Source of the DNA: a virus | Taxonomy: Duplodnaviria; Heunggongvirae; Uroviricota; Caudoviricetes | DNA length: 38,064 bases | Virus record (IMG/VR): IMGVR_UViG_2526164598_000023 | Strand: one strand, 5' to 3' | In this document: positions 1 through 38,064 of the stretch, piece by piece | Position numbering within the stretch: position 1 is the first letter of the stretch | How the letters are laid out: each line of letters opens with the position of its first letter | Notes under the pieces: generated by a model | Database searches by the model: none | What the model was told of the DNA's origin: nothing | What the model saw: only the letters and a program-made list of their open reading frames with translations | Translations under genes and position numbers: made by a program

Positions 1-573
1 TTACATTTCAGGTTGCGTTATGACAGTCCCAACAGGGTGGTAGCGGTAGATCGTTGACAGTCCAATATCATAGATAATTGCCAGCCGCTTTCTGTCATAC
101 CCTTTCTGGAGCAATCTTGCGATCTGCTCATGCTGCTCCTTCGTCAGTTTCGGGCGACGTCCTCCAACTCTCCCTTGTGCTCGCGCAGCAGCCAGTCCTG
201 CCAGCGTGCGCTCAACTATCAGTTCACGCTCCATTTCTGCCAGTGCACCCATCATATGAAAAAAGAACCTTCCCATCGGAGTGCTGGTATCGATTGAATC
301 CGTCAGACTGCGAAAATTGACACCTTTTGCGCGTAGCTCTTCTGTGAGAGCAATGAGGTGTTTCATTCTTCTACCCAACCGATCCAGCTTCCAGACCACC
401 AATGTATCCCCTCTTTTAAGGCACTTTAAAGCGCGTTTCAGGCCTGGTCGTTCCGACTTGGTTCCGCTCATTTTGTCCTCAAAAATCTGTTCACATCCTG
501 CGCACATTAATGCATTGCGTTGCAAATCTGTGTTTTGGTCATTTGTTGACACACGTATGTAGCCAATCAGCAT
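1..573 (-). CDS. gin: Serine DNA invertase, Gin/Pin/Hin family (complete, 190 aa)
   Basis: From ATG at 571-573 (minus) the translation begins MLIGYIRVSTNDQNTDLQRNAL, the serine-recombinase catalytic N-terminus, and continues through GDTLVVWKLDRLGR and a C-terminal HTH. AGGGAG-type RBS just upstream; stop at 1-3. The longer track ORF 1..768 is an unsupported upstream extension. Confidence 0.93.
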   Translation of the reverse strand: MLIGYIRVSTNDQNTDLQRNALMCAGCEQIFEDKMSGTKSERPGLKRALKCLKRGDTLVVWKLDRLGRRMKHLIALTEELRAKGVNFRSLTDSIDTSTPMGRFFFHMMGALAEMERELIVERTLAGLAAARAQGRVGGRRPKLTKEQHEQIARLLQKGYDRKRLAIIYDIGLSTIYRYHPVGTVITQPEM

Positions 574-627
574 TAAAAATACTCCCTTTTGAGTGGTTAA
601 AGTACTGAGATAATGTGGGGAGGATTT

Positions 628-653
628 GAGAGATAAACGTTGGTTTGGGGGAA
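628..653. other. hix/gix-like 26-bp recombination site 1, inverted relative to sites 2 and 3
   Basis: Minus-strand reading is TTCCCCCAAACC-AA-CGTTTATCTCTC. Left half and core match the remembered hixL TTCTTGAAAACC-AA-GGTTTTTGATAA. It sits exactly at the boundary where homology between the fibre cassettes begins. Confidence 0.55.
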
Positions 654-771
654 GGCTCTGCACTGCCCGTTGGTGTGCCTGTTCCATGGCCCTCAGCCAC
701 ACCACCAACGGGCTGGCTGAAATGTAACGGTGCAGCATTTTCTTCTGAAATGTACCCCAATCTGGCAAAGG
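642..771 (+). repeat. About 130-bp block, near-identical inverted copy of 2070..2199
   Basis: Reverse complement of 642-771 matches 2070-2199 with a single mismatch by eye. The third copy (2584..2713) has about 8 mismatches. Confidence 0.8.
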
Positions 772-1120
772 CCTACCCCACCAATAAATTACCGGATTTA
801 CGCGGTGAATTTATCCGTGGCTGGGATGATGGGCGAGGAATTGATGCGGCACGCGCTTTATTGAGCATTCAAAACGGGATGTTGGAAAAACACCGCCATA
901 TTGTTGTAGCTAACGATGGATATGACACAAAAGATGAATGGGAGTTGGCTACGATTTTCAAAAAACATATACACAAGGCAGGGGGCTTGATGCCACAAAT
1001 ACAGGAGGGAGTTTGATTCCATCACCAACGCTTCATTCACGAGGAAGTATTGGTAACACAGGTGGTAGTGAAACCCGCCCCCGCAATATTGCATTTAACT
1101 ATATCGTGAGGGCGGCTTAG
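645..1120 (+). pseudogene. Silent tail-fibre C-terminal cassette V3, frame-disrupted
   Basis: Begins at the conserved block with no start codon of its own (in-frame TGA at 627-629). The conserved N-terminal part is in one frame (645..1016) and the conserved C-terminal end ETRPRNIAFNYIVRAA is in another (938..1120). An A6 run (960-965) and a G5 run (981-985) lie in the overlap. Confidence 0.55.
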
Positions 1121-1126
1121 TTATAT

Positions 1127-1738
1127 TCAACTGGCTGCTGCCAGTGGTATTTCCGGCAAGTTGATATCTGGTACCATGTTTATATCCATTGCGTTCAGCG
1201 CGTCTATATAATCCAGCACGGCATTAAGCCGGGTGGTTTCTGCCTGCGTCAACTTCCGCCCGGCCTGCAACTTCAACTGAATCAGACTTATGGAAGCCAT
1301 TGCCGCATCAGCCAGTGACTGGCGCTTGGTTTCTGCCGCTTCTACTGCGGCACGATGTTGTGCCTCAGTATCTGTCACCCATTTTTCACCATCCCATTTA
1401 TCGTATGGTGTTAACGGGGCGATAGTGGTTGTAGTTTTCGGGTAGTCACCCAGCGCCGTGATTTCTTCGGTGTTTCCCGTGTCAGTGCTATAGACGGTTT
1501 CACCACGATGGTCTGGCGCATACTCCCATGAACTTAAATTCTCCGAACGGCGGATAGCATAGCCCGCTTTATGTGCGCCCGGGGCATCTAAACAGGAATT
1601 TGCCGGAATACCGACACCCACAGCAAGATATTCAGTTGATTCGGAAATATATTCCCGTGTCTCACCATCATAGTTATAAACGACGATGTTTCCTGCCTGT
1701 ACGGCAATAAGGTCATCATTTAATATCGCGTTATTCAT
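1127..1738 (-). CDS. Tail fibre assembly protein (Tfa, Mu U / P2 G-like), 203 aa
   Basis: C-terminal region SLADAAMASISLIQLKLQAGRKLTQAETTRLNAVLDYIDALNAMD is the typical tail-fibre chaperone domain. Its ATG overlaps the V2 cassette stop as ATGA (1735-1738). Confidence 0.85.
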   Translation of the reverse strand: MNNAILNDDLIAVQAGNIVVYNYDGETREYISESTEYLAVGVGIPANSCLDAPGAHKAGYAIRRSENLSSWEYAPDHRGETVYSTDTGNTEEITALGDYPKTTTTIAPLTPYDKWDGEKWVTDTEAQHRAAVEAAETKRQSLADAAMASISLIQLKLQAGRKLTQAETTRLNAVLDYIDALNAMDINMVPDINLPEIPLAAAS

Positions 1739-2196
1739 AATGCGGTTCTCACAATATAATTGAAGGCAATATTGCGTGGGCGGTTTTCATTCCCATCTGA
1801 GGATTCCGTTCTGTATTGACTGGTAAATCTACCGTTAATTGCACCTTGCCGGACGGCGTTATCTGTCGACAACAGACTATCCCCTCTTTTGTCATTTGGC
1901 ACCAGTACCGTGTTATCCCACGCATCCCATGACCGAATATTATGATAATGACTTCCTGTTAACCACCCCTGCATGCTTAAGATGCCCCTTCCGGCATCCA
2001 CCCCGCGCCCATCATCCCAGCCACGGATAAACTCACCGCGTAAATCAGGTAATTTTAACGTTGGGTAAACCTTTGCCAGATTTGGGTACATTTCAGAAGA
2101 AAATGCTGCACCGTTACATTTCAGCCAGCCCGTTGGTGGTGTGGCTGAGGGCCATGGAACAGGCACACCAACGGGCAGTGCAGAGCCTTCCCCCAA
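1735..2196 (-). CDS. Silent tail-fibre C-terminal cassette V2 (no own ATG; first codon TTG inside hix-like site 2)
   Basis: Starts with the conserved block and ends NENRPRNIAFNYIVRTAL. Immediately follows the stop of the expressed fibre and is followed by tfa. Confidence 0.7.
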   Translation of the reverse strand: MGEGSALPVGVPVPWPSATPPTGWLKCNGAAFSSEMYPNLAKVYPTLKLPDLRGEFIRGWDDGRGVDAGRGILSMQGWLTGSHYHNIRSWDAWDNTVLVPNDKRGDSLLSTDNAVRQGAINGRFTSQYRTESSDGNENRPRNIAFNYIVRTAL

Positions 2197-2199
2197 ACC
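2070..2199 (-). repeat. About 130-bp block, near-identical inverted copy of 642..771
   Basis: See 642..771. Confidence 0.8.
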
Positions 2200-2213
2200 A
2201 ACGTTTTCATGCG
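2188..2213. other. hix/gix-like recombination site 2
   Basis: Plus strand TTCCCCCAAACC-AA-CGTTTTCATGCG. Contains the TGA stop of the expressed fibre (2207-2209) and the first codons of cassette V2. Confidence 0.55.
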
Positions 2214-3367
2214 GCTCTTACGATGTAATTAAATGCAACGTTGCGAGGGCGAGTTTCTGTACCTACATTTCCACTAATTTCACCAAACCGTCTTACATTA
2301 CGAGAGCTAATGGCTCGTAGTGAGGAAGGCACCTTTAAACCGGGTTCGTCTGTTTTAACTATTCCCCCGTCCCCGTATGTAGCCAGTATTCCAGGGTTTA
2401 CTCCTTCCCGTGTGCTTCCCGTGGCAAGTCCATCCCCGGTCCATAATTCCATATAGTGTGCATGATCCAAAATTGTGTGTGGCTGCCAATTAAGCAAAGC
2501 GCGGCCAGCATCCACCCCGCGCCCATCATCCCAGCCGCGAATAAATTCTCCCCGTAAATCCGGTAATTTATTGGCGGGGTAGGCCTTTGCCAGATTGGGG
2601 TACATTTCAGAAGAAAATGCTGCACCGTTACATTTCAGCCACCCCGTTGGCGGCGTGGCTGAAGGCCATGGAACGGGCACACCAACGGGCAGCGCCGAGC
2701 CTTCCCCTAAACCAAGGTAATTGAGGACTTCTTTTATACTGCCCATAGCGATAATAGCGCGACCAATAGCTGTAAGGGTTGTCAGTGCTGCGCGGTCTGC
2801 TCCGGTAAAATAAGGCAACCGATCTGCTGCAGTGGCAAGTCCTGCCAGAGCAGTGAGCGTGGCATCTGCCGGTTGTTTTCCGTTTGCCAGATCGTATGCA
2901 GCCTTGACCGCTTTCGGTGTGGCGGCCAGTATTTCAGACGTGCTGTTGATGTCACTGCTCAATTGTACGGTGCCTTTTGCCGTCAGCGAGGCAGCAGGCA
3001 CTCCCGTTATCTGACTCCACGGGTGAGTATGGCTGACGGGGGCCTTGCCGGCAGCCAGGTCATATGCAGCCTTGACGGCCTTTGGTGTGGCGGCCAGCGT
3101 TTCAGAGGTGCTGTTGGTGGCACTGCTCAGTTGGGTGAACCCCTTAGCTGTCAGTGTCGCGTCCGGGTGGTTACGGGAACGTACGTGTTCAGCCAGTGAC
3201 TGTGCGGCTTCCTCCGTTTTTTTCTTCAGCCATTTCGTCCTGTTTGCCAGTTGCCGGGGGGCTCGATTTGATATCCCGTCTGCACCACCCAGAACCGGAT
3301 CTGATGTCTCCAGTTGATAGATATTTTCTTCCCACTTTTCTGTTTCATTCAGGTTTCCCATAATCAA
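2207..3367 (-). CDS. Tail fibre protein (Mu S / P2 H-like), constant N-terminal part fused to cassette V1, 386 aa
   Basis: Contains P2 H-like repeats (HPDATLTAKGFTQLSSATNSTSETLAATPKAVKAAYDLA) and QPADATLTALAGLATAADRLPYFTG, then the conserved cassette block, and ends ETRPRNVAFNYIVRAA. Confidence 0.9.
   Translation of the reverse strand: MIMGNLNETEKWEENIYQLETSDPVLGGADGISNRAPRQLANRTKWLKKKTEEAAQSLAEHVRSRNHPDATLTAKGFTQLSSATNSTSETLAATPKAVKAAYDLAAGKAPVSHTHPWSQITGVPAASLTAKGTVQLSSDINSTSEILAATPKAVKAAYDLANGKQPADATLTALAGLATAADRLPYFTGADRAALTTLTAIGRAIIAMGSIKEVLNYLGLGEGSALPVGVPVPWPSATPPTGWLKCNGAAFSSEMYPNLAKAYPANKLPDLRGEFIRGWDDGRGVDAGRALLNWQPHTILDHAHYMELWTGDGLATGSTREGVNPGILATYGDGGIVKTDEPGLKVPSSLRAISSRNVRRFGEISGNVGTETRPRNVAFNYIVRAA
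2702..2727. other. hix/gix-like recombination site 3, at the constant/variable junction of the expressed fibre
   Basis: Plus strand TTCCCCTAAACC-AA-GGTAATTGAGGA. The central AAACCAAGGT is identical to the remembered hixL centre. Encodes ...LNYLGLGE. Confidence 0.6.
2885..3163 (-). repeat. Two tandem repeat units of about 108 nt inside the tail fibre gene, period 171 nt (57 codons)
   Basis: 2891-2950 and 3058-3120 are about 85% identical. They encode the two LTAKG..QLSS..NSTSE.LAATPKAVKAAYDLA units. Confidence 0.7.
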
Positions 3368-3942
3368 CTGCTCCCGTGGTTATAACTGCCATCATGGATG
3401 GCGGTATTGTTATAGCGAATGGCCACAGACTGATACTCCAGGCTGGCCAGATGGCAGCGGGCCGGTGCAAATGCAGCCAGCGTCTGACGCAGCATCGCGG
3501 CCTGATCGTTAGTAATGGGCTGTTTCAGAATAACGCGATAAACTGCCCAGGCGGCTGCATCTCCATGAACAAACAGTCCGTTATAGCTGCGATTGCCGTC
3601 GTAACTGAGACGACCTGTGCCTTCAATCAGATCCACTTCACCAAAGCCAAAACGGCGGATAACTTCCCGGATTGACCACGGCGTCCCTTTATACCGGTGC
3701 AGTTCGATGGCTGCTTTTATAAGCATGCGGCGAACATCGTCCGATTCCGCCAGCTCCCAGCCATCGCCAGACAGTGAGAACTGCTCGCCCAGCCATGGCA
3801 GCGCGGAACTGTCGACGATATCGACGAGAAAGACCATCAGTACGCTCAGGTCGATGTTATCCAGCCGTCCTGCCAGTCTTCCCAGCGTCCTGAGACTGAT
3901 ATCACCCTCAAGCGGTGGCGGGAGTTGTAATGGCTCAGTCAT
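3364..3942 (-). CDS. Tail/baseplate protein, P2 gpI / Mu gp48-like, 192 aa
   Basis: Located between baseplate J and the tail fibre; family assigned from position and remembered similarity. Confidence 0.6.
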   Translation of the reverse strand: MTEPLQLPPPLEGDISLRTLGRLAGRLDNIDLSVLMVFLVDIVDSSALPWLGEQFSLSGDGWELAESDDVRRMLIKAAIELHRYKGTPWSIREVIRRFGFGEVDLIEGTGRLSYDGNRSYNGLFVHGDAAAWAVYRVILKQPITNDQAAMLRQTLAAFAPARCHLASLEYQSVAIRYNNTAIHDGSYNHGSS

Positions 3943-5038
3943 CAGACACTCCAGTCATGTTAAGAGTGATTGCCGTACAGTTTGCCCATTCGTTTTCTGC
4001 CACCACCCGCAGTGCCGGTGTCACCAGTTCAACCTGGTACACCCCGGAAACGGACAATGCACTGATAATCTGGCTGGGGACAATATCGCGCCCCAGCGTG
4101 GCGGCACGTGATGCCACCCAGTTCTGTATGGCGCTGTTAGCGGCATCTTTTACAGACCTGGCATCCTGATCACGATAGATCGTAATCTTGGCTTCAATGG
4201 TGTAATCCACCTTCACTGGTGTTTTAGCCCGCACTGTATCAGTGAGTGGCCTGACTTTCTCATCAGAGCAGAAACTCTCTACCAGCGTGAGAACACCGCC
4301 GTCCGGCAGACCGGTACTGAGCAGCGGATACAGATCTACGGTCCCGGGAACCGGGGAAAGCACAGCAACATCGACAATGTTGGGATGGGCCTGCATGGCA
4401 TGAAAGCGGTATGCGCCACGGCTTCCGGCATTGGTGAATGACTCCGGGGCCAGCCTGATACGCTCCCGGAGCCTGTCATCGTCTTCCTGTTCTGAACCGC
4501 CGGAACTGGCCGTCAGATTGCTCACCAGCAGGTCGACGTTATCAATCTCATCGAGTAACTGACTGACCTGCGCAGGTTGCCAGCCGTTACCAGCGGTACC
4601 GGGTTCGGTACAGGTGGACGTGACATTGACCAGCAGCAATCCGGCCTTCAGTACCACATCTGTATCGGTGGCAAAAATAACGCTGTCGGAAGCGCTGACG
4701 CGGGTGCCTGCCGGGATCAGCACATCAATGGCCAGTGCCTCATCTACGGAGAACTGGAGCGTGGTAGTGGCAGGCTGCGCGGCAAGACGGTATACACCGA
4801 CCAGTTCACCGAGGTAATCAATCATCGGCTCACGGGCAAAGGCGACCAGATTCTGCTTTGCTGCCTCCTGTACCGCAACCCTGACCAGCATTTCGCGATA
4901 GGCCCACAGATCAATCAGCAGACGTTCTGCCTGTGCCGGGTACAGCGTTTTGCCGGTATCCGCTTCATACTTCGCAATCATTTCTGCCGTGATTTTGTCG
5001 GCATCGCGTTCAATAAAATCGGGTTCTGTCAGCGCCAT
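3935..5038 (-). CDS. Baseplate protein J-like (Mu gp47 / P2 gpJ), 367 aa
   Basis: Size and position between gpW-like and gpI-like genes; start overlaps the upstream gene end. Confidence 0.7.
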   Translation of the reverse strand: MALTEPDFIERDADKITAEMIAKYEADTGKTLYPAQAERLLIDLWAYREMLVRVAVQEAAKQNLVAFAREPMIDYLGELVGVYRLAAQPATTTLQFSVDEALAIDVLIPAGTRVSASDSVIFATDTDVVLKAGLLLVNVTSTCTEPGTAGNGWQPAQVSQLLDEIDNVDLLVSNLTASSGGSEQEDDDRLRERIRLAPESFTNAGSRGAYRFHAMQAHPNIVDVAVLSPVPGTVDLYPLLSTGLPDGGVLTLVESFCSDEKVRPLTDTVRAKTPVKVDYTIEAKITIYRDQDARSVKDAANSAIQNWVASRAATLGRDIVPSQIISALSVSGVYQVELVTPALRVVAENEWANCTAITLNMTGVSDD

Positions 5039-5376
5039 AGCAGCTCCTGAGTCCGGGTCTGTCCGTCTGAGCCTTTCCAGCTCACCCGGAGCGTAAGATG
5101 TTCGCCGTCGACGGCGGGTTTAACTGACATAAGCTGGCAGCGGGGCTCCCAGCGCCGGATGGCATCGACGGATTCGCGCACCACATGCGGAATGGCCCGG
5201 TCTACAGGCCAGTCGATATAAAGATGCAGATTGCTGCCGAACTCCGGGCGATGCGGGTCGCTGCCGCGGGGAGTCCGCAGGATAATTTGAATCGCCTGCC
5301 GGATATCATCCAGCCCCCGGACAATTTCGCCGGGAGCCTGCAGGGTCGGTTGCCAGAATACTGAGGTTGTTTTCAT
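5029..5376 (-). CDS. Baseplate protein, GPW/gp25-like, 115 aa
   Basis: Small protein between spike and J; family assigned from position and size. Confidence 0.6.
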   Translation of the reverse strand: MKTTSVFWQPTLQAPGEIVRGLDDIRQAIQIILRTPRGSDPHRPEFGSNLHLYIDWPVDRAIPHVVRESVDAIRRWEPRCQLMSVKPAVDGEHLTLRVSWKGSDGQTRTQELLWR

Positions 5377-5430
5377 GGGGGCAGTATTGCCCCCGTGCGG
5401 GAACGCTGATATTAAAGGCGTTTAAAAAGC

Positions 5431-6027
5431 TCAGTGGGAGTGGTGGCTGGAGTTTTCGCCATCAGACAACATACTGCCCGTGGCATGGGCATTCCCTTTA
5501 ATCTCGATATTGCCATGGATGGTCGCGGTAACACCTTCACCACCAGAACCCGCCATGCCTCCTTCGTAAATCAGCTTACCCCTGACACGCAGATCTCCGG
5601 TAAGTTCGGTTTCCGGTGCGTCAATCGTGGCTTTCTGTGTTTTCAATACCACATCAGCACCACACTCAATGACAATATGCTCAATGCCGCCCCGGATGGT
5701 CAGAGTGTGCGTCTTCCGGTTGTAGCTGTACTCTGCACCATCAGCAAACCGGGTTCCCCGGATATTTTTGTCACTGAACGGTGGTTTATCGACGTCTGAA
5801 TACACCGCGCCCAGAATAACACCATCCTCGCCGTTGGCATCGAGCAGCACCTCAACCTGCTCCCCCACGTCAGGGAGCCAGTAATCTTTGTTATCCTGGG
5901 TATTGCGCTGCAGCACGTTAAGCCAGTTTGTGCGCAGGTTATCGCATTCAGGCAGACGAACGCGGGCCTGAACCCTGTCGGCATCAACGGCACTGACCGT
6001 ACCGACCTGACGAGTGACACCAGTCAT
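5431..6027 (-). CDS. Baseplate spike protein, gpV-like, 198 aa
   Basis: gpV-like size and position; His-rich C-terminal tip SSHHSH. Confidence 0.7.
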   Translation of the reverse strand: MTGVTRQVGTVSAVDADRVQARVRLPECDNLRTNWLNVLQRNTQDNKDYWLPDVGEQVEVLLDANGEDGVILGAVYSDVDKPPFSDKNIRGTRFADGAEYSYNRKTHTLTIRGGIEHIVIECGADVVLKTQKATIDAPETELTGDLRVRGKLIYEGGMAGSGGEGVTATIHGNIEIKGNAHATGSMLSDGENSSHHSH

Positions 6028-7178
6028 TTTTTCTTCTCCTTAATCACCGTCGATGTACTGCCATCCGGGTGATAAACCGTGAGTTTCTGAGTTTTTTGTT
6101 TTTTCCCTCTTGTGACTGGCCCCCGTGCCACTTCCAGCTCTGTGGTGTAGCCGCTGTTACGGTCAAACGCATGGCGGGCAGTGGTTATGAGCCATGGCCC
6201 GGATAACTGCCCAAAACCCACCAGTTCAATTTTGTTGCCTGCTGTCAGTTGAGGTGTTCCCGTCAGCGTCAGGGAGCCGTTCTGCTGGTATTCGTTATGT
6301 CTGGCCAGTGCTGAATCCGCTTTAATCCGGGCACTGTCCGGGTCGCTGACGCGGCTGTTAACTTTAAGTGAGTCAGCGCTGGTAACCTTACCACCTTTGA
6401 GCTTTTTGTCGCTTTCACGGGTACCACCATCAGCTTCGTAGACGATCAGTTTTTTACTGCTGCTTTTCTGGTGTTTTACCTTTGCAGATTTATAGACCCG
6501 GTTGATGGTGTCACGCAGGGAAAAGCGGGCCACATCCTGCGGTTTTAACTGCCTGACCGGCTCCTGACTGCGCAGTGTGGCCAGATGAGAAAAAATCAGC
6601 TGGTCACTGACCACTTTCACTGCATAACCATACTCGCTGGCCAGCCGGCGCAGAAAACCCACGTCGGTTTCAGCATACTGGGTCACCCGGTCGATTCTGA
6701 TGGACTCAATGCTGCCCACCAGTTTCAGTCGGTGCTTTCTGGCAATCCGCCCCGCAACAGCTGCCAGCGTGGTGTTCTCAAAACCACGACTGGTTTTAGT
6801 CCGCAGGGCACTGTTAACCGAGGTGGCCACCCCACGGATAGAAACAACGGAAGCGGGCGAACTCACTTCGATCTCGTCTATAGAGAACGTACCGCAGGAC
6901 AGCAGCTTCTCGCCCTGATAGCCCATTTTCAGCGTCAGCGTGTCACCCTTGCCCGGATACCATTTATCCAGCCAGCGGCCATCGGTGTCGTCCAGCTCCA
7001 CCTCAATGGTATCGGACTCATTTTTGATGTTATCGCTCCAGGTCACACGGGTGACATAAGGCGCGATATCAGAGGTGATGTTTTTCTGCAGATACCACAA
7101 AGTGAACACCGGTGTCAGCACATCGCTGACGCCGGTTAACGCTGATGTGACTTGCGCAGTGCTGTTTATCTCAGCCAT
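6024..7178 (-). CDS. Tail/baseplate hub protein, P2 gpD / Mu P (gp44)-like, 384 aa
   Basis: Position after the tape measure, N-like and X-like genes; size typical for gpD. Confidence 0.6.
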   Translation of the reverse strand: MAEINSTAQVTSALTGVSDVLTPVFTLWYLQKNITSDIAPYVTRVTWSDNIKNESDTIEVELDDTDGRWLDKWYPGKGDTLTLKMGYQGEKLLSCGTFSIDEIEVSSPASVVSIRGVATSVNSALRTKTSRGFENTTLAAVAGRIARKHRLKLVGSIESIRIDRVTQYAETDVGFLRRLASEYGYAVKVVSDQLIFSHLATLRSQEPVRQLKPQDVARFSLRDTINRVYKSAKVKHQKSSSKKLIVYEADGGTRESDKKLKGGKVTSADSLKVNSRVSDPDSARIKADSALARHNEYQQNGSLTLTGTPQLTAGNKIELVGFGQLSGPWLITTARHAFDRNSGYTTELEVARGPVTRGKKQKTQKLTVYHPDGSTSTVIKEKKK

Positions 7179-7381
7179 GGGGCAATATCCTCTTCTGTAC
7201 GGGCTTCTTCAGCCTCAATCACCGGGATCAGTAACAACAGCCCGGAGGGCAGCACCGGCGTGATGGCCACGTGCGGATTGGCGGCAATAATCCGGGGATA
7301 GCCCAGCGGGTCACCGTAGTACTGCCATGCCAGCGAATCCCAGCGCTCTCCGTCACGGGTAACATGTTCAAGAAACATCAC
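7166..7381 (-). CDS. Tail protein X-like (P2 gpX), 71 aa
   Basis: Pattern W..L...YYGD.......IAANP resembles the small gpX family. Confidence 0.5.
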   Translation of the reverse strand: MMFLEHVTRDGERWDSLAWQYYGDPLGYPRIIAANPHVAITPVLPSGLLLLIPVIEAEEARTEEDIAPWLR

Positions 7382-8262
7382 ACACTCCTCGTCAGTATTC
7401 TGGCGGCCATTGCACTTAATCCCGGAGACATGCGGTTGAATGCTGTGCCGGCGGCGTTAAGCTGCCCGGAAACGGTATCCAGAGCATCTGCAATATTTCT
7501 TTTGTCCACACCACTCAGCGCAGACTGTGCCTGCTGTACATACGTGGCTGCTTCGCTGGCTGTTCTGGCCAGACTGATGGCATCGGGCATGGATTCAGAG
7601 AGTGCGTTAAACGCCGGAACACTTTTCCCCAGAGCCCCGGAGATATTACCCAGTCCGCTCATCAGCCCCGGCACACGGGTCAGTGCGACAACGGGGTTAT
7701 CCTTCATTTTCTGTGTCACCCGAACGGCGCTGATAGTGGTCTGGAGTACAGACTGCGCCTGTTTCGCATAGTTGACGCCGTTGCGGATGAACTGCGCCAC
7801 CCCTGAAGGTGAAGGTATGGCACCGGAGACCGCCCCGACACCCGGGAGCTTCGTGCGTATTGCCGGTGGTTGCAGAGGATTTTTCGGGTCACCGGTGTAT
7901 TCCCGGAGAGACACGGTGGCACTGACAGCCAGCACGTTGCCGGTACTGTCAGTCTGCTCGCTGGTTGCAGTCACATCGGTAATCACGAACCAGCCGCGAT
8001 AGTCACCGTTGCCGAAGACCAGCGCCAGTGCCTGATGGGCTTTCATGGCTGTTCGCAGTCTCGCCAGCTCCACATCGGGTACACAATAATGCTGATGGAA
8101 AACCAGAGTTATCTGGATTTCGTCCAGCCTGTCGCCGACGAACTGCAGGCCAGGCTTACCCCCGATGCGGGCATGCTCCGCATAATCGACGCCGAACGTG
8201 GCCTCGAAGCCGTCCCAGTAGGTAATCAGCTCAAACTCAATATCACCCAGTACGGCAAACAT
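7378..8262 (-). CDS. Tail protein, Mu N / P2 gpU-like (DNA circularisation protein family), 294 aa
   Basis: Immediately downstream of the tape measure; N-terminus MFAVLGDIEFEL. Confidence 0.5.
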   Translation of the reverse strand: MFAVLGDIEFELITYWDGFEATFGVDYAEHARIGGKPGLQFVGDRLDEIQITLVFHQHYCVPDVELARLRTAMKAHQALALVFGNGDYRGWFVITDVTATSEQTDSTGNVLAVSATVSLREYTGDPKNPLQPPAIRTKLPGVGAVSGAIPSPSGVAQFIRNGVNYAKQAQSVLQTTISAVRVTQKMKDNPVVALTRVPGLMSGLGNISGALGKSVPAFNALSESMPDAISLARTASEAATYVQQAQSALSGVDKRNIADALDTVSGQLNAAGTAFNRMSPGLSAMAARILTRSV

Positions 8263-10952
8263 CAGCGGTACTCCTTACGTTGTTTCTGAGCCAGCAGACG
8301 CTCCAGCATTTTTTCCAGCTCATGCAGACTCATATTCAGGGCACCAGTCAGTCCTGCAGGCGCTGTGGTTTCCCTGCCATTGAGGAAAAACTGAGGATTA
8401 AAGCTGACCTGGATACCACCAGACGTTCCACCGCCGGTTGCAGCTGCACCACGGCCTGAATATCCGGCAGCCAGGATTTCAGGCGAGGGGATACGGGGAA
8501 CATCCGGTGTCATCTCATTTGCCAGACGTTGCCCTGGTAAAATCGATGCCCGGGTGGAGAGCGGAATAGCGGGCATGGAAGACAAACTATTGATTACGGC
8601 TCCGATCGCATTTTTAGCAGACGACATAAACCCATTGATATCGGGCAACGGCATACTGAAGCGAACACCTGAAGTGTTATCCCGTATTTCTGGCCCCTGG
8701 ATGCTCACGGGCATTCTGGGGAGCAGTTCACTGGCCATTCGCTGCCCGGCCAGAGCTGCAAGCGGAGTGGTCCGCTGCAGGCCAATGGCGGCCCCCTGCG
8801 CGATATTGTCACCAAAGCCCATAAACACGCGGCTCGGCGAATGAATGCCCAGCTTTTCGCTGAACCAGCCACTGATGCTGTCACCCATTCCGGTTACACT
8901 GGATTTGAGCGACTCCCATTTGTTTTTGATACCGTTAATCAGACCATCGACAAGATGGCCACCGAAGTCGGTAAACTTTGCCGGCAGATCAACACCAAGA
9001 TATTTCAGCGCAGCTGCAAAGGCTTTATAGAGCAGGCCTGCCGGCGACCAGTTAATCAGTAACTTACCAATTCCCACAATGCCGCCGTTAAAGGCTTCCT
9101 GAATGTCTGCCCAGCGCTGTTTAAACCAGCCACTGACTGCCCCCCAGTTGCGGTAGATAAGGTAAGCTGCTGCCGCGACAGCGGTGATAACGAGACCGAT
9201 GGGATTCATCATCAGCGCACGTCCAATCCAGAGAACAGCACGTCCGGCGAGCATAATTCCGCGAACCAGCCCCTCGGAGAGCACGCCACTCAGTGTTCTG
9301 GCTCCTCTGGCGACGGCGCTAAATCCGGTCACCAGCCAGCGGAGCTTACCGCCTTGCCCCAGTGCGAGCGACAGACGAAGCCAGTTGGCCCGAAGTAAAA
9401 CAGCATTTTTCCAGACACTTACAAAGGGGGAAATAAGGAGATTCAGCCCCAGTTTGAGACCAACAGTCGCTATCTTAATCGCAAGGAGCGCACTGATGAG
9501 CTTAAAAGCCCCACTGACAAATTGCGGGTGAGTCGCTACCCAGTGTTTTGCCCCCTGAATGAGTGGAAGCAGTTCCTGAGTCAAAGAAATAAAAGATGGA
9601 GCTAATTGATCGCCCAGCGTAATTGCCAGATCGCGACTGCTGACCATAAGTGTTTTAGTGGCTTCAAGGGGAGATTTCAGCCGCTGATCATAAGCACTGG
9701 CAAGCAAATCGTTATCCGCAGCCCTGAGAGCACCGGCACGGATCTCTCGATATCTGTCCATGTTGGCCAGCATCGGGCGGATAAATGCCATGACCTGCAT
9801 ATCCGCGAACATATCGCCCAGACCAAAGTTTTTCGCCAGAGCCTGAAGTGCCTCATCTCTTGCCGTATCATTCTTTATTTTCATGGCTGATTTGAAGCCG
9901 GCCAGCGCTTCGGGGCTTTTGGCATTGAGGTAACGTTCTATAACACTCAACATCCCTTCAATCGGAGAGATCCCCGCAGCTTTATAACTCGCAATAGATC
10001 CCTGCAAATCAATACCCAGATCAGCAAACTGTTTCTGAGTATCGCGGGCAAAAATTTTGGTAAGAAAGTTTTTAAAATTATTGGCTGCTTCGTCGGTGGA
10101 ACCTGCACCGATTTTTGCTATCTGGAGACTGGCCCCGATTTCAGCAACAGCCTCTTTTCCACTGGCAATACCCGCCATCATTGGGGCCAGGGACTGCATC
10201 CACTTGACCTGATCCGGGATTTCAAATGACCCCTGGTCACCGGCATAAGCCATAATATTCTGAACGGCACCAAAATCTCTGGCCGCACCTTTCAGGGAGT
10301 TTTGCCAGACTGCGGCCACTTTTGCCCAGTCCTGAGCAGACGTGCGTGTTGCCGTTGCCGCGCGGGCAATATCCGGCATCAGAAAACCGATATCTGACAC
10401 ATTATCAATATTGTCGCTGATGAGTGAACCCACCGCCTCCTGCAGCTCATCCTGATACTGATTGTATTTAAGCGCCCAGCCTTTTATCTGTCCGGCAAGT
10501 CCATCCCGCGTTTTATTGTCATATTTTGCGGTGATCGACATATCAATCATTTTGTCCTGAAAAGACATGGACTGCTGAACGGCAGGGGAAACCGTATGAT
10601 AAACAGTCTGTGCCATGCCATACGCTTCAATCCCCTGACCATACAGCGCCATGCGGTTAGCTTTCAGCGCATCACTGGTAGCGGATGCCGCTGACAGACG
10701 GCGCTGCTGGCGCTCAATTTGCTCCATGGTGCGGCTTACCCGCAGCAGCTCGCTGTTGAGATGCTGCATCCGGGAAGAACCCAGTTGACCATAACGTTCT
10801 GTTGCACGGGTTAAAGCGTTCTGACGTTCCTGCAGGCGGCGTGAGGTATCGCTCAGGGAATCAAGCGCACGGCGGGTACCGCTCATTGCAGAACGGAATG
10901 TGCTACCAATCATCCCGCCGATAACAACGCCGACTGAAAACTGTCCCGACAT
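8262..10952 (-). CDS. Tail tape measure protein, 896 aa
   Basis: Very long, Ala/Gln-rich N-terminal part and hydrophobic central segments; directly downstream of the frameshifted chaperone pair. Confidence 0.8.
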   Translation of the reverse strand: MSGQFSVGVVIGGMIGSTFRSAMSGTRRALDSLSDTSRRLQERQNALTRATERYGQLGSSRMQHLNSELLRVSRTMEQIERQQRRLSAASATSDALKANRMALYGQGIEAYGMAQTVYHTVSPAVQQSMSFQDKMIDMSITAKYDNKTRDGLAGQIKGWALKYNQYQDELQEAVGSLISDNIDNVSDIGFLMPDIARAATATRTSAQDWAKVAAVWQNSLKGAARDFGAVQNIMAYAGDQGSFEIPDQVKWMQSLAPMMAGIASGKEAVAEIGASLQIAKIGAGSTDEAANNFKNFLTKIFARDTQKQFADLGIDLQGSIASYKAAGISPIEGMLSVIERYLNAKSPEALAGFKSAMKIKNDTARDEALQALAKNFGLGDMFADMQVMAFIRPMLANMDRYREIRAGALRAADNDLLASAYDQRLKSPLEATKTLMVSSRDLAITLGDQLAPSFISLTQELLPLIQGAKHWVATHPQFVSGAFKLISALLAIKIATVGLKLGLNLLISPFVSVWKNAVLLRANWLRLSLALGQGGKLRWLVTGFSAVARGARTLSGVLSEGLVRGIMLAGRAVLWIGRALMMNPIGLVITAVAAAAYLIYRNWGAVSGWFKQRWADIQEAFNGGIVGIGKLLINWSPAGLLYKAFAAALKYLGVDLPAKFTDFGGHLVDGLINGIKNKWESLKSSVTGMGDSISGWFSEKLGIHSPSRVFMGFGDNIAQGAAIGLQRTTPLAALAGQRMASELLPRMPVSIQGPEIRDNTSGVRFSMPLPDINGFMSSAKNAIGAVINSLSSMPAIPLSTRASILPGQRLANEMTPDVPRIPSPEILAAGYSGRGAAATGGGTSGGIQVSFNPQFFLNGRETTAPAGLTGALNMSLHELEKMLERLLAQKQRKEYR

Positions 10953-11027
10953 AGTGGTTAACCTCCGGGGAAGGTGAAAAGACGTGAGGGGATAACGCAG
11001 AACAGCCGCTACTGGCGGCTGTCTGTA

Positions 11028-11445
11028 CTATGATTTGTCGCCGTACTCGCTTTTTATTTGCTCTTCAGCCTGCTCCAGCCACATCTCCAGATCGTCAGTA
11101 TCGAGGGCATCAATCTCCCCCGGCTGAAACCGGAACCATCTCGCCAGCAGCCCCTGCGCCTGCGTCAGCGCCCTAGTTGCTCTCACCCATCCCCGTGATG
11201 AGCTGAAATCGTTTCTGTAACTGCAGGTAATCAGCCAGATCCATATTGTCGAGATCTTCCGGGAGAAGACCAGTACTGCGGGCAATCAGCGGTTCGTCCC
11301 AGTCTGCCGGGTTTTTGCTGATTTTGCGCACCTGCTTCAGGTCTTTTACCGTCAGGCGTTTCAGTTCAACCTGCTCAATTCTGGTGCCTGCAGCAGTGGT
11401 GAAGGGATAAGACAATTTAAAAGTATCGGATGGGGTCTGTGACAT
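11028..11445 (-). CDS. Putative frameshift fusion product E+E' (about 139 aa)
   Basis: A second ORF (11028..11285) overlaps the 3' part of E and extends 145 nt beyond its stop. Sizes match P2 E (91 aa) and E+E' (142 aa). By codon phase E' is +1/-2 relative to E, not -1. Confidence 0.45.
11173..11445 (-). CDS. Tail assembly chaperone, P2 gpE-like, 90 aa
   Basis: MSQTPSDTFKLSYPF..., about 90 aa, between tube and tape measure genes. Confidence 0.6.
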   Translation of the reverse strand: MSQTPSDTFKLSYPFTTAAGTRIEQVELKRLTVKDLKQVRKISKNPADWDEPLIARSTGLLPEDLDNMDLADYLQLQKRFQLITGMGESN

Positions 11446-11542
11446 GATTGTGCTCCTGTGTAAGTTCAGGGCAGTATGTCGGGAGAAGCGCGTGACGGAT
11501 ATTAAAGGAGATTAAGAAGAAGGGGCCGGAGCCCCTGTGATG

Positions 11543-11824
11543 TCAGCAAGTGCGAAACCCCTTGCAGTTACGCAGGAAAGCGATGAGAAGCGTCTTTCCC
11601 TCAGATTTGCCGGTGCCGGAGAACCAGTGGTCGGGAGGCTCCCATGCTTCAATCAAATCCGCCAGTTTGCGGGCCTTTGAACGTGTGCAGTCAATCGGGT
11701 CATTGGTTTTACGGGTATTAAAAAGGGTTTCCACCCCCGGAATATCAAGGAGGGTAAACCACGTACCATTTGACATGCCCAGTGCCGCACATCGTCTTCC
11801 TTTATCCGTCAGTTCAACACTCAT
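11543..11824 (-). CDS. Hypothetical protein, 93 aa
   Basis: ORF between tube and chaperone genes, tightly packed; no recognised family. Confidence 0.4.
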   Translation of the reverse strand: MSVELTDKGRRCAALGMSNGTWFTLLDIPGVETLFNTRKTNDPIDCTRSKARKLADLIEAWEPPDHWFSGTGKSEGKTLLIAFLRNCKGFRTC

Positions 11825-11826
11825 CG

Positions 11827-12348
11827 TCAGCCCCCGATATTGATACGGTAGTCAGTCAGTTGATCAACACCGCCGACCCGGAAGATGTTGGCCAGATAGT
11901 CCAGTTGCAGCAGCTCTTCACCATCCAGTACCTGTCTGATATACGTGCAGGTGAAGCTACTGGAGAACTCGGCGTTCTCGTGCTGTTTGAACGTCCCCAG
12001 AGGGTTCTTCTTGAACATAATCGTCAGGAAGGTGACCAGCGGGATTTCGTCAATCAGCCCCTGCGAGCTGTAGCGCTGGACGCTGGAACGACACTGCAGT
12101 GCCAGCGACCTGTACGGGTTAGCGGCAGACAGCATCGCATCGCGGTAAAAGCTGTTCCATTTGATTTCGCCTTCCAGTTTGTCAAAACCAGCCGGGAGTT
12201 CCACCTTACCCACCATCCCCAGCGCCTTGTGTTCCTGCATAATCATGGAGACATCGGGGAGTTTAACTTCCTCAGCCCGTCCCAGCAGGTTAGTACCATC
12301 CAGATAGATGTTGGCATTCGTGATGCGGTTTATCTCAATCTTTGACAT
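11827..12348 (-). CDS. Tail tube protein (P2 FII-like), 173 aa
   Basis: Size and position directly downstream of the sheath gene. Confidence 0.65.
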   Translation of the reverse strand: MSKIEINRITNANIYLDGTNLLGRAEEVKLPDVSMIMQEHKALGMVGKVELPAGFDKLEGEIKWNSFYRDAMLSAANPYRSLALQCRSSVQRYSSQGLIDEIPLVTFLTIMFKKNPLGTFKQHENAEFSSSFTCTYIRQVLDGEELLQLDYLANIFRVGGVDQLTDYRINIGG

Positions 12349-13775
12349 CAGTTGCCCCCTTTCAGGGTTAACAGGTATTCCGAGGTGATCTCAGTCTCAA
12401 ACGTCAGTCGCTCCAGCGGCGGTGGTGGCGTATATTTGTAGCTCAGCAACAGGTGCCCGGCGGCCAGCTCCGTCTCCGGATTGCGGGCCGGATCAAACCA
12501 GCAACGGAAGCCCAGTACCGCACCATCACCAGTCATTTTGCGACCGTAGGCGTTGACCGACTCCGTCAGTGCATCAATCAGCGCCTGAGTAATCGGCATG
12601 TCGATGTACTGCTGGCTGAAATAACGAATGGACTCGTTGATCACATCACCGGTGCGGCGAACGTTCTCAAAGTTACGCATATGGGTGACCGTTGGCCATG
12701 CTGCCGTCCGGTTACCCCACAGACGAAGGCCGCTGCCGTAACTGCTGAATACCGTGGTGATCCCCTGTTCGTTAAGCAGGTTTACCTCACTCTGCGGGTC
12801 ATCAATCATCGCGGACAGCTGGCGCTCCACGCCGGTGATCCCCAGAATCTCCTGATTGGAGGATGACCACCAGTAGCCCTTGTCCAGATCGACTCTGGCA
12901 CGCAGACCTGCTGCACGCTGGCTGAGCGGCTCCAGACGCTCTGTGTTTGTCACCGGGTCATATACCTTCACATGCGGATAGCACAGACGGACGCGGTCGG
13001 AGCTGGTATTGAAGTTGATGGTGCCTTCCGGGCCACGACCTGCCAGAGCCTGTGCAAAGGTGGTACCGACAGGCGCATCAATGTAGGTTACCGCGCCCAG
13101 CTTCTCTGCCATGGCGATAAGCTCAACTGCGACACTCTTCTGGGTGCAGAACACCGGCGCAATCAGAATTTTGGCGAAATAGCCGTACAGGTTGAAGCTG
13201 TCGTTAAGCAGCTTCATGCCGGTTCGGTTTCCGGCGCTGTTCACCCCGCCGATGATGTCCGCCGCAGTCACCTTCGACGGGTCCGCGTACTCATAGCTCA
13301 CCTTCACGCTGCCACCGGCCTCAATAGCCTTGCCCAGGTTCGTGAGCACACCCGCCTGCGCATCAACACGGTAGTCCGTGTTCGCCGTGTGGGTGGTGCT
13401 GCCTTCACTGTTTTTCACCACCACATTAGCGACAACCGGATGCGCCAGTCTGGCCTGCCCTGTCGATTTGTCAAAGGTAACCACCTCATCCTCGATCGCC
13501 GTTTTATGTTTCGCCGGGTCGAGGACGTTAATGACCAGAACGGTGCCTGCACCATGGTCATAAATCGCATCCAGCGCCTGCGGAATGGTAAAGCCGGTGA
13601 ACTGGCTGCCAAATGCCGCTGCGTCTTTCTCAGACAGGCACTGTACCAGCGTATTGACATCCCCCATCGGGGCGGTACCAATCAGGCCAATAACGGCAGA
13701 TTTCACCGTTTTAACCGGGCGGGCTCCGTTTTCCACCTCAATGGTTTCGGGACCATGCAGATAGTTAGCTGCCAT
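12348..13775 (-). CDS. Contractile tail sheath protein (Mu L / P2 FI-like), 475 aa
   Basis: Size and position upstream of tube, chaperone and tape measure. Confidence 0.8.
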   Translation of the reverse strand: MAANYLHGPETIEVENGARPVKTVKSAVIGLIGTAPMGDVNTLVQCLSEKDAAAFGSQFTGFTIPQALDAIYDHGAGTVLVINVLDPAKHKTAIEDEVVTFDKSTGQARLAHPVVANVVVKNSEGSTTHTANTDYRVDAQAGVLTNLGKAIEAGGSVKVSYEYADPSKVTAADIIGGVNSAGNRTGMKLLNDSFNLYGYFAKILIAPVFCTQKSVAVELIAMAEKLGAVTYIDAPVGTTFAQALAGRGPEGTINFNTSSDRVRLCYPHVKVYDPVTNTERLEPLSQRAAGLRARVDLDKGYWWSSSNQEILGITGVERQLSAMIDDPQSEVNLLNEQGITTVFSSYGSGLRLWGNRTAAWPTVTHMRNFENVRRTGDVINESIRYFSQQYIDMPITQALIDALTESVNAYGRKMTGDGAVLGFRCWFDPARNPETELAAGHLLLSYKYTPPPPLERLTFETEITSEYLLTLKGGN

Positions 13776-14019
13776 GGGCGTCCTCCGTTTTCACTTCGCT
13801 GTCACTGCTGCTTCTGCGCTTTGGTGACTGCACAGCCGGTGTGACGGCGGGTTTAGTATCTTCTGGTACCGGCGTCAGATGCTTCAGCGCCACCAGTACC
13901 TTCACGTAGTCATGCTCCTCCGGCAGGGAAACCGCCTTCCCCGGCCAGAGCAGGATTTCGGTTCCGTCCGACAGCGTGACGCCGCTGGCCGGGCCGGAAT
14001 AGCGGTATGCTTTCATCAC
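13765..14019 (-). CDS. Hypothetical protein, 84 aa (Mu gp38 position)
   Basis: ORF with overlapping ends in the head-tail joining region. Confidence 0.45.
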   Translation of the reverse strand: MMKAYRYSGPASGVTLSDGTEILLWPGKAVSLPEEHDYVKVLVALKHLTPVPEDTKPAVTPAVQSPKRRSSSDSEVKTEDAHGS

Positions 14020-14480
14020 TCGCTTTCCTCATAGTTCACTTCGGTTAACAGCGGGCCGGACGGTAAATCGCTGTCTTCGATAAAGATGCTTTCAGTCGCG
14101 AAGTCGAGGGCGTATTGCCACAGCCCCCTGACTTCACCGATAAACACCTCGCGGGTCAGCCAGATACGGCGGCGGCAGCCGGGCGGGGTGTAGCCACCGA
14201 GAATGCGGCGGACAGCATCCAGGACATTAATCGCCCCTTTTTTACCGTTGAGCTGGCGGAAGACCACCGTGACGCAGAGCTGGATAGTCTGAGACTGGAT
14301 CACCGCACCGGTATCATCCGGCCTGTCAAAGCGCGAACCGGCATAGCTCAGCAGCAACGCGCCAACCGGATGGTTCAGGCGATATTCAGCCGGTTTCTCC
14401 GGGAAGTACTCCACCTGCAGTTGCGGCAGCTTCTCGCGTAACCGGGCCAGTACCGCATCAAGGACGGGCAGAACGTTCAT
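14016..14480 (-). CDS. Mu gp37-like head-tail protein, 154 aa
   Basis: Position and size. Confidence 0.5.
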   Translation of the reverse strand: MNVLPVLDAVLARLREKLPQLQVEYFPEKPAEYRLNHPVGALLLSYAGSRFDRPDDTGAVIQSQTIQLCVTVVFRQLNGKKGAINVLDAVRRILGGYTPPGCRRRIWLTREVFIGEVRGLWQYALDFATESIFIEDSDLPSGPLLTEVNYEESE

Positions 14481-14926
14481 CAGTATTTCTCCAGTAAACC
14501 GTCACGACCGCCGAAAGTGGCCGGGCGACTGCGTACACGAAACTCGCCAGGCTCAGGCACATCTTTCTGAGTGGACGGCAGCCCCAGCGTGAGCCTGTTA
14601 TCACGTAACTCCCTGAGTTGCCGCAGCGCTTCTTTGTGGTCATCCTTCACCGTATCCGGGAGGTCACCTTCCGGGCGGCGGGCGTAGAGCCGGTAACGGA
14701 CCAGCGTGATGGCAATGTCCCGCAGAACAGTCGGTATCTCTGCCAGTGGCAGGATATAGCGTCCGCGCAGATGGGCATCAATCAGCTCGTCGGCATAGCG
14801 GATACAGCTGTCCACCACACGGGTATTCACTGTTGCAGGCGAGTCGAAGTCCATCTCTTCACTGGTGAGCTCGATAAGCGTCCGCTCCGGCACCTGCGCA
14901 AGCAAATCCTCCAGGGTGCAGTACAT
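14480..14926 (-). CDS. Mu gp36-like protein, 148 aa
   Basis: Start moved to ATG at 14924-14926 (MYCTLEDLLAQVPE...), which removes the overlap with the upstream gene. Confidence 0.5.
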   Translation of the reverse strand: MYCTLEDLLAQVPERTLIELTSEEMDFDSPATVNTRVVDSCIRYADELIDAHLRGRYILPLAEIPTVLRDIAITLVRYRLYARRPEGDLPDTVKDDHKEALRQLRELRDNRLTLGLPSTQKDVPEPGEFRVRSRPATFGGRDGLLEKY

Positions 14927-14927
14927 G

Positions 14928-15266
14928 TCACACCCCGCGCAGGATACGAATGACGTCGCCTTCACCCCCGGCTTCATCAAGTGCAATACCACAGGATTTA
15001 CCGTCGCCGGACTGCGGCACGGCTCTGGCCTGAGCATCTGACTGAACAGCCACACCACGGCTGACAGCGGCCCCGGCCTCGACAGCAATAATGCCCAGAA
15101 CGCTCACCGGCGTGCTGTCGCCGGTAACAGCATCCACTTCGGCAACCCCGAGCGCTGCGGCACCGGCTTTACAGGGGGTATTATCTGCCCCGACAAAACG
15201 CTGCTGTGCCAGTGCTGCCCCTGCCGTTACGGTTGTGATCAGAATGACCTGCTGAGTGGTTCCCAT
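14928..15266 (-). CDS. Hypothetical Ala/Gly-rich head-associated protein, 112 aa
   Basis: ORF directly downstream of the major capsid gene. Confidence 0.45.
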   Translation of the reverse strand: MGTTQQVILITTVTAGAALAQQRFVGADNTPCKAGAAALGVAEVDAVTGDSTPVSVLGIIAVEAGAAVSRGVAVQSDAQARAVPQSGDGKSCGIALDEAGGEGDVIRILRGV

Positions 15267-15275
15267 AACGCCTCC

Positions 15276-16229
15276 TTATTTACTGATACCGGTAATGAGA
15301 TACCCGGCATCGCCACCAACCACGGCGACTTTGTAGATATCGGTATAACGGCAGTACTTCACCTTGCCACCGGCTCCGTCGTATTTGTCGGCAACAGGCA
15401 TCCCCTTACGACGCAGGGTGTAGCCGAAGGACGGCTCGTTCTCGTCCGCGCTGTCCGCCCCCGGCTGCGGTTTGCCGACATAGTGCAGCATCAGATTGTC
15501 TCCCCAGATATCCGCCGGCACGCTGTTCTTATCCATTGCCGCTTTCATGGACGGCAGGGAGACTGGGGCACCGATGACGATCTCTTCGATCTGAAAGAGG
15601 TCCTGCAGGATTTCTGTGGTGATGCGCTTGCGTTCGTTGGCTCCGATGGCGGCCTGAATCGCCGGGTGGAACTTCAGCAGCGCCATCACGCCGGCCCCCA
15701 TGGTCATCAGGTTAGGACGCAGCCCCGTGGCCGTACGGACCGCTTCCATACCGGCTTCAATCACCCCGATGGGGTCCCCCTTACCACCGGCCCAGCGATC
15801 ACTGGCTGTCAGTTTTTTGACGTGCCCGGTACGGTAGACCTTTTCATCCTGAGCCAGACGGGCAGCGATAAGTTCACGGCGCAGGTTCACGCCATTCGTG
15901 GCGCGACGGATGGCCTTGCTCTCTTCGTTAAACATGGACTCCGCCTGCTCGCGATAGTCCACCGGCGCAGCCAGATCGTGTTCACCCAGCACCAGGTCCA
16001 GCGTGCCTGTTTTTTCACGAACCAGAACATTGCTGTCCGCCCCGACGGCACGCTCGGTGTCATATTCCACAAAGGCGGTTTTCCCGAAGGTCGGTACACG
16101 CACGCCTTCCTTGTCCGTCAGCACGACGGGGAAAATACGTTCGCCGATGAATGCGGCATTTTTATAGCCACGGGCGATACTGGTCAGTACCGGATCAACG
16201 ACACGTTTACCTTTTAAGTAATCAGACAT
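15276..16229 (-). CDS. Major capsid protein (Mu T-like), 317 aa
   Basis: Position downstream of the protease/scaffold gene; size close to Mu T. Confidence 0.7.
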   Translation of the reverse strand: MSDYLKGKRVVDPVLTSIARGYKNAAFIGERIFPVVLTDKEGVRVPTFGKTAFVEYDTERAVGADSNVLVREKTGTLDLVLGEHDLAAPVDYREQAESMFNEESKAIRRATNGVNLRRELIAARLAQDEKVYRTGHVKKLTASDRWAGGKGDPIGVIEAGMEAVRTATGLRPNLMTMGAGVMALLKFHPAIQAAIGANERKRITTEILQDLFQIEEIVIGAPVSLPSMKAAMDKNSVPADIWGDNLMLHYVGKPQPGADSADENEPSFGYTLRRKGMPVADKYDGAGGKVKYCRYTDIYKVAVVGGDAGYLITGISK

Positions 16230-16243
16230 GCTCTCTCCTTAAA

Positions 16244-17359
16244 TTACAGGCAGCGTGCGACAGCAGCCTCATAGCTGATGCCTTCTTTTTTGGACAGGGC
16301 CACTGCTTTCTGATGCAGGGCCAGACGCTCAGGATCGGCTTCCGCAAACTCTGCCACATCCACCTTCACCGTGTCGCCGACACGCTCTTTTGTGGCCTGT
16401 TCGGCGAAATTCATCACCGGCTCCCCGTCGGAGAGCAATGAACGAAAGGCGGTGGCCAGCGGTGTGCGGCTTTCCCCCTCAGCAAACTCCACCGGCTTGT
16501 CGCCACCGGCGACGGCATCCAGCAGGGCAACCACCACGGAGGAGGCGCGGGGAGCCAGACGGCCCTCTGCGACCAGTTTTTCTGCAAAGGCCACATTGTC
16601 CTTATGCAGTTGCTCCTGTCTGACCTGTGCATCACGCGCATCGCGATCAGCAGCCTGCTGCTTCAGGCGGCGGTTCTCCTCCTGAAGGGCTTCAATCTCT
16701 TCTTTTGTCATCGATGATTCCTCGTTACTTGCGGAAGACGGCACCTGGCCTGTCTCACTGAATTGCGCACCTGCTGCATCCTGCGACGGTGTGTCGCGGT
16801 ACGCCTCTTCGCGCAGATTGTTGAGCTGCCATTCCGGCAGGACTTTTTCTGCTTCGTCCAGACTGAAGCGGGCGATCAGAAAATCGCGCAGCTTTCCCCA
16901 CAGGGAGGCATTCGTGATGGCCTGCCAGTCGGCGAACTCCACCACACCTTCTTCCTGCTCACTGAAGGACACCTGTTTCAGCCCCTTGACGGAAGGTGGC
17001 TGTGCCCCGAGAAAGCCCACATGGCGCAGGTAGAGCACGCCGGGCTTCGGATTGGACGGTGAATCCGGGAGGTAGAAAGAGGCGGACACTTTTTTGAATC
17101 GTCCGTCGGTGACCATCTCAGCAAACTGCGGGTCCAGCTGGGCAGGCTCTGCCATCAGATCGACGCCGCTGAGCGACAGGGCTTTCACCCAGCCCCACGC
17201 CGGGTCTTCCGTTCTGGGATGACCAATCACGAGTGGTGCTTCATGGACGGACGGGTCATAGGCTTTCACGCAGGCGGCAAGATCGTCTGGCGTGAACGGC
17301 AGTTTTTTGCCGTGCATATCGGTATGAGTACCGGCTTTAAAAATGTGAATGGCTGACAT
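16244..17359 (-). CDS. Head maturation protease / scaffold (Mu I-like), 371 aa
   Basis: N-terminal domain followed by an acidic, coiled-coil-like C-terminal part (EEIEALQEENRRLKQQAADRDARDAQVRQEQ). Confidence 0.65.
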   Translation of the reverse strand: MSAIHIFKAGTHTDMHGKKLPFTPDDLAACVKAYDPSVHEAPLVIGHPRTEDPAWGWVKALSLSGVDLMAEPAQLDPQFAEMVTDGRFKKVSASFYLPDSPSNPKPGVLYLRHVGFLGAQPPSVKGLKQVSFSEQEEGVVEFADWQAITNASLWGKLRDFLIARFSLDEAEKVLPEWQLNNLREEAYRDTPSQDAAGAQFSETGQVPSSASNEESSMTKEEIEALQEENRRLKQQAADRDARDAQVRQEQLHKDNVAFAEKLVAEGRLAPRASSVVVALLDAVAGGDKPVEFAEGESRTPLATAFRSLLSDGEPVMNFAEQATKERVGDTVKVDVAEFAEADPERLALHQKAVALSKKEGISYEAAVARCL

Positions 17360-17573
17360 TTTGCTGTCCCGCGTTATGTTGTCGGAGACAGTTTGTGAGA
17401 AATGCAGGCCCGGCGATTTTAATCTGCTTTAGAAAACATCAGGGGAGAAGGACAGGGAAAGCAATACGGTGAACCGGAGGCGGTTATAAAACAGAGGCTG
17501 TAAAGCCTTTATAAAGGTAATACAGCCCCTCATTCGCTGGCAATGATAAATCACCCGCCTGAAGAGAGAAAAC

Positions 17574-18032
17574 TCAGCGACGGGCCGCTGATTCAAGATG
17601 GCGGACAATGGTATCGAGGATGGGGATTACCACTTCAGGCTGTAGTTCTCCATCCCCCGTCACCGGCAGGAACGGGCGGGCCGGAAGTTCAACAGACTCA
17701 TTACGCCCCGTTTTACCCCCGAACTGGTGAATGGCACCGTAAACAACGTTGGTCCCCACAACAGCCTGCCGGTCGTCATGGTCGGTTGATACTGACCCCA
17801 TCAGACGCCCGGTATCCTGCAGTGTCTGCCCGTCACGCTCTTCCGCTGCCAGCGAGGGCATCCACCCCGGACGCCCCTCATCAAGAAAGTTAAACTGTGT
17901 TTCCGCCAGCAGGGTTCCGGCAATTTTGCGCATCGCGGGCTCCAGGTCTGTGGCAGCAAGATCCAGCGCACGGAGGCTCCGGCGCAGGGATTTATCGTTA
18001 ATGGTGATACTGACCAGGTTATCGGAAGCCAT
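17574..18032 (-). CDS. Virion morphogenesis protein (Mu G-like), 152 aa
   Basis: Position between the F-like and I-like genes. Confidence 0.55.
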   Translation of the reverse strand: MASDNLVSITINDKSLRRSLRALDLAATDLEPAMRKIAGTLLAETQFNFLDEGRPGWMPSLAAEERDGQTLQDTGRLMGSVSTDHDDRQAVVGTNVVYGAIHQFGGKTGRNESVELPARPFLPVTGDGELQPEVVIPILDTIVRHLESAARR

Positions 18033-18034
18033 TG

Positions 18035-18856
18035 TTATCCTCTCAGTTCCTGTTGTGCCAGTGGCTGAAGCGTACCCTGATAGCGGGCCAGGTCGGGACG
18101 GTATGCTGCCCCCGGTGCATAAGACCAGCCGACGTCGGTGGTCACCTTCGTGGTGCCGGTATTAAAGGTGGCCACGTTCCGCATTTCGCCGGTTTTCTCT
18201 GAGACCAGTTTCAGTTCCTGGCCCATGGCAGAGCCGGAGCTGATAACCTTCAGGCCACGGGCACGTACATCCGCCGCACTCAGGGCAATCACACTACAGC
18301 GGCAGCGCCAGCCGTTCGGCGGGTAAAATGCCTGCCAGAACGGGTCATCCCAGCGCAGCACCAGACCATGCAGCGCCAGATGGCTCCTGCGGGTATGGCT
18401 GTCGTTGATGCCGGTATACATCCAGTACGGCCTGTCGTCGACGTTTTCCATCTGTTCCGCCCAACGACCGGCGCTGTAGAGTACGGACATATTGGTGCGA
18501 AAGATGGTATCGAGCCGCCACGGACTGCCCTGCTGAATGGTGACTGGCTCACCCGTTACCGGGTCAGTCGTGTCACGTGGTCCCCACCATCCCTTACGCT
18601 TCAGCACCGGCTCCAGCTCCTGCCGGAACCAGCGATCGGTTTTTCCTTCATCGACAGCCTGCTGCAGTGCCCCGCGAATATCTTCCAGGATATCCAGGCG
18701 GGTCACTTTAGCAACGGTAAAGGCGCGGGCATGGGCCTCCTGCCACATTTCTTCCCAGTCCCAGGTAATCTGATACCCTTTGGACTTCAGGTAGTTGATT
18801 GCCCGCTTCGGGGGAAGCGTCATGCAGTACGCCAGTTCAGCCGTTGTCACGCTCAT
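18035..18856 (-). CDS. Head morphogenesis protein (Mu F-like), 273 aa
   Basis: Contains NGWRCRC; follows the portal gene. Start uncertain because it overlaps the portal end. Confidence 0.6.
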   Translation of the reverse strand: MSVTTAELAYCMTLPPKRAINYLKSKGYQITWDWEEMWQEAHARAFTVAKVTRLDILEDIRGALQQAVDEGKTDRWFRQELEPVLKRKGWWGPRDTTDPVTGEPVTIQQGSPWRLDTIFRTNMSVLYSAGRWAEQMENVDDRPYWMYTGINDSHTRRSHLALHGLVLRWDDPFWQAFYPPNGWRCRCSVIALSAADVRARGLKVISSGSAMGQELKLVSEKTGEMRNVATFNTGTTKVTTDVGWSYAPGAAYRPDLARYQGTLQPLAQQELRG

Positions 18857-20333
18857 GCAGACGCCCCCAGATATTTGTCACAAAGAGAATGCGGGCCAGC
18901 CGCTCCTGCAGATCGTCCGTGTTCATCTGAGGGTAGAGCTCCGCCAGTTCGCCCAGCAGCTCAGACGGGTTAACCCCATTTTCGACCCGCCTGAACAGAG
19001 GTGCCAGGACGGGTTCCAGCGTGCCATTTAACGCGCCTCCGTTCATCAGAATGTCCAGCGCGTCGTCAAGCTGCTGCTGAGCCTGAATATCAGCATCAAT
19101 CGCCTCGGCAAATGACAGCGGCAGCATGTTATTCTGTCGTTCCGACGGTGGTGTCTCGTCAATATCGCCGTCCTGCAGTTGGTACTCACGCTTGAAGTAC
19201 TGCGGGGTCAGACGCAGACCCGCCCGGGTGAGTTTTTCGTCGCGGGTGGCACGGGTGTCATCAATGGCCTCCTGTTCCCACATGGCCCAGACCGGACACG
19301 GCACATCGCCGAAGTTCAGGGTGACCACCGTTCTGATGACCTGATTCACTGCCGCCTGAATGATGTCCGCATCCGCATCGCGGATATCAGCCGTTACCTC
19401 CAGCCCGGCCTGTGCAGAGGCCTTGTTACTGTTCGCTTCCGTGGTCTGATTCTGACCGAGTAATGCAATGGAGATCTCACTGCGTGACAGTGTGATCAGC
19501 TCGCGGAATACCTCGCTGCTGTCCGCCTTACCATCCGCGGCTTTGAGTTCGATGCTGCTGTCATCGGGGATGGCGGCCACCGCGTCCTCCACCATCTGCT
19601 CCATGGAGTCCAGCAGTTTTTCAATCTCTGCATCATTTGCACCCCTCGGGTGCTTACCGATCACCCACGGGGAGCCAAACTTTTCGGCAAAGCGGAGCCA
19701 GAATTTCATCCCGCCTTTCTTGAAGGCGACCGGCCAGAAGCACATGGACAGGTCCGGGAAACCGTAAGGATTGTCATACGAGGCATCCTGTGCCGGCACC
19801 ACGAATTTTGACGGTGACAGCAGCTCACCCTCCACACCCGCATCACGCGCCCGGAAGCGCAGGCAGTTGTCCGTATCAAACTGAAACCACTCAGGCGGTT
19901 TGCCGACAATATCCGTCACCGCCCACGACCTGACCGAACGGCCCCACATGATTTCACAGGGCTGATACCCGTAGAGCACGGCATCGCTCATTTCACCGAT
20001 GATGCGGGACAGATCCAGATCGTCGAGCATGTCGCGGATGAAACGGAAGACCCGGGCAGAGGCGTGACCACGCTCCAGTCCACGCTCCAGCGATTTAAGC
20101 GCTGCTTTACGTCTGCGGATACAGCCCCCGACCAGCGGGTCGGTGCGCAGTTCGCGGTAGATACGGATATCCCGTCCCTGAGCCTTGAGAATGGGATCAG
20201 GATTGGGCAGATACATGCCCAGTCCGTAAAAGTCGATCGCGCGGCTGCGGGAGGCAATCTGCGCGGTCAGTGATTTCTGAGGCTCAGAAAAAGCAACAAA
20301 TTCATCGGGTGAAACCCAGATACCCCTCGCCAT
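18837..20333 (-). CDS. Portal protein (Mu gp29-like), 498 aa
   Basis: Size and position immediately after the terminase large subunit. Confidence 0.7.
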   Translation of the reverse strand: MARGIWVSPDEFVAFSEPQKSLTAQIASRSRAIDFYGLGMYLPNPDPILKAQGRDIRIYRELRTDPLVGGCIRRRKAALKSLERGLERGHASARVFRFIRDMLDDLDLSRIIGEMSDAVLYGYQPCEIMWGRSVRSWAVTDIVGKPPEWFQFDTDNCLRFRARDAGVEGELLSPSKFVVPAQDASYDNPYGFPDLSMCFWPVAFKKGGMKFWLRFAEKFGSPWVIGKHPRGANDAEIEKLLDSMEQMVEDAVAAIPDDSSIELKAADGKADSSEVFRELITLSRSEISIALLGQNQTTEANSNKASAQAGLEVTADIRDADADIIQAAVNQVIRTVVTLNFGDVPCPVWAMWEQEAIDDTRATRDEKLTRAGLRLTPQYFKREYQLQDGDIDETPPSERQNNMLPLSFAEAIDADIQAQQQLDDALDILMNGGALNGTLEPVLAPLFRRVENGVNPSELLGELAELYPQMNTDDLQERLARILFVTNIWGRLHERDNG

Positions 20334-21928
20334 CAGAATCCCTCCAGCATACGGGCCGCCTGACGACGACGGCGTGAGCTTGCCTTCACCGGCCCTTTGT
20401 TAATTTCACGGCTGGCGAAATACGCCAGCGCCAGTGCGATGGCTGAATCCCCGTGGCGTTTACCACCGTCAGCCTTTGCTTTTGAGCGTTGCTCCGGTAC
20501 GCGGGGGACACCGTTCACCACCTGAACGGCCCGCAGGTCATCCAGTGTGTCTTCATCCTTTGGTAAGTCCACCAGGTTACCGTCTTCCAGTGCAGCTTTG
20601 ACCGGAGGCATATGCTCCCGGTACCAGCCTTCGGTTGGCATCACCTGCTGAACCCGGCTGGAGCCGTAGCGCTGCATGGCGTATTCAGCCAGATAGGCAC
20701 CATTACCACGGGCATCAAACGCTGCACCCAGCAGACCGGGCAGGCCATCCATCAGATACCAGGTGATTTGCTCCTGCTGTCTGAACGGCACGTTACGCAG
20801 CTCCAGTACGAATGGCACGCGTCGTACCAGGTTCTTCTCCTGCAGCAGGGGATAGTCCACCGACAAATCACCGCTACGGCCAAAGTCGCGCCCCAGGAAA
20901 GAGCGGGCATCAGTGGGGAGTGCCTCCAGCAAGGGTTTCAGATACTCATCAAGCCAGTCCTGCGTCTCGCGGAAGCGAACCTCATCAGACAGCAGTTCAT
21001 AACCTTCCTTGCAGGTCAGACGCAATACCGGCGTATCAGCGGACATGCGGGACTCTATCAGGGCACGGGACAGCCAGGCACCGCCACCGTTGGCCGGAAT
21101 ACAGTCAAGCTCTTCGGATGCGCCGGCACCGTAGAATTTGTACACCGATGCCATCCAGGCCTGCTCGGATGCCTCCGACCATTCCTTCCCGGTGCGCAGA
21201 CAGACGCGCCGGAACAGCCCCTCAGATACGGCTTCCCGGAAAGTGATGCGATGTATGCTGCCTCCCTGACGTCCGGCACGGATATCCCCGATAAGCGTAT
21301 TGAACGGATTGTCGTCACCGTTATGGGTGGAGATAACGCGTACCTTTCCCCCCCAGATAAGCATCGCCAGCGCCGCTTTCAGCAGTTCGTCCAGTTGCTC
21401 ATGGAACGCCGCTTCGTCGATAACAATAATACCCTGACGGCCACGCAGGTTAGACGGGCGGCTGGAGAGCGCAACAATACGAAAGCCGGAGTCAGGAAAT
21501 TTGATGGTGTAAGTCCTGATGTGTTTGTCGTCGTCGTCCTCTTCCCAGAATCCTTCTTCAATTTCACTGGCCGCATAGTTGAATGCCCGTGCCCACATCG
21601 CACACGCCTGAATGTATTCGACGGTCATGTCCTGGTTATAAGCGATGTAATACACATTCATCCCGCCTGCTGGCGCAGAAGAGGCGGCGGTCAGTACGTT
21701 ATCGGATGCCTCAGCCCATGTAATACCGGTACGACGGCTCTTTTCTATCACCTTAAGCGGAGAGGTGTCTGCCACCCAGCGCTGCTGGTAAGGCAACAGA
21801 ACGGGAGGGGCATCCAGCGCCGAGGTATCAGGCAAAACGGGAGCAAGGTTATTCCTCCCGTCCATGGGACTCATCCCTTCGGGGCCGCCGCCAGCGGCGT
21901 TTAAAATCACTCCGGATGATTTTGTCAT
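20333..21928 (-). CDS. Terminase large subunit (Mu gp28-like), 531 aa
   Basis: Walker-B-like GIIVIDEAAFH and C-terminal nuclease-like region; start overlaps the upstream gene by 4 nt. Confidence 0.75.
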   Translation of the reverse strand: MTKSSGVILNAAGGGPEGMSPMDGRNNLAPVLPDTSALDAPPVLLPYQQRWVADTSPLKVIEKSRRTGITWAEASDNVLTAASSAPAGGMNVYYIAYNQDMTVEYIQACAMWARAFNYAASEIEEGFWEEDDDDKHIRTYTIKFPDSGFRIVALSSRPSNLRGRQGIIVIDEAAFHEQLDELLKAALAMLIWGGKVRVISTHNGDDNPFNTLIGDIRAGRQGGSIHRITFREAVSEGLFRRVCLRTGKEWSEASEQAWMASVYKFYGAGASEELDCIPANGGGAWLSRALIESRMSADTPVLRLTCKEGYELLSDEVRFRETQDWLDEYLKPLLEALPTDARSFLGRDFGRSGDLSVDYPLLQEKNLVRRVPFVLELRNVPFRQQEQITWYLMDGLPGLLGAAFDARGNGAYLAEYAMQRYGSSRVQQVMPTEGWYREHMPPVKAALEDGNLVDLPKDEDTLDDLRAVQVVNGVPRVPEQRSKAKADGGKRHGDSAIALALAYFASREINKGPVKASSRRRRQAARMLEGF

Positions 21929-22470
21929 GTGGCAATCCCCAGAATCTCGCGACGAAGCGCCTGTACTGCGTCGCTTGACAGTCCCCCCTTACGGGCAATT
22001 TTCTCGGCGTTGCTGGCTGCCTGCTGCGCTCTGGCCCGTACTTCAGACTGGAACTTTTTGAGGTTGACGGACGCGCGGGACAGCGTAGCCACATTCTTCG
22101 CCACCTTCGACAGCAGGGCCACGCGTTCTTTAGGATCGACTTCACCTTCTTCCGCCTCCTGCAACTGGACAATACTCTCGAACAGCTCGGTCTGAATAAG
22201 GGCTATCACAGCCTCCGAACGCGCATCCTGATCGTCTGCTGCGCCTTCGGTCAGCATGCGGGCCGCTTCTGTTGCCGCACGGATAGCACCATAGCGGCGC
22301 TCAATCTTCTGTCCATAGCGATGGATAGCGGATTTGCTGATGACGTACCCCCGCTCACGCAGCAGGGACTCCAGCTCGTTATACCCGCTGAAGCCGGATT
22401 CAGTCAGCGCCCGTTCAAGCCAGCGGCGCACGTCTTCCGGCAGCTTTTCTATTGTGCTGCGTCTGGCCAT
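21925..22470 (-). CDS. Putative terminase small subunit-like DNA-binding protein (Mu gp27-like), 181 aa
   Basis: N-terminal HTH-like region, coiled-coil C-terminus; directly upstream of the terminase. Confidence 0.5.
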   Translation of the reverse strand: MARRSTIEKLPEDVRRWLERALTESGFSGYNELESLLRERGYVISKSAIHRYGQKIERRYGAIRAATEAARMLTEGAADDQDARSEAVIALIQTELFESIVQLQEAEEGEVDPKERVALLSKVAKNVATLSRASVNLKKFQSEVRARAQQAASNAEKIARKGGLSSDAVQALRREILGIAT

Positions 22471-22781
22471 TATTCACTCCAGTACTTTTCCGGGCGGGCA
22501 ATACCCGGACCACATTCCACGGTGTATTCCACCAGGTCTACGCCGAGGCGGGTCAGGTCAGCAAACCAGTCGCCAGAAGGTTTTTTCTCCAGCTCAACCA
22601 TTTTACGGTCAGCCAGATAATCCAGTTCGCGGCGCAGTTCCAGCGGTGTGGTGTCCGGGTAGATGGCGCGGGACACGTCCAGCAGCAACGTTTCACTGGC
22701 GGTGTAAGGGCGGGTTTTGTTCAGGGCAACCAGCAAACTCCAGCGCAGGGATTCGCGGCGTACCCGGGTAATATCGACCAT
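22470..22781 (-). CDS. Hypothetical protein, 103 aa (Mu gp26 position)
   Basis: ORF with start/stop coupling to neighbours. Confidence 0.45.
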   Translation of the reverse strand: MVDITRVRRESLRWSLLVALNKTRPYTASETLLLDVSRAIYPDTTPLELRRELDYLADRKMVELEKKPSGDWFADLTRLGVDLVEYTVECGPGIARPEKYWSE

Positions 22782-23107
22782 TATTGACCTCCGGTATTGC
22801 GGTACTGCTGTACCACTTCCAGTTTGTTATAAAGCGCGTCCAGTTTGGCCTCGATGACTGTCTGGCCACGGATATAATCCTCGCGACGGACATAATTCAG
22901 CGGTAAATCCGCTTTAAATCGCATAAATTCTTTTTCCAGCTCGCCCCAGTTGGAGGCGGACTGTTGCAGGGCCTGTTCAAGGGAGGCGAATCGTGCCGCC
23001 TGGCGTTCTTCTGTTTTACTGAACAACCATTTGGCGAGCCCTCCCACAAACCCCATGAAGGTGAGCAGAAAACTCACCACCGTCCAGAATTCAACCTGCA
23101 GTGTCAT
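22781..23107 (-). CDS. Small membrane protein with N-terminal TM helix, 108 aa (candidate releasin-like lysis accessory)
   Basis: TM helix FWTVVSFLLTFMGFVGGLAKWLF followed by a coiled-coil-like region; last gene of the lysis cluster. Confidence 0.45.
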   Translation of the reverse strand: MTLQVEFWTVVSFLLTFMGFVGGLAKWLFSKTEERQAARFASLEQALQQSASNWGELEKEFMRFKADLPLNYVRREDYIRGQTVIEAKLDALYNKLEVVQQYRNTGGQ

Positions 23108-23754
23108 TTCTGTAATCCTTCCCGTTCATCCAGTAACGCGTTTATCTGGTTCCGCCAGCGACGACATTGTCCTGCGTTGTCGATGATGTTGGCGAGAACG
23201 TCACGCTGGGAGACACCCGAATCGCGTAACCGGGTGTCAGTGGTTTCAGGTTGCCCGGTCGCTGTGCCAGAGCGGGTGCCAGCGGCGGCAACTGAGTCTG
23301 AATGACCGGTGTCGACGGATGCGTTGTCATATCCGAGTGCGGCGTTGTACTGGCGCACGAAACCGCGAGTAAACACGCACTCAATGGGATGGCTCTTACC
23401 TTTTTCATCAATCCAGCGCTGTGTGACATCGTTAATTTGCCCCTGTAGTTGTTTGTTCCGGCTCTCCAGTTGAGCAATCTGCTCAAGATAACCGGCTTCA
23501 GCCCGCTGCCCGGCGGCCACCTGCTCCTGATACCGTCTGGCCCAGGCCCGCAGCGCAGCATTCTCAAGCGTTGCCTGCTCCGTTTTGTACGCGTCAAATG
23601 CTGACTGCAACTGACTGAGCGCGGTATCACCGTCACGCTTTGCAGAGTCATGACCACTTCTGTATCCCATGGCATACAGGCCGACCAGAAAGGCATTGAT
23701 AAGAATGGCCAGCAGAATGCCGCGCCACGGCAGCTTTTTAACCAGATGCCGCAC
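23104..23754 (-). CDS. i-spanin-like protein (start uncertain; GTG at 23752-23754 proposed)
   Basis: N-terminal TM (ILLAILINAFLVGLYAMGY) then a long coiled-coil-like periplasmic domain. The track start at 23856 would overlap the endolysin gene by about 118 nt. Confidence 0.5.
   Translation of the reverse strand: MRHLVKKLPWRGILLAILINAFLVGLYAMGYRSGHDSAKRDGDTALSQLQSAFDAYKTEQATLENAALRAWARRYQEQVAAGQRAEAGYLEQIAQLESRNKQLQGQINDVTQRWIDEKGKSHPIECVFTRGFVRQYNAALGYDNASVDTGHSDSVAAAGTRSGTATGQPETTDTRLRDSGVSQRDVLANIIDNAGQCRRWRNQINALLDEREGLQK
23142..23408 (-). CDS. o-spanin-like lipoprotein nested in another frame inside the i-spanin gene, 88 aa
   Basis: ATG at 23406-23408; MKKVRAIPLSACLLAVSC has a signal peptide and lipobox-like LAVSC, followed by a Pro-rich mature region. 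Confidence 0.55.
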   Translation of the reverse strand: MKKVRAIPLSACLLAVSCASTTPHSDMTTHPSTPVIQTQLPPLAPALAQRPGNLKPLTPGYAIRVSPSVTFSPTSSTTQDNVVAGGTR

Positions 23755-24472
23755 AACTGCTGCCTCCCCATGTGAGATATCGCGGTGCCAGTTCGCGCAG
23801 GATGCGCTGCGGATAATGGCGGTTCTCCCGCCAGCTGGCCGCATTGCGTCCGGCATTCACCGTGGCGACATGTCCGAACCAGCGGGTGCTGTCCAGACCT
23901 TTCTGTGATGCAAGCCGCCTGTCCCGTTGTACCCAGCCCAGACCACCGTTATAGCCCGACAGTGTCATGGCCATACGCTCGCAGTCACTGGCGGCGCTGA
24001 CACGCTGCCACAGCCAGCGGTCATAGCTGACCAGCGCCCGGATAGCCCATGCCGGATTAAACGGCTCACGACTGCTCAGCATCGGTATCAACTGGCTTAT
24101 CCAGTCGGCAGTGGCAGGCATGAACTGCGCCAGTCCCTGAGCGCCAGCCGGCGAGATCGCATCAGGTCGCCAGCCGCTTTCCTGATGCAGTTGCGCGGCG
24201 AAATCGGCCACCGGCGCAGACAGTCCCCATTCAAGCCGGGCATTACGGATCACATCATCGCGATACTGCAGCGCAGCCTGCGGGGGCTGCGCTGCGCATG
24301 CCTGGCTGAAAAAGCCGCCACACCAGAGCAGCCAGACAATCACCAGGTTGCCAGCAAGCTGCCACCAGAAGCTGTATTTATCGTTACGTGGTTCTCCGTG
24401 TCTGATGGCGGTTACGCCCAGACCAAAGGCGAACAGAATAATGAGGGTGATTTGAGGCCAGTTCATGGTCAC
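23738..24472 (-). CDS. Lytic transglycosylase (SLT domain) endolysin with N-terminal membrane anchor, 244 aa
   Basis: Two N-terminal hydrophobic helices followed by an SLT-type catalytic region with QLHQESGW and AQGLAQFMPATA. Confidence 0.8.
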   Translation of the reverse strand: MTMNWPQITLIILFAFGLGVTAIRHGEPRNDKYSFWWQLAGNLVIVWLLWCGGFFSQACAAQPPQAALQYRDDVIRNARLEWGLSAPVADFAAQLHQESGWRPDAISPAGAQGLAQFMPATADWISQLIPMLSSREPFNPAWAIRALVSYDRWLWQRVSAASDCERMAMTLSGYNGGLGWVQRDRRLASQKGLDSTRWFGHVATVNAGRNAASWRENRHYPQRILRELAPRYLTWGGSSCAASG

Positions 24473-24819
24473 AGTCCTGTTGCCACAGCCAGGCAGACCG
24501 CTGCAACAATCAGTGCACGGCGGATTAACGCAGCAGAAAACACCAGGTGAAGGCCGGTCTGTACCGGGAAACGCCCTTCAGCCATCAGCCTGTCGTCATG
24601 TTTCAGGTACTGACCGGGACGGGCTTTGGGGAAGAGCGAACGGTCAAGCCAGTAACCCAGCACTGCTGCCAGCGTGATAAGTGCCAGCTTGTAGATCACA
24701 ACAGGCAACTGCTGTGGCGAGACCAGAGCGATGATGCCCAGCAACAGCACTGAGGTCAGCAGCCAGCCGCTGAGGCGAGGTTTTTTAACAGGGGGAATGA
24801 ATTTTTTCAGGTTTTTCAT
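24469..24819 (-). CDS. Putative holin, three predicted TM segments, 116 aa
   Basis: Start placed at ATG 24817-24819 (MKNLKKF...) with AGGAG RBS; the stop overlaps the endolysin start by 4 nt. Confidence 0.4.
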   Translation of the reverse strand: MKNLKKFIPPVKKPRLSGWLLTSVLLLGIIALVSPQQLPVVIYKLALITLAAVLGYWLDRSLFPKARPGQYLKHDDRLMAEGRFPVQTGLHLVFSAALIRRALIVAAVCLAVATGL

Positions 24820-24933
24820 GTGTGTCTCCTCGTTTGGTGGAGACAGCATCACAAATGTGGCGGGATACGGATTTTAAACAGCGTTAATAGTGAAGATGTA
24901 AACGTGCACTGCATGATGACTTTGAAAGAACGA

Positions 24934-24961
24934 CCAGCCCGGTACCCGAACACCGGGCTGG
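24934..24961 (-). terminator. GC-rich stem-loop (10-bp stem, 8-nt loop), possible insulator/terminator upstream of the late operon
   Basis: CCAGCCCGGT-acccgaac-ACCGGGCTGG; on the minus strand it is followed by TCGTTCTTTC. Confidence 0.3.
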
Positions 24962-25007
24962 CCATCGCCCCACAGGAATGCGCTGTGAGCCGACCGAGGT
25001 TCAGTCA

Positions 25008-25019
25008 GTCTCGCGAGAC
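25008..25019. promoter_or_regulatory. Perfect 12-bp palindrome GTCTCGCGAGAC upstream of the methyltransferase gene
   Basis: Self-complementary 12-mer about 48 nt upstream of the ATG at 25067; TATAAT hexamer at 25042-25047. Confidence 0.25.
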
Positions 25020-25066
25020 CAGACTAGCCTGCCATATTTTTTATAATTGTAAAAGGCTTACAGATT

Positions 25067-25837
25067 ATGAAAATGCAGACATTACCCATCGTTCCATGGA
25101 TTGGTGGCAAACGCCGCCTTGCAAAACACATCCTGCCGCTGTTTCCGGCGCATGAATGTTATGTGGAGCCGTTTTGTGGGGCAGCAGCGCTCTATTTTCT
25201 TAAGGTACCCGGCAAGATCGAAGTCATTAATGATATCAACGGTGAACTGGTGAACCTGTATCGGGTGGTAAAACATCATCTGGAAGAATTTGTACGCCAG
25301 TTCAAATGGGCGCTGGTCAGCCGGCAGATCTACAAATGGCTGCAGATCACCCCGGAAGAAACACTGACGGATATCCAGCGTGCAGCACGGTTCTACTACC
25401 TTCAGAAGCAGGCGTTTGGAGGCAAGGTGGCGGAGCACAGCTTTGGTACCTCCACCATATCCCCGCCACGCTTCAACCTGCTGCGTATTGAAGAAGAACT
25501 GTCAGCGGCACACCTGCGGCTTTCCAGAACGGTCATAGAACACATGGACTGGCAACAGTGCATAGAACGATATGATCGCCCGCATACGTTGTTCTACTGT
25601 GACCCTCCATACTGGGGAACGGAAGGTTATGGTGTGGAGTTCGGACTAGAAAATTATGATCATATGGCAGATTTAGCACGCAGGATCAAAGGGAAGATGA
25701 TTATATCGGTGAACGATATCCCGGAAATGCGGCAGGCATTCAACGGTCTAAATATTCAGTCGGTTGATATCAGCTACAACCTCAAGATCACTGGCAAATC
25801 CAGTCGCAAGAAGGAACTCATTATCCTCAACTTTTGA
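25067..25837 (+). CDS. N6-adenine DNA methyltransferase, Dam-like, orphan (no adjacent restriction endonuclease), 256 aa
   Basis: AdoMet motif EPFCGAAALYF near the N-terminus and catalytic DPPY (YCDPPYWGTEGYG). Confidence 0.85.
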   Translation: MKMQTLPIVPWIGGKRRLAKHILPLFPAHECYVEPFCGAAALYFLKVPGKIEVINDINGELVNLYRVVKHHLEEFVRQFKWALVSRQIYKWLQITPEETLTDIQRAARFYYLQKQAFGGKVAEHSFGTSTISPPRFNLLRIEEELSAAHLRLSRTVIEHMDWQQCIERYDRPHTLFYCDPPYWGTEGYGVEFGLENYDHMADLARRIKGKMIISVNDIPEMRQAFNGLNIQSVDISYNLKITGKSSRKKELIILNF

Positions 25838-27032
25838 CCGAATAGTAAGACTTCATGCAGTGAATCAAGTACTGCATGAAGTCAAGGGCTGGTTTTGTGT
25901 ACCAAAAATAAACAGTGATAGCGGTAATAATTCCCATAACTAGAACACCACGTATAATCCAGAACGTACGTTTCTGCGTGTCTAGTCGCGCAGAAATACT
26001 GCTAAATACACCAGCCACGTCATCTTTAATGAAGGAATATTCCTTATTAATCTGTTTTTCTTTGTATTCAATTTCTTCGCCTAAGGCCTTTATAGATTGC
26101 ATCTGGTTCGAAAGTGCCAGCCAGATTAACGTTGCAGCAAAAATGCATCCCAGAAGAATTATTGTGTTTGTTATCCCTTGGCCTGACCATTTCGTAGCCA
26201 CTTTGAATTGGGTAGCTACGATAACAGAGGCAACAGGAATGCCAAGTATATGGTTCTGGATATCTGAAAACGCTTTGTGGATTTTACCCATTTCTTCGAC
26301 TTTTGCAGCACGCAGTTGATCCATTACTTTGTCATAAGAGAATCCAGAAGAGTAGATACGATACCCTTTCAGAAACTTTTCATGCAGACGCTGAATATTG
26401 TCCAGTAAATAAGCGAATACTAGAGGTGAATCAATTCCATCACTAACTGCTTGGATACTTTCAATCAGAATATCTAGCTTCTGATCCTTATGGGTATCAT
26501 CATTGAAACAAGCTATAAGGTTATCAAGATACTCTCTTTGCAAATTTTGTACATTTTCTGCAGCGAAGTGCGGTAATAGCTTGATAACTTCTTTTTTCAG
26601 AAAAACTAACTGACAAGTTGAGTTATCAAAGTAGGCCGCGGCCTCTTTTAGCAGGTTAACGAACTCGAGAATCTTCCGGTAGTTGCTGATGAAAACGGGG
26701 ATATCTTCATCATCATTACGAAACTTTGTTTCTAGGATGAAGTAATTAGCTGGCTCAAGGCACTGATGCTTTGGAGCATTTAGCAATTTTTCATGGGTGG
26801 AAAACACAAGTCCCAGTCCACTCCGTGGTGACGTCACACGTAGGATGATCGTGTTACCTGGAGCGATAGTGCCTGTATCAATAGAAAGACCATATTCACG
26901 AGGATCATCAAGCAAAGTATCAACCAGATCACAATCGGACTGATCTAAGAGCAACAGCGAACCGACACGAAACCCCTCTTGGAATTCCATACGACGATAC
27001 AGATCTGTCAGCATCTCAAATGAAATCGCCAC
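25827..27032 (-). CDS. Membrane protein with soluble N-terminal domain and two C-terminal TM helices, 401 aa
   Basis: GTG start at 27030-27032 two nt after the upstream stop, with a GAGG RBS (alternative ATG at 27014). TM helices ITNTIILLGCIFAATLIWLALS and FWIIRGVLVMGIITAITVYFWY; AT-rich codon usage. Confidence 0.65.
   Translation of the reverse strand: MAISFEMLTDLYRRMEFQEGFRVGSLLLLDQSDCDLVDTLLDDPREYGLSIDTGTIAPGNTIILRVTSPRSGLGLVFSTHEKLLNAPKHQCLEPANYFILETKFRNDDEDIPVFISNYRKILEFVNLLKEAAAYFDNSTCQLVFLKKEVIKLLPHFAAENVQNLQREYLDNLIACFNDDTHKDQKLDILIESIQAVSDGIDSPLVFAYLLDNIQRLHEKFLKGYRIYSSGFSYDKVMDQLRAAKVEEMGKIHKAFSDIQNHILGIPVASVIVATQFKVATKWSGQGITNTIILLGCIFAATLIWLALSNQMQSIKALGEEIEYKEKQINKEYSFIKDDVAGVFSSISARLDTQKRTFWIIRGVLVMGIITAITVYFWYTKPALDFMQYLIHCMKSYYSVKS
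25849..25883. repeat. Perfect 13-bp inverted repeat with 9-nt spacer
   Basis: GACTTCATGCAGT-gaatcaagt-ACTGCATGAAGTC, 12 nt past the methyltransferase stop and inside the last codons of the convergent 401-aa gene, at the boundary where composition becomes AT-rich. Confidence 0.7.
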
Positions 27033-27034
27033 GA

Positions 27035-28042
27035 TTAAACCTCAGTCATCCACATTTCCCTAAATTCTTCAGGTACATTACGTAGGGTGATAATATTTGT
27101 TTCCGGATCATAATCAATATAGCCTTCAGTTTTCCCTTCCCGGTCAAACTTAAGTTCCCAATATTTAGACTTGCCTTTAAAAGATACCAGAGCCCGAATG
27201 ACTCGACCATCAGGAACGAAGCCATCCGATAACTCCAACTCTTCAGCAGCAAGTTTACCAGATAACTCCTCGGGAGCCTGGGGCCAAATGGCATTAACAA
27301 GGGTTTCAAGACTAAGTGGTTCACCAGCCTTACTTAGTGCATGTAAGTGTTCAAACGCACTCTTAAGAAATGCATCTTTTTCAGCGCCGTCAAGTCCTTT
27401 CTCTGCCGCAAATGCTTTTAAAACGTCACGTAACTTTTCAGACTCTCGTTTGGCGATTAAGACATCATTACAGCCGAGGAACTGTTTAAAATAGTTTGAA
27501 ACATTACCTTGCCCCTTAAGAAAACTGATATAGCGCTCTGCGCCACTTTCCCACGCGGTTAAGTCAATGCGCCCAGCCATACGCAGCTTAGCAATATCAA
27601 GATAGGTACTATCTTGGATGTTAAAATCATCTGTGACAGTGGATCCAATGGTAGCGCTTACAATAGCTATCAACAGGTGTTCATTGTGTCCTATCACGAT
27701 ATTTGCAAAAAGAACATAACCACCAGTAGCCATGTTTTCTCGCTGAGAACGTTCCGTCAGGTGATGCATCATTCGGCAGGAACTTTGGTAGAAATCATCA
27801 ACACCTTCGAGAAAGTCCCCAGCCATTCGTTCCATAGGATAGTTATCCGTATCGCCTTCAAAATAGCCATAACCTTTACCTGTGCGTCCTGCATATTTTG
27901 CACAAATATCGTTTATAAGGCGCTGGGAGGCTTCAGTAACTAGACCTTCTTCAGGACTCAATCTCTCAGAAGCGTCTCCATTTTGTTGTTTGTCTAAAAT
28001 GTGAACTACAACGTGTTTAACTTCAATGGTCTGCTCAGACAT
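27035..28042 (-). CDS. NdpA/YejK-like nucleoid-associated protein homologue, 335 aa
   Basis: Segments GGYVLFANI..HLLIAIVS, YLDIAKLRMAGRIDLTAWESGAERYISFLKGQ and the C-terminal YIDYDPETNIITLRNVP resemble E. coli YejK as I remember it; same length (335 aa). ATG 28040-28042 with AAGGTGGA RBS. Confidence 0.65.
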   Translation of the reverse strand: MSEQTIEVKHVVVHILDKQQNGDASERLSPEEGLVTEASQRLINDICAKYAGRTGKGYGYFEGDTDNYPMERMAGDFLEGVDDFYQSSCRMMHHLTERSQRENMATGGYVLFANIVIGHNEHLLIAIVSATIGSTVTDDFNIQDSTYLDIAKLRMAGRIDLTAWESGAERYISFLKGQGNVSNYFKQFLGCNDVLIAKRESEKLRDVLKAFAAEKGLDGAEKDAFLKSAFEHLHALSKAGEPLSLETLVNAIWPQAPEELSGKLAAEELELSDGFVPDGRVIRALVSFKGKSKYWELKFDREGKTEGYIDYDPETNIITLRNVPEEFREMWMTEV

Positions 28043-28112
28043 TAGCTATCCACCTTATTTTTTATTGCTTAATGGCAAATAATTTCTGCTATATGTTCTC
28101 GTTAGGAACACA

Positions 28113-28520
28113 TTAACCCACATTTTTTAACCGCTCAATCGTTGCGGATAATTCCTTCAGTTGTTTTTCCATCTCAATCACACGCTGTTTTTCTTCAGCG
28201 CCTCGCATGAGATCTCGCCGAACCTCAGGATCTAACTGGTTTAGAAGTTCAAGCATTTTAAGGTCTGACGGGCTGAATTGATGTTGTGTTGGTACAGCAA
28301 CAATTTCTTTAGATGGAATATGTTCTTTACCGGTAAGTAGCCAATCGATCGATACACCCAAATGGGTGCTTAGCGCAACAAGAGCCTCTGCGTTTGGTTC
28401 TCTCTCTCCACGCAAATAGTTTTGAAGTGAGCGATATGGAATTTTTGATAAGTTAGATAATGCCTTTATTGTCATGCCATTAGCATCCATCACTTCACGC
28501 AATCTCTCTTTTGTACTCAT
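28113..28520 (-). CDS. Phage repressor, HTH (XRE-like), 135 aa
   Basis: Start moved to ATG 28518-28520 (MSTKERLREVMDANGMTIKALSNLSKIPYRSLQNYLRGER), an HTH; divergent from the ner-like gene. Confidence 0.7.
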   Translation of the reverse strand: MSTKERLREVMDANGMTIKALSNLSKIPYRSLQNYLRGEREPNAEALVALSTHLGVSIDWLLTGKEHIPSKEIVAVPTQHQFSPSDLKMLELLNQLDPEVRRDLMRGAEEKQRVIEMEKQLKELSATIERLKNVG

Positions 28521-28539
28521 TTGAACATATCTCAATTTG

Positions 28540-28559
28540 ACACACTCATTTGGGTGTGT
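28540..28559. promoter_or_regulatory. Candidate operator dyad ACACAC-N8-GTGTGT in the repressor/ner divergent region
   Basis: 6-bp inverted arms separated by 8 nt, centred between the two divergent starts. Confidence 0.3.
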
Positions 28560-28608
28560 ACAATAGACCCAATAGAGTACATCATAACCTAACAGGAACA
28601 CGGTGCAT

Positions 28609-28833
28609 ATGAACAAACAACAAGTTCGGGCACGGCTGGTTGAACGAGGCAGTAGCTTGCGCCAGTTCGCGCTTAACGCGGGCTATGAACCACGAACAGT
28701 CACCCAGGCAGTCAGTCGCTGGGCTGGTAAAAGTGAACTACCTCGCGGTCGTTTGACTTATCGGATTTTGCGAGATCTATCGGTTGCAATAGGTAAAGAA
28801 GTTACCCCCGGTATCCTTAAGGAGGCGTCATGA
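28609..28833 (+). CDS. ner: Ner-like DNA-binding protein, 74 aa
   Basis: MNKQQVRARLVERGSSLRQFALNAGYEPRTVTQAVSRW... matches the Mu Ner family; ATG 28609 with AGGAA RBS (the track start at 28603 is GTG). Confidence 0.7.
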   Translation: MNKQQVRARLVERGSSLRQFALNAGYEPRTVTQAVSRWAGKSELPRGRLTYRILRDLSVAIGKEVTPGILKEAS

Positions 28834-29138
28834 ATAAACCAAATACATCAAGCTCAGGTACCCGTATTTTGCGCGTTCTTAAGGCCTTACGTGGCCACGC
28901 TTTGAACGGTGTTTCTAACGGGGAACTAGCGGTTGCACTGCACGAATCACCGGCAAACATCAACCGGGCACTTAACACGCTCATTGAAGAAGGGTTGGCT
29001 CTGAAACTAGAAAACGGGCGTTTCGCACCAGGCATCCAGTTGCTGCAGATCGCCATGGCCCACAGTAACGAGATGGCACGTGCACAGGATCGCATTAACG
29101 AAATCAACCAACGTGTTATTTCAGGTAGTCGTTTGTAA
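28830..29138 (+). CDS. Winged-helix DNA-binding protein, 102 aa
   Basis: ILRVLKALRGHALNGVSNGELAVALHESPANINRALNTLIEEGL resembles a MarR/IclR-type wHTH. Confidence 0.5.
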   Translation: MNKPNTSSSGTRILRVLKALRGHALNGVSNGELAVALHESPANINRALNTLIEEGLALKLENGRFAPGIQLLQIAMAHSNEMARAQDRINEINQRVISGSRL

Positions 29139-29148
29139 GGAGTAATCA

Positions 29149-30060
29149 ATGGGACGCACCAAATCACCGGTTAGCACTGAACTGAACGTCGAGGTACCGC
29201 TGTCGGATGATCTCAATGTCAGTCTAAACGCCATGACACAGCATCGCATGGAAATCATGCAACAGTTCGGCGATGGTCTGCCCTATGAGCGCGATCGTGT
29301 TGTCCATGAGGCACGCTTTTATATGGCACAGAGCGCTGAGGCCATGCTGGAGGCAGGTAAGCGGCTGATAATCCTTAAGGAAAATGAACCACACGGGGAG
29401 TTTATAAAGATTCTTGAAAGTGAGTTGGGGCTGGCATACCGGACATCTGTGAGAATGATGCAAGCATCGACAAAATACTTATCCCCGGCGCTGAAACCAA
29501 ATGTGCCAACGTTGGCACATTTGGGAAAAGCCAAACTTTTCGAATTAATGACAGAAGACGACGAAGAGCTTGCCGAACTGGCCGACGGCGGCACAGTTGC
29601 CGGCCTGACGCTTGACGACGTTGATCGCATGTCAGTACGTGAATTGCGTCAGGCCCTGCGCGAAGCGCGCGAAACCAACGCAGCACAACAGCGCGTACTC
29701 GCTGACAAAAATGAAAAAATAGACTCACTCTCCACCAGACTGGAGAAGAAATCCCGTATTCAGCCGCCTGAGCCTGATGAAGAGGTTAAGAAGCTGCGGG
29801 CGGAAGTGACAGCATTAGCGGTTGAGGCGGAATCTGCTATCGCCGTTCGACTGTCCAGCGCTTTTGAGACGCTGTGCGCATATTGTGCTGAAAACATGAT
29901 TGATACCCCCAGAGACTTCATGGCAGGCCTGGTCTGTCAACTGGAAAGCACAGCGCGTAGCCTGCGCTCCACATTTGACCTGCCGGATGAGCCAACAGGC
30001 AATGCCGCGCCTTCATGGCTGACTGAGCCGACGCCACAGATTAACGGGCTGGAGGCATAA
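29149..30060 (+). CDS. Hypothetical protein, 303 aa
   Basis: ORF between the wHTH gene and the transposase; no recognised catalytic motif. Confidence 0.5.
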   Translation: MGRTKSPVSTELNVEVPLSDDLNVSLNAMTQHRMEIMQQFGDGLPYERDRVVHEARFYMAQSAEAMLEAGKRLIILKENEPHGEFIKILESELGLAYRTSVRMMQASTKYLSPALKPNVPTLAHLGKAKLFELMTEDDEELAELADGGTVAGLTLDDVDRMSVRELRQALREARETNAAQQRVLADKNEKIDSLSTRLEKKSRIQPPEPDEEVKKLRAEVTALAVEAESAIAVRLSSAFETLCAYCAENMIDTPRDFMAGLVCQLESTARSLRSTFDLPDEPTGNAAPSWLTEPTPQINGLEA

Positions 30061-30063
30061 CCA

Positions 30064-31833
30064 ATGAATGCTGCCCTGACTGAACGACTGGTTTATGTCG
30101 CCCGCGCGGCACGTGACGCGGGGCATGGTAAACGCGGTGCAATATACGACGCTGCCTGTGCTGAACTTGGCATGTCCCGCGCCACTCTGCTGCGCAGGCT
30201 GAAGGAGGTCTCTGTGACTGATAAACGCAAAAAACGCGCTGATGCCGGACGCAGCGCCCTGACCCGCGACGAAGCCGCGCTGATATCTGCCACACTGCGT
30301 GAGGCCACCCGCAAGAACGGTAAGCGTCTCTATTCCATCGCGGATGCAGTGGAAACCCTGCGGGCTAACGGCTTTATCTCCGCAGGCAGAACAGATGAAA
30401 CCACCGGTGAGTTTTTCCCGTTGTCCGAAGATGCCATCAGTCGTGCCCTGCGTAACTATGGCCTGCACCCGGAACAACTGGATGCTCCTGCGCCGCATAC
30501 CGAAGTGGCCAGTCTGCATCCCAATCATGTCTGGCAGATTGATGCCTCGCTCTGCACGCTTTACTACCTGAGCAATGGACACAAAGGGCTGCAGGTGATG
30601 GACAGCGCGAAGTTCTACAAGAACAAACCCGCTAACCTTGCCCGTATCGCCAGTGACCGCGTGTGGAGTTACGAGATTACCGACCATGCCAGCGGCTGGA
30701 TTTACGTTGAGTATGTGACGGGTGCGGAATCCGGTGAGAACCTGTGTTCTGTGCTTATCAACGCCATGCAGGAGCGTGGCGGCGCAGACGTGCTGCACGG
30801 CGTGCCAAAAATACTCTATCTCGACCCCGGTTCGGCAAACACCGCGGGTATGACGAAAAACATGTGCCGCTCACTGGGCATTGACCTGATAGCGCACAAG
30901 CCGCATAACGCCCGCGCCACCGGACAGGTGGAAAAGGCGCGTGACATTATCGAACGCAAGCTGGAGCCGGGTCTGAAGTTCCGGCCGGTTCACAGTCTGG
31001 AAGAACTCAACGCGCTGGCCGCGAAATGGCGCAGCCACTTTAACGCCACGGCTGTTCACAGCCGCCACGGTAAAACCCGCACGGATATCTGGCTGAAGAT
31101 TACTGCTGAGCAGCTGAAAAAAGCGCCTTCCGTTGAGGTATGTCGTGAACTGGCTGTGGCGGCACCAGAACTCCGCAAAGTCACGCCAAAACTTCGTGTC
31201 TCGTTCCGGGGCACTGAATTTGACGTATCAACGGTACCGGGCGTACTGGTCGGTGAAAAACTGATGATTACCCGTAACCCGTGGCGCAGCGATGTGGCAC
31301 AGGTGGTTCTGACCGGTGAGGACGGCCACGAGACGTTCTTCCTGGTCGAAGAGGTCAGAAAGAACGAGTTTGGCTTTGCTGAAGGCGCGGCGGTATTTGG
31401 CGAAAGTTACAAAGCCCTGCCGGAAACCCCGGCGCAGATGGCGGCAAAAGAAACCGAAGCGCTGGTCACCGGTACAGACAACGCCGCAGATGCAGCTGCC
31501 GCACGCAAGGCGAAGGCGCTGCCGTTCGGCGGGCGGCTTGACCCGTATAAACATATTGATGACGCCACACTTCCGGCCTATATGCCGAAGCGAGGTCAGG
31601 CCTCTGACGTACGCGGACCGCGCACTGAACAGCGTCCCATGACTCATGTGGAGGCCGCGAAAGCCCTGCGCGGGAAGTTCAGCGCCAACGGCCTTACCTG
31701 GACGCCGGAACATTACCGCCAGTTAACGGCACAGTACCCGGACGGCGTACCGGAAGCCGCACTGGATGAAGTCATGGCCACGCTGACCACGCCGGCCCGC
31801 AGCAGTGTTATCAGCATTGTTAACGGCAACTGA
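30064..31833 (+). CDS. DDE transposase (Mu A-like), 589 aa
   Basis: Candidate DDE residues in HVWQIDAS, ILYLDPGSANTAG and ATGQVEKARD; N-terminal HTH-like region; followed by an AAA+ gene. Confidence 0.8.
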   Translation: MNAALTERLVYVARAARDAGHGKRGAIYDAACAELGMSRATLLRRLKEVSVTDKRKKRADAGRSALTRDEAALISATLREATRKNGKRLYSIADAVETLRANGFISAGRTDETTGEFFPLSEDAISRALRNYGLHPEQLDAPAPHTEVASLHPNHVWQIDASLCTLYYLSNGHKGLQVMDSAKFYKNKPANLARIASDRVWSYEITDHASGWIYVEYVTGAESGENLCSVLINAMQERGGADVLHGVPKILYLDPGSANTAGMTKNMCRSLGIDLIAHKPHNARATGQVEKARDIIERKLEPGLKFRPVHSLEELNALAAKWRSHFNATAVHSRHGKTRTDIWLKITAEQLKKAPSVEVCRELAVAAPELRKVTPKLRVSFRGTEFDVSTVPGVLVGEKLMITRNPWRSDVAQVVLTGEDGHETFFLVEEVRKNEFGFAEGAAVFGESYKALPETPAQMAAKETEALVTGTDNAADAAAARKAKALPFGGRLDPYKHIDDATLPAYMPKRGQASDVRGPRTEQRPMTHVEAAKALRGKFSANGLTWTPEHYRQLTAQYPDGVPEAALDEVMATLTTPARSSVISIVNGN

Positions 31834-31843
31834 GGAGGAAAAC

Positions 31844-33010
31844 ATGCTGGTACTGAAGCAGCAACTGAAAGAGGCCCGTATTTCACAGGCGGTGGTGGCG
31901 AGAGCTGTCGATGTTTCTGAGGCCACGCTGGCCCAGATTGTGAATCATAACGCGTGGCCCCGCACCAGCCCCGGAGAAGTGCGCCGGCGTCTTGCGTCCT
32001 GGCTGGAAAGTCAGGGGATTGATACAGCGAAGAGTTTTGATGCTGTACAGGGCGCGGCCACGCCCCGTACATCGGGTACCACAGATAAAACGAGCCTCAG
32101 TGAGGAAGAGAATATGTTACTCAAAAAACAGGTGTTATTTCCAGCAACCAAAAAAGCGTTTGGTCTTTTCCGTGACCCGTTCGCCGACGAAGCCATGCAG
32201 GGTTCTGATGATGTGTTCACCACCCCGGACATTCGCTACGTGCGTGAGGCGTTGTACCAGACAGCACGTCATGGTGGGTTTATGGCCGTCATCGGTGAGT
32301 CCGGTGCGGGTAAATCCACGCTGCGCCGTGACCTGACTGAACGTATCAACCGCGAGAATGCGCCAGTGATTGTTATCGAGCCATACATCATCGCTATGGA
32401 AGACAACGATGTGAAAGGGAAAACTCTGAAGGCAGCAGCGATTGCCGAAGCCATTATCAGTACCATCGCACCACTGGAAAGCATCAGACGCAGTCAGGAC
32501 GCCCGCTTTCGCCAGTTGCATCGCGTCCTGAAAGACAGCAGCCAGGCGGGGTTCAGCCACGTTCTGGTGATTGAGGAGGCCCACAGTCTGCCCATTCCGA
32601 CACTGAAACACCTCAAACGCTTTTTTGAGCTGGAGTCCGGTTTCAAAAAACTGCTGTCCATCGTGCTAATTGGTCAGCCGGAACTGGCGACAAAACTGTC
32701 TGAACGCAATATGGAAGTCCGTGAAGTCGTTCAGCGCTGTGAGGTGGTCGAACTTCTGCCTCTGGACAATAACCTTGAAGAATTTCTGACGTTCAAACTG
32801 CAACGGGCCGGTAAACAACTGACGGACATTATGGACGCCAGCGCAGTGGATGCCATACGTGCCCGCCTGAGCAATCCGGGAAGTCATCGTAAAAATATGG
32901 TCAGCCTGCTGTATCCGCTGGCCGTCAGTAACCTGGTAATAGCCGCCATGAATCTGGCTGCTGAAATCGGGGTTCCACAGGTCAACGCTGACGTTGTCAA
33001 AGGGGTTTAA
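31844..33010 (+). CDS. Transposition ATPase (MuB-like AAA+), 388 aa
   Basis: Walker A GESGAGKST and Walker B VLVIEEAH; start placed at ATG 31844 with GAGGAGGA RBS. Confidence 0.8.
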   Translation: MLVLKQQLKEARISQAVVARAVDVSEATLAQIVNHNAWPRTSPGEVRRRLASWLESQGIDTAKSFDAVQGAATPRTSGTTDKTSLSEEENMLLKKQVLFPATKKAFGLFRDPFADEAMQGSDDVFTTPDIRYVREALYQTARHGGFMAVIGESGAGKSTLRRDLTERINRENAPVIVIEPYIIAMEDNDVKGKTLKAAAIAEAIISTIAPLESIRRSQDARFRQLHRVLKDSSQAGFSHVLVIEEAHSLPIPTLKHLKRFFELESGFKKLLSIVLIGQPELATKLSERNMEVREVVQRCEVVELLPLDNNLEEFLTFKLQRAGKQLTDIMDASAVDAIRARLSNPGSHRKNMVSLLYPLAVSNLVIAAMNLAAEIGVPQVNADVVKGV

Positions 33011-33012
33011 TA

Positions 33013-33282
33013 ATGAAATCCACCACAGGTATCAACCAGCAAATCAGCAAAGTGCAGTCAGCCATTATGGCGCTTAAGGCGACGAACACGGATGTACAAA
33101 GCATCACCATCAGGGGGAACAAACCTGTCATCCGCGTTTCCCGGAGTGCGCATTGCATGCGCATGCTTGAGCAGGGAAAGGCCTGTTATCTGTATACCGG
33201 ACATGACCACAGGGGATATTTCCGTCAGGGCGTTTTCGAACTGCACGGCTGTCGCGTCGTGTGGCCGGAATCTTTGTGGTAA
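33013..33282 (+). CDS. Hypothetical protein, 89 aa (position equivalent to Mu kil)
   Basis: ORF immediately after the B-like gene. Confidence 0.4.
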   Translation: MKSTTGINQQISKVQSAIMALKATNTDVQSITIRGNKPVIRVSRSAHCMRMLEQGKACYLYTGHDHRGYFRQGVFELHGCRVVWPESLW

Positions 33283-33309
33283 TCAGCACAACCGGAGAAA
33301 TCATAAAAA

Positions 33310-33840
33310 ATGGCAAAAAGTACAAAAGGTGCAAAACGTATCAAGGCCGCAGCAGCACTCTGGGTGCCGGGGACACGTGAAGAGGTCATTGAGGGCATCA
33401 GACTGCTCGGTGACGCACACCGTGAACTGGTCAGGGCTGAAACAGAAATGAATGACGCCATTGGCGATATCACCGCACGTTATGCCCCGCTCACCGAGAG
33501 CCTGAAAAAACGCATGGCCGAACTGCAGTCCGGTATTCAGACATGGTGTGAGGCACACCGTGATGAACTGACCGGCAACGGGAAGGTGAAGTTCGCTAAC
33601 CTCACCACCGGCGAGGTGCAGTGGCGAAACCGTCCGCCATCAGTCAGTATCCGTGGGGCGGATAATGTTATTGAATTACTGAGACGTCTGGGGCTTGAGC
33701 GCTTTATCCGTGTAAAGGAGGAAATAAATAAAGACGCTATCCTGAATGAAAAGGACGCCGTGAAAAATATTCCCGGTATTACCATAAAAAGTGATATTGA
33801 GGATTTTTCAATAATTCCTTTTGAGCAGGATGTGCAGTAA
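33310..33840 (+). CDS. gam: Host-nuclease inhibitor Gam (Mu Gam-like), 176 aa
   Basis: Mu Gam-like length; the sequence MAKSTKGAKRIKAAAALWVPGTREEVIEGIRLLGDAHRELVR fits the family. Confidence 0.8.
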   Translation: MAKSTKGAKRIKAAAALWVPGTREEVIEGIRLLGDAHRELVRAETEMNDAIGDITARYAPLTESLKKRMAELQSGIQTWCEAHRDELTGNGKVKFANLTTGEVQWRNRPPSVSIRGADNVIELLRRLGLERFIRVKEEINKDAILNEKDAVKNIPGITIKSDIEDFSIIPFEQDVQ

Positions 33841-33937
33841 ACACACCACGTTAATTATTTAATAAAAACATTTTCTTTTTTATTCCGGCGTCAGCGCCGT
33901 GGGCTTCTGCACGCCGGAAACAGAGGAGAATTAAATT

Positions 33938-34132
33938 ATGATATTTAAATGTATTCAGTGCGAGAGGGATATAACAGCCCTGCGTTTTCACAGCGCCATC
34001 GCCGTGATGTCCGGTAAATACCACATCCCTGCGGTACGCGTCACCCTGGTCTGCCCGTACTGCAGCCAGCATTTTTCGGCAGACGTGCCCGTCATGGAAT
34101 TCTCCCGCCCTGACAGGGAGGACTCGCAATGA
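33938..34132 (+). CDS. Small zinc-ribbon protein, 64 aa
   Basis: Two Cys pairs: CIQC and CPYC. Confidence 0.45.
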   Translation: MIFKCIQCERDITALRFHSAIAVMSGKYHIPAVRVTLVCPYCSQHFSADVPVMEFSRPDREDSQ

Positions 34133-34401
34133 TTACCCCACAGGAAGCACGACAGCGCACCCGAACCCTTGTTGAACACTATGTCAACGAGTGTGAATGC
34201 CGCGACCTCACCGATGTGAAGCACGTCCTGACGGCGCTAATCAGCATGACCGCTCAGGCCATTGTGGCGACCAACGGAAAGGCGGCTGCCCTGCAGGTAC
34301 TGGTGAACACACTAACCCACACGGCAGCGCATGAGGTGCCGTACCGGATGGAAACCACTGCAGAAGGCGGTCTGCACATCACCGTCAGCCGGAATCACTG
34401 A
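34129..34401 (+). CDS. Hypothetical protein, 90 aa
   Basis: ORF with overlapping stop/start to its neighbours. Confidence 0.45.
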   Translation: MITPQEARQRTRTLVEHYVNECECRDLTDVKHVLTALISMTAQAIVATNGKAAALQVLVNTLTHTAAHEVPYRMETTAEGGLHITVSRNH

Positions 34402-34410
34402 GGGCGCAGC

Positions 34411-34716
34411 ATGACACGGTACACCATACTCACCCGCACCGCCCTCTACCGTCTGGCCCTGCAGCGTTTCGGGCCGGACGCACAGGCCCTGAAACTGACA
34501 GAAGAGGCCGCTGAACTGGCAGCCTGTGCTGCCCGCAACCTGAACGGACAGGGCAGTGAAAGTGACCTCGCGGCAGAGCTGGCAGACGTGGAAATCATGA
34601 CAGAGCAGTTGCGCCTTCAGGGGATGGACCGGCTGATTGACTTCCACAAACAGAAAAAACTGGAACGCCTTGCCGCACGGCTGGGCGTCATGTACACCGG
34701 AGATACTGAACAATGA
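34411..34716 (+). CDS. MazG-like nucleotide pyrophosphohydrolase domain protein, 101 aa
   Basis: EEAAELAACAAR...ELADVEIMTEQL resembles the EExxE...E..D metal-binding helices of small MazG-like proteins. Confidence 0.5.
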   Translation: MTRYTILTRTALYRLALQRFGPDAQALKLTEEAAELAACAARNLNGQGSESDLAAELADVEIMTEQLRLQGMDRLIDFHKQKKLERLAARLGVMYTGDTEQ

Positions 34717-35396
34717 CAGACTTGGATAAACACATTGAAAAACTGAAAAAGTTGCTGGCGCTGGCAGCATCCGGCAACCCGTATGAGGCTGCTCTGGCAC
34801 TGCGCCGCGCCCGTAAACTGATGGATGTTCACGGCATCACACATTCCGACATTGCCATGAGTGATATTGATGAAACCATCAGTCATTACTGGCCGACAGG
34901 CAGTCTCCGTCCACCGCGCTACATGCTGGGCCTGATGAACATCATCCGCGAGGCATTTGGTGTTAACTCCATAATTCACCCCGGCACATATCCGGGTGTG
35001 GGGTTCTACGGCAACCGGGAACGGGCCGCACTGGCTGCGTACACCTGGGAAGTGCTGGCCCGCCAGCTGAAAAAGGCGCGTCAGCAGTATATCAGCGCAC
35101 AGAACAAAAGAATAAAAACTGCCACCCGTACCAGCCGTGGTGACCAGTTTGCTGAAGGCTGGGTGCTGGCCGTTATCAGTGAAATACAGTCCTTCGCCCT
35201 GACCGATGACGAACGTGAACTGATGCAGCAGTGGCTGGAACATAAATACCCGCAGACGCAAACCACCAGGGCGCGTAAACCGGGAAGAAGCCGCAATGGC
35301 GACGCCTCGCGCTATGCGGGGTTTCGTGAAGGGCAGAACGTCAGACTGCACCGCCCGGTCAGTGGGCAGGAACAACAGAAACTGGAGGCCAGATGA
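34713..35396 (+). CDS. Conserved phage early protein (DUF2786-like N-terminus), 227 aa
   Basis: N-terminus IEKLKKLLALAASGNPYEAALALRRARKLM. Confidence 0.5.
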   Translation: MTDLDKHIEKLKKLLALAASGNPYEAALALRRARKLMDVHGITHSDIAMSDIDETISHYWPTGSLRPPRYMLGLMNIIREAFGVNSIIHPGTYPGVGFYGNRERAALAAYTWEVLARQLKKARQQYISAQNKRIKTATRTSRGDQFAEGWVLAVISEIQSFALTDDERELMQQWLEHKYPQTQTTRARKPGRSRNGDASRYAGFREGQNVRLHRPVSGQEQQKLEAR

Positions 35397-35623
35397 TTAC
35401 GCTATCAGGTAACAGCCGGAAATTAAAAGCCTGCCGAATATCTGCCAGATACCTTTTTGCCCGCGCCTTTTTTAAGAACGTAAGGCCGGGGATCACAATT
35501 GGTGTTATTGCCGGACGCGAACAGGTTGAAAAATACATGTCAGGTGCATGGTGGAATAACGACCCTGTCATTGCTGCCCGTAATATTCATATCAGTTGGG
35601 GGGATATTCAGAATGACGGCTGA
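35393..35623 (+). CDS. Hypothetical protein, 76 aa
   Basis: ORF overlapping the start of the next gene. Confidence 0.4.
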   Translation: MITLSGNSRKLKACRISARYLFARAFFKNVRPGITIGVIAGREQVEKYMSGAWWNNDPVIAARNIHISWGDIQNDG

Positions 35624-35828
35624 ATCTGTTGTATGTGCCCTGTTCTGGTATTGTTTTGTCGGTTGGTGTACTGCTGAACTGCACCGCCGTTCAGGGTTTT
35701 ATTCACGTTACAGTGGTGCCGGCTACTGGATTAGCTGGTCGGTGATGTTCCTGTGCTGGCCTGTGGCGCTTCCTTTATATGTCGATTATATCGGTGGCGC
35801 AGGTAAAAGGAGCAACGATGATGACTAA
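35613..35828 (+). CDS. Small membrane protein, 71 aa
   Basis: ATG 35613; two hydrophobic helices (VCALFWYCFVGWCTA and WISWSVMFLCWPVALPLYV). Confidence 0.45.
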   Translation: MTAESVVCALFWYCFVGWCTAELHRRSGFYSRYSGAGYWISWSVMFLCWPVALPLYVDYIGGAGKRSNDDD

Positions 35829-36270
35829 ACAACGTCTTATCCAGCTCATTCATATTGCCCGTAATGAACTGGGTATGGATGAAGACACCTACCGCCAGAT
35901 GTTACAGGGGCTGACCGGTAAAGCCTCAACCAAAGGAATGGATACCACACAACTAAACTGCGTGCTGGAATCCATGAAAAGGAAAGGCTTTCGCGTTAAG
36001 CCTGCCAGAAAAGCCAGCTCCGGTTTACCGCTGGATAACCATCCGCAGTCCAGGAAAATCCGTGCGCTATGGCTTGAAATGGCTGCTGCCGGCATTGTTC
36101 GTGACCGTTCAGAAAATGCATTAGCGCGGTGGATCAAGCGGGAAACGGGCATCAGCGCCCTGCGCTGGCTCAATACTGAACAGGCAAGCAGTGTTATTGA
36201 GAAACTGAAGAAGTGGCAGCACAGAGCTGCGGGAGTAAAACATGAGCGACCTGAATCAGTTTCGAAGTAA
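35818..36270 (+). CDS. gemA: GemA-like regulatory protein, 150 aa
   Basis: MMTKQRLIQLIHIARNELGMDEDTYRQMLQGLTGKAST resembles Mu GemA; GGAG RBS. Confidence 0.65.
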   Translation: MMTKQRLIQLIHIARNELGMDEDTYRQMLQGLTGKASTKGMDTTQLNCVLESMKRKGFRVKPARKASSGLPLDNHPQSRKIRALWLEMAAAGIVRDRSENALARWIKRETGISALRWLNTEQASSVIEKLKKWQHRAAGVKHERPESVSK

Positions 36271-36631
36271 AGGGCCGGAACTCCTGGTGGAACTGGCACA
36301 GCATACCTCTGAGACCGTTCGCGAGATTATTGATATTGAGCCCGCAATTGCCGACCAGATTGGTCAGGCCGTCGCGAACCGCATGATGCAGGTCTGGGGC
36401 GGGCAAAACGTTTATTTCCCGATGGGCATGGTATGGAAGGTCAGTCAGCGCGACCGGGAAATCTTCAGGGAGTTTAACGGACGTAACCACCATGAACTGG
36501 CCCGCAAATTTGGTGTTTCGCTTCAGTGGGTCTACAGCGTGGTTAAGCGGGTAAGAAAAGAAGAACTGGATCGGATGCAGGGCAAGCTATTTGCTGATGA
36601 ACCCGATGTAGATACGGAGAAAAAAGAGTAA
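36242..36631 (+). CDS. mor: Mor/C-family transcription activator, 129 aa
   Basis: Same length as Mu Mor; C-terminal HTH ELARKFGVSLQWVYSVVKR; GGGAG RBS. Confidence 0.8.
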   Translation: MSDLNQFRSKGPELLVELAQHTSETVREIIDIEPAIADQIGQAVANRMMQVWGGQNVYFPMGMVWKVSQRDREIFREFNGRNHHELARKFGVSLQWVYSVVKRVRKEELDRMQGKLFADEPDVDTEKKE

Positions 36632-36659
36632 TATCTGCAATCAGGCTGGAGCGAGTTCT

Positions 36660-36792
<133 letters not shown>

Positions 36793-36819
36793 CAGAAATG
36801 TCGGATAAGGCACCGCTGA

Positions 36820-38064
36820 TTACTGATACACCGGCAGTAAATTAAAGCTCGATAAAATATGGACCAGTGCGTTGCCAACGCCAAACACCAGAATCAGCGT
36901 AATCATCGGCTTGCCGCCCCAGACGCGGAATTTCGGGCTGCCAAAGCGTTTACGCGATGCGCGGGCTAACAGCGCCGGAACAATTGCCGCCCAGATGGTA
37001 GCTGCTAAACCAGCATAACCAATGGCGTACAGGAATCCGTTCGGGAACAGTAGACCACCCACAACAGGCGGGGCAAAGGTCAGCAATGCCGTTTTCAAGC
37101 GCCCCAGGGCTGAGTCATCGAAACCAAACAGATCTGCCAGATAGTCAAACAAACCCAGCGTTACGCCAAGGAACGAACTCGCTACCGCAAAGTTTGAGAA
37201 CACGACCAGCAGAAGGTCCAGGCTACGGCTGTTCAGCACGCCGCTTAATGCCTGTACCAGCACATCAATATTACCGCCCTTCTCTGCAATACCGATAAAC
37301 TCCGGACGCGGGATGTTACCCATCGTCGCCAGCAACCAGATGGTATACAGCGCCAGTGCCATCAGCGTACCGTACACCAGGCATTTCACGATGGTTTTCG
37401 GATCTTTGCCGTAATACTTCATCAGGCTTGGCACGTTACCGTGATAACCAAACGACGCCAGGCAGAACGGCAATGTCATCAGCAGATACGGCGCATAAGA
37501 TGCATTGCTTTCTGCAACGTTGAACAATGTCGCAGGCTGCACATGCCCCAACAGGCTGCCAAAGGTGAGGAAGAAGGTAATGACTTTCGCCCCCAGCACA
37601 ATCGCCGTCATGCGGCTGACGGCCTTAGTACTCAACCACACCACAAACGCTACCAGCAGTGCAAAACCAAAACCCGCCGCCCGTGCCGGGACGTTTAGCG
37701 ACATCTCTGCGAAGGTGTGATGCAGAATTGAACCACTGGCAGAAATATAGGCATAGGTCAGGATATAGAGCACAAAGGCAATGGAAATACCGTTGACCAC
37801 GTTCCAGCCTTTGCCCAGCAAATCTTTGGTGATGGTGTCAAAACTCGAACCGATTCGGTAATTCAGGTTAGCTTCCAGAATCATCAAGCCGGAATGCAGC
37901 ATACAGAACCAGGTAAAGATCAGCGCCGCCATTGACCAGAAAAACCACGCCCCGGACATGACCACTGGCAGAGAAAACATCCCTGCGCCAATAATGGTGC
38001 CGCCGATAATCACCACGCCGCCAAGCAGCGACGGTGACGTTTGGGTGGTGGTTAGTGTTGCCAT
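36820..38064 (-). CDS. mtr: Tryptophan-specific transport protein Mtr (host gene, complete, 414 aa)
   Basis: Translation [43 protein letters not shown]... matches E. coli Mtr; ATG is the last three bases of the window. Confidence 0.95.

What the first reader, a model, noticed from the sequence alone, without database searches (positions are those of the whole stretch)
628..2727. Three-site tail-fibre shufflon beside the invertase, not a simple Mu G segment
Three hix/gix-like 26-bp sites (628-653 inverted; 2188-2213 and 2702-2727 direct) each sit at the start of a fibre C-terminal cassette. Only V1 is currently fused to the constant part. V2 and V3 have no start codon of their own (V2's first codon is a TTG inside site 2) and are silent until recombined. 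There is a single tfa gene, whereas Mu and P1 carry one per orientation. Working through the site orientations, two successive inversions could fuse V2 to the constant part with tfa directly downstream.
Basis: partly seen in the sequence, partly recalled or inferred. Interest (0 to 1): 0.72.

Follow-up and report, generated by a model that had tools for sequence, protein, structure and literature searches.

The report
Three-site invertible tail-fibre tip switch
A Mu-like prophage of E. coli carries a serine-invertase switch with three recombination sites that swaps three alternative tail-fibre tips onto one fibre gene; it is a small version of the p15B "Min" multiple-inversion system known since 1990, so it is real and active in nature but not a new kind of system.

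Summary
Three 26-bp sites (628-653, 2188-2213, 2702-2727) each border a promoterless, start-less 3' tail-fibre cassette next to an intact invertase that is 76% identical to Mu Gin. Only V1 is fused to the constant part, and there is one tfa.

The sites are p15B Min (mix) sites. Their conserved half (TTCCCC[C/T]AAACC) and AA core are identical to published mix sites, at 22-24 of 26 positions overall.

When the window is inverted twice in silico, cutting inside the core dinucleotides, it matches an E. coli DLI.5a prophage over 4,001 nt with one mismatch and one 1-nt gap. All four reachable isomers occur in public assemblies that carry the identical invertase. Some pairs sit at the same chromosomal insertion and differ only by an inverted segment (99.9% identical).

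Arrays of 2, 3, 6 and 10 such cassettes, always with one tfa, occur in Mu-like, P2-like and P1-like elements.

- The sites sit at the edge of ~220-bp collar-domain repeats.
- V3 carries a -1 frameshift in this copy.
- tfa flips with every inversion.
- "Shufflon" is a misnomer, because that term belongs to the Rci tyrosine-recombinase system.

Verdict: new member of a known kind, of modest interest.

The parts
1..573 (-). Serine DNA invertase gene (190 aa, Din family: Gin/Cin/Pin/Min type)
   Evidence: Pfam Resolvase (E=8e-51) plus HTH_7. It is 76% identical to Mu Gin, 73% to P1 Cin, and 84-86% to the invertases of the E2348/69 P2-like prophage and a P1-like plasmid. The exact protein is listed in 27,240 blocks of the public collection.
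484..555 (-). Putative recombinational (Fis) enhancer inside the 5' end of the invertase gene (gene nt 19-90)
   Evidence: This is the same position as the enhancer annotated in the P1 record at cin nt 19-90. It is 54/72 identical to that stretch, and Mu gin is 55/72. Two G-N13-C 15-mers at gene nt 22-36 and 71-85 are shared with Mu gin. Function is inferred, not shown.
628..653 (+). Site A: invertase-proximal crossover site, inverted relative to B and C; core TT at 640-641
   Evidence: It matches published mix sites at 22/26 (mixMI''L', mixN''O') and pixR at 20/26.
642..1120 (+). Cassette V3 (gp37-tip-like fibre C-terminus), unfused; -1 frameshift in the A6 run at 960-965
   Evidence: Two overlapping ORFs, 645-1016 and 938-1120. 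There is a 1-nt gap relative to L001, L003 and L004, with the rest identical. Sc-V3 would stop at 342 aa, but gives 377 aa if the A is restored. The V3 type has dN/dS of 0.04.
1127..1738 (-). Single tail-fibre assembly gene tfa (203 aa); its ATG overlaps the V2 stop (ATGA); it lies inside the invertible DNA
   Evidence: Pfam Caudo_TAP, E=9e-31. It shares 84% nucleotide identity with the HK97 and SfIV tfa genes. There is no BLASTP similarity to Mu U/U'.
1735..2200 (-). Cassette V2, unfused here, immediately upstream of tfa
   Evidence: Collar domain. An in-silico Sc-V2 fusion is in frame and gives 372 aa. V2 is fused to Sc in L001-L003.
2188..2213 (-). Site B: crossover site between V1 and V2; core at 2200-2201; its outer half also encodes the end of V1 (..RAA stop)
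   Evidence: It matches mixN''O' at 24/26 and mixMr''N' at 23/26.
2207..2714 (-). Cassette V1, currently fused to the constant part
   Evidence: It is part of ORF 2207-3367. It matches the T4 gp37 tip (PDB 2XGF) at E=6.5e-18, including the collar, an HxH motif and the C-terminal NIAFNYIVR.
2702..2727 (-). Site C: crossover site at the constant/variable junction of the fibre gene; core at 2714-2715
   Evidence: It matches mixQ''R' at 22/26 and shares its GGTAAT outer half.
2716..3367 (-). Constant 5' part of the tail-fibre gene (Sc), with two 168-nt Phage_fiber_2 shaft repeats (2877-2986 and 3045-3154)
   Evidence: Relatives carry 4-9 repeat copies.
635..871 (.). Collar-coding repeat (copies at 635-871, 1970-2206 and 2496-2718) that starts each cassette
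   Evidence: the repeat finder families I1, I2 and D1: 88-91% identity over 214-237 nt.

Best explanation
This is a Min-type (p15B-like) multiple DNA-inversion system in the tail-fibre operon of a transposable, Mu-like prophage.

One Din-family serine invertase (1-573) recombines three 26-bp sites that share an asymmetric AA/TT core. Site C lies inside the fibre gene, at the junction of the constant and variable parts. Sites B and A lie in front of two further cassettes that have no promoter and no start codon.

Because A is inverted relative to B and C, the inversions A x B and A x C, followed by inversions at the hybrid sites, cycle the locus through four states:
- S0: Sc-V1 | V2-tfa | V3' (this window).
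- S1: Sc-V1 | V3 | tfa' | V2'.
- S2: Sc-V3 | tfa' | V2' | V1'.
- S3: Sc-V2-tfa | V3' | V1'.

Each inversion is conservative and in frame. It replaces the last ~155-170 residues of the fibre with a different small tip resembling that of T4 gp37. Each tip has a conserved collar, an HxH motif, a variable receptor-binding middle and a conserved ...RPRNIAFNYIVRAA end.

Shown here: the sites, the frames, the four isomers in nature, and exchange points within 7 bp of the core.

Inferred:
- The adjacent invertase is the catalyst.
- It needs Fis and the enhancer in its own 5' end, which would favour inversion over deletion between the direct sites B and C.
- The tips differ in host receptor, so a lysogen population releases phage of several host ranges.
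For: Sites and their statistics.

Identity with published mix sites: the conserved half is 12/12 and the core is AA (Table 3 of PMC3241671; scored).

Invertase: Resolvase plus HTH_7 domains, 76% identical to Gin.

Precise products:
- The in-silico S3 form of the window equals L002 over 4,001 nt, with 1 mismatch and 1 gap. The native window breaks into four pieces against L002.
- Cassette-specific SNPs 6 nt from the core travel with the cassette, while the outer half-sites stay in place. This is seen in window vs L002 and in L009 vs L014.

Isomers at the same chromosomal insertion:
- L009 vs L014: a 2,047-nt segment is inverted at 99.95% identity, and the host flank is 99.8% identical.
- L010 vs L016: a 1,608-nt segment is inverted at 99.94% identity.

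All four states were seen:
- S0: the window.
- S1: L009, L018.
- S2: L004.
- S3: L001-3, L012-15, L017.

All fusions are in frame.

Cassettes are under purifying selection, with dN/dS of 0.04-0.16, and resemble the T4 gp37 tip.

The same architecture occurs in E2348/69 (3 cassettes), ETEC6335 (6) and plasmid pSX12-6 (10 sites identical to mix sites), each with one tfa.

Prophage tail-fibre genes are a recognised, long-read-confirmed class of programmed-inversion targets (PMC9881135).
Against: - No read-level data from this strain were available, so ongoing switching in this particular lysogen is not shown.
- V3 is frameshifted here, so this copy can at best make two working tips, unless the A-run is a sequencing error.
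- The enhancer is only a positional and sequence analogy.
- Host-range differences between the tips are inferred from Mu, P1 and T4, not tested.
- tfa is antisense to the fibre operon in S1 and S2. No conserved promoter explains how it would be expressed in those states.
Confidence: 0.9

Rival explanations
1. The rearrangements arise by RecA-dependent homologous recombination between the ~220-bp inverted collar repeats. On this view the adjacent invertase and the 26-bp sites are incidental.
For: The repeats are long (214-237 bp) and 88-91% identical. Homologous exchange among collars does happen: in L001 the V1 cassette carries a V2-type collar that is 99.5% identical.
Against: In independent isomer pairs, the exchange points fall within the 7 bp TTGGTTT at the outer edge of the homology, not anywhere along the 220 bp. 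The in-silico product cut at the core matches L002 with one mismatch in 4 kb. The sites are mix sites, and an intact Din invertase sits beside them.
Confidence: 0.04
2. The system is of the Min type, but in this particular copy it is a frozen relic. The arrangement is fixed and the unfused cassettes are decaying.
For: V3 carries a frameshift. V1 is separated from tfa by the unfused V2. No population data exist for this strain.
Against: The invertase is full length and identical in sequence to the one in relatives found in all four states. All three sites are intact and share the same core. V3 differs from intact copies only by one base in a homopolymer. This 4-kb region differs from that of DLI.5a (L002) by one SNP, one indel and two inversions, so the inversions are very recent.
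Confidence: 0.08
3. The main benefit goes to the host rather than the phage. Inversion would create fibre-tip proteins that block adsorption of other phages, as reported for PinQ and the e14 P segment.
For: PinQ-driven inversion of the e14 P segment makes a chimeric StfE2 that blocks T2 adsorption (abstract of PMC12529663). The cassettes resemble the T4 gp37 tip.
Against: Here the switch sits in an apparently complete prophage, in the normal late-operon position. The portal, sheath, tape measure, baseplate, transposase and ATPase genes all appear as long ORFs with the expected Pfam domains. Relatives are inserted at many different loci, as expected for an active transposable phage. Nothing suggests that the fibre is expressed in the lysogen.
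Confidence: 0.05
4. The different arrangements are assembly artefacts caused by the repeated collar sequences.
For: Repeats of ~220 bp can mislead short-read assemblers. Some of the records are chromosome-level WGS assemblies.
Against: The same states recur in many independent complete genomes. The isomers are exact inversions bounded by the site cores, with the half-site SNPs swapped reciprocally at both ends. A misassembly would not produce that pattern.
Confidence: 0.02

Closest known systems
Min multiple-inversion system of plasmid p15B (Sandmeier, Iida, Arber 1990-1992; mix sites as tabulated in PMC3241671)
   Same: - One Din-family serine invertase beside a cluster of crossover sites in both orientations.
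- Each site lies at the 5' border of a promoterless 3' tail-fibre segment, and there is one constant 5' part.
- The conserved half-site TTCCCC[C/T]AAACC and the AA core are identical, and the three classes of outer half correspond (Sc junction GGTAAT.., cassette end CGTTTT.ATGC., invertase side).
- The cassette types V1, V2 and V3 themselves recur in a P1-like Min array, which has a single tfa.
   Different: - It has three sites rather than six, giving 4 states (the p15B figure of 240 isomers is from memory).
- The carrier is a transposable Mu-like prophage, not a P1-like plasmid prophage.
- The invertase is 84% identical to the invertase of the Min-type array on P1-like plasmid pSX12-6, not identical.
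- The p15B sequence itself was not available here. pSX12-6, whose sites equal the published mix sites, served as a stand-in.
G segment / Gin of phage Mu, and C segment / Cin of P1
   Same: - It occupies the same place in the genome: baseplate J, I, fibre, tfa, invertase.
- The invertase is 76% identical to Gin and 73% to Cin.
- The invertase gene sits outside the invertible DNA, with its 5' end next to a site.
- The enhancer-equivalent stretch is in the 5' end of the gene.
- The fibre has a constant part plus exchangeable C-terminus.
   Different: - Mu and P1 have two sites, where this locus has three; the Mu gix core is GA (P1 cix, like this locus, has AA).
- They have two Sv-U pairs, where this locus has three cassettes and one tfa.
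- The cassettes and Tfa show no BLASTP similarity to Sv, Sv', U or U'.
P segment / Pin of the e14 element (and PinQ acting on it)
   Same: It has a Din invertase, pix sites with an AA core (pixR matches site A at 20/26), and stf/tfa-type contents.
   Different: e14 has two sites and is a defective element. As I recall, it carries two tfa genes.
R64 shufflon (Rci)
   Same: Both are multi-site inversion clusters that exchange the C-terminal segments of one adhesin-type gene (pilV in R64). The logic is the same: one constant 5' part and many 3' ends.
   Different: Rci is a tyrosine recombinase that acts on sfx repeats. This locus has a serine invertase and 26-bp dix-type sites. It is therefore not a shufflon in the strict sense.
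T4 gp37 distal fibre tip with its chaperones gp38 and gp57A (PDB 2XGF)
   Same: Each cassette matches the gp37 tip: the collar, an HxH motif, and the C-terminal ..NIAFNYIVR (E=6.5e-18). From memory, lambda-type Tfa can replace gp38 in gp37 assembly.
   Different: The cassettes are much shorter (154-168 aa) and are exchanged by inversion. T4 has no such switch.

Membership tests
Din-family serine DNA invertase systems (Hin/Gin/Cin/Pin/Min) | Small serine recombinase with an N-terminal resolvase catalytic domain (nucleophile Ser near residue 9-10) and a C-terminal HTH | tested here: met
   Resolvase (E=8e-51) and HTH_7 (E=1e-12). The motif YIRVSTNDQ has Ser9. The protein is 76% identical to Gin over 181 aa.
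Din-family serine DNA invertase systems (Hin/Gin/Cin/Pin/Min) | 26-bp sites made of two imperfect 12-bp inverted half-sites around a 2-bp core that fit the dix consensus, with the same asymmetric core in all partner sites | tested here: met
   All three sites read TTCCCC[C/T]AAACC AA [C/G]GT.... The published consensus and sites are in Table 3 of PMC3241671.
Din-family serine DNA invertase systems (Hin/Gin/Cin/Pin/Min) | Conservative exchange at the core dinucleotide that gives inversion | tested here: met
   This was tested by comparative genomics only. The in-silico product cut at the cores equals L002 (4,001 nt, 1 mismatch, 1 gap). Half-site SNPs are swapped reciprocally.
Din-family serine DNA invertase systems (Hin/Gin/Cin/Pin/Min) | Fis-bound recombinational enhancer in cis | tested here: inconclusive
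   The stretch at gene nt 19-90 is 54/72 identical to the enhancer annotated in P1 cin, and Mu gin is 55/72. Two G-N13-C 15-mers are shared with gin. The coding constraint alone could explain this similarity, and function cannot be tested here.
Min-type multiple inversion system (p15B) | More than two crossover sites, in both orientations, under one invertase, forming overlapping invertible segments | tested here: met
   There are three sites, with A inverted relative to B and C. All four isomers were observed.
Min-type multiple inversion system (p15B) | Each site joins one constant 5' fibre-gene part to alternative promoterless 3' segments, in frame | tested here: met
   The in-silico fusions are 386, 372 and 377 aa, the last after the V3 frameshift is repaired.
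Min-type multiple inversion system (p15B) | mix-type site sequences | tested here: met
   The sites match particular mix sites at 22-24 of 26, and the conserved half matches at 12/12.
Mu G segment | Two gix sites with a GA core flanking one segment that holds two Sv-U pairs homologous to Mu S/U and S'/U' | tested here: not met
   This locus has three sites with an AA core, one tfa and three cassettes. BLASTP finds no similarity between the cassettes or Tfa and Mu Sv, Sv', U or U'.
Shufflon (R64 type) | Rci tyrosine recombinase acting on sfx repeats within pilV | tested here: not met
   The recombinase is a serine resolvase/invertase, and the target is a phage tail-fibre gene.

The most novel reading that the evidence does not exclude
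The single tfa lies inside the invertible DNA, so it flips with every inversion. Two of the four states (S1, S2) therefore place tfa antisense to the fibre operon, and the V3-type tip can only ever be fused to the fibre in such a state. Yet V3-type cassettes are under strong purifying selection (dN/dS 0.04), and V3-fused, tfa-antisense states are found in nature.

The switch may therefore control two things at once: which tip is made, and whether the Tfa chaperone or co-adhesin is made. That would give four phenotypes from three cassettes. It would also imply either that some gp37-like tips fold without a cis-encoded Tfa, or that there is an unrecognised way of expressing tfa regardless of orientation.
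Probability: 0.2. Interest if true: 0.5.

Novelty: new member of a known kind. Interest (0 to 1): 0.3.

Why it matters
The locus shows that Min-type multi-cassette tail-fibre switches are not peculiar to p15B. The same site type, cassette pool and single-tfa layout occur as arrays of 2, 3, 6 and 10 cassettes in Mu-like, P2-like and P1-like elements of E. coli. The exact invertase of this window is present in tens of thousands of public assemblies.

For annotation, the many short "phage tail protein" CDSs called beside invertases are alternative 3' ends of one fibre gene, not separate genes. The arrangement seen in an assembly is one snapshot out of four.

For phage biology and engineering, the locus offers a compact natural library of interchangeable gp37-like receptor-binding tips, each with a defined in-frame junction.

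The one open question it raises is how these tips are chaperoned when tfa is inverted.

Tried and rejected
- **Internal promoter for tfa.** A sigma70-like match inside the V2 collar (2079-2052, - strand) could make tfa expression independent of orientation. It is not conserved in the other tfa-linked cassettes (L006, L007, the 171-aa type). The number of promoter-like hits equals the chance expectation (3 found, 3.9 expected). Rejected.
- **Promoter on the invertase side reading into the segment.** A TGAGATAAT element at 606-614 (+) was noted, but the spacer is not conserved in L006 or L007. It could equally be the -10 of the invertase promoter on the other strand. Left as speculation.
- **Terminator scan.** Nothing above chance.
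- **Homology of the cassettes and Tfa to Mu S/U.** None beyond the shaft repeat.
- **PDB sequence search for the Tfa.** No significant hit.
- **Original p15B, P1 and Tfa papers** (PMC53420, PMC206102, PMC523184, PMC7811200). Not held. What I say about the number of p15B isomers, about lambda Tfa replacing T4 gp38, and about the two tfa genes of e14 is therefore from memory.
- **Literature search for a described Mu-like prophage with a multi-site switch.** It found only SfMu and general surveys.


Full report
**1. What is in the sequence**

On the minus strand, the left end of the window reads as the end of a phage tail operon: late control D-like, baseplate V, W, J, tail protein I, then a 386-aa tail-fibre ORF at 3367->2207.

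The fibre has two Phage_fiber_2 shaft repeats and a C-terminal Collar domain. Downstream on the same strand lie a 153-aa Collar ORF with no ATG (V2, 2196->1735) and a 203-aa Caudo_TAP gene (tfa, 1738->1127). The tfa ATG overlaps the V2 stop codon.

A third Collar cassette (V3, 642-1120) lies on the plus strand, convergent with tfa. It is split into two overlapping ORFs. The window starts with a complete 190-aa Resolvase plus HTH_7 gene (573->1).

- A: GAGAGATAAACG TT GGTTTGGGGGAA (628-653, + strand).
- B: CGCATGAAAACG TT GGTTTGGGGGAA (2213->2188).
- C: TCCTCAATTACC TT GGTTTAGGGGAA (2727->2702).

A 19-nt pattern of the shared part occurs three times in the 38-kb window, against 0.01 expected by chance. 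The sites are not isolated 26-mers. They form the outer ends of 214-237-bp repeats that are 88-91% identical and encode the Collar domain of each cassette.

**2. What the sites and the enzyme are**

Table 3 of PMC3241671 lists the crossover sites of Hin, Gin, Cin, Pin, Min, PinB and the D. nodosus system.

Written with the conserved half first, the three sites are:
- A: TTCCCCCAAACC AA CGTTTATCTCTC.
- B: TTCCCCCAAACC AA CGTTTTCATGCG.
- C: TTCCCCTAAACC AA GGTAATTGAGGA.

The 12-bp conserved half and the AA core are identical to those of the p15B mix sites. Whole-site matches are 22-24 of 26 to particular mix sites, against 13-18 to gix and hixL.

The three classes of outer half correspond as well:
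- Site C resembles mixQ''R' (GGTAAT...), the junction with the constant part.
- Site B resembles mixMr''N' and mixN''O' (CGTTTT.ATG..). This half also encodes the last codons and the stop of the preceding cassette.
- Site A resembles mixMI''L' and pixR, the invertase side.

The invertase is 76% identical to Mu Gin, 73% to P1 Cin, and 84-86% to the invertases of the E2348/69 P2-like prophage and of a P1-like plasmid.

The P1 record annotates the Cin enhancer at cin nt 19-90. The same stretch of this gene (window 555->484) is 54/72 identical to it, about the same as Mu gin at 55/72. It shares two G-N13-C 15-mers with gin. This fits a Fis enhancer but does not prove one, because the stretch is also coding.

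**3. Does it recombine?**

No reads of this strain were available, so I used public assemblies as the population.

Prophages 97-99% identical to this one sit in different host genes in E. coli E30, DLI.5a, HSP60 and cS51a. That is expected for a transposable phage. The window itself encodes an rve transposase, an AAA ATPase and a Mu-type portal.

E30, DLI.5a and HSP60 are arranged Sc-V2-tfa | V3' | Vx' | invertase, where the outermost cassette Vx is V1 in E30 and DLI.5a and a different 154-aa type in HSP60. cS51a is arranged Sc-V3 | tfa' | V2' | Vx'.

Ten further loci that encode the identical invertase add the fourth state and some two-site versions. That protein is listed in 27,240 blocks of the collection.

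Among the three-site loci the states are:
- S0: the window.
- S1: L009, L018.
- S2: L004.
- S3: L001-3, L012-15, L017.

Two pairs share the same chromosomal insertion and differ by one inverted segment:
- L009 vs L014: 2,047 nt inverted at 99.95% identity, host flank 99.8% identical.
- L010 vs L016: 1,608 nt inverted at 99.94% identity.

The exchange point is mapped tightly. The outer half-sites stay with their position (Sc side, cassette end, invertase side). The inner half-sites, together with cassette-specific SNPs that begin 6 nt from the core, move with the cassettes. This holds reciprocally at both ends.

The decisive test was to invert the window twice in silico, cutting between the two core bases. 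The result aligns with DLI.5a in one piece over 4,001 nt, with one mismatch and one gap. The native window breaks into four pieces against the same locus.

Homologous recombination along 220 bp of repeat would not place every breakpoint within the same 7 bp. Homologous exchange among the collars does occur, however: in E30 the V1 cassette carries a V2-type collar.

**4. How it most likely works**

The adjacent invertase is inferred to bind as dimers to two sites of opposite orientation. It would synapse them at the Fis-bound enhancer in its own 5' end and exchange strands at the AA/TT core. This is the invertasome model for Hin and Gin (PMC3798978).

The four states form a cycle, S0-S1-S3-S2-S0. 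Every fusion is in frame: Sc-V1 is 386 aa, Sc-V2 is 372 aa, and Sc-V3 is 377 aa once the frameshift is repaired.

Each cassette resembles a miniature T4 gp37 tip. It matches PDB 2XGF at E=6.5e-18, with the collar, an HxH motif and the C-terminal ..RPRNIAFNYIVRAA. The roughly 75 residues between the conserved ends are unrelated among the cassette types. That is where receptor specificity would reside; this step is inferred.

All three cassette types are under purifying selection when compared with their copies in a P1-like plasmid. dN/dS is 0.04 for V3, 0.10 for V1 and 0.16 for V2. As types, therefore, they are expressed and functional.

In this window V3 has an A6 run at 960-965 where relatives have A7. 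As sequenced, Sc-V3 would be truncated at 342 aa. This is either a recent lesion in a silent cassette or a homopolymer sequencing error.

Sites B and C are direct repeats, so V1 could also be lost by deletion. One two-site relative (L011) equals a three-site one (L009) minus a 439-nt cassette, at the same insertion site. This could reflect cassette loss or cassette gain.

**5. The single tfa**

This is a regular feature of the family rather than an oddity of this locus:
- E2348/69 has 3 cassettes and one tfa.
- ETEC6335 has 6 cassettes and one tfa.
- pSX12-6 has 10 sites identical to published mix sites and one tfa.

What remains unexplained is orientation. tfa has no site between it and V2 or V3, so it flips with every inversion. 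It is antisense to the fibre operon in S1 and S2, and V3 can only be expressed in such a state.

Such states exist in nature (L004, L009, L010, L018, L019), and V3-type cassettes are well conserved.

Tfa co-varies with the cassette upstream of it. The 203-aa Tfa goes with V2, and a 58%-identical 204-aa Tfa goes with a 171-aa cassette type. This hints at specificity for that cassette. Mu Tfa is reported to stay on the virion and to contribute to host recognition (PMC9608196, citing North et al. 2019).

I found no conserved promoter that would make tfa expression independent of orientation.

**6. Comparison and novelty**

Functionally and by every sequence criterion I could test, this is a Min-type multiple-inversion system. 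The archetype is p15B (Sandmeier et al. 1990, cited).

It is not a Mu G segment. It is not a shufflon in the strict sense either, because the recombinase is a serine enzyme, not the tyrosine recombinase Rci.

Systematic surveys already list "tail fiber protein", "phage tail protein", "phage tail protein I" and "tail fiber assembly protein" among the annotations most enriched at programmed inversions. Those surveys include long-read confirmation in prophages (PMC9881135).

What is particular here is the carrier, a transposable Mu-like prophage, and the minimal three-site form. A specialist would not be surprised. The tfa-orientation question is the only part that could lead somewhere new.

**7. 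Verdict**

- Novelty: new member of a known kind.
- Interest: 0.3.

Noticed in passing
window 960-965 (within V3, 642-1120 +): The A-run is A6 here and A7 in L001, L003 and L004. This single-base difference is the only one in the cassette, and it frameshifts V3. It is either a recent lesion in a silent cassette or a homopolymer sequencing error.
   Followed up: yes
window 2877-2986 and 3045-3154 (-): The fibre shaft holds two copies of a 168-nt (56-aa) Phage_fiber_2 repeat. Related prophages have 4-9 copies, giving fibres of 537-779 aa against 386 aa here. Fibre length therefore varies by repeat copy number.
   Followed up: partly
window 25800-36700; host gene 36820-38064: The prophage is transposable: it has an rve transposase (30064-31833 +), an AAA ATPase (31805-33010 +) and a Mu-type portal. 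However, the early genes point away from the late genes, unlike Mu. A 37-kD nucleoid-associated protein (NA37) gene lies inside it at 27035-28042 (-). A host Trp/Tyr permease gene follows at 36820-38064.
   Followed up: partly
L001 2137-2359 versus window 1991-2206: In E. coli E30 the V1 cassette carries a collar 99.5% identical to the V2 collar, where DLI.5a has 88.9%. This indicates gene conversion among the collar repeats, in addition to site-specific exchange.
   Followed up: partly
L011 versus L009 (same aroA-serC insertion site): A two-site locus equals a three-site locus minus one 439-nt cassette bounded by direct sites. This is either cassette loss by deletion between direct sites or cassette gain.
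   Followed up: partly
window 1127-1738 (tfa) in states S1 and S2; L004, L009, L010, L018, L019: tfa flips with every inversion and is antisense to the fibre operon in half of the states. The V3-type tip can only be expressed in such a state, yet it is under strong purifying selection.
   Followed up: partly
window 574-627 (spacer between the invertase ATG and site A): On the + strand there is an extended -10-like TGAGATAAT (606-614) followed by GGGGAGGA (617-624), pointing into the invertible DNA. On the other strand the same stretch could be the invertase promoter overlapping site A. The spacer is not conserved in L006 or L007.
   Followed up: partly
L007 (plasmid pSX12-6), L006 (E2348/69), L019 (ETEC6335): The same cassette types (V1, V2, V3) are shared between Mu-like, P2-like and P1-like elements, pointing to a common cassette pool. 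RefSeq annotates each cassette as a separate "phage tail protein" CDS.
   Followed up: partly

Follow-up and report, generated by a model that had tools for sequence, protein, structure and literature searches.

Why should two of the three copies of a short block in one tail-fibre locus be almost the same, and the third diverged? The locus lies in a 38,064-nt stretch of viral DNA (IMGVR_UViG_2526164598_000023), the whole of which we call the window and from whose first letter all coordinates are counted. A sequence-only reading had matched the reverse complement of 642-771 to 2070-2199 with one mismatch and to 2584-2713 with about eight, and exact comparison bears these figures out: over 130 nt the first pair differs once (at 758 / 2083), the first and third copies differ at 8 positions, and the second and third at 9. 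Two explanations had been put forward, namely exchange at two of three sites in preference to equal use of all three, or gene conversion. We find that the near-identity is probably the product of a recent non-reciprocal homologous exchange (gene conversion) between the inverted heads of two cassettes, V3 and V2, in a multiple-inversion switch of the Gin/Cin type.

The prophage and its tail-fibre locus

The window is a Mu-like transposable prophage of Escherichia coli. It encodes a DDE (rve) transposase (30064-31833, + strand), an AAA ATPase (31805-33010, +) and a Mu-type portal (18837-20333), and the phage/host junction lies at about 36793, where the host gene mtr starts with 100% identity to E. 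coli; relatives are inserted at many different genes. The early region with transposase and ATPase (29149-33010) is on the + strand and the structural and late genes (1 to about 25000) are on the - strand, and these opposite reading directions set the window apart from phage Mu, in which early and late genes are not opposed in this way. A full-length homologue of the 37-kDa nucleoid-associated protein family (27035-28042, -; Pfam NA37, E = 1e-80) is an unusual cargo for a Mu-like phage.

At the very start of the window, with its stop codon forming the first three bases, lies the gene for a 190-residue serine DNA invertase of the Gin/Cin type (1-573, -; Pfam Resolvase and HTH_7). The protein is 73% identical to P1 Cin and matches the "DNA-invertase" chains of PDB entries 3UJ3 and 4M6F (E = 1e-92 to 2e-93), which we take to be Mu Gin; a small serine recombinase of the invertase subfamily adjoins the invertible DNA, as in the Din family (Gin, Cin, Pin, Hin, and Min). 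Din-family switches have a Fis-dependent recombinational enhancer near the start of this gene. Over its first 120 nt the window's gene aligns at 87% mean column identity with the stretch of P1 cin that bears the inversion-enhancer annotation, a likeness that coding constraint explains equally well. A tyrosine-recombinase shufflon of the R64 type (Rci, with sfx-type 19-bp repeats) was considered and rejected because the recombinase is a serine invertase; the locus works like a shufflon and is not a member of that class.

Three 26-bp crossover sites can be read from the sequence. The invertase-proximal site s3 (628-653, core 640-641) is GAGAGATAAACG-TT-GGTTTGGGGGAA; the middle site s2 (2188-2213, core 2200-2201) reads CGCATGAAAACG-TT-GGTTTGGGGGAA on the - strand, as does s1 (2702-2727, core 2714-2715), which adjoins the constant part of the fibre gene, with TCCTCAATTACC-TT-GGTTTAGGGGAA. 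Sites s1 and s2 form a direct repeat, with s3 in the opposite orientation, and the length of 26 bp, the 2-bp core and the inversion of the outermost pair are those of Din-family switches, among which Hin uses two 26-bp sites and an enhancer (PMC3798978). The P1 site cix, CAATCCTAAACC-TT-GGTTTAAGAGAA, matches the window sites in its TT core and right half-site, where GGTTTAAGAGAA is near-identical to GGTTT[G/A]GGGGAA; s1 is one base off here, with GGTTTA against GGTTTG in the other sites.

Each block is the conserved 5' head (Phage Tail Collar domain) of a cassette, and the cassettes are alternative C-terminal ends for a single tail-fibre gene; copy A (642-771) belongs to cassette V3, copy B (2070-2199) to V2 and copy C (2584-2713) to V1. 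The constant N-terminal part of the gene, Sc (2716-3367, -; two Pfam Phage_fiber_2 matches and a Collar match), is now fused in frame to V1 (2207-2713, -), and the whole expressed fibre ORF (2207-3367, -) encodes 386 residues. The V1 stop codon (2207-2209) lies inside the left half-site of s2, and the conserved C-terminal coding end of V1 lies in or adjoins that half-site (2202-2213). Sc carries two 168-nt tandem fibre repeats that are 78% alike (2877-2986 and 3045-3154); ST131-type relatives L039 and L042 have three shaft repeat units, so that copy number varies.

Cassette V2 (1735-2199, -) consists of a head from 2199 to about 1985 and a variable body, with a Collar-domain ORF part at 1735-2196 (-) recognised by Pfam. 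Its stop is overlapped by tfa (1127-1738, -; Pfam Caudo_TAP, E = 9e-31), the tail fibre assembly (chaperone) gene, which has the same orientation as V2 and is the sole chaperone gene in the locus. Cassette V3 (642-1120, +; ORF part 645-1120) has a head from 642 to about 860 followed by a variable body, and is annotated in relatives as an intact 477-nt ORF; in the window an A run has lost one base (A6 at 960-965, against A7 in relatives L001 and L005) and the reading frame shifts. Unless this is a homopolymer sequencing error, the fibre of an isomer that joins Sc to V3 would be truncated. By ORFs and Pfam matches, the constant 5' part thus lies outside the invertible segment and the alternative 3' parts and the chaperone lie inside it, as in Din-family switches. 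Head and 3' end are conserved in every cassette (the inverted repeats I3 and I4). A cassette is a module that runs from right half-site through head, body and conserved 3' end to left half-site, and this build accounts for the tandem stacks of cassettes in other loci.

Inversion isomers and the use of the three sites

Three sites so arranged allow four isomers, among which the serine invertase shuffles the three cassettes, and all four are found in nature. State 1 (Sc-V1 / V2 tfa V3') is that of the window, state 2 (Sc-V1 / V3 tfa' V2') occurs in L005, state 3 (Sc-V3 tfa' V2' / V1') in L048 and L064, and state 4 (Sc-V2 tfa V3' / V1') in L001, L002, L003, and L019. Because four isomers among near-identical prophages need recombination at s1 x s3, s2 x s3 and s1 x s2, natural variation among relatives, as distinct from an experiment on this strain, shows that all three sites are used. 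With three sites, overlapping segments and more than two isomers, the locus has the makeup of a multiple-inversion system.

The junctions tell where the exchange takes place. The 3' end of V1 is joined to V2 in the window and to V3 in L001, L002, and L005, and Sc is joined at s1 to V2 in L001-L003 and L019 and to V3 in L048 and L064. Comparison of these junctions shows that sequence upstream of TT keeps its position and that GGTTT onward travels with the cassette. The switch falls exactly at TT, which places the crossover at the 2-bp core, as is usual for enzymes of this family, and means that each head moves intact with its cassette. V1, together with its GGTTTA site, is found at either outer position among near-identical relatives.

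Inversion also changes the setting of the chaperone gene, which runs in the direction of the fibre operon in states 1 and 4 and antisense to it in the other two; a co-transcribed chaperone would be lacking for V3, and for V1 in state 2. The same one-chaperone layout is seen in P2-like relatives.

Isomers and junctions together speak against the first of the two initial explanations, preferred exchange at two sites, by which s3 and s2 would be recombined far more often than s1 and repeated exchange would keep their flanks alike. The one-base difference in s1 could in principle change affinity, and two inversions at a homologous three-site locus of strain E2348/69 behaved differently when measured (PMC4272514). 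However, the four isomers take in every pairing of the three sites in near-identical relatives, heads stay with their cassettes as the junctions switch at TT, and in other loci that also invert the heads differ at 6-17 positions. Serine invertases, moreover, cut and rejoin DNA at a fixed 2-bp core and do not copy the flanking DNA, so site use cannot homogenise heads, and we regard the explanation as exceedingly improbable.

The shared head of V3 and V2

Within the window, the likeness of V3 and V2 takes the form of a perfectly identical inverted tract of 123 nt (635-757 on the V3 side, the reverse complement of 2084-2206 on the V2 side), which begins 7 nt upstream of the head, within the crossover site, and stops at head nt 115. 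Had A and B diverged as A and C or B and C have, the probability of one mismatch or fewer in 130 nt would be 0.001-0.0025. The eight differences specific to V1 (window positions 2708, 2696, 2693, 2675, 2663, 2654, 2651, and 2642; head nt 5-71) are all synonymous third-codon changes, and the 43 encoded residues are the same in the three copies; as the differences are all silent, protein constraint cannot explain the A/B identity. Silent sites vary, at all of the positions, in V1 and in dozens of other heads, and a 123-nt tract of identity that is bounded by divergence and runs across sites free to vary is what gene conversion would leave. The tract ends at the exact end of a 44-nt stretch (nt 72-115) that is identical in all heads.

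Over the whole conserved head of about 220 nt, by contrast, the pairs are about equally alike (90%, 91%, and 88%); past nt 116, V2 has a distinctive stretch, and V3 is there closer to V1 than to V2. The unequal homogenisation is limited to the first ~120 nt of the head, so the original picture of V3 and V2 homogenised and V1 diverged holds over that length (1 difference against 8-9) and is lost over ~220 nt. A second conversion, suggested by the similarity of V3 and V1 at head nt 130-176, was rejected since the shared state is the majority in most heads and the V2 of this lineage is the odd one. The head differences, being few, silent and haplotype-like, appear to give no reason to suspect a diversity-generating retroelement or another mutagenic mechanism. 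Recombination tests confined to the window, among them a walk over the informative sites of the three sequences, are borderline (longest-run permutation p = 0.013, max-chi2 permutation p = 0.068), with too few informative sites to decide, so the argument moves to the relatives, where the strong evidence lies.

Related loci, about 60 in all, were gathered from E. coli genomes, IMG/VR and metagenomes, and their cassettes were typed by body. An exact 26-mer scan of a species-representative genome collection gave no matches, a degenerate head pattern found only 6 short loci, and a metagenome scan yielded 11, mostly short. The pattern used to find heads passed over the cassettes of the ST131-type relatives L039-L044, which have a second head family. 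Across the gathered loci V2-tfa-V3 forms a conserved convergent module, and V1 and about 14 further cassette types are single-headed and stacked, up to 8 per locus. The head haplotypes form a mosaic and assort independently of the cassette bodies. The cassettes circulate in Mu-like, P2-like and P1-like elements and occur at a median of 2 and up to 26 places in an E. coli genome.

The V3 head usual in these loci (L021, L024, L025, L027, and L029) differs from that of the window at nt 5, 8, 38, 44, 52, and 56. L024 has the same V2 head as the window beside an unconverted V3 head (6 differences), and L013 has that V2 head beside a V3 head converted only to nt 51 (2 differences), and in both the V3 body differs from the window's by only 2-3 nt. 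Of 5,426 complete E. coli genomes, only 4 contain the window-type V3 head without a mismatch (100%); in the other carriers the match is at most 98.5%. Comparison with relatives thus shows the homogenised V3/V2 state to be derived and restricted to a lineage, and the second of the initial explanations, gene conversion, gains support from the rarity of the tract and from the occurrence of one and the same V2 head beside unconverted and part-converted V3 heads. The V1 head haplotype stays with V1 in other phage backbones (L004 and L006), which is how it would look if V1, as the sequences indicate, has simply retained its own older head haplotype.

Similar homogenisation has happened elsewhere. 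The V2 and V3 heads of L019, a locus of the same Mu-like family, are 1 nt apart and share another haplotype, with six changes in both copies; the different haplotype of this pair means at least one further V2/V3 conversion. V2 and V3 are likewise homogenised in L008 and L031, yet with other haplotypes again. Whether the same pair is homogenised in relatives, the check proposed at the outset, therefore has a divided answer: it is in L019, L008, and L031, but most of the sampled loci have 6-17 differences between the two heads over 118 positions. Of 24 distinct configurations, 6 have convergent partners on either side of tfa that are near-identical (no more than 3 differences over 118 nt), against 8 of 152 other within-locus pairs (Fisher p = 0.005, with configurations that share ancestry taken as independent). 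The remaining 18 of the 24, with 6-17 differences, make V2/V3 homogenisation sporadic, not the rule. These pair statistics call for caution over L007, an IMG/VR contig in which 5685-9305 holds mirror-image duplicate cassettes (T3, V1, V3 / V2, V1, T3) and which is probably an assembly of mixed isomers; some other IMG/VR contigs, too, may be misassemblies of isomer mixtures.

A conversion of another pair is seen in strain E30 (L001; NZ_CM143888.1, region 2286670-2287180), whose V1 head equals its own V2 head over about 205 nt; DLI.5a (L002), otherwise near-identical to it, still has the diverged V1 head. Neither strain shows a change in V2, so the exchange was non-reciprocal and its donor lay in cis. 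The chimeric V1 head of E30 is a singleton in 5,426 genomes, and it could be a polishing artefact in a repeat. Conversion tracts tend to begin at the crossover site, covering head nt 0-51 in L013, 0 to at least 56 in the window and 0-205 in E30.

In the reading that we prefer, gene conversion between the inverted heads, V2 would have overwritten V3 along a tract that starts at the crossover-site end and stops at some point from head nt 57 to 116. Taking V2 as donor and V3 as recipient is most parsimonious, and parsimony is the argument for this direction, given that the haplotype the two share is also carried by other cassettes (V3 in L007, V1 in L008, and L032). In every isomer the V2 and V3 heads form, in inverted orientation, the two ends of a single invertible segment (V2-tfa-V3) and lie about 1.5 kb from each other, and this may be the reason why the pair is prone to conversion. 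Recombination would proceed through host RecA or a phage function. Conversion set off by the invertase itself, through abortive double-strand cleavage at a site and repair from the synapsed partner head, would agree with tracts that begin at the crossover site and with the preference for heads at the two ends of a segment, and seems to us quite doubtful; if true, it would make the switch self-homogenising.

Two other accounts have to be set against gene conversion. The V3 (or V2) body might have come in from a different prophage or a plasmid through two homologous crossovers, one in head nt 72-115 and the other in tfa or the conserved 3' end, in which case the start of the head would be resident and its identity inherited from an older duplicate. 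Such replacement is unlikely, although much about these elements would permit it: Mu-like, P2-like and P1-like elements carry the same cassettes, with several copies per E. coli genome, every cassette offers a conserved head and 3' end (I3, I4) for crossing over, the A/B identity stops exactly where the universal 44-nt stretch ends, and haplotypes assort independently of bodies across loci. But the donor of the exact V2-specific sequence in E30, as compared with DLI.5a, lies in the same locus, the six changes present in both V2 and V3 of L019 need copying between the two and not the import of a body, and replacement still requires an earlier event that made both heads identical. It is less likely still that nothing special took place and that the identity reflects chance, selection on the head at the DNA level (for instance on a cis-acting element) or an error of assembly or polishing. 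Repeats that invert are difficult to assemble, and the homopolymer frameshift in V3 may be a sequencing error; against this, the probability under chance is as low as given above, silent sites vary freely in V1 and dozens of heads, and six independent assemblies (L001, L002, L003, L005, L048, and L064), one of them labelled a complete genome, have these same V2 and V3 heads.

Comparison with known inversion systems

The system is already known in kind, as a multiple-inversion tail-fibre switch, and its novelty is low. One of the closest likenesses is to the C segment of P1 (Cin/cix), where, beside the related invertase and the same TT core, the constant fibre part is likewise outside the segment and the variable parts and chaperone inside it, and where a 636-nt inverted repeat (98%, as measured here) lies immediately inside cix and encodes the start of both variable parts. 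Near-identical heads at both ends of a segment are, by this repeat, an established feature of the family. In P1, sites, cassettes and chaperone genes (U and U') number two each; the window has three each of sites and cassettes, a single chaperone gene and four isomers, and its identical tract is only 123 nt, with a third head that has diverged; to the P1-type layout it adds a third, single-headed cassette with a head of its own. The G segment of Mu (Gin/gix) is similar in belonging to a Mu-like transposable phage, in having the invertase at the genome end and in the match to the PDB Gin structures. Mu differs in having two sites, an inverted repeat of only 41 nt (measured), two chaperones, a TC core in place of TT and a different fibre family.

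A P2-like prophage of the enteropathogenic E. coli strain E2348/69 has three partially homologous inverted repeats and two overlapping inversions, and sequencing and PCR revealed four coexisting variants with three alternative C-termini (Goldberg et al. 2014, PMC4272514). The large inversion was steady between samples, at about 90% forward, and the small one varied widely (PMC4272514). The analysis in that paper covers inversions, variants and C-termini, to which comparison with the window adds the homogenisation of heads. We take this module to be our locus L034, a matching of our own that is absent from the paper. L034 shares with the window the V2-tfa-V3 module and the head family, and it differs in its P2-like backbone, its constant part and invertase flank, and its third cassette, which is T4 instead of V1.

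Plasmid p15B has six sites and many more isomers than the window, and is likened to it here by description, not by sequence. The p15B system, cited as Min (PMC6906374), and P1-like plasmids resemble the window in having a Din-family invertase, three or more crossover sites, and single-headed cassettes arranged in a stack. In L010 and L011 the present head family reaches up to 8 heads per locus.

Conserved cassette heads would serve as patches of homology that allow host-range modules to be copied and reshuffled, both inside the Mu-like, P2-like and P1-like elements of E. coli and from one to another. For the reading of such loci this carries a caution: similarity of inverted repeats reports homologous exchange and not the frequency with which the invertase uses a site. 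The practical yield is a fully mapped three-site, four-isomer switch in a Mu-like prophage, complete with sites, cassettes and chaperone and with a natural example of every isomer, and its importance beyond annotation is small.

Two further observations concern the relatives with the second head family. L039-L044 (ST131-type, e.g., EC958 1003806-1012790) belong to the same Mu-like family, which several hundred E. coli genomes contain, many ST131 strains among them, and carry that head family at the same crossover sites; they have three cassettes in isomers that differ between strains, with one head pair 94% alike against 85-86%. In one of them, L040 (NZ_CP023849.1 999666-1008650, from E. coli strain 4/0), the cassettes and constant part that belong to the Mu-like prophage are directly abutted, in opposite orientation, by a "tail protein I" gene of P2-like type and a fibre gene, with no invertase gene between them, which looks like a rearrangement between the invertible regions of two prophages, or a misassembly.

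Follow-up and report, generated by a model that had tools for sequence, protein, structure and literature searches.

A tail assembly chaperone gene pair of a BcepMu-like Escherichia coli prophage with E′ in the +1 frame of E and a conserved candidate UUU_C shift site

Frameshifting in tail chaperone genes is among the most conserved recoding events of phages, and nearly all descriptions, searches and annotations of it assume a -1 shift. In phage lambda, gpG and its extended form gpGT are produced by a -1 shift at G_GGA_AAG at a ratio of about 30:1. Phage P2 reportedly makes gpE and gpE+E′ by a programmed -1 frameshift at TTTTTTG, and phage Mu is said to connect gp41 to Mu_56 by a -2 frameshift in a pair belonging to the lambda G/GT chaperone class. 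The UUU_Ynn sites of E. coli, including that in argI, are reportedly error-prone. The lambda pair consists of an abundant chaperone and a rare frameshift-extended form, both absent from virions and encoded just upstream of the tape measure gene; each of them attaches to the tape measure protein, and tube protein is brought in by the extra segment of the extended form (PMC5009743). The gpE+E′ product of P2 is 142 aa long, and its -1 shift at TTTTTTG takes place without a downstream RNA structure (PMC3091744; GenBank accession no. AF063097). Mu_56 is annotated as a "verified -2 translational frameshift in PMID 15469818" (GenBank accession no. AF083977), the same is stated in PMC5009743 and PMC3498833, and the efficiency of the shift is about 2.2% (PMC3498833); the mention of Mu as a non -1 case in the initial annotation of the locus studied here, which was made from the sequence alone, was thus correct. 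Experimentally verified +1/-2 chaperone cases other than Mu were not documented in the literature searched. Outside tail chaperones, the PA-X protein of influenza A virus is produced by a +1 shift on UCC_UUU_CGU, involving a tRNA-Phe that prefers UUC (PMC3498833), and the UUU_Ynn sites of E. coli (argI) are seen as errors, not programmed events (PMC5009743).

The window, by which we mean the whole stretch of 38,064 nucleotides analysed (IMG/VR virus record IMGVR_UViG_2526164598_000023), carries its tail module on the minus strand, as determined from the ORF list and a Pfam profile search (Table 1). The overlapping ORFs, termed E and E′, are located between the tail tube gene and the tape measure gene as in the lambda G/GT class, with a gap of 75 nt between E′ and the tape measure gene, and the neighbouring tail genes in the ORF list are all intact. 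The region showed 99.2% identity to PhiKM, an Escherichia phage classified in Bcepmuvirus, and 100% identity to the chromosome of E. coli FCI23, and related copies were found in 641 of 5426 complete E. coli genomes. Sequence comparison makes it probable, as one joint proposition, that E and E′ are the tail assembly chaperone pair of a BcepMu-like E. coli prophage with a P2-type tail and that the two are connected by a +1 shift at codon 80 of E.

Table 1. Positions of tail module features and of elements of the E/E′ overlap in the window
Feature	Position	Strand	Basis or remark
Sheath gene	13775-12348	-	Pfam PF04984/PF17482
Tail tube gene	11827-12348	-	PF04985, 2.9e-53; upstream of E
93-aa ORF between tube and E	11824-11543	-	DUF7739, below threshold; phrog_1239
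E, tail assembly chaperone ORF, zero frame	11173..11445	-	90 aa, ATG; PF10109; phrog_166
E′ ORF, whole stop-free stretch, +1 frame	11028..11285	-	85 aa, ORF list
E′ part read after the proposed shift	11028..11204	-	58 codons + TAG, +1 frame; phrog_8286
Proposed +1 cassette CGA_TTT_C	11205..11211	-	CGA 11211-11209, TTT 11208-11206 (E codon 80, Phe), C 11205
G-run ACG_GGG_A, rival window-specific slip candidate	11190..11196	-	sequence read directly
TAG ending E, minority nonsense allele	11173..11175	-	alignment with PhiKM
Tape measure protein gene	8262..10952	-	PF10145, 1.7e-20; immediately downstream

The E product matched Phage_TAC_7 (PF10109) over residues 8-82 with an E-value of 1.9e-22 (79.5 bits against a cut-off of 25) and phrog_166 "tail protein" with 5.5e-30, which, together with its location between the tube and tape measure genes, agrees with the original view of E/E′ as a tail chaperone pair; NCBIfam contained no model for either E or E′. 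Most relatives encode an E of 104-111 aa, such as the 104-aa protein of Klebsiella phage KP12 and the 111-aa protein of PhiKM, whereas E of the window has 90 aa. Alignment with PhiKM revealed that the stop of E in the window is a C-to-T nonsense variant of a codon that is CAG in PhiKM and in most E. coli copies. Therefore, the overlap interval initially reported, 11173-11285, is shorter than in most relatives. Of 589 complete E. coli genomes, just 6 had the exact TAG-containing 61-mer. The allele nonetheless circulates, as 914 contigs are recorded with a protein identical to the 90-aa one. The proposed shift site precedes the TAG by 33 nt.

The phase difference between the ORFs, (11445-11285) mod 3 = 1, places E′ one nucleotide downstream of E in phase, a frame that is reachable by either a +1 or a -2 shift. 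Reading in the +1 frame meets no stop between 11285 and the TAG at 11030-11028; the -1 frame is interrupted by stops at 11233, 11185, 11167 and 11056 in the window, so that no -1 extension of E is possible. A canonical X_XXY_YYZ heptamer was not found in the overlap of the window, consistent with the earlier inspection by eye. The pair thus belongs to the non -1 minority of the frameshifted tail chaperone class, as had been proposed from the coordinates of the two ORFs.

Related loci were collected by tblastn against a phage collection, by searching one genome per species with an alignment of E′ (66 loci), and by scanning IMG/VR twice, an enterobacterial E′ alignment serving as query in one scan and a BcepMu/Pseudomonas one in the other (160 loci). 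HMMs run on stop-to-stop ORFs gave the positions of E and E′. The +1 relation of E′ to E was shared by 193 of 196 distinct related sequences spanning both ORFs, which ranged over Enterobacterales, Burkholderia, Pseudomonas, Ralstonia, Lysobacter and Geobacter-type contigs. This agreement between distinct loci far exceeds chance and does not stem from sequencing error; the possibility raised at the outset, that a corrected sequence would place E′ in the -1 frame, is contradicted by it. One of the three exceptions is Pasteurella phage AFS-2018a, whose homologous E′ follows a G_GGA_AAG heptamer and occupies the -1 frame. The other two (L020 and L053) have the frames fused by single-base deletions, of 1 nt located 15 nt upstream of TTT in L020 and from G5 to G4 in L053. 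E′ accompanied E at every locus where both were readable; since the sample was seeded on E′ alignments, it is biased to loci retaining E′ and is uninformative on relatives lacking it.

The E′ product matched phrog_8286 with an E-value of 2.1e-34, and matched Phage_P2_GpE (PF06528) over profile positions 4-36 of 37 with an E-value of 0.0016-0.008 and a score of 16-18.3 bits, below the cut-off of 23. An HMM of the family E′ also matched the -1-frame E′ of Pasteurella phage AFS-2018a (2e-11). As the core of E′ is homologous to E′ of AFS-2018a and weakly to GpE of P2, a fusion of E with E′ would have the architecture and size of P2 gpE+E′. The predicted fusion comprises residues 1-80 of E followed by SSSRGWVRATRALTQAQGLLARWFRFQPGEIDALDTDDLEMWLEQAEEQIKSEYGDKS, 138 aa in all, with SSSRGWVR...EYGDKS as its C-terminal part, and its predicted +1 junction reads ...LQKRF|SSSRGWVR. 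No sequence relative of the fusion was found in PDB. A start codon conserved in position and accompanied by a Shine-Dalgarno (SD) sequence was not found for E′ across 178 loci, only 50 of which had, ahead of the E′ core, any ATG, GTG or TTG with a loose SD, and these were scattered in position. E′ is thus conserved as an extension of E, without a conserved start of its own. In-frame E-E′ proteins of 138 aa do occur in databases, each on one or a few contigs, with junctions at several places, mostly at G-runs; these, like L020 and L053, look like sporadic indels or assembly errors and were rejected as a guide to the junction.

The position at which the coding frame changes was bounded by stop codons. 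A +1-frame stop ends 9 nt before TTT of codon 80 in five loci (L006, L007, L057, L064 and L070), and a zero-frame stop occurs 21 nt after TTT in four loci (L056, L071, L072 and L074). Therefore, the shift site falls within a 30-nt interval, if it is homologous across the family. In 47 ungapped sequences, the periodicity of third-position entropy followed the E phase before TTT and the E′ phase after it. Pairwise pN/pS upstream of TTT was 0.36-0.44 in frame 0 and about 1 in frame +1; between +3 and +18 nt from TTT the values were 0.63 and 0.69, respectively; and beyond +18 nt they were 1.2-2.1 in frame 0 and 0.19-0.80 in frame +1. By about 18 nt past codon 80, purifying selection has moved from E to the +1 frame, and E′, whose lack of conservation in relatives would have spoken against the pair, is conserved in the +1 frame and constrained there by purifying selection, with pN/pS of 0.19-0.35 for the part of E′ read after the proposed shift. 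Zero-frame residues 81-85 (QLITG), which follow F80, are moderately conserved, so that selection alone places the switch 0-18 nt after TTT, with the stretch from +3 to +18 being dual-coding. This interval also holds GGG_A in the window, and selection alone cannot set aside the G-run as the shift site there, as the run lies inside the dual-coding stretch. Among relatives, the zero-frame tail of E ends 21 to 108 nt (7 to 36 codons) downstream of TTT; the absence of purifying selection on this tail (pN/pS > 1) explains both its variable length and the tolerance of the TAG in the window.

A search of the overlap for known -2 or +1 motifs, which had been suggested with the initial annotation, recovered a conserved candidate +1 motif, UUU_C; the Mu run was absent, and ACG_GGG_A was present in the window without being conserved. 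In the first set of loci, zero-frame TTT_C occurred exactly once in the overlap and at the homologous position in 67 of 68 cases. Over the whole collection, 174 of 193 loci had TTT_C at the homologous codon, as did 39 of 43 clusters defined at 80% nucleotide identity; TTT_C is the only conserved slip-prone element in the switch interval. TTT was retained in GC-rich hosts that use it for just 7-34% of their Phe codons, and the product of the background TTT fractions over 22 clusters was 10^-10.4, a rough value given that clusters share ancestry. The codon after TTT was CAG, CAA, CAT, CGC, CGG, CGT or CTG; the base following TTT was always C though the encoded residue varied (Q/R/L/H). In the 12 clusters with Arg before Phe, the Arg codon was always CGA, which has a background share of 5-22% of Arg codons and is rare in E. 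coli (3.8 per 1000; PMC3498833). Conservation at synonymous positions of this UUU_Y site (TTT, the following C and the preceding CGA) exceeds what the protein requires. Stop bounds, selection and motif are three independent lines of evidence, and they converge on codon 80 of E.

Stimulatory elements were also sought. Folding 15 diverse sequences with RNAalifold yielded -3.87 kcal/mol, 0 compensatory pairs and hence no downstream stimulatory RNA structure, and 121 nt of the window folded no better than shuffled sequences (z = -0.24). No prfB-type SD-like stimulator was found in the 25 nt before TTT in the window. An arrangement of GGAGGAGAC-CTT was seen in part of the Pseudomonas-type subclade described below; it was rejected as an SD-like stimulator, being not conserved and located downstream of the onset of +1 selection. 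The A-site codon after TTT is mostly CAG, a common codon, and the CGA on the 5′ side is a candidate E-site effector.

Two deviations from the motif were found among loci of the family. A Pseudomonas-type subclade of 18 distinct loci carries TTG_CGG_G at the homologous position with E′ intact, its sequence being GTG_TTG_CGG_GAA where the sister group has GTG_TTT_CGG_GAA. In this subclade, selection on the +1 frame about 30 nt downstream is already evident from synonymous variation in ACN_TTG. As E′ is kept in the TTG_C subclade, the need for UUU may not be strict, or another site may be used in these loci; the subclade counts against the UUU_C model, and no satisfactory re-pairing model was found for UUG_C. 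The other deviation is a single locus (L065) with CTT_CGG_GGG_C, a Mu-like G-run, and without TTT_C, which suggests that a Mu-type solution may have arisen within the TAC_7 E/E′ family too.

From these results, we consider a programmed +1 shift at CGA_UUU_C, yielding the 138-aa E-E′ fusion, to be the likely basis of the conserved frame relation. Most ribosomes would finish E in the zero frame, and a minority would enter the +1 frame at codon 80. The tRNA-Phe paired with UUU (11208-11206) in the P site would re-pair one base forward on UUC (11207-11205), a better match, after which reading would resume at AGC (11204) and continue to the TAG at 11030-11028. The product would consist of the Phage_TAC_7 domain and, C-terminal to it, a GpE-like extension. 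If lambda gpG/gpGT and P2 gpE/gpE+E′ are a guide, the tape measure protein may be coated by both E and the fusion, and tube subunits may be recruited by the extension that the rare fusion carries. We infer a shift of +1 rather than -2 because the conserved candidate is CGA_UUU_C, 15 nt upstream of ACG_GGG_A; a -2 re-pairing from UUU, which would land on GAU, is implausible.

The same +1 frame might be entered elsewhere in the overlap, in particular at ACG_GGG_A of the window, either by a +1 movement of tRNA-Gly from GGG to GGA or by a Mu-like -2 shift. The verified -2 site of Mu is likewise a G-run (CGG_GGG_CGA), exactly CGG_GGG_C is present in L065, which lacks TTT_C, the run of the window falls within the 0-18 nt interval of the selected-frame change, and the TTG_C subclade indicates that TTT is dispensable. 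We nevertheless regard a shift at the G-run as unlikely, since the window has four Gs instead of five, so that -2 re-pairing on CGG would involve a first-position mismatch, since at least six clusters that keep both E′ and TTT_C have AGC, GGC or GGT as the homologous codon, and since distant clusters end the zero frame within 21 nt of TTT without having a G-run. The conservation of GGN_TGG is accounted for by Gly/Ala-Trp coding in the +1 frame. Considerably less probable is that the pair is non-functional in the prophage of the window, the TAG at 11175-11173 marking decay and the frame relation being inherited history. Prophage decay is frequent, sporadic indel-fused variants are known, the TAG allele occurs in the 6 of 589 complete genomes mentioned above, and the NCBI annotation pipeline PGAP flags E as a pseudogene with an internal stop. 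The TAG is located past the proposed shift site, however, and would not block synthesis of the fusion. It removes a zero-frame tail that is free of purifying selection and that ends at widely differing points in relatives; moreover, the wide occurrence of the exact 90-aa protein and the intact neighbouring tail genes argue against decay.

That E′ is a separate small protein of 39-46 aa made from its own start without any frameshift, as in RefSeq, appears slightly less probable still. Both PGAP and PHROGs (phrog_8286) treat E′ as a stand-alone gene, and in the window GGGGA precedes a GTG at 11186-11184. The starts chosen by PGAP, however, are CTG codons whose position differs between two near-identical genomes, no start with SD is conserved in position among the 178 loci, and the +1 frame is selected well upstream of the PGAP starts. 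The homologous domain of P2 is made only as a frameshift fusion (AF063097; PMC3091744), and a separate start would leave the conserved C after TTT unexplained. An artefact, be it a sequencing error hiding a -1 pair or slippage of RNA polymerase, is hardly credible; sequencing error is refuted by the recurrence of the +1 relation in 193 loci, finished genomes included, and by the four stops in the -1 frame. Known tracts of transcriptional slippage are much longer than the T3 run.

In RefSeq/PGAP, E identical to that of the window is labelled a pseudogene ("internal stop"), and E′ appears as a separate 39-46-aa CDS starting from CTG, named "GpE family phage tail protein" or "head-tail connector protein". 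Public records thus mishandle the family in three ways, by splitting off E′ as a tiny CTG gene, by calling E a pseudogene, and by assigning a different -1 pair in BcepMu (see below). The family on the +1 route is large and spread over E. coli and many other Proteobacteria. A +1 UUU_C site in tail chaperones was not described in the literature searched, though an earlier description is possible. If confirmed, CGA_UUU_C would be a natural, selected bacterial use of a tetranucleotide hitherto viewed as an error hotspot, would supply annotation pipelines and predictors of programmed frameshifting with a concrete +1 motif, and would offer one protein family in which the replacement of -1, +1 and -2 shifts can be studied at constant product ratio.

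Among known systems, P2 is similar to the window in several respects. The pair is located between the tube gene (FII in P2) and the tape measure gene (T), and E belongs to PF10109 in both (1.5e-12 in P2, 1.9e-22 in the window). In P2 gpE+E′, PF10109 covers residues 7-85 and PF06528 residues 104-139; the shift occurs at the C-terminal end of the PF10109 domain in each case (F84-L85 in P2, putatively F80 in the window), and the fusions are of similar size (142 and 138 aa), neither with a downstream RNA structure. In the P2/window alignment, the E′ motif FHWPPSEL...W..KA corresponds to FRFQPGEI...WLEQA. The two differ in that P2 shifts -1 on T6G, whereas the window has CGA_TTT_CAG, a closed -1 frame and E′ in the +1 frame, and in that the PF06528 match of E′ in the window is under the Pfam threshold.

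Mu shares with the window a chaperone pair with an extension in the +1/-2 frame, located between the tube and tape measure genes, and to this extent the parallel with Mu drawn in the initial annotation stands; the window does not share the Mu solution. The Mu site, CGG_GGG_CGA, allows perfect -2 re-pairing of tRNA-Gly with the rare, slow codon CGA in the A site, whereas the window has ACG_GGG_ATG, with one G fewer and not conserved. The proteins also fall into different Pfam families, Mu gp41 matching Gp41_Mu (PF23746, 9e-35) with a marginal match to TAC_7, and E of the window matching PF10109 only. Lambda is more distant, having no detectable sequence similarity to the window, a siphovirus tail and a -1 heptamer.

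PA-X resembles the window in the P-site UUU_C and the proposed move of tRNA-Phe to UUC, the absence of a stop codon and of an RNA structure, and the conservation of flanking codons; within the family, BcepMu carries TCC_TTT_CGC. It differs in belonging to a eukaryotic virus and in having the rare codon, CGU, in the A site, whereas the A-site codon in the window is the common CAG and the rare codon, CGA, is on the 5′ (E-site) side. CGA_UUU_C might represent a dedicated bacterial +1 cassette, the prokaryotic counterpart of UCC_UUU_CGU of PA-X, that would need no stop codon, no rare A-site codon, no SD sequence and no RNA structure, the slip of tRNA-Phe being tuned by CGA, with its I:A wobble, as it leaves the E site. 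The Phage_TAC_7 family would then have moved between -1 (T6G or G_GGA_AAG), +1 (UUU_C) and -2 (G-run) shifts while keeping the same fusion. We offer this extended proposal tentatively, as possible rather than probable.

A further parallel is found in the Burkholderia phage BcepMu (accession no. AY539836), a member of the same phage group. Its gp41 is the homologue of E (PF10109, 1.5e-15). The homologue of E′, gp42, is in the +1 frame relative to gp41, and the sequence around the homologous codon is TCC_TTT_CGC. The deposited BcepMu record treats gp42 as the "lambda G" protein, extended by a -1 shift into gp43; no Pfam match was obtained for gp43, which lacks a counterpart in the window and overlaps the start of the tape measure gene. 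On the basis of these comparisons, we favour gp41 and gp42, joined by a putative +1 shift at TCC_TTT_CGC, as the chaperone pair of BcepMu.

The stop codon that ends E, the tail assembly chaperone ORF, is a C-to-T nonsense allele relative to the Escherichia phage PhiKM (table below). Among 589 complete genomes of E. coli, exact matches to a 61-mer containing this TAG were confined to 6, and RefSeq labels the E gene of the window a pseudogene ('internal stop'); despite this label, the exact sequence of the 90-aa E protein was present in 914 contigs. The PhiKM-type allele, encoding 111 aa, was carried by L010 (NZ_PJIO01000028.1), an 8.2-kb contig from the actinobacterial assembly 'Arthrobacter sp. 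GMC3', in which the junction segment was the same as that of PhiKM and the peptide of the overlapping +1-frame ORF, E', was 100% identical to that of the window. This contig looks like contaminating E. coli DNA.

Features of the tail operon around E and E'
Feature	Coordinates	Strand	Remark
93-aa ORF	11543-11824	minus	Between tube and chaperone genes; DUF7739 3e-5 (below threshold); phrog_1239 5e-48
Terminator-like hairpin, AGGGGCTCCGGCCCCT, then TCTTCTTAAT	11521-11536	minus	Between DUF7739 ORF and E, within tail operon
E stop codon, nonsense allele (C-to-T)	11173-11175	minus	CAG at same place in PhiKM
Perfect 8-bp hairpin, ACAGCCGC-CAGTA-GCGGCTGT	11002-11022	minus	75-nt gap, E' stop to tape measure start

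The terminator-like hairpin upstream of E might act as an attenuator, limiting how much transcription reaches the genes for the chaperone and the tape measure protein. The hairpin downstream of E' lacks a U-tract, and its stem is shared with Klebsiella phage KP12. At the position of the 93-aa ORF, no gene is annotated in the relatives from Salmonella Infantis (L005) and Burkholderia phage BcepMu (L004).

Sporadic in-frame E-E' fusions were found in Apirhabdus apintestini (L020), Erwinia tracheiphila (L053) and database proteins P0001-P0011. These were caused by single-base deletions at differing sites (15 nt upstream of the TTT of the proposed shift site TTT_C, or within a run of G4 or G5). 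Every fusion was represented by a few contigs at most, in some cases a single one, and errors of assembly or prophages in decay are the probable explanation. In BcepMu (AY539836, 4603-5364), the deposited record models gp42 and gp43 as a -1 frameshift pair. Contrary to this annotation, gp42 is in fact the E' homologue, in the +1 frame relative to the E homologue gp41, and gp43, which had no Pfam match and overlaps the start of the tape measure gene, looks like a spurious gene call.

At the proposed shift codon, TTG_CGG_G replaces TTT_CGG_G in a Pseudomonas-type subclade (L185, L187, L189 and 15 further IMG/VR loci), where the +1-frame E' is intact and under selection; no re-pairing model fitted the TTG_CGG_G site of this subclade. 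The sole locus with neither TTT_C nor TTG_C was L065, from a Gallionellaceae MAG, which has CTT_CGG_GGG_C in the region of about 1150-1184, and the G-run of this sequence is identical to that in the verified -2 shift site of Mu, CGG_GGG_CGA.

Follow-up and report, generated by a model that had tools for sequence, protein, structure and literature searches.

The closest described counterpart of the locus studied here is the region between genes G and I of phage Mu. In the Mu record AF083977, the annotation of this 196-nt gap comprises a site of gyrase cleavage, a terminator (predicted) and the late promoter P_I (mapped). The Mu late promoters have a 16-bp imperfect dyad centred at −43.5 and a recognisable −10 element but no −35 element (PMC2582627), and alignment of the four revealed the sequence ATAA followed after 24 nt by TAGACT, CAAACT, TATCCT or TAAGAT, with CAAACT belonging to P_I. 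In the transposable Burkholderia phage BcepMu (Bcepmuvirus), gp32 has been described as the ‘Mu I equivalent’ and gp01 as a ‘late transcriptional activator’. A search for BcepMu-type late promoters and for phage PhiKM found no description among the papers covered.

The window, by which we mean the whole stretch of 38,064 nt that was analysed, carries a BcepMu-type transposable (Mu-like) prophage of E. coli with a length of ~36.9 kb, the right end of which lies near position 36793 and the left end just beyond position 1. Phage PhiKM is 99.4% identical to it over the 1.9-kb region searched, and the prophage was found in 638 of 5426 complete E. coli genomes (~12%), including those of urinary isolates. 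The non-coding gap (17360–17573, minus strand) is preceded by a G-like virion morphogenesis gene (17574–18032, minus strand; Pfam PF05069 Phage_tail_S, E = 4.9e-23; PHROG 26), which is 45% identical to BcepMu gp31, and followed by an I-like head maturation protease/scaffold gene (16244–17359, minus strand; PHROG 976, E = 7e-163), which is 50% identical to BcepMu gp32 and gave no match in a Pfam search. A sequence-only reading of this DNA had drawn attention to a 214-nt gap at this point, to the tight packing of most late genes and to a late promoter upstream of gene I in Mu. The last of these is the mapped P_I, and the first two were borne out: the stop codon TGA of the G-like ORF occupies 17574–17576 and the ATG of the I-like gene lies at 17359, leaving exactly 214 nt between them, and in the RefSeq annotation of an identical prophage most neighbouring late genes overlap or lie 1–14 nt apart. 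The G–I gap is the longest among the late genes in that annotation, followed by gaps of 97, 75, 54 and 50 nt.

Across 60 distinct relatives the gap measures 191–239 nt, with lengths of 191, 192, 201, 204, 205, 206, 211–215 and 239 nt, and it measures 202 nt in BcepMu. Because these lengths do not differ by multiples of three, the ORFs of at least 20 aa within the gap (25–59 aa only) are not conserved, and Rfam returned no match at the gathering score in the whole window, the gap is genuine and not an annotation artefact. Conservation within it is limited to two short islands and is not spread along a reading frame.

The layout of the gap resembles that of Mu in several respects. The same two genes, a G-type morphogenesis gene and an I-type protease/scaffold gene, flank a region of comparable length and near-central genome position, in which a long AT-centred hairpin with a UUUUAU tail is followed by an activator-dependent promoter, predicted here and mapped in Mu. 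At the DNA level, however, the two regions are not significantly similar, and homology of the Mu and window gaps was rejected because the best local alignments, including an apparent match to the core of the Mu strong gyrase site (SGS), fell between the shuffled mean and the 95th percentile. We propose, with fairly high confidence, that the gap is the boundary of two late transcription units, in which a hairpin resembling a terminator precedes a late promoter that depends on an activator, as in the Mu G–I region.

The predicted late promoter and its sister sites

On the minus strand, the gap contains the motif CTAAAGCAGATTAAAATC, 19 nt and CAAACTGTCTCC. It comprises a predicted Mor/C-family activator box, CTAA-AGCAGA-TTAA (17419–17432), with two TTAA-type half-sites one helical turn apart, and a predicted −10 hexamer, CAAACT (17390–17395), which lies 23 nt after the box and places the box centre near −42.5. 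From this geometry, transcription would start ~7 nt after the −10 hexamer (17381–17385). The T-tract GTTTT (17433–17437), located directly upstream of the box, is conserved in the alignment, reads TTTTTT in most relatives and could conceivably act as a UP-like element; a pyrimidine-rich tract precedes the activator site in Mu as well. Conservation among relatives is 0.97 for the half-sites and 0.81 for the −10 hexamer, compared with 0.47 for the intervening spacer, and the A at −11 and the ACT at −9 to −7 are invariant. The hexamer matches TATAAT at three of six positions, indicating a weak −10, and is identical to that of Mu P_I, including the G that follows. A scan of the gap with the sigma-70 consensus detected neither a minus-strand promoter nor a −35 match, the −35 position being occupied by the poorly conserved spacer. 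The Mu promoters Plys, P_I, P_P and Pmom and the Mor-dependent Pm likewise have a −10 without a −35, and a two-half-site element of ~14–16 bp lies over the −35 region of Mu late and middle promoters, centred near −43. The half-sites themselves differ, being of the TTAT...ATAA type with CCCC in Mu and TTAA...TTAA in the window, as does the spacing from box to −10, which is 24 nt in Mu and 23 nt here, so that the predicted box is one base closer.

Two distant relatives carry 1–2 kb of additional genes between G and I. In both, the box and −10 remain directly upstream of I, and the palindrome described below remains beside G, a distribution that fits separate terminator and promoter modules. Sequence comparison thus supports the presence of a Mor/C-dependent late promoter in the gap, in agreement with the C-type promoter that had been suggested upstream of the I-like gene, with box, spacing and −10 arranged as in Mu to within one base.

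A search for a motif common to the region upstream of the lysis operon, which had also been suggested, was successful. Upstream of the holin gene (ATG 24819) lies TTAACGCTGTTTAAAATC, 19 nt and GATGCTGTCTCC, with the same box (24874–24887), the same spacing as the gap motif and an nAnnCT hexamer. This site (24845–24887; TTAA-N6-TTAA, 23 nt, GATGCT) is one of three predicted sister promoters on the minus strand. Another (11473–11515; TTAA-N6-TTAA, 23 nt, CATACT) is located in the tube/chaperone gap just after the tube-gene terminator (11514–11536), and the third (5383–5425; TTAA-N6-TTAA, 23 nt, AATACT, then 6 nt to ATG 5376) lies in the V/W gap. With at most one mismatch, the window contains 21 occurrences of TTAA-N6-TTAA, whereas 6.9 ± 2.6 were expected and none of 100 shuffles reached this count. 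Of these, four are situated between late genes on the strand that encodes them; wATC comes directly after each, exactly 23 nt separate the second TTAA from nAnnCT, and G(y)C comes next.

BcepMu, whose host belongs to a different genus, shares the gene order and carries the motif at the same four positions, namely before the holin gene, between G and I, behind the terminator of the tube gene and between V and W, with the box TAAAGCCGATTAAAAG, a 23-nt spacing and an nAnnnT hexamer. It differs in that the promoter of its I equivalent would start almost at the start codon. When a matrix was derived from the BcepMu sites alone, the four sites of the window ranked 1–4 among ~76,000 positions, with the gap site first at 19.3 bits. 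Measured against the null maximum (mean 13.4, sd 2.1), single copies are not individually far above expectation, because of the high AT content of the box and the self-complementarity of TTAA; the case for the promoters rests on the coincidence of four sites across two phages. The same matrix scan found no box upstream of the dam-like methylase gene.

The sole Mor/C-family activator gene in the window lies at 36242–36631 on the plus strand (Pfam PF08765 Mor, E = 1.3e-43), and tblastn found no second copy in the window. Its product is 31% identical to Mu Mor, 37% identical to Mu C and 54% identical to BcepMu gp01, and is presumed to be the activator of all four promoters. Mu likewise combines a phage-encoded Mor/C-family activator with four late promoters, including those before the lysis genes and before gene I; its other two precede the P-type gene and mom, whereas those predicted here belong to a tail module of the P2 type, where one follows the tube gene and the other precedes the W-type baseplate gene. 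As Mu has two Mor/C-family proteins and this phage only one, which is about equally distant from Mor and C, this phage probably uses a two-step cascade (early, then late) in place of the three steps of Mu.

The hairpin and its invariant palindrome

A terminator scan detected a 5-bp stem-loop (17495–17508) followed by CTGTTTTATA. This stem-loop and its U-rich tract had been recognised in the sequence-only reading and are indeed present, but the description as a weak 5-bp structure was an understatement, as it is a sub-optimal pairing within a stronger 14-bp hairpin (17493–17530, minus strand) that consists of a 10-bp outer stem, a 3 × 3 internal loop, a 4-bp inner stem and a UAUA loop. The hairpin has a predicted folding energy of −19.6 kcal/mol (z = −3.2), none of 200 shuffles folded equally well, and the U-rich tail GUUUUAU (17486–17492) lies directly 3′ of it. 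The predicted terminators of the Mu and BcepMu gaps share this layout, have energies of −19.8 and −17.3 kcal/mol, respectively, and are also followed by U-rich sequence, which in Mu is the same UUUUAU tail. A G·U pair of the window hairpin is replaced by G-C in phage KP12. In common with intrinsic (rho-independent) terminators, a stable hairpin and a U-rich run directly behind it, on the coding strand, close a block of genes. In contrast to them, the stem in the window is broken by the internal loop, the run comprises four U's and is separated from the stem by one base, and neither the form of the hairpin nor the tail is kept across the phage family: stem and tail vary among relatives, and the tail is weaker in many of them (CUUUGC). 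The hairpin and U-tail make a moderate candidate for a terminator. Termination is the least secure part of the model, because the hairpin takes three lineage-specific forms and no strong hairpin was noticed in the inspected sequences of the most distant clade.

The hairpin is wrapped around a near-invariant palindrome, CCTTTATAAAGG (17506–17517), which together with its conserved extension GCTTTAC spans 17500–17517 and has no counterpart in Mu. The conserved block TTTATAAAGGCTTTAC (17500–17515) is present in BcepMu as well. The palindrome block shows 97% identity over 18 representative relatives, compared with 40–50% in the flanks. BcepMu retains it, as do relatives with a G protein of ~40% identity, and the conserved arm is sometimes found on the other side of the palindrome. 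In every BcepMu-type transposable phage examined, the palindrome lies just after the G-type gene and near the genome midpoint. Because the hairpin around it differs by lineage, with that of BcepMu in another register (13 bp), RNA structure alone is insufficient to explain the conservation of the sequence. The gap as a Mu-like control region is expected biology, with the exception of this palindrome, the sequence-level conservation of which is unaccounted for by the terminator or promoter module.

Several roles for the palindrome were considered and rejected. Against a classical sigma-70 promoter that would use its TATAAA, the latter is accompanied by no conserved −35 or TG extension, as judged by eye on both strands in the window, group-2 relatives and BcepMu, and the promoter scan predicted no minus-strand sigma-70 promoter in the gap. 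A second activator box is discounted in that the palindrome contains no TTAA and that its TAAAG unit, although also found in the P_I box of the window and of BcepMu, does not occur in the box of the more distant clade. The actual invertase (gix-type) crossover sites are of the AAACGTTGGTTT type, lie at 635–646 and 2195–2206, and are unrelated to it. An operator common to the early control region was dismissed, as no copy occurs in 28000–29200, and a fixed helical phasing between palindrome and box was dismissed on the grounds that their distance varies by tens of bases among relatives. The consensus sequences of IHF, Fis, TyrR, PurR and DnaA, compared by eye, did not fit the palindrome, an outcome that serves as a lead only.

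It is conceivable, if on balance unlikely, that the palindrome, together with the TAAAG/CTTTA units beside it, has a function of its own in the DNA, as a structural site or as one bound by a protein in a sequence-specific manner, in addition to the terminator and promoter. Its conservation relative to the flanks, its persistence in distant relatives whose RNA hairpins differ and its single occurrence in the window are in keeping with such a site. It can also be read as up to two tandem 11-bp palindromes, TAAAGsCTTTA, and stays by the 3′ end of G in genomes with cargo genes between G and I. Furthermore, the Pseudomonas phage Ab30 has a different double palindrome right after its G-like gene, in a segment reported to be free of self-insertions (PMC5977238), and other transposable-phage lineages (D3112/Ab30-like) may carry palindromes of their own at the same place. 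On the other hand, no candidate binding protein was found, there is no second copy in the early control region, and the palindrome resembles neither the gyrase motif nor the invertase crossover sites of this phage, nor, by eye, the IHF or Fis consensus. Its location within a good hairpin also makes a purely RNA-level role, as a terminator loop or processing site, possible. We regard as doubtful the more specific proposal that the palindrome is more than part of a terminator and serves a protein or DNA structure as a DNA site of its own, perhaps a mid-genome organiser or regulator that replaces the central gyrase site of Mu through another partner.

Gyrase, read-through and small-gene readings of the gap

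A further reading is that the gap acts as a Mu-type central SGS, at which bound gyrase would supercoil the prophage processively and help to pair its two ends for replicative transposition. In Mu and FluMu, the SGS lies between G and I (PMC2628397), and AF083977 marks the Mu gyrase cut 20 nt after the G stop codon. The gap of the window is located 0.75–0.95 kb from the prophage midpoint and that of BcepMu 0.3–0.5 kb from its own, and a block 16 nt after the G stop codon, GCGGGTGATTTAT (within 17539–17558), resembles the Mu SGS core GCGG(C/G)TGATTTTAT given in the PMC6379681 supplement. For a quantitative comparison, a gyrase matrix was rebuilt from 184 E. coli Topo-seq cleavage sites (PMC6379681 supplement and W3110 sequence). 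Its scores correlated at 0.81 with those of the authors of that study, and it ranked the Mu SGS second of 36,588 Mu positions, effectively tied first; a simpler, crude score derived from the 133-bp consensus published for gyrase was dropped because this positive control failed (Mu SGS rank 247–672). With the rebuilt matrix, the best score in the gap was 4.5 (rank 748 of 37,935), the candidate core scored 2.9, the palindrome centre scored below 0 and the BcepMu gap ranked 143rd. The likeness to the core (AAATCACCCGC versus AAATCAGCCGC) is inverted in orientation and has an alignment score of 17, compared with 17.6 ± 2.3 for shuffled sequences, and in one group of relatives the same block simply makes up the loop of a GC-rich hairpin and the arm 5′ of it. 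An SGS in the gap was rejected: the central position was found, but the 130-bp gyrase motif with its phased arms and homology to the Mu SGS were not. Unlike the Mu region, the gap shows no gyrase-motif signal, and this reading is improbable.

A different reading dispenses with a promoter in the gap. A single long transcript, begun at the promoter of the lysis operon, would then cover the late genes, and the function of the conserved blocks would be confined to the RNA, for example to its processing or stability or to control over translation of the I-like gene. The weak −10 and the failure of the sigma-70 scan to predict a minus-strand promoter in the gap are compatible with this, as is the hairpin, which could be an RNase III-type processing site. 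It also draws on a conserved inverted repeat in the leader, CTGTCTCC...GGGACAG (17364–17391, minus strand), the 3′ arm of which lies over the Shine-Dalgarno sequence GGGA (17367–17370) of the I-like gene and the 5′ arm of which overlaps the −10 and the bases just after it. RNA reading through the gap would fold here at −12.3 kcal/mol (z = −2.95), while the stem is missing from RNA begun at the predicted +1; it is kept in 25–29 of 29 distinct leaders, with some covariation at the innermost pair. Against the absence of a promoter, the box and hexamer are also found before the first late gene (holin), where there is no upstream late transcript to process, the geometry agrees to within one base with that of the late promoters mapped in Mu, P_I has the identical hexamer, and scans for −35/−10 consensus sequences are expected to miss activator-dependent promoters (PMC2582627). 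We therefore consider a gap devoid of a promoter quite improbable. A gene for a small protein or small RNA is a very remote prospect, although a 41-aa ORF (KP12_270) is annotated in the homologous gap of KP12 and the window has an ORF of 59 aa with a TTG start (17429–17608, minus strand), since the KP12 ORF has no counterpart of at least 20 aa in the window, the small ORFs are unconserved, the length variation and the two conserved islands do not fit a frame, and Rfam gave no match even at E ≤ 1 within the gap.

A proposed model of late transcription in BcepMu-type phages

The reading of the gap as a unit boundary leads to the following model. Transcripts from the lysis-operon promoter (box 24874–24887) would extend through the genes for packaging and the early head genes as far as the G-like gene, where the hairpin (17493–17530) and GUUUUAU probably terminate or attenuate them, or at least form a protective 3′ end. 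Some 55 nt further on, the single Mor/C-family activator (36242–36631) would bind the TTAA-type half-sites at 17419–17432, centred near −42.5, and bring the host sigma-70 RNA polymerase to a promoter with a weak −10 (CAAACT, 17390–17395) and no −35. Transcription would restart near 17383 with a leader of ~24 nt, allowing high expression of the protease/scaffold, capsid and downstream genes. We infer the binding of the box by the activator, the start site and termination at the hairpin from the sequence.

These results provide a predicted map of late transcription with four promoters and a predicted operator, TTAA-N6-TTAA, 23 nt and nAnnCT, for a single Mor/C-family activator, and the map also indicates where the packaging/early-head unit gives way to the capsid unit. 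The negative result for a gyrase site suggests that these phages do not share the way in which Mu brings its ends together, and the mid-genome palindrome is a specific candidate for that or another role. The prophage family is common, being present in ~12% of complete E. coli genomes. Conservation of the motif between phages of E. coli and Burkholderia makes it suitable for annotating late promoters in genomes of the BcepMu type and for predicting the insertion points of cargo genes, which in two relatives lie exactly between the predicted terminator and promoter modules.

The gap and the prophage that carries it

The late genes of the window lie on the minus strand, and the interval between the G-like and I-like genes is exactly the 214 nt (17360–17573) that the sequence-only reading had described as unusually long. 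No other gap among the late genes of L001, the annotated twin of this prophage, is as long, the next largest there being 97, 75, 54 and 50 nt. The upstream, G-like ORF (17574–18032, minus strand) matches Pfam Phage_tail_S (E = 4.9e-23), whereas the downstream, I-like ORF (16244–17359, minus strand) gave no Pfam match but was assigned to PHROG 976 'head maturation protease' (E = 7e-163). The I-like product shares 50% identity with BcepMu gp32, whose annotation names it the equivalent of Mu I. The 86 related loci gathered yielded 60 distinct gap sequences, and the gap is present in every one at 191–239 nt, with length differences that are not multiples of three; the BcepMu gap measures 202 nt and that of Mu 196 nt. 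ORFs within the gap are short and unconserved, and an Rfam search of it gave no match. The long gap is confirmed, and chance is clearly not its cause.

Over 1.9 kb around the gap, the window shares 99.4% identity with Escherichia phage PhiKM, a phage assigned to Bcepmuvirus, and 81% with a Klebsiella phage record; of 5426 complete E. coli genomes, 638 contain the same region, mostly at an identity of at least 99%. The annotation of L001, from a urinary isolate, shows a Mu-like early region (DDE transposase, Gam, GemA and one 'Mor transcription activator family protein'); the head genes are also Mu-like, and the tail is P2-like. Comparison with the L001 locus places the right end of the prophage at ~36793 and the left end just past position 1, and the element is therefore ~36.9 kb long with a midpoint at ~18.3 kb. 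The window prophage and L001 (strain EcPF7) are inserted at different sites, as transposable phages are expected to be. The most variable part relative to L001 is 24900–29950, which runs from the lysis genes to the early operon with the methylase and immunity region and is 80–90% identical or unaligned, against 98–100% elsewhere. Positions 1–2720 form an invertible tail-fibre segment with a serine invertase gene at its left edge (about 1–573), 237-nt inverted repeats (635–871 and 1970–2206), a third repeat copy (2496–2718) and gix-like cores AAACGTTGGTTT at 635–646 and 2195–2206.

Predicted late promoters

The sequence-only reading had drawn a parallel with the C-dependent late promoter upstream of Mu gene I and suggested looking for a motif common to the gap and the sequence that precedes the lysis operon. 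Such a motif is present in both places: TTAACGCTGTTTAAAATC, 19 nt and GATGCTGTCTCC upstream of the holin gene, and CTAAAGCAGATTAAAATC, 19 nt and CAAACTGTCTCC in the gap. The window contains 21 copies of TTAA-N6-TTAA with up to one mismatch, more than the 6.9 ± 2.6 expected, and 0 of 100 shuffles reached 21. On the late-gene strand, the late intergenic gaps hold four copies of the box (CTAA-N6-TTAA or TTAA-N6-TTAA), the predicted Mor/C-family activator site, each with a predicted -10 hexamer, nAnnCT, exactly 23 nt downstream. These minus-strand copies lie upstream of the holin gene (24874–24887, hexamer GATGCT), in the G–I gap (17419–17432, CAAACT), after the tube-gene terminator (11502–11515, CATACT) and in the V/W baseplate gap (5412–5425, AATACT). 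In Burkholderia phage BcepMu, whose gene order is the same, the motif recurs in the four corresponding intergenic gaps, again with a spacing of 23 nt.

A weight matrix built from the four BcepMu sites alone returned the four window sites as matches 1–4 when both strands were scanned, with the gap site scoring highest (19.3 bits). Taken singly, the scores only moderately exceed the scan's null maximum (13.4 ± 2.1), and the weight of the promoter evidence lies in the occurrence of all four sites at predicted places. In an alignment of 18 representatives differing by >7% in the gap, mean identity to the window was 0.97 for the two four-base half-sites of CTAA-N6-TTAA (17419–17432), 0.81 for the hexamer CAAACT (17390–17395) and 0.79 for the leader, and 0.40–0.51 for the segments in between.

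The Mor/C-family protein encoded at 36242–36631 (PF08765, E = 1.3e-43) is 31% identical to Mu Mor, 37% to Mu C and 54% to BcepMu gp01. Since tblastn found no second copy in the window, we infer that this single activator would switch on all four predicted late promoters directly.

At the four predicted promoters, the six bases after the -10 form one arm of a minus-strand inverted repeat, the other arm of which lies over the ribosome-binding site or immediately next to the start codon (holin, 24821–24844, GTCTCC; gap, 17364–17391, GTCTCC; post-tube, 11450–11470, GCCCTG; V/W, 5377–5395, GCCCCC). The occluded-site folds of read-through RNA reach -12.3 kcal/mol for the I leader and -14.2 kcal/mol for the holin leader. 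Read-through RNA would have the site occluded, whereas RNA started at the promoter would lack the 5' repeat arm. Mu P_I, the late promoter of gene I, has a similar layout, which BcepMu does not clearly share. At the start of the W-type baseplate gene (around 5374–5388, minus strand), only six bases separate the predicted -10 AATACT from the ATG (5376), and its transcript would therefore be leaderless; BcepMu gp49 shows the same geometry (about 30810–30825 of L099; CAACAT GGCCGC ATG).

A compact terminator after the tail tube gene (11514–11536, minus strand; AGGGGCTCCGGCCCCT then TCTTCTT) runs directly into the box at 11502–11515, and BcepMu is arranged likewise (GGCCCGCTTCGGCGGGCC, T6 and the box). 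In agreement with the RefSeq annotation, the holin gene starts at ATG 24819, with AGGAG ahead of it; a mechanical ORF list gives GTG 24852, a spurious extension within which the predicted lysis promoter -10 (24845–24850) falls. A dam-like methylase gene (25067–25837, plus strand), for which no late-promoter box was found, diverges from the holin promoter, and the interval between them holds two elements, a GC-rich hairpin (CCAGCCCGG...CCGGGCTGG, 24934–24961) with a T-rich run after it and, at 25008–25019, the perfect 12-bp palindrome GTCTCGCGAGAC.

Hairpin and palindrome

The weak 5-bp stem-loop of the sequence-only reading exists, but only as a minor alternative within a hairpin of -19.6 kcal/mol (z = -3.2) at 17493–17530 on the minus strand. 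This hairpin comprises a 10-bp stem, a 3 × 3 internal loop, a 4-bp stem and a UAUA loop, and is followed by GUUUUAU. The predicted Mu terminator is similar (-19.8 kcal/mol, with a UUUUAU tail), and the BcepMu equivalent reaches -17.3 kcal/mol before UUUGG in a register unlike that of the window. The structure varies among relatives: in one group a hairpin of its own, 16 bp long and GC-rich, lies immediately upstream of the palindrome, the U-tail is weaker in many close relatives, and inspection of sequences from the most distant clade revealed no strong hairpin. Termination or attenuation here is somewhat favoured, far less securely than the promoter.

The palindrome CCTTTATAAAGG (17506–17517) has a mean identity of 0.97 among the 18 representatives, and its core CTTTATAAAG occurs in every relative examined, including BcepMu (CGTAAAGTTTTATAAAGGCTTTACG); in the clade with ~40% G identity it reads GTAAA(C/G)GCTTTATAAAG, with the conserved arm on the opposite side. 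It is conserved as sequence, not structure, and can be read as alternating TAAAG/CTTTA units forming up to two tandem 11-bp palindromes. It occurs once in the window and is unrelated to the invertase sites of this phage.

In two distant relatives, 1–2.2 kb of extra genes lie between G and I, yet the palindrome remains beside G and the box and -10 directly upstream of I, which fits two separable modules, hairpin/palindrome and promoter, with a permissive junction. The inserts fall exactly between palindrome and box (L128, about 2117–3167, a 267-aa ORF; L151, reverse complement, about 6353–8634, extra ORFs including an IS3-like transposase), and insertion seems to be tolerated at this junction. 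Pseudomonas phage Ab30 (L220, 440–500) has a different double palindrome, GGCACATTGTGCC / GGCACAATGTGCC, directly after its G-like gene, and because these palindromes occupy the same place, a post-G palindrome may be a wider feature of transposable phages. The Ab30 segment was reported to be free of phage self-insertions, and its authors suggested a possible gyrase site (PMC5977238).

Comparison with the Mu G–I region

The central strong gyrase site (SGS) of Mu and FluMu lies between G and I (PMC2628397; PMC10052514), and the Mu GenBank record annotates the cut at 17879/17880. A Mu-type SGS in the gap would match its position near the genome midpoint, and a block 16 nt past the G stop, GCGGGTGATTTAT, resembles the Mu SGS core (PMC6379681 supplement); this block is in inverted orientation, however, aligns no better than the shuffled mean and is merely a hairpin arm in one lineage. 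A naive consensus score was dropped after its positive control failed. We rebuilt a symmetrised 130-bp matrix of 184 sites from Topo-seq cleavage coordinates (PMC6379681 supplement) and the matching W3110 segments, with the coordinate convention confirmed by G at +1 and C at +4, as expected. It correlated with the authors' scores at 0.81 and placed the Mu SGS second among 36,588 Mu positions. The top score within the gap was only 4.5 (rank 748 of 37,935), the SGS-like core scored 2.9, the palindrome centre fell below 0 and the BcepMu gap ranked 143rd, so a Mu-type SGS here is not supported. The best matches in the window are at 5221 (11.9), 24260 (11.2) and 15730 (10.1), compared with 10.3 for the Mu SGS; none of the three is in the gap, and all lie at least ~2.6 kb from the prophage midpoint.

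The Mu record also places a predicted terminator (17908–17953) and P_I (17977–18043, with Margolin et al. 1989 cited for the mapped transcript) in the G–I gap. The four annotated Mu late promoters share a layout of ATAA (with CCCC), 24 nt and then TAGACT, CAAACT, TATCCT or TAAGAT, which puts their TTAT-N6-ATAA-type element at -50 to -37. This position is consistent with the 16-bp imperfect dyad centred at -43.5 that is bound by Mu C at promoters with a -10 and without a -35 (PMC2582627). The window promoters follow the Mu design one base tighter, with the box centred near -42.5, and the gap hexamer with its next base, CAAACTG, is identical to that of P_I.

The Mu-like late promoter proposed upstream of the I-like gene thus holds under comparative analysis, and the region reads as the BcepMu-family counterpart of the Mu G–I control region, with a terminator-like hairpin followed by a predicted Mor/C-type late promoter. 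For this common family of E. coli prophages, the result is a usable late-promoter consensus; one element, the invariant palindrome, lies beyond known Mu-type biology.

Follow-up and report, generated by a model that had tools for sequence, protein, structure and literature searches.

A lysis cassette of a BcepMu-like Escherichia coli prophage whose SLT endolysin carries a fused two-helix module and a predicted signal peptidase I site

The minus strand between positions 22781 and 24819 of the window (the whole stretch of viral DNA analysed here, 38,064 nucleotides) carries genes for a holin of the Holin_2-3 family, a lytic transglycosylase of the SLT type, a spanin pair and a 108-aa membrane protein, p108. 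With moderate confidence in the explanation as a whole, we regard this cassette as the multigene lysis set of a BcepMu-like transposable E. coli prophage, with five lysis-related products. The two N-terminal helices of the endolysin are a fused copy of a widespread two-TM phage protein that normally stands alone (phrog_5479). Judged by its sequence signature, the enzyme is most likely exported through Sec, processed by signal peptidase and timed in its action by the holin. p108 is, by position and predicted architecture, the counterpart of the Mu releasin gp25 from a different sequence family, and it may modulate lysis. The features are:

24469..24819, minus strand: holin, 116 aa (Pfam Holin_2-3 PF13272, E=6.3e-41; phrog_1528 'holin', E=4e-54)
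23738..24466, minus strand: endolysin precursor, 242 aa, 27.1 kDa (Pfam SLT PF01464, E=1.7e-14; phrog_669 'endolysin', E=1e-70)
24308..24466, minus strand: captured two-TM module of the endolysin, residues 1-53 (phrog_5479, E=8.6e-14 over residues 3-56)
24293..24301, minus strand: A56-C57-A58, signal-peptidase-I-type (-3,-1) motif, cleavage predicted between A58 and A59
23741..24292, minus strand: predicted mature periplasmic SLT domain, residues 59-242, 20.5 kDa (profile alignment, motif position)
23104..23754, minus strand: i-spanin (Rz-like), 216 aa (phrog_1403, E=1.5e-91; RefSeq 'lysis system spanin subunit', WP_001216263.1)
23142..23408, minus strand: o-spanin (Rz1-like) lipoprotein ORF, 88 aa (read directly from the sequence; without annotation in RefSeq)
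22781..23107, minus strand: p108, 108 aa (phrog_462, the family of BcepMu25, E=1.6e-36)
22470..22781, minus strand: gp26-like protein, 103 aa (phrog_436, E=7e-42; context, not a lysis gene)
21925..22470, minus strand: TerS of the Mu gp27 type (Pfam Phage_Mu_Gp27, E=1.3e-56)
20333..21928, minus strand: TerL, following TerS

Reading frames overlap or nearly abut throughout the cassette. The holin gene is the first of the late operon; its start at ATG 24819 is backed by GAGGAG upstream, and its stop overlaps GTG 24472 and lies 2 nt ahead of the endolysin ATG (with GTG 24472 as the start the endolysin would have 244 aa). The end of the endolysin gene and the start of the i-spanin gene overlap by 17 nt, the p108 start overlaps the i-spanin stop (ATGA), and from the p108 gene the operon continues without a break into the genes for the gp26-like protein, TerS and TerL. 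The same genes are annotated with 100% identity in RefSeq for E. coli DLI.5a, and each cassette gene has hundreds to thousands of homologues; thus these ORFs are not chance ORFs. The window also encodes a transposase, a MuB-like protein, Gam and a repressor. The cassette was found in 638 of 5,426 complete E. coli genomes (about one in eight) and in many prophages of Salmonella, Pectobacterium, Dickeya and Serratia, so that a very common group of temperate phages leaves its hosts by this lysis mechanism.

The sequence-only reading had placed a membrane-anchored lytic transglycosylase at the centre of the cassette, after a three-TM holin-like protein. It is borne out that an exported SLT endolysin inserted in the membrane forms the core of the cassette and follows a holin. 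The holin scores 139 bits against PF13272 (cut-off 27), has three hydrophobic segments by hydropathy (at about residues 18-36, 41-62 and 90-116) and is encoded directly upstream of the endolysin, as in the BcepMu21 type of Holin_2-3 proteins; its hole formation is a prediction. The spanin genes, encoded between endolysin and p108, had escaped that reading. In the 216-aa form of the i-spanin an N-terminal TM helix covers residues 7-32; the protein also has a coiled-coil domain in the periplasm. The o-spanin ORF lies entirely within the i-spanin gene in a different frame and encodes a signal sequence with the MKKVRAIPLSACLLAVSC lipobox (LLAVSC) and Cys18. It is 38% identical to BcepMu24, including a common P(L/M)TP..PGYA motif; BcepMu24 is annotated as 'Rz1, out of frame, embedded proline-rich protein'. 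Together the two ORFs form an embedded two-component spanin of the Rz/Rz1 type.

The endolysin (WP_001104429.1) is a family-1 lytic transglycosylase with 53.8 bits against PF01464 (cut-off 21.3). Its profile alignment extends over Slt70 residues 466-560 and keeps the QES, GLAQFMP and AYNGG motifs. QES falls on the segment of Slt70 that carries the catalytic Glu, which here is E96 (codon 24179..24181), invariant in 34 homologues. Cys162 and Cys238 are likewise invariant columns of the homologue alignment, and two such cysteines in the catalytic domain are in keeping with a location in the periplasm. The first 75 codons contain no further start preceded by a Shine-Dalgarno sequence.

In front of this domain are the two hydrophobic helices noticed in the sequence-only reading. 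The module begins with a WPQ motif, followed by TM1 (residues 3-21), the basic loop RHGEPRNDKYS (22-32) and TM2 (33-53), which ends with LLWCGGFF. Charge statistics (a mean of 2.7 Lys and Arg in the loop and a neutral N-tail) predict a hairpin with N-out, loop-in, C-out topology. A phmmer search with the module against 1.84 billion representatives gave 487 hits; among the best 150, 119 are stand-alone proteins of at most 65 aa. The stand-alone phrog_5479 proteins mostly have 53-62 aa and end at GGFF. Fused and free forms alike share the conserved WxGGFF motif that closes TM2, and the fusion of module and SLT domain is kept across Enterobacterales, down to 64% identity. Small phage proteins with two TMs and the pattern WPQ...HGxP...GGFF form a large, uncharacterised family, which here appears to have been recruited as an export module.

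One could also imagine that the module regulates lysis as an antiholin or as a partner of the holin, and that its fusion to the endolysin provides a 1:1 ratio of the two while export is secondary. The B3-like Pseudomonas phages JBD25 and JBD67 indeed encode the module as a separate 52-aa ORF between holin and SLT endolysin, with ATGA coupling, and a cut at the AXA motif, if made, would yield the same free peptide here. However, elsewhere genes of the stand-alone family belong to early or replication regions and are not close to lysis genes (FoX5, Mica and RHph_TM3_3_14B, the last a Rhizobium phage; on two metagenomic contigs it stands beside AAA_24, DUF669 and DNA pol III beta genes, or beside an integrase). 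BcepMu is entirely without the module, and other homologues of the endolysin have unrelated signals in its place. We consider a primarily regulatory module very improbable.

Mu gp22 and gp25 have been described as a signal-anchor-release (SAR) endolysin and its releasin (Chamblee et al. 2022, PMC9239132), and the sequence-only reading had interpreted the cassette in the same way. A SAR domain is a single, weakly hydrophobic TM rich in G/A/S/T; the endolysin studied here has two strongly hydrophobic segments and a basic loop. Each of its helices has a mean Kyte-Doolittle value of 1.8 and a G/A/S/T fraction of 0.32; the corresponding figures are 1.06 and 0.53 for Mu gp22, whose SAR domain has been validated by experiment, and 1.23 and 0.53 for the SAR endolysin annotated in Mica. 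In addition, a SAR-style release would require that the loop between TM1 and TM2, with about three basic residues, be moved across the membrane.

The junction that follows TM2 instead has the signature of a signal peptidase I substrate, in which the loop would be the n-region, TM2 the h-region and A56/A58 the -3/-1 residues. In a MAFFT alignment of 84 unique homologues, which was not anchored on the motif, position -3 is A in 76, S in 5, V in 2 and I in 1; position -1 is A in 81, S in 2 and H in 1. Except for the single His at -1, all these substitutions are tolerated by signal peptidase I. Position -2 between them is hypervariable (2.5 bits; N, R, H, D, S, C and others), and A-(Q/E)-P-P follows at +1 to +4, so that the prolines are at +3 and +4, +1 is Ala and no proline is found from -3 to +1. 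In the AF2 model, residues 50-62 are coil of low confidence. Close homologues have quite different elements at the same junction: a Leu-rich Sec signal (ending SDA before AQPP), a lipobox (LLSGC) or another two-TM module (ending SHA before AEPP). The homologues with a typical cleavable Sec signal imply that the soluble mature enzyme is functional. Taken together, the AXA motif, the exchange of Sec and lipoprotein signals among homologues and the hairpin of two helices speak for secretion and processing of the ordinary kind. Hence what holds for the Mu releasin may not apply to phages of the BcepMu type, and the supposed SAR anchor is, as far as the -3/-1 motif and the Sec and lipobox homologues tell, more probably a cleavable signal. 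The label 'SAR endolysin' is easily applied on hydrophobicity alone.

Several observations speak against cleavage. At 21 residues, about 17 of them helical in a low-confidence model, the hydrophobic stretch ahead of the motif is long, as is more usual in signal anchors that are not cleaved. AAQPP could be conserved as a structural need of the mature domain, and related Pseudomonas SLT endolysins were classed as SAR endolysins by Chamblee et al. 2022 (PMC9239132). Possibly, then, the endolysin is a permanent inner-membrane protein whose hairpin is neither cleaved nor released. The enzyme would stay about ten residues from the membrane, either out of reach of the wall until holin and spanin collapse the envelope geometry or acting locally in its tethered form. 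Both helices are as hydrophobic as stable TM segments, the h-region has the length just mentioned, and lipobox-bearing homologues (JBD25, P0253) would also remain membrane-attached after processing; the conservation of WxGGFF in fused and free forms fits as well. Yet a permanent anchor leaves the strictly small residues at -3 and -1, with a free -2 between them, without a reason, and it does not account for the functional soluble enzyme implied by the Sec-signal homologues. With a linker of only about ten residues, a tethered enzyme would also probably be poorly placed for peptidoglycan. We therefore regard permanent anchoring, in either version, as distinctly unlikely, and processing by signal peptidase I as the most likely fate of the precursor.

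The small N-terminal-TM protein of the sequence-only reading is p108. Hydropathy gives one TM at residues 7-25, flanked by an acidic residue (E6) on its N-terminal side and by basic ones after it (K26, K31, R35, R39), and a cytoplasmic helix of about 80 aa is predicted; AF2 models residues 7-104 as a single continuous helix (pLDDT 84). The family comprises 877 homologues with the invariant motif DLP..YVRREDYIRGQ.VIEAKLD. Because the spanin pair lies between them, p108 is not adjacent to the endolysin; its gene is nevertheless within five genes downstream of it and directly before the gp26 and TerS homologues, in the order SLT, i/o-spanin, p108, phrog_436, Phage_Mu_Gp27. Mu gp26 matches the same PHROG (phrog_436, E=7e-43).

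Several observations favour a SAR endolysin with a releasin, i. e. an endolysin that is tethered inactive and freed when the holin depolarises the membrane, with p108 acting as gp25 does with gp22 in Mu. p108 takes exactly the place of gp25, ahead of the homologues of gp26 and gp27, and both proteins are predicted to have the same N-out/C-in TM plus a cytoplasmic helix. JBD25 and JBD67, whose holins and SLT endolysins are 98-99% identical, differ at this place: JBD25 has a DUF2730 protein and JBD67 one of the p108 type. Moreover, SLT endolysins of Pseudomonas Mu-like siphophages were described as SAR endolysins paired with type II DUF2730 proteins, and Mu gp25 also helps unrelated SAR endolysins (both Chamblee et al., PMC9239132). 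Finally, Mushu gp22, a member of the p108 family, has a faint match to phrog_736, the PHROG of Mu gp25 (E=0.0033).

By sequence, p108 is not a DUF2730 protein. PF10805 (DUF2730) matched neither p108 nor any of 22 family members even at E<=10, whereas the controls Mu gp25 (E=2.5e-13) and the JBD25 protein (E=4.6e-9) were found; hhalign of p108 against DUF2730 gave probabilities of 2.3% and 5%, and p108 and Mu gp25 belong to different PHROGs (462 and 736). The block swap between JBD25 and JBD67 also exchanges the gp26-like gene (26% identity), so that it links p108 no less to the packaging genes than to lysis. The p108 family is also present in Gram-positive Mu-like phages, always beside gp26-like and TerS genes: in BalMu-1 and FP_Mushu the homologues are directly upstream of them, and in the 5.2 kb shown for BalMu-1 no endolysin gene is annotated. 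Together with the two strong helices, the basic loop, the conserved AXA motif and the interchangeable signals, this makes a SAR endolysin with p108 as its releasin unlikely in our view. What stands of that proposal is the position of p108 and its layout; a SAR character of the helices and a DUF2730 membership of p108 are not supported.

A possible course of lysis under the preferred reading is the following. The 27-kDa precursor would insert as a hairpin with N-out, loop-in, C-out topology, by which TM2 would act as an internal export signal and place the catalytic domain in the periplasm. Signal peptidase I would then, most likely, cut between A-x-A and A(Q/E)PP directly after TM2, giving a soluble 20.5-kDa enzyme and a 6.7-kDa two-TM peptide that would be left in the membrane as the equivalent of the free-standing protein of B3-like Pseudomonas phages. 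A transglycosylase freely secreted from the start of late transcription would pose a timing problem. By analogy with other secreted-endolysin systems, we infer that lethal wall degradation is timed by the holin, which would permeabilise or depolarise the inner membrane at a set time, and not by a SAR-type escape of the helices; this would solve the problem of early secretion. The embedded pair of i-spanin and o-spanin would break the outer membrane. p108 would be a membrane-tethered, cytoplasmic helical protein and possibly a modulator of lysis.

A wider proposal, which we consider doubtful when all its parts are taken jointly, is that the endolysin is a natural 'polyprotein', with TM2 as a cleavable internal signal and both a soluble enzyme and a functional 6.7-kDa peptide as products, and that phrog_462 constitutes a second gp25-like class. 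This second class, unrelated in sequence to the first, would consist of membrane proteins with lysis or late functions that Mu-like phages of both Gram-negative and Gram-positive hosts have in common.

Among known systems, BcepMu is the closest. Its genes 21-25, followed by gp26, TerS and TerL, have the same order, orientation and families for every gene, and genes 21-28 are collinear with the cassette gene by gene at 30-67% identity: 55% for the holin (BcepMu21), 55% for the catalytic part of the SLT protein (BcepMu22), 30% for the i-spanin (BcepMu23), 38% for the o-spanin, 50-52% for p108 and gp25 (annotated as 'putative inner membrane protein'), 56% for the gp26-like protein and 67% for TerS. 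The difference is at the N-terminus of the endolysin. Whereas BcepMu22 (203 aa) has one signal-like segment (MRVLIAFVVALLGAAAPVAA, followed by QVP), the E. coli enzyme has the two-TM module of about 55 residues in its place.

Mu shares with the cassette a late operon of endolysin, spanins, a small cytoplasmic protein with an N-terminal TM, gp26 (PHROG 436) and a gp27-type TerS. In contrast to the cassette, Mu is without a holin. Its endolysin gp22 is a muramidase whose single SAR helix is weakly hydrophobic and whose cytoplasmic tail is rich in Lys, as opposed to an SLT enzyme with two strong helices and an AXA motif, and between its gp25 (DUF2730/phrog_736) and p108 (phrog_462) no homology is detectable.

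JBD25 and JBD67 have, like the cassette, a Holin_2-3 holin, a phrog_5479 protein, an SLT endolysin and an Rz-like spanin. In these phages the two-TM protein is the separate ORF mentioned above, ending with GGFFG, and the SLT protein carries a signal of its own with an LLSAC lipobox. In the cassette a single reading frame covers module and SLT domain, and the latter has lost its own signal. The gene after the spanin, DUF2730 in JBD25 and p108-type in JBD67, provides a clean handle on the function of the proteins in the gp25 position.

Sec-type export with an AXA-type site is likewise found for Lys44 of the Oenococcus phage fOg44, for the lysin of the Burkholderia phage KS10, a homologue of BcepMu22 with a cleavage predicted by SignalP (PMC2628397), and for T4 RI, whose supposed SAR domain turned out to be a cleavable signal peptide (PMC8385771). 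Unlike in these proteins, the signal in the E. coli endolysin is the second helix of a hairpin that comes from an independent family, and its cleavage is a prediction.

All real genes at 20.3-24.9 kb of the window lie on the minus strand, with reading frames that overlap or nearly abut.

Genes at 20.3-24.9 kb (coordinates, strand, product)
24469..24819, minus, holin, 116 aa (Holin_2-3 PF13272, E=6e-41)
23738..24466, minus, SLT endolysin, 242 aa (SLT PF01464, E=1.7e-14; phrog_669 endolysin, E=1e-70)
23104..23754, minus, Rz-like i-spanin, 216 aa (phrog_1403 Rz-like spanin, E=1.5e-91)
23142..23408, minus, embedded o-spanin ORF, 88 aa (38% identical to BcepMu24)
22781..23107, minus, p108, small protein with an N-terminal TM helix, 108 aa (phrog_462, E=1.6e-36)
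22470..22781, minus, gp26-like protein, 103 aa (phrog_436)
21925..22470, minus, Mu-gp27-type TerS, 181 aa (Phage_Mu_Gp27, E=1.3e-56)
20333..21928, minus, TerL, 531 aa

The holin, the SLT enzyme with its two N-terminal helices and the small TM protein had been named from the sequence alone; all three are correct and have strong family assignments. The spanin pair of the lysis cluster had been overlooked in that reading. Its o-spanin ORF begins MKKVRAIPLSACLLAVSC and is proline-rich, and its counterpart BcepMu24 is the embedded Rz1 of Burkholderia phage BcepMu. Neither RefSeq, for the identical E. coli prophage, nor the record of Klebsiella phage KP12 annotates this embedded Rz1-like ORF; in KP12 the i-spanin gene is labelled 'putative lipoprotein'.

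In gene order and families the cassette matches BcepMu genes 21-28 one for one, and the remainder of the window encodes a transposase, a MuB-like protein, Gam and a repressor. The source element is thus a transposable prophage of the BcepMu-like kind, with the segment at the head of its late operon. A scan for consensus promoters and terminators at 22300-25200 gave matches at chance level only, which is the expected outcome for an activator-dependent late operon. At the holin start, the mechanical ORF reaches a GTG at 24852 (127 aa; extra stretch 24820..24852, minus strand). The 116-aa form is preferred because its ATG at 24819 has GAGGAG upstream and matches the start of the Pfam and PHROG profiles.

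E. coli DLI.5a has a chromosomal prophage that matches the 2.6-kb cassette segment at 100% identity, and the segment is present in 638 of the 5,426 complete E. coli genomes; its relatives include Escherichia phage PhiKM (97.7%) and KP12 (89%). In some E. coli genomes the cassette is repeated, with two or three copies (maximum three places per genome), and one E. coli copy resides on a plasmid. KP12 has an additional 188-aa hypothetical gene between holin and methylase (4298..4864 of its locus, L002), which the window lacks, and the taxonomy line of the KP12 record (Vequintavirinae) looks at odds with a Mu-like genome. Between the late operon and the repressor of the window lies a low-GC block (25067..28042; 40-47% GC vs ~57% in the phage), which could be a moron or defence island and holds three genes.

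Genes within 25067..28042
Plus strand, Dam-like type II or orphan methyltransferase (PADLOC MTase_II, E=3.7e-115)
401-aa protein (phrog_5023; weak KwaA-like (Kiwa) C-terminal match, E=8e-5)
335-aa nucleoid-associated (NdpA-like) protein (phrog_3767)

The two N-terminal helices of the endolysin (residues 3-21 and 33-53) are, judging from their homologues, a captured two-TM phage protein. Residues 3-56 are matched by phrog_5479 (E=8.6e-14), a family of 53 residues without a known function. A search of 1.84 billion representative proteins with the first 64 residues gave 487 matches; among the best 150 of these, 119 were stand-alone proteins (<=65 aa), 24 were tandem duplicates and only three were longer than 130 aa. 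The family shares the pattern WPQI, TM1, (K/R)HG(E/Q)P(K/R)..Y(S/N)F, TM2, LLWxGGFF. JBD25 and JBD67, two B3-like phages of Pseudomonas, encode the module on its own, as a 52-aa ORF that lies between the holin and SLT genes, ends ...VWWGGFFG-stop and overlaps the SLT start. BcepMu, in contrast, has no two-TM module, and BcepMu22 opens with a single signal-like segment. The fused form is kept, at identities as low as 64%, in E. coli, Salmonella, Pectobacterium, Dickeya, Serratia, Pantoea and Arsenophonus.

Tandem duplications make up about one sixth of the best module matches (P0267, P0270, P0272, P0278, P0280 and others); these proteins have 103-123 aa, four TM helices and two WPQ...GGFF units. 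A 277-aa protein (P0313) combines two units with a long coiled coil and one more TM helix. A very abundant E. coli endolysin variant (P0177, P0182 and P0187; a cluster of ~1,100 sequences) keeps MNWPQITWIV and ...LWCGGFFSQARAAQPP around a completely different middle, SLKLAFEAFRVFIRTERLSVRAGTFLVHMARVFFVAM, which suggests recombination or frame changes within the N-terminal module. The SLT endolysins of JBD25 (L006 3398..4027) and JBD67 (L004 2987..3616) begin with an N-terminal signal of their own, MKRLLTLGLLGLLSAC-QPA, which fits a lipobox; they may be lipid-anchored endolysins. In the literature this SLT family is described as carrying SAR (signal-anchor-release) domains, whereas the start of the JBD25 and JBD67 enzymes fits a lipoprotein signal.

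An internal translation start leading to a cytoplasmic SLT domain was rejected, as the only in-frame GTGs (V42 and V72) have no Shine-Dalgarno sequence and across Enterobacterales the frame stays fused. With no internal start codon that has a ribosome-binding site, the fusion is therefore the real product. Its SLT profile aligns with the catalytic domain of E. coli Slt70 (residues 466-560), and conservation of the motifs QES, GLAQFMP and AYNGG in this alignment identifies Glu96 as the predicted catalytic residue.

In a set of 81 distinct fused N-termini plus 118 stand-alone proteins, the inter-helix loop carries a mean of 2.5-2.7 Lys+Arg (net +1.0 to +1.4) and the N-terminal tail is neutral. 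By the positive-inside rule the module is predicted to sit N-out, loop-in, C-out, which would place the catalytic domain in the periplasm. The invariant pair C162 and C238 of the catalytic domain fits this location. Disulfide caging of the P1 Lyz type by Cys49 in TM2 was not supported: a cysteine occurs there in only 66 of the 84 sequences, and the position is also free to vary in the stand-alone family.

The sequence-only reading took the enzyme for a SAR endolysin. Three lines of evidence speak against this, namely hydrophobicity, the geometry of the basic loop and the junction motif. Both helices have a Kyte-Doolittle value of 1.8 and 32% Gly/Ala/Ser/Thr, compared with 1.06 and 53% in the proven SAR helix of Mu gp22 (Hessa scale values also entered this comparison). 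SAR-type escape would need a loop with three basic residues to be pulled through the bilayer; Mu gp22 is already helper-dependent through two lysines on the cytoplasmic side (PMC9239132). The junction was aligned in 84 distinct homologues without using the motif as an anchor.

Residues at the junction after TM2 (84 homologues)
Position -3: A76, S5, V2, I1
Position -2: nine different residues, entropy 2.5 bits
Position -1: A81, S2, H1
Positions +1 to +4: A-(Q/E)-P-P

Small residues at -3 and -1 are the classic rule for signal peptidase I, and at the sequence level the junction motif conforms to it. In close homologues the catalytic domain is preceded by different export signals, attached at exactly the same junction: Leu-rich Sec signals (...GASGSDA/AQPP, slash at the junction), a lipobox (LLSGC) and an unrelated two-TM segment (...KSHA/AEPP). 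In other phages and contigs the free two-TM gene lies in early or replication regions, outside lysis cassettes; a regulatory role of the fused module is very improbable. For the homologue in Burkholderia phage KS10 a cleaved signal was predicted by its authors (PMC2628397), and T4 RI, whose supposed SAR domain is a cleavable signal peptide, provides a published precedent (PMC8385771).

The main caveat to cleavage is the length of the hydrophobic stretch before the junction, 21 residues. In the AF2 model of the full endolysin, a low-confidence model (mean pLDDT only 58) of which only the secondary-structure string was used, with caution, the helix ends at residue 49 and residues 50-62 are coil. 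We lean towards cleavage between A58 and A59, which would yield a soluble enzyme of 20.5 kDa and a membrane peptide of 6.7 kDa. An endolysin held permanently in the membrane would suit the long hydrophobic stretch and leave the conserved junction motif without a part; we consider it improbable.

p108 had been proposed as a releasin-type partner. It sits exactly where Mu has its releasin gp25, with the gp26 homologue (assigned to one PHROG in Mu and here) and TerS as the next genes, and has the same predicted layout, an N-out TM helix followed by ~80 cytoplasmic helical residues. Position and layout thus hold, but membership of the releasin family DUF2730 (PF10805) does not: a Pfam scan of p108 and 21 relatives gave no PF10805 match even at E<=10, with Mu gp25 and the JBD25 protein matching as controls. 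Profile-profile comparisons of the p108 and gp25 families gave probabilities of 2.3% and 5%, the second run, at a looser alignment threshold (-mact 0.05), using a broader set to which the Gram-positive members had been added; homology is not supported. The AF2 model of p108 is one long helix without a Foldseek match in BFVD, and structure gives no family assignment. The label 'lipoprotein' for this family (phrog_462 in PHROGs and many phage records) is wrong for p108, which has no cysteine.

JBD25 and JBD67 are nearly alike in holin (99% identity), two-TM protein (92%) and SLT enzyme (98%), and the gp25 position is held by a DUF2730 protein in JBD25 and a p108-type protein in JBD67. This difference is a block swap that also exchanges the gp26-like gene (26% identity), and hence p108 is tied to the packaging module no less than to lysis. 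Members of the p108 family, which share the motif DLPxxYV(T/R)R(D/E)DYIR, are also encoded by two Gram-positive Mu-like phages, BalMu-1 and FP_Mushu, directly before the gp26-like and TerS genes; no endolysin gene is annotated within the 5.2 kb examined in BalMu-1. DUF2730 is also found with non-SAR endolysins (Chamblee et al., PMC9239132). In position and architecture p108 is an analogue of the releasin, but it stands outside the releasin family. A cleaved endolysin would have no need of a releasin. A SAR endolysin with a releasin, which has the position and layout of p108 in its favour and the three lines of evidence on the endolysin against it, is unlikely, and the earlier interpretation as a whole is supported in part.

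The most likely course of lysis starts from the activator-dependent late operon, which provides holin, endolysin precursor, spanins and p108 jointly. The hairpin, going by topology and family, would insert and export the SLT domain, which signal peptidase I, to judge from the motif, would release. By analogy with secreted-endolysin systems, the holin would time lysis by collapse of the membrane potential and the spanins would then open the outer membrane.

In the searchable literature, which does not extend to the first BcepMu description (Summer et al. 2004), we found no prior description of the two-TM extension, of BcepMu22 as a SAR protein or of unrelated families sharing the gp25 position. 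A preprint on a UPEC endolysin was set aside as a prior description, since it deals with an unrelated phage.

The cassette type has reportedly been known since the description of BcepMu, and SAR and releasin biology is known from Mu. What appears to be new is that the N-terminus of the enterobacterial endolysin was recruited from a large family of free-standing two-TM proteins, that it joins the catalytic domain at a conserved putative signal peptidase motif, and that the gp25 position in Mu-like phages is held by at least two unrelated families.

Follow-up and report, generated by a model that had tools for sequence, protein, structure and literature searches.

The question raised by this locus is whether one stretch of DNA in a prophage lysis cassette encodes two proteins, namely an inner-membrane spanin subunit (i-spanin) and, in another frame of the same gene, a small lipoprotein acting as its outer-membrane partner (o-spanin). 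The window, i.e. the whole stretch of 38,064 nucleotides that was analysed, is a transposable prophage resembling BcepMu. It occurs in 637 of the 5426 complete E. coli genomes (~12%), and a 97.9%-identical sequence is deposited as the Escherichia phage genome record PhiKM, classified in Bcepmuvirus. Taking homology, motif, position and selection together, the two ORFs very probably form a two-component spanin pair in embedded arrangement, which would be the last functional unit of the holin/endolysin/spanin lysis cassette of this prophage. A scan of the minus strand recovered both ORFs of the initial annotation (Table 1), the putative o-spanin ORF lying wholly inside the i-spanin ORF in a different frame, and the structural reading proposed there, an architecture like that of lambda Rz/Rz1, is correct. 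The o-spanin start lies 346 nt into the i-spanin gene, in the +1 frame. The ORF is fully embedded, its end falling 38 nt short of the final base of the i-spanin stop codon.

Table 1. Coordinates in the window of the candidate spanin genes, their features and the neighbouring lysis genes
Feature	Position	Strand	Remarks
Holin	24469..24852	-	First cassette gene; PF13272 Holin_2-3, E 6e-41; 52% identity to BcepMu gp21
SLT-type lytic transglycosylase endolysin	23738..24472	-	Directly upstream of i-spanin; PF01464, E 1.7e-14; phrog_669; 61% identity to BcepMu gp22
i-spanin	23104..23754	-	216 aa, GTG start; phrog_1403 'Rz-like spanin', E 1.3e-91
i-spanin TM anchor	23662..23718	-	Residues 13-31, ILLAILINAFLVGLYAMGY; Kyte-Doolittle maximum 2.15 (19-residue window from residue 12)
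Possible o-spanin translation-initiation region	23427..23444	-	AGGGG 23440..23444, 10-nt spacer, ATG 23427..23429
Putative o-spanin gene	23142..23408	-	88-aa precursor, +1 frame of i-spanin; alternative in-frame start 23429
Predicted o-spanin signal peptide and lipobox	23355..23408	-	MKKVRAIPLSACLLAVS, then C; PROSITE-type pattern
o-spanin proline-rich core	23226..23291	-	Residues 40-61, LPPLAPALAQRPGNLKPLTPGY; conserved, encoded in the i-spanin disordered linker
BcepMu gp25 homologue	22781..23107	-	N-terminal TM and helical domain; 53% identity to BcepMu25; phrog_462, E 1.6e-36; start overlaps i-spanin stop (ATGA)

The gene order of the cassette (holin, SLT endolysin, Rz with nested Rz1, gp25, gp26, TerS and TerL) is that of BcepMu. 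The holin and endolysin genes lie immediately upstream of the pair with overlapping gene ends, and all the cassette genes in the window are intact, their starts and stops overlapping. The initial annotation considered an embedded pair unexpected in a Mu-like lysis cassette. This surprise is unjustified, because the cassette is orthologous to genes 21-25 of BcepMu and not to the cassette of Mu, and the BcepMu record already labels gp24 as 'Rz1, out of frame, embedded proline-rich protein'. The contrast with Mu gp23/gp23.1, a comparison suggested at the same time, is real, the Mu genes being overlapped, but Mu is the wrong comparator. The pair is an ordinary, unannotated example of an arrangement already annotated in BcepMu. 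Downstream of it, the gp25-like gene was also considered as a homologue of the Mu gp25 releasin and rejected, with no BLASTP alignment between the two and an hhalign probability of 0.3%.

The i-spanin gene is annotated in RefSeq at identical coordinates (WP_001216263.1, 'lysis system spanin subunit', a PGAP name). Its GTG start lies 8 nt after GGAGG, and the gene overlaps with the endolysin 3' end over 17 nt and with the following gene through ATGA. The transmembrane segment and coiled coil ascribed to its product from the sequence are borne out by a hydropathy peak over approximately residues 12-30, by predicted long helices and by the phrog_1403 match. The protein consists of a basic N-terminal stretch, the TM segment, a long helix (CC1), a short helix, a disordered linker and a C-terminal helix (CC2), the AF2 secondary structure being H10-118, H130-139, a low-confidence part at 144-173 and H183-215, in a model of low overall confidence (mean pLDDT 61). 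Because the basic residues R2, K6, K7 and R11 precede the TM anchor, positive-inside reasoning suggests an N-in, C-out topology. From hydropathy, AF2/DSSP and phrog_1403, the protein has the features of the i-spanin class, i.e. a type II inner-membrane protein with a single N-terminal TMD and a mostly helical periplasmic domain. Moreover, 507 of 528 known spanin systems have one or more periplasmic Cys, in either subunit, through which intermolecular disulfides could form, and the pair described here has two in the i-spanin, C126 and C197, which are invariant in 18 aligned sequences. No spanin model of Pfam (at E <= 0.1) or NCBIfam matched the i-spanin, weak Pfam matches to OmpH and YlqD were discarded as coiled-coil noise, and a PDB sequence search gave no match.

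The N-terminus of the o-spanin, MKKVRAIPLSACLLAVSC, fits a lipobox pattern of the PROSITE PS51257 type: a K/R is present among residues 1-7, the lipobox Cys is Cys18 and position +2 is occupied by Ala. The signal peptide and lipobox-like LAVSC motif noticed initially thus pass a formal pattern check. Compared with the strict consensus [LVI][ASTVI][GAS]C, the AVSC lipobox differs at position -3 alone, where it has Ala. Cys18 is the predicted lipidated residue, and since Ala and not Asp occupies position +2, sorting to the outer membrane is predicted. By these pattern rules the product has what defines the o-spanin class: it is small, its signal peptide is of the lipoprotein type with a lipobox Cys, and Asp is absent from +2. 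The mature part of 71 aa contains 15% Pro, in agreement with the Pro-rich region first described, and 28% Ser+Thr. The motif PP.L..RP....PL.PGY is common to this o-spanin and to those of Photorhabdus, B3 and BcepMu. In the enterobacterial clade, the lipidated Cys is the only one of the mature o-spanin, whereas lambda Rz1 and the o-spanins of BcepMu, B3 and Photorhabdus contain a further Cys. Concerning the start site, the ATG at 23408 has a poor Shine-Dalgarno (GGA, 3-nt spacer), and the in-frame ATG at 23429, located 7 codons upstream, has a better-placed AGGGG. This second initiation region is conserved in the aligned enterobacterial relatives and, as AGAGG...ATG, in Photorhabdus; for these reasons the true start may be at 23429. 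The mature lipoprotein is identical with either start.

The nested ORF might nevertheless not be a gene at all, its frame being kept open by the amino-acid composition of the i-spanin and its lipobox having arisen by chance. When synonymous-codon shuffles of the i-spanin served as null model, 36% of them kept the +1 frame free of stops across these 88 codons, so that frame openness alone is not evidence for a gene. In addition, this frame is open over 209 codons in the window, far beyond the proposed gene, and no gene caller annotates the ORF. Profile searches with the o-spanin (Pfam, NCBIfam and PHROG) gave nothing usable, and the search of a 5.8-billion-protein collection returned 6 incidental fragments and nothing else, which is why conservation was tested on DNA loci. 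However, a stop interrupts the frame upstream of 23408 in PhiKM, so that its openness there is not conserved, and a lipobox-bearing ORF of at least 40 aa appeared in only 46 of 20000 shuffles (0.23%). A six-frame scan of the whole 38-kb window gave 5 lipobox pattern matches, among which the nested ORF is the sole one with a canonical charged-then-hydrophobic signal peptide.

For the status of the nested ORF as a genuine gene, the comparative data (conservation and diversity) are decisive. The conservation check proposed in the initial annotation came out in its favour: all 15 full-length genomic loci, taken from different species in 11 genera of Enterobacterales and including five Photorhabdus loci at ~40% i-spanin identity, have the ORF and its lipobox intact, as do 78 of 79 IMG/VR loci (viral contigs; 48 distinct sequences), the exception being L093. 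Altogether, the ORF, its start region and the lipobox Cys are kept in 93 of 94 full-length relatives, down to the i-spanin identity of Photorhabdus. The layout is embedded in 77 of the 78 IMG/VR relatives having the nested ORF, and the lipobox reads AVSC in 67 of these loci, VASC in 7, AASC in 3 and VVSC in 1. The ORF is also found in the PhiKM, KP12, B3 and BcepMu records, its homologues in B3 and BcepMu being nested ORFs with a lipobox, annotated as Rz1 in the latter.

The i-spanin third-position diversity is 0.34-0.39 before the overlap vs 0.096 within it (Mann-Whitney p = 5e-16), the strong constraint being confined to the overlap, and the flanking genes of the same loci have normal values of 0.21-0.24. 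In the i-spanin, third-position diversity has already dropped ahead of the nested start, to 0.13 for codons 97-108 and 0.06 for codons 109-120, and in the lipobox/signal-peptide region nucleotide diversity is near nil (0, 0 and 0.06 at the three i-spanin codon positions). In the linker (i-spanin codons 145-180), i-position 1, which is the o-spanin wobble, has a diversity of 0.215 vs 0.086 at i-position 3 (Wilcoxon p = 0.004); the periodicity thus switches to the o-spanin frame, whose wobble becomes the most variable position. Recent shared ancestry or mosaicism of the 3' half was considered as a cause of the low diversity in the overlap and rejected, because both flanking genes are normal in third-position diversity and the periodicity switches to the nested frame. 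The substitution pattern indicates purifying selection on both frames across the clade, and we regard the probability that the nested ORF is not a gene as close to negligible.

A real lipoprotein could also have another job than that of i-spanin partner, such as superinfection exclusion or receptor blocking, as Cor or Llp. Phage lipoproteins with exclusion roles exist, and both the length of the mature part (71 aa vs 40 aa in lambda Rz1) with its Ser/Thr-rich tail and the lack of the periplasmic Cys of lambda Rz1 would agree with such a role. This is nonetheless quite improbable, as the ORF lies inside the i-spanin gene of a late lysis operon, a layout known for spanin pairs, the homologous nested ORFs of BcepMu and B3 occupy the same position, and the proline-rich core is the most conserved part of the protein, as in Rz1. 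Moreover, the i-spanin could not function if the cassette encoded no other o-spanin to pair with it, and no other canonical lipoprotein ORF was detected when the window was scanned in six frames. Finally, the spanins could be genuine and yet unused in this host, if the prophage were decaying and non-inducible. Its residence in 12% of complete E. coli genomes and the occurrence of decayed copies elsewhere (a premature stop in the i-spanin of Candidatus Erwinia dacicola, and L093 without the nested ORF) could be taken in this sense, but the intactness of every cassette gene in the window, the deposition of the nearly identical PhiKM as an Escherichia phage genome and the purifying selection indicated for both frames across the clade make it very unlikely.

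As a functional spanin pair, the two proteins would be made from the same DNA stretch and a single late transcript, the i-spanin being anchored N-in, C-out in the inner membrane with two periplasmic helical regions joined by the disordered linker, and the o-spanin being translated from the internal start in the +1 frame. On the model of lambda Rz/Rz1, they would bind via their C-terminal parts into a periplasm-spanning complex, which the peptidoglycan mesh would restrain. Once the holin and the SLT transglycosylase had destroyed the wall, this complex would collapse, thereby fusing the inner membrane with the outer one and releasing the virions. Lipidation, outer-membrane sorting, complex formation and membrane fusion are the steps of this scheme that we infer from the lambda paradigm.

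Kongari et al. 2018 (PMC6139136) give the spanin genes of Mu/D108 and of the D3112/DMS3 group as overlapped, and those of BcepMu/phiE255 and of the B3/JBD phages as embedded (Tables 3 and 4 therein). The pair resembles BcepMu gp23/gp24 (with phiE255) in the cassette order, the nested +1-frame Rz1 and the proline-rich core motif given above, the i-spanin having 32% identity to gp23 over 118 aa and the o-spanin 39% to gp24 (Rz1) over 56 aa. However, no alignment is obtained for the N-terminal half of the i-spanin. BcepMu Rz1 combines a consensus lipobox, LSAC, with a second Cys in the mature part; the o-spanin has AVSC and lacks this Cys. The hosts also differ, being Enterobacterales here and Burkholderia for BcepMu. 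The alignment with the Rz of Pseudomonas phage B3 (ORF27; B3/JBD25/JBD18/JBD67 family), another transposable phage with an embedded spanin family, extends over the full length of the i-spanin (33% over 207 aa, pairwise E 9e-18), and the nested +1-frame lipobox ORF of B3 is homologous to the o-spanin (40% over 68 aa). B3 differs by an extra small ORF between the endolysin and Rz, and in an ORF scan of its record (AF232233) the nested ORF extends 7 nt past the Rz stop. For membership in one spanin family, Kongari et al. require each subunit to reach 40% identity over 40% or more of its periplasmic domain. Both subunits are homologous to those of BcepMu at identities lying below this cut-off, as does the i-spanin identity to B3, the o-spanin value for B3 being borderline; by that definition, the pair therefore belongs to a separate family related to that of BcepMu.

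With lambda Rz/Rz1, the pair shares an o-spanin located entirely in the +1 frame of the i-spanin gene, the succession of TM, CC1, linker and CC2, and the nature of the o-spanin as a proline-rich lipoprotein. In contrast, there is no detectable sequence similarity, neither subunit matching a Pfam spanin model at E <= 0.1, the mature part of lambda Rz1 is shorter (40 aa vs 71 aa), and an equivalent of its Cys29 is absent. Mu gp23/gp23.1, for which spanin function has been demonstrated (PMC9239132), is likewise a two-component spanin of a transposable phage encoded directly after the endolysin. The gp23.1 lipobox ORF, however, extends ~200 nt past the gp23 stop, and Mu uses a SAR endolysin and a releasin with no holin, whereas the present cassette has a holin and an SLT transglycosylase. 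In BLASTP against the Mu proteins, the i-spanin gave E 0.83 and the o-spanin did not align, so that neither subunit is similar in sequence.

The o-spanin gene is uncalled in the RefSeq and GenBank records inspected, one RefSeq record names the i-spanin 'lipoprotein', and a literature search on the spanins of this E. coli prophage found nothing specific. The novelty is in annotation only, which is also where the practical value lies, the biological significance being small. The embedded arrangement, known from the annotation of BcepMu and the listing of B3, also occurs in many Enterobacterales prophages, where both subunits are intact, and the dual-frame substitution pattern is a clear textbook case of overlapping-gene constraint. 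More speculatively, the enterobacterial and Photorhabdus BcepMu-like prophages may carry a distinct spanin family, which is at most 40% identical to the pairs of BcepMu and B3 where the sequences align, and in which the enterobacterial o-spanin might assemble or act somewhat differently from lambda Rz1, because of its non-consensus AVSC lipobox, its long Ser/Thr-rich tail and its lack of a periplasmic cysteine; we consider this doubtful. If it were true, covalent linkage through the i-spanin alone would be an example of a different assembly, and the overlap, along which the dominant frame alternates, would provide a clean natural model of two proteins sharing one sequence.

The 216-aa i-spanin gene of the window harbors a second ORF, coding for an 88-aa precursor with the features of an o-spanin. 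As proposed in the initial annotation, it lies in a different frame of the i-spanin gene: it begins 346 nt inside, in the +1 frame, and ends 38 nt short of the last base of the i-spanin stop codon, and is therefore fully embedded. Its N-terminus (MKKVRAIPLSACLLAVSC) matches the PROSITE PS51257-type lipobox pattern and positional rules, and the Ala at +2 implies that the product would be sorted to the outer membrane. The sole mismatch to the narrow consensus [LVI][ASTVI][GAS]C is at position -3; o-spanins deviating from this consensus occur, and the deviant lipobox AWAC of a u-spanin family was validated by experiment (Kongari et al. 2018, PMC6139136). The mature protein has 71 aa, of which 15% are Pro and 28% Ser/Thr, in agreement with the lipobox and Pro-rich mature part reported initially. 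The ATG at 23408 is preceded only by GGA, 3 nt away; an alternative in-frame ATG (23429) lies seven codons upstream, with AGGGG 10 nt before it, and the aligned enterobacterial and Photorhabdus loci retain the two start codons as well as the purine-rich box. Either start yields the same mature lipoprotein and leaves the gene embedded. The +1 frame of the window is open over 209 codons (23142..23771, minus strand), nearly the entire i-spanin gene, which exceeds 99.85% of synonymous shuffles; ahead of the o-spanin start the open frame lacks conservation and is interrupted by a stop in phage PhiKM, so that only the last 88-95 codons are gene-like.

Lysis region of the window and adjoining genes
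Feature	Coordinates	Strand	Transcription order	Remark
DNA adenine methylase	25067..25837	+		name given by RefSeq to the identical E. coli locus
Holin	24469..24852	-	first	
SLT-type transglycosylase (endolysin)	23738..24472	-	second	
216-aa ORF (i-spanin)	23104..23754	-	third	GTG start 8 nt after GGAGG
Nested ORF (o-spanin)	23142..23408	-		+1 frame within i-spanin gene
108-aa membrane protein	22781..23107	-	fourth	
103-aa ORF	22470..22781	-	fifth	
Mu gp27-like small terminase	21925..22470	-	sixth	
Large terminase	20333..21928	-	seventh	

All lysis-region genes are on the minus strand, and adjacent ones share a few bases at their ends, as in a tightly coupled late operon; the methylase gene lies directly upstream of the holin gene and is divergent from this operon. 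The i-spanin, whose RefSeq product with the same coordinates is named "lysis system spanin subunit", matches PHROG 1403 "Rz-like spanin" (E 1.3e-91). A basic N-terminus precedes a hydrophobic segment at about residues 13-31, and an AlphaFold model of modest confidence (18 homologues, pLDDT 61) places helices at residues 10-118 (long), 130-139 (short) and 183-215 (C-terminal), with disorder at low confidence over 144-173. This bears out the TM plus coiled-coil layout first described, and the order TM, CC1, linker, CC2 is that of lambda Rz (PMC6139136). The periplasmic C126 and C197 are invariant.

Could the nested ORF be a chance product of i-spanin codon usage? Openness by itself says little, as 36% of synonymous-codon shuffles leave the +1 frame open across the nested 88 codons; just 0.23% of the shuffles produce an ORF with a lipobox. 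In the six frames of the 38-kb window only five ORFs satisfy the lipobox rule, among which the nested one alone has a canonical signal peptide. Such single-sequence evidence for a gene is partial; the comparison of relatives argues for it decisively. Homologues of the i-spanin form 414 protein clusters across Enterobacterales, and DNA loci were compared from species-representative genomes (16) and from IMG/VR (79). The conservation expected of a real gene was found: a +1-frame lipobox ORF occupies the same position in 15/15 full-length genomic loci (covering Pantoea, Erwinia, Mixta, Trabulsiella, Limnobaculum, Symbiopectobacterium, Apirhabdus, Buttiauxella and Pseudocitrobacter, and including five Photorhabdus loci with i-spanin identity of only about 40%), and in the phage records PhiKM, KP12, B3 and BcepMu. 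It is also present in 78 of the 79 IMG/VR loci, which encode 48 different versions of the protein and the lipobox variants AVSC, VASC, AASC and VVSC; the exception is a truncated copy. In the insect symbiont Candidatus Erwinia dacicola (NZ_MAYS01000179.1, 1489..2104; a contig shared with a second compared locus, L089), the i-spanin stops about 17 codons early and the intact nested ORF thus runs beyond it; this copy is probably part of a decaying prophage.

Aligned by codon, 13 enterobacterial sequences show selection on both frames. In the i-spanin gene, diversity at third positions is 0.34-0.39 ahead of the overlap versus 0.096 inside it (Mann-Whitney p = 5e-16). The flanking endolysin and gp25-like genes of these loci vary in the usual way (0.21-0.24 at third positions, far above positions 1 and 2); the drop is thus local and not a product of mosaic ancestry. 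At i-spanin codons 116-134, coding for the signal peptide and lipobox in the nested frame, there is practically no diversity at any of the three positions. At codons 145-180, i-spanin position 1, the wobble position of the nested frame, is the most variable (0.215 versus 0.086 at position 3; Wilcoxon p = 0.004). These codons specify the disordered i-spanin linker and, in the other frame, the conserved proline-rich core LPPLAPALAQRPGNLKPLTPGY; here the nested gene is more constrained than the i-spanin. The pattern mirrors lambda, where insertions are tolerated in the Rz linker and Rz1 is sensitive to mutation in its proline-rich region (PMC6139136).

Over the i-spanin gene the window is identical to E. 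coli chromosomes, the gene being present in 637/5426 complete genomes. Escherichia phage PhiKM (classified Bcepmuvirus) shares 97.9% identity with the cassette, and a record under the name Klebsiella phage KP12 shares 89%. Prophages related to BcepMu were reportedly noted in Salmonella, Photorhabdus and Chromobacterium as early as its 2004 description. BcepMu has the same gene order (holin gp21, SLT endolysin gp22, Rz gp23, gp25, gp26, TerS, TerL), and its gp24 is recorded as "Rz1, out of frame, embedded proline-rich protein". Identity to BcepMu is 52% for the holin, 61% for the endolysin, 53% for gp25, 32% over 118 aa for the i-spanin and 39% over 56 aa for the o-spanin. The "putative Rz lysis protein" of Pseudomonas phage B3, noted in its record as "similar to phage BcepMu Rz and Rz1 proteins", is 33% identical to the i-spanin over its full length, and the B3 nested lipobox ORF is 40% identical to the o-spanin. 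A core PP.L..RP....PL.PGY is common to all these o-spanins, those of BcepMu and B3 included; as a minor peculiarity, the second Cys of the Photorhabdus, BcepMu and B3 o-spanins is lost in the enterobacterial ones. In B3 (AF232233, 2266..2574) the nested ORF, unannotated in that record, ends 7 nt past the annotated Rz stop (2567), making this copy marginally "overlapped" by strict definition, though it is listed as "embedded" (PMC6139136).

The embedded arrangement had been called unexpected for a Mu-like cassette, which holds with respect to Mu itself but not to the BcepMu lineage, where embedding is the annotated norm. Embedded spanins are reported for BcepMu/phiE255 and B3/JBD25/JBD18/JBD67, and overlapped ones for Mu/D108, DMS3/D3112, SuMu and KS10 (Kongari et al. 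2018, PMC6139136). The Mu lipobox ORF gp23.1 begins inside gp23 and continues about 200 nt past its stop; both have been demonstrated to act as spanin subunits (PMC9239132), and no similarity to either is detectable in the window spanins. Since the window belongs to the BcepMu lineage, the confirmed embedded pair is not surprising and the feature is ordinary. By the 40% identity rule of Kongari et al., the pair would form its own family, related to those of BcepMu and B3.

The spanin reading is supported by two frames, motifs, homology, synteny and two-frame selection, and the standard model is the best-supported account. By analogy with lambda, the i-spanin would reside in the inner membrane and the processed, lipidated o-spanin in the outer one, the two forming a C-terminal complex across the periplasm; after holin and transglycosylase action has cleared the peptidoglycan, this complex would fuse both membranes. 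Our literature search found no experiment on this spanin family.

The main novelty is the missing annotation of the o-spanin gene, in the RefSeq E. coli records as well as in those of PhiKM and KP12; the protein is nearly missing from a 5.8-billion-protein collection. In one RefSeq record (NZ_CP025851.1, 301..951) the i-spanin WP_000264664.1 is itself named "lipoprotein", a name also found among the features under the match in many other E. coli genomes; elsewhere the product is called "hypothetical protein" or "lysis system spanin subunit". The nested lipoprotein gene is annotated in none of the records inspected.

Some neighboring features deserve mention. The endolysin has an N-terminal extension of ~65 codons (about 24278..24472), in which hydrophobic segments at about residues 7-22 and 36-56 precede SQACAAQ; this suggests that the enzyme is membrane-tethered or secreted, the holin notwithstanding. 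The extension matches its own PHROG of unknown function (phrog_5479, E 9e-14); BcepMu gp22, ~40 aa shorter, aligns from residue 67 only. The product of the gene after the spanins, 53% identical to BcepMu gp25 and kept as B3 ORF28, has an N-terminal TM segment and a helical domain. Its PHROG family is labeled "lipoprotein", yet it has no lipobox. It has the position of the Mu gp25 "releasin" and a similar layout of N-terminal TM plus soluble domain, but neither sequence nor profile similarity to it (nothing by BLASTP; hhalign probability 0.3%). Finally, alignment with the same prophage elsewhere in E. coli stops near window position 36796, and all 5426 complete genomes match some part of 20000..38064, most likely the stretch beyond 36796; this would place the right end of the prophage at ~36796, on the side of the transposase (integrase-catalytic-domain) genes.

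Follow-up and report, generated by a model that had tools for sequence, protein, structure and literature searches.

A predicted two-way late promoter and a conserved hairpin-rich unit between the lysis genes and dam of a Mu-like prophage

The 247-base gap that separates the lysis genes from a DNA methylase gene (dam) in an E. coli prophage is best explained as a composite of two regulatory modules, with a probability of about one half for this explanation taken as a whole. The gap (24820-25066) lies between the holin ATG at 24819 and the dam ATG at 25067. Module A occupies the holin side (24820-24920) and module B the dam side (24921-25066), and together they are predicted to consist of an activator-dependent two-way late promoter and a hairpin-rich unit. 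The stretch of DNA that was analysed, called the window here, is the 38,064 nucleotides of the IMG/VR record IMGVR_UViG_2526164598_000023. The firm part of the description is formed by the sequence elements, their conservation, covariation and spacing, and their linkage to dam.

Setting of the gap

The genome that carries the gap is a Mu-like transposable prophage of E. coli. Its plus strand encodes Mor, GemA, Gam, a transposase with an rve (DDE-type) domain and an AAA+ ATPase in the position of MuB, and the holin, SLT and spanin genes are found on its minus strand. A single Mor-family protein is encoded in the window (36242-36631; PF08765, E 1.3e-43), having 37% identity to Mu C over 79 residues. 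The dam product is a D12 Dam-type methylase, not Mom. The repressor-side genes (28520-25827, minus strand) converge on the 3' end of dam, with an overlap at 25827-25837. The early region has an inverted repeat of its own, situated inside a TTGACA-16-TACAAT promoter. The gap (24820-25066) is devoid of GATC, with about 0.6 sites expected, and Dam/OxyR-type control is therefore not expected.

Module A and the putative late promoter

The elements of module A, and of a similar site elsewhere in the window, are as follows.

24824-24845, minus strand: leader hairpin pairing with the holin Shine-Dalgarno sequence (5' arm UGUCUCC, 24845-24839; 3' arm GGAGACA, 24830-24824)
24845-24853, minus strand: predicted late (holin) -10, TG-T-GATGCT, a conserved block (hexamer 24850-24845; predicted start ~24838, an A)
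24873-24888, centre 24880.5: Mor/C-type 16-bp dyad, ATTAA-CGCTGT-TTAAA in the minus-strand reading
24912-24917, plus strand: predicted -10, CATGAT, of a Mor-dependent dam promoter diverging from the late promoter (predicted start ~24924, a G)
17384-17433, minus strand: second predicted late promoter, TCTAA-AGCAGA-TTAAA (17433-17418), -10 CAAACT (17395-17390), CTGTCTCC (17391-17384)

The published Mor site has two 5-bp inverted repeats separated by a G/C-rich 6-bp spacer, with its centre at -43.5 (PMC4390567, PMC2582627). The dyad at 24873-24888 has the same format of 5-bp inverted repeats and 6-bp spacer (definition of PMC4390567), the arms of 24888-24873 being complementary at four of five positions. 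It is unique in the window (0.00 expected) and all 16 positions are identical in a relative whose dam gene is only 54% identical at third-codon positions. Its variants are CTTAA-CGCGCT-TTAAA and TCTAA-AGCAGA-TTAAA. In Mu itself, the sequence GTTAA-TCCGGC-TTTTT is a candidate for the Mor site according to the present reading.

The spacer between the dyad and the late -10 is fixed in length and variable in sequence, with 68% identity between the window and relative L004 compared to 100% for the dyad. The late -10 takes the forms GATGCT, CATGCT, AATGAT and AAAACT, in which A2 and T6 are always kept, and it starts at the 31st nucleotide from the dyad centre, the same distance as found at 17395-17390. 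On the dam strand a CAnnnT hexamer is situated at the 31st or 32nd nucleotide from the dyad centre in all 50 distinct left-hand contexts (CATGAT, CATCCT, CATCAT, CACTCT, CATTCT, CAGGAT, CAGTAT or CAAGAT), while the intervening sequence differs. Thus nAnnnT hexamers flank the dyad on both sides at the 31st/32nd nucleotide in every variant. Relative to the starts predicted from these hexamers, the dyad centre is at -42.5 (late) and -43.5 (dam). The hexamer TAAAAT (24876-24871) was ruled out as the late -10, since the conserved blocks, the variable spacer of fixed length and the second promoter all point to 24850-24845.

At the second late promoter the complement of CTGTCTCC, GGGACAG, precedes the ATG of the gene 17359..16244; the same element, with a complement downstream of it, is found in the holin leader. 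The composite pattern TTAAAA-N20-32-TGTYTCC has two matches in the window, both intergenic and on the minus strand, against 0.03 expected. The second promoter has no divergent gene, and the dam-side CAnnnT hexamer, looked for by hand, is absent from it.

The Mor-family protein of the phage would bind to the single dyad at 24873-24888 and direct sigma-70 RNA polymerase to a leftward start at ~24838 for the lysis/late operon, and probably also to a rightward start at ~24924 for dam. As far as could be found, this is the first late-promoter signature predicted for this family of E. coli transposable prophages. Three features of the gap had been passed over in the first-pass annotation of the window: the probable late promoter (24845-24888), the hairpin by which the leader pairs with the ribosome-binding site of holin, and the role of the gap in relatives as an insertion site for cargo genes.

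The holin leader folds with an energy of -12.3 kcal/mol. The two arms of its hairpin change together in distant relatives, being GGCTCCAT/ATGGAGGCC in L074, CTGTTTCC/GGAGACAG in L076 and GCTGTCTTC/GGAGACAGC in L174. The 5' arm would be situated just upstream of the predicted late start at ~24838; read-through transcripts alone would carry it, and holin translation from these would be silenced. The terminator of module B and the hairpin masking the ribosome-binding site are predicted to act together as a fail-safe, keeping the lysis genes silent in lysogens.

In relatives, unrelated genes of 0.5-2 kb are inserted at one defined point of the gap, and a further cargo set is found between dam and the repressor. 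The window represents the empty form of the insertion point in the gap. Relatives with cargo have one copy of the dyad at a fixed distance from the terminator-like hairpin of module B and another before holin. The cargo-side copies were considered as promoters of the cargo genes and rejected, as no consistent -10 accompanies them, nor was a consistent -10 found at them on the late strand. The carriage of unrelated genes at one point resembles phage moron/cargo hot spots, from which this site differs in being bracketed by duplicated activator dyads. A defined insertion site of this kind is useful for mining these prophages for defence genes.

Module B, the unit upstream of dam

Module B and its surroundings comprise the following elements.

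24924-24966, minus strand: terminator-like hairpin T (core stem 24961-24952 / 24943-24934; extended stem 24966-24929; tail UCGUUCUUUC, 24933-24924)
24969-24989, minus strand: hairpin P2, CUCACAG - 7-nt variable loop - CUGUGGG
25008-25019: perfect 12-bp palindrome GTCTCGCGAGAC, the predicted first 12 nt (5' hairpin) of an antisense RNA and/or an operator centred near +6.5
24925-25020, minus strand: predicted antisense RNA of ~95 nt (5' palindromic hairpin, GCCUCGG linker, P2, GCGAUGG linker, T)
25026-25031, minus strand: family-conserved -10-like hexamer, CAGGCT in the window and TAGGCT, TAGAAT, TAGACT, TAAGAT or others elsewhere
25048-25053, minus strand: -35-like TTTACA, read from the sequence, 16 nt upstream of CAGGCT and overlapping the complement of the dam Shine-Dalgarno sequence
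25046-25073, minus strand: alternative promoter-like site, TTTTCA-16-TACAAT
25042-25047, plus strand: TATAAT hexamer, clade-specific, inside the spacer of the predicted antisense promoter
25051-25061, plus strand: dam ribosome-binding region AAAAGGCTTAC; its complement GTAAGCCTTTT, almost invariant in 46 distinct relatives, was the anchor of the genome-wide pattern scan

The first-pass annotation had described a stem-loop followed by a minus-strand U-rich tract, a palindrome and a TATAAT hexamer, and among these three only the stem-loop exceeds chance by itself. Its arms, CCAGCCCGGT and ACCGGGCTGG (24934-24943 and 24952-24961), pair perfectly around an 8-nt loop and are followed on the minus strand by TCGTTCTTTC (24933-24924), in which six of ten residues are U, in agreement with the annotation. 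On the plus strand no U-rich tract follows the stem. Perfect 10-bp stems with 3-8 nt loops are found at three places in the window, where Markov simulations predict 0.28. The core extends to 16 pairs on the minus strand (-28.7 kcal/mol), and the Kingsford-type score of the tail, calculated by hand, is -3.03. The terminator scan did not call this hairpin because the stem was extended into the tail. Hairpin T is terminator-like, and by the usual stem and U-tract criteria it is a predicted terminator, having in common with intrinsic (Rho-independent) terminators a GC-rich stem of 10-16 bp, a loop of 6-8 nt and a U-rich tail. It differs from them in that the tail is interrupted and, in GC-rich hosts, is pyrimidine-rich rather than U-rich; moreover, the tail GUCG(U/C)UCUU is itself conserved beyond the needs of a simple U-tract.

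The covariance model R1, which scores 170 bits on the window, finds one full-length match per locus at 71 loci, always immediately before dam or com-dam and on the opposite strand, with E-values of 1e-40 to ~0.6 (1e-5 or lower at 66 of them). These are situated in Enterobacterales prophages, Vibrio phage VP882, Burkholderia phiE125 and Pseudomonas B3. The pairs of module B are maintained in 90.9% of cells, compared to 64.4% in shuffles, 29 of the 30 pairs change on both sides, and the length of the predicted RNA is 89-96 nt in 63 of 64 instances. Within the Enterobacterales P2 keeps its stems unchanged around a hypervariable loop; covariation of the stems is found between lineages, with CACATG/CATGTG in VP882 and CACTG/CAGTG in Burkholderia phages. 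The linkers are GCCUUGG and GGUUGA(U/C)G in most relatives. In the former the GCC core and GG are conserved to more than 88% and the two U to 72-89%, and GGUUGA is kept in the latter.

The palindrome is present and perfect, as annotated, in a single copy, yet its presence alone is at the level of chance, the window having eight perfect 12-bp palindromes against about ten expected. It is significant because palindromy at its position is kept across lineages. Perfect palindromes of 10-16 bp, differing in sequence, occupy the same position in 61 of 69 instances, and the centre is always self-complementary (CGCG, CCGG, TCGA, ACGT, GCGC, TGCA or GTAC). The outer stem AGGCU/AGCCU was rejected as an RNA element, being 75% paired with no strand preference, and is probably promoter DNA.

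In 61 of 69 distinct instances there is a TAnnnT hexamer whose end lies 12-14 nt ahead of the centre of the palindrome; T1, A2 and T6 are constant in it, while positions 3-5 vary freely. In the window and its clade the hexamer is CAGGCT, which is a weak match to TATAAT (two of six positions). The Enterobacterales relatives have TTTGCA or TTTTCA at the position of the -35-like element, and such elements are found in Enterobacterales only. The alternative promoter-like site scores 9/12 in the promoter scan and would lengthen the same RNA by ~20 nt at its 5' end; its -10 is TGCAAT, TACAGT or TTCATT in relatives, so that this site is clade-specific. The hexamer GAAAAT (25041-25036), an earlier candidate for the antisense -10, was superseded by the palindrome-adjacent hexamer after the Burkholderia and Pseudomonas loci had been aligned. 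A small open reading frame on the antisense transcript was likewise discarded, being broken by cargo insertions and not conserved.

In com-dam loci only ~9 nt separate the antisense hexamer from the com ribosome-binding site, and in B3 and VP882 module B begins right after the stop codon of a gene co-directional with dam. The sense message must therefore cross module B. In the window, which has no com gene and ~35 nt between the antisense -10 and the dam ATG, a sense transcript across the module depends on the predicted promoter at 24912-24917.

The strand on which module B acts was assessed from the pairs that only one strand can form. In 46 relatives hairpin T is paired in 98.0% of cells on the minus strand and 80.6% on the plus strand, with changes on both sides at 7 of 15 pairs, and in the broad set G·U pairs, possible only on the antisense strand, are more frequent than A·C, possible only on the sense strand: 107 to 43 in T, 62 to 0 in P2 and 12 to 3 at the palindrome apex. 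Alignment A2 was fitted to an antisense-oriented model, so that the pair counts lean antisense. A single wobble on the sense strand in hairpin T of B3, found by hand, counts against the antisense reading. Minimum free energy appeared to give a decisive result (61:8) that vanished with composition-matched shuffles, and this test was replaced by the G·U and A·C counts. The energy advantage of the antisense strand comes largely from its G+T richness, and the structure z-scores against dinucleotide shuffles (-3.09 against -2.91) do not separate the strands.

The conserved hexamer, the covariation of the stems, the G·U asymmetry and the constant length point to a small RNA that would be antisense to the leader of dam. 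The unit would travel with this Dam subfamily and be transcribed from a minus-strand promoter that is weak and has its -10 hexamer at 25031-25026. The RNA would start at the palindrome, pass through P2 and end at T and its U-rich tail, giving ~95 nt. Any dam transcript entering from upstream would carry a 5' leader complementary to this RNA over its full length. By pairing with that leader and by convergent transcription the RNA would regulate Dam as a cis-antisense RNA, and in this genome T would also block antisense read-through from the repressor/cargo operon before the lysis genes. The promoters and start sites of both modules, Mor binding, the RNA as such and its action on Dam are all deduced from the elements described. 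It is tentatively proposed, at somewhat less than even odds, that module B represents an uncatalogued and widespread family of small RNAs of ~95-100 nt, coupled to one Dam subfamily in Mu-like, lambdoid and VP882-type phages of beta- and gamma-proteobacteria. Its members would be laid out as a self-complementary palindrome at the 5' end, a GCCUUGG linker, hairpin P2 and a terminator, and antisense pairing together with convergent transcription would give them control over the production of Dam or Com-Dam. The always palindromic 5' end might allow the RNA to dimerise or might double as an operator. Rfam 15 gave no match at E ≤ 1 in the region 24300-25600 of the window or in five loci including those of VP882 and phiE125. 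No tRNA or tmRNA was found, and a literature search for a published dam-linked antisense RNA returned nothing relevant.

The original annotation had assigned the hairpin to stopping read-through from the repressor operon into the lysis genes. The extended form of this interpretation, in which that is the sole purpose of the hairpin, the palindrome serves Mor or the repressor as an operator, and dam is transcribed from TATAAT, is unlikely. The gene layout does fit it: the minus-strand genes 28520-25827 converge on dam with the overlap noted above, a scan of that strand from 25837 to 24961 finds no other terminator-like site, and the hairpin and its tail are real, so that protection of the lysis genes is possible in this genome. 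However, VP882, phiE125 and B3 also have the unit of hairpin, P2 and palindrome before dam, and in these phages the neighbouring upstream genes run in the same direction as dam; shielding a divergent late operon cannot therefore be its general role. Nor does the palindrome behave as a repressor-linked site. The same GTCTCGCGAGAC accompanies repressor alleles with identities from 99% to ~22%, or no detectable repressor, and a relative with a nearly identical early region (99.5% identity in the transposase) has a different palindrome; this independence of the repressor allele also disposed of the palindrome as an immunity operator. It lacks the 5-bp arms and 6-bp spacer of a Mor site, and the dyad of Mor/C format lies elsewhere, at 24873-24888. 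As a Mor site on either strand it has no conserved -10 at the distance needed, the late-strand position falling in the hypervariable P2 loop, and it is found in non-Mu phages as well. TATAAT is indeed present at 25042-25047. However, its copy number in the window is that of chance (five on the plus strand, two on the minus), most relatives have ACTGAT or ATTGAT at its position, and a start ~7 nt past it (~25054) would fall at or beyond the dam Shine-Dalgarno sequence AAGG (25053-25056). With its lack of conservation and its poor position with respect to the ribosome-binding site, it is probably not the conserved dam promoter.

The palindrome might instead be mainly a DNA operator for a dimeric protein controlling the overlapping back-to-back promoters, a doubtful reading that is compatible with an antisense RNA. 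Perfect symmetry covers the central 4-6 bp in nearly all lineages, close relatives differ by symmetric double substitutions (such as GCCTAGCTAGGC and GCCTCGCGAGGC), and an RNA hairpin would not need a self-complementary centre that is always kept. The centre also lies near +6.5 of the predicted antisense promoter, a typical position for a repressor. Yet only dam or com is consistently linked to the module, with no DNA-binding gene, and the palindrome changes without changes in the early region of the phage. Conservation peaks at the centre and is lowest in the flanks, the opposite of typical helix-turn-helix operators, and perfect palindromes can also be created by template-switch correction of hairpins. 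Another interpretation confines module B to the sense strand, without any antisense RNA. The module would then belong to the dam (com-dam) mRNA, either as a structured 5' leader or as an element between cistrons, and would stabilise the message through a 5' hairpin, provide a processing site or gate translation. This interpretation is consistent with the module filling the space from the upstream co-directional stop codon to the dam/com ribosome-binding site in B3 and VP882, with the equal strength of the z-scores on both strands, and with a helix found by RNAalifold in which AGCCU, the complement of the -10-like hexamer, pairs with the ribosome-binding AGGCU. It is nonetheless improbable given the G·U and A·C counts of P2 and T, the pyrimidine-rich tails that follow T on the antisense strand only, and the T1/A2/T6 pattern, which is that expected of a sigma-70 -10 and not of a paired RNA segment. 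That the module encodes a trans-acting small RNA, which hitch-hikes beside dam and targets host messages or other messages of the phage, appears rather unlikely. Such phage RNAs are known, for example VpdS in VP882 (described as ~50 nt), the single-stranded linkers GCCUUGG and GGUUGA are conserved, and the predicted RNA has a terminator and U-rich tail. Against this, the linkage and orientation to dam or com-dam are strict in every lineage examined, GCCUU is complementary to AAGGC of the dam/com ribosome-binding site, and the hosts span Burkholderia, Vibrio and E. coli, which makes a common target unlikely.

Relation to known systems

The predicted late promoter resembles the Mor/C promoters of Mu (Pm, Plys, PI, PP and Pmom) in its dyad of 16 bp, with arms of 5 bp around a G/C-rich spacer of 6 bp, located ~43 bp ahead of the predicted start, and in a predicted -10 with no usable -35. 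In both phages a Mor-family gene ends the early operon, the design is repeated before late operons and the lysis genes come first among the late genes. Here, however, one dyad appears to serve two divergent promoters, and a single Mor-family protein takes the place of the Mor-then-C cascade. The predicted late -10 also has a TGn extension, whereas Mu Pm is reported to be without an extended -10, a difference that weighs against the reading of module A.

With the com-mom operon of Mu, where Pmom has the divergent promoters momP1 and momP2, the gap shares a DNA-modification gene beside the late region, an activator of Mor/C type and an additional post-transcriptional control, both of them predicted here. 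The B3-type relatives carry a Com homologue between module B and dam. In contrast to Mu, the modification enzyme is a D12 methylase, the window is without com and the gap without GATC, and the additional layer would be an antisense RNA instead of a zinc-finger RNA-binding protein.

Switches with cis-antisense RNAs or convergent promoters include pR/pL of coliphage 186, sar-ant of P22, RNA-OUT of IS10 and CopA of R1. Module B is similar to these in its predicted face-to-face starts ~95 bp apart, at 24924 (rightward) and 25019 (leftward), and in a predicted RNA that is short, highly structured, terminator-ended and complementary to the leader of its target. It differs in that the predicted 5' end is a perfect self-complementary palindrome, which to our knowledge is not a feature of any of the four, and in that the unit accompanies a methylase gene in phages of unrelated types.

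The Dam methylases carried by phages have consequences for restriction evasion, host gene expression and mutation rate, and little beyond Mu com-mom has been described of how temperate phages control them. If module B does encode an antisense RNA, it would be a candidate for a new Rfam family and a conserved, easily testable regulator in phages of E. coli, Klebsiella, Vibrio, Pseudomonas and Burkholderia.

The prophage and its holin-dam intergenic region

A Mu-like transposable prophage makes up the window, and the segment 24820-25066 corresponds exactly to its holin-dam intergenic region. The first-pass annotation had called this segment a divergent control region. The features behind that name are real, but a better description of the region is a predicted two-way late promoter of Mor type with a predicted dam-linked antisense unit attached. 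The 10-bp stem (24934-24943 / 24952-24961), the palindrome (25008-25019) and the TATAAT hexamer (25042-25047) had all been correctly located. The stem lies in the terminator-like hairpin T (24924-24966, minus strand). Read on the minus strand, it comprises 16 pairs (-28.7 kcal/mol) followed by UCGUUCUUUC, and the guess that this is the terminator strand was correct. Only the stem-loop is remarkable by itself: the window has 3 sites with a perfect 10-bp stem-loop where 0.28 would be expected, 8 perfect 12-bp palindromes where about 10 would be, and TATAAT 5 times on the plus and 2 times on the minus strand. The prophage is organized as follows.

Downward from 24819 (-): late arm with holin (PF13272), SLT transglycosylase, spanin, and head and tail genes
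25067-25837 (+): dam, a D12 methylase gene between the early and late arms
25827-28042 (-): two cargo genes between the arms
Between the two arms: a repressor-like HTH gene
From about 28600 (+): early arm with two small HTH genes, a DUF3102 gene, an rve-domain (DDE-type) transposase, an AAA+ ATPase at the MuB position, Gam and GemA
36242-36631 (+): Mor-family activator gene
36820-38064 (-): host membrane or transporter-like gene, past Mor

The prophage appears to end shortly past the Mor gene, in the 36632-36820 region. Its early and late arms diverge from the centre, a layout that we take to be that of BcepMu-type phages. Several E. coli chromosomes match positions 24300-25300 with 100% identity, and a related stretch is present in 636 of 5426 complete E. 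coli genomes.

The cargo genes occupy a second variable slot (25827-28042, minus strand) between dam and the repressor, where relatives carry other genes. One of them encodes a 401-residue protein with a weak match to KwaA of the Kiwa defence system (E 8e-5, 21 bits); it is convergent with dam and overlaps its 3' end by 11 bp. It is followed by a homologue of the 37-kDa nucleoid-associated protein (PF04245, E 1e-80). Ahead of the early operon is a near-consensus promoter, TTGACA-16-TACAAT (28537-28564, plus strand), the spacer of which is spanned by the inverted repeat ACACAC-N8-GTGTGT (28540-28559), likely the immunity operator. The DUF3102 gene contains a perfect 28-bp palindrome with halves CCAAATGTGCCAAC and GTTGGCACATTTGG (29497-29524), far above chance expectation in the window, and the SLT transglycosylase gene a perfect GC-rich 11-bp stem, GCAGCGCAGCC / GGCTGCGCTGC, with a 6-nt loop (24268-24295).

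The predicted late promoter and the cargo site

The holin side of the region contains the following blocks, in minus-strand order.

24888-24873 (-): dyad ATTAA-CGCTGT-TTAAA, a conserved block
Next 19 nt (-): spacer of fixed length and variable sequence
24853-24845 (-): TGTGATGCT, a conserved block, followed by CTGTCTCC

In a relative with 54% identical dam third-codon positions, the dyad is identical at 16 of 16 positions and the spacer at 68%. The dyad motif occurs once in the window (0.00 expected). Mor and C sites are 16-bp elements in which a G/C-rich 6-bp spacer separates two 5-bp inverted repeats; they are centred at -43.5, and their promoters possess a -10 element and lack a -35 (PMC4390567, PMC2582627, PMC4287176). 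The late hexamer GATGCT starts at the 31st nucleotide from the dyad centre, which gives a predicted late start at A24838 and places the dyad at -42.5. Other clades have CATGCT, AATGAT or AAAACT, with A2 and T6 kept in all. A second minus-strand intergenic site of like design (17384-17433), upstream of a 371-residue gene (17359..16244), consists of TCTAA-AGCAGA-TTAAA, CAAACT at the 31st nucleotide, CTGTCTCC, and the complement of the latter just ahead of the start codon. The composite pattern has only these two matches in the window, with 0.03 expected. There is good evidence for a late-promoter signature, and we infer that Mor binds its dyads. The predicted promoter has the sequence-level characters of the family of Mu Pm and Plys, and would work in the way that these do.

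In the holin leader (-12.3 kcal/mol), a predicted stem joins UGUCUCC (24845-24839) to GGAGACA (24830-24824), and the latter contains the holin Shine-Dalgarno sequence. The two arms vary together in distant clades, as judged by inspection, and the 17384-17433 promoter has a like arrangement. As the predicted late start lies just past the 5' arm, the hairpin would be restricted to transcripts arriving from upstream.

The corresponding region of relatives was taken from annotated E. coli genomes and phages, to which 80 IMG/VR contigs found via the holin and 39 genome contigs found via a DNA pattern were added. The holin-dam gap is either about 247 bp long, as in the window, or 780-2292 bp long with inserted minus-strand genes that are mutually unrelated (a DUF2441 protein, hypothetical proteins, two-gene sets). 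All insertions are at one constant point (window 24889-24923), flanked by two copies of the dyad. The gap is thus a cargo insertion site, of which the window is the empty form. Cargo-bearing relatives (including L002, L003, L005, L007, L011, L015, L017 and L028) retain one dyad copy at a constant distance from T.

On the side of the dyad opposite the late hexamer, a plus-strand CAnnnT hexamer (CATGAT, 24912-24917, in the window) is found at the 31st or 32nd nucleotide. This placement holds in 50 of 50 distinct contexts, with the intervening sequence differing between empty and cargo-bearing forms. The predicted dam start would be G24924, with the dyad at -43.5. Inspection by hand found no hexamer of this type at the 17.4-kb promoter, where a divergent gene is lacking. 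Divergent promoters have also been reported in the Mu Pmom region. A two-way promoter that includes a dam start is possible, with a weaker case than that for the late promoter.

The predicted dam-linked antisense unit

Upstream of dam, the palindrome, a second hairpin P2 (24969-24989, minus strand) and T form a module. In an alignment of 46 distinct Enterobacterales sequences, the palindrome region, P2 (CUCACAG-N7-CUGUGGG) and T are conserved. T has double-sided changes at 7 of its 15 pairs, and 98.0% of its cells are paired on the minus strand versus 80.6% on the plus. A pattern scan found the module layout in many hosts, e.g. Photorhabdus, Xenorhabdus, Serratia, Brenneria, Klebsiella and Erwinia. 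It also lies upstream of a homologous dam in Vibrio phage VP882 and Burkholderia phage phiE125, and of com-dam in Pseudomonas phage B3. In these three phages the upstream neighbours are co-directional with dam; in B3 and VP882 the module starts directly past the stop codon of the upstream gene.

In B3-type Pseudomonas phages a Mu Com-like zinc-finger ORF (L195, 1846-2031, and about 40 IMG/VR loci, L207-L252) is situated between the module and dam. The module there precedes com, with unchanged spacing to the com ribosome-binding site. Full modules with wholly different stem sequences were seen in L158 and L170, labelled Francisella and Methylocaldum MAGs, these names being labels of bins placed in distant gamma-proteobacteria.

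A covariance model constructed from the 46-sequence alignment gave one full-length match per locus at 71 loci, all directly upstream of, and antisense to, dam or com-dam (E-values 1e-40 to about 0.6; 66 of 71 at or below 1e-5). In the resulting alignment, which leans toward the model because it was fitted to it, 90.9% of cells are paired versus 64.4% in shuffles and 32-53% with partners slid, and 29 of 30 pairs have changes on both sides. The window region and five loci, including VP882 and phiE125, had no match in Rfam 15, and a search for a tRNA-like gene found none.

Minimum free energies (-53.7 kcal/mol antisense, -44.6 kcal/mol sense; antisense favoured in 61 of 69 instances) were discarded as a strand argument, because composition-matched z-scores (-3.09 and -2.91) show no strand preference. 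Pair-level counts are a more specific test.

Pairs possible as G·U on one strand only
Element; G·U on antisense only; A·C (G·U on sense only)
P2; 62; 0
T; 107; 43
Palindrome apex; 12; 3
Flanking "outer stem"; 27; 23

Pyrimidine-rich tails follow T on the antisense strand only, in all lineages inspected. A TAnnnT hexamer (forms include TAGGCT, TAGAAT, TAGACT, TAAGAT and TAAACT; CAGGCT in the window) ends 12-14 nt ahead of the palindrome centre in 61 of 69 instances. Positions 3-5 vary freely and T1, A2 and T6 are retained, a pattern that can be read as the signature of a sigma-70 -10 element. A start 7 nt past the hexamer falls on the first palindrome base, and in 63 of 64 instances the stretch from this base through the end of T measures 89-96 nt. 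The pair counts, tails, hexamer spacing and constant length together point to a discrete antisense transcript about 95 nt long, which in the window is predicted to run from 25019 to about 24925. The antisense -10 of the window is weak; a clade-specific alternative promoter, TTTTCA-16-TACAAT (25073-25046, minus strand), would give a slightly longer RNA. The linker GCCUU (GCCUC in the window) is complementary to AAGGC of the dam or com ribosome-binding site.

Proposed regulation and the palindrome

The observed elements, with their conservation, covariation, spacing and linkage, suggest a mechanism in which all transcripts, start sites and protein contacts are predicted. In a lysogen lacking Mor, the late and dam promoters would be silent, and the weak antisense promoter would yield a short structured RNA ending at T. 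T would also halt antisense transcripts crossing dam from the repressor and cargo operon; no other terminator-like site was found on the minus strand from that operon across dam to T. Transcripts leaking past T would bear the leader hairpin, which would mask the holin ribosome-binding site. Upon induction, Mor, encoded at the end of the early operon, would accumulate and bind the dyads, firing the late promoters and, in this phage family, the dam promoter. The dam leader would be an exact complement of the antisense RNA, and convergent transcription and RNA pairing would then determine Dam output.

In its logic, the dam arrangement is similar to Mu com-mom, combining a Mor/C-type activator with a post-transcriptional layer. 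It nevertheless falls outside that system, as the window has no com, no GATC cluster and a different enzyme. The proposed RNA would be a cis-antisense regulator with convergent promoters, a class already known, and matched no curated family. Our search yielded no paper that describes it; the primary VP882 small-RNA study lay outside that search and may have detected it.

The late promoter and the antisense unit would both be of known kinds; the obligatory palindrome is the least explained feature of the region. GTCTCGCGAGAC is invariant across the E. coli-like clade irrespective of the repressor allele, from 99% down to about 22% identity or with none detectable, and is replaced by GTTCTCGAGAAC in a relative with a 99.5% identical transposase. 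Between lineages the sequence varies freely, while perfect palindromy of 10-16 bp and a self-complementary centre are kept. Such a centre is more than an RNA hairpin requires. The palindrome might be a DNA operator near +6.5 of the predicted antisense promoter, a site of RNA self-pairing, or the product of hairpin-templated mutation that perfects palindromes. In Photorhabdus (L155, L168, L175, L177, L178, L184 and L189) a 7-nt tandem duplication (ATCAATA ATCAATA) interrupts the palindrome, and P2, T and the late promoter are still present. This clade provides a natural test case for the role of the palindrome.
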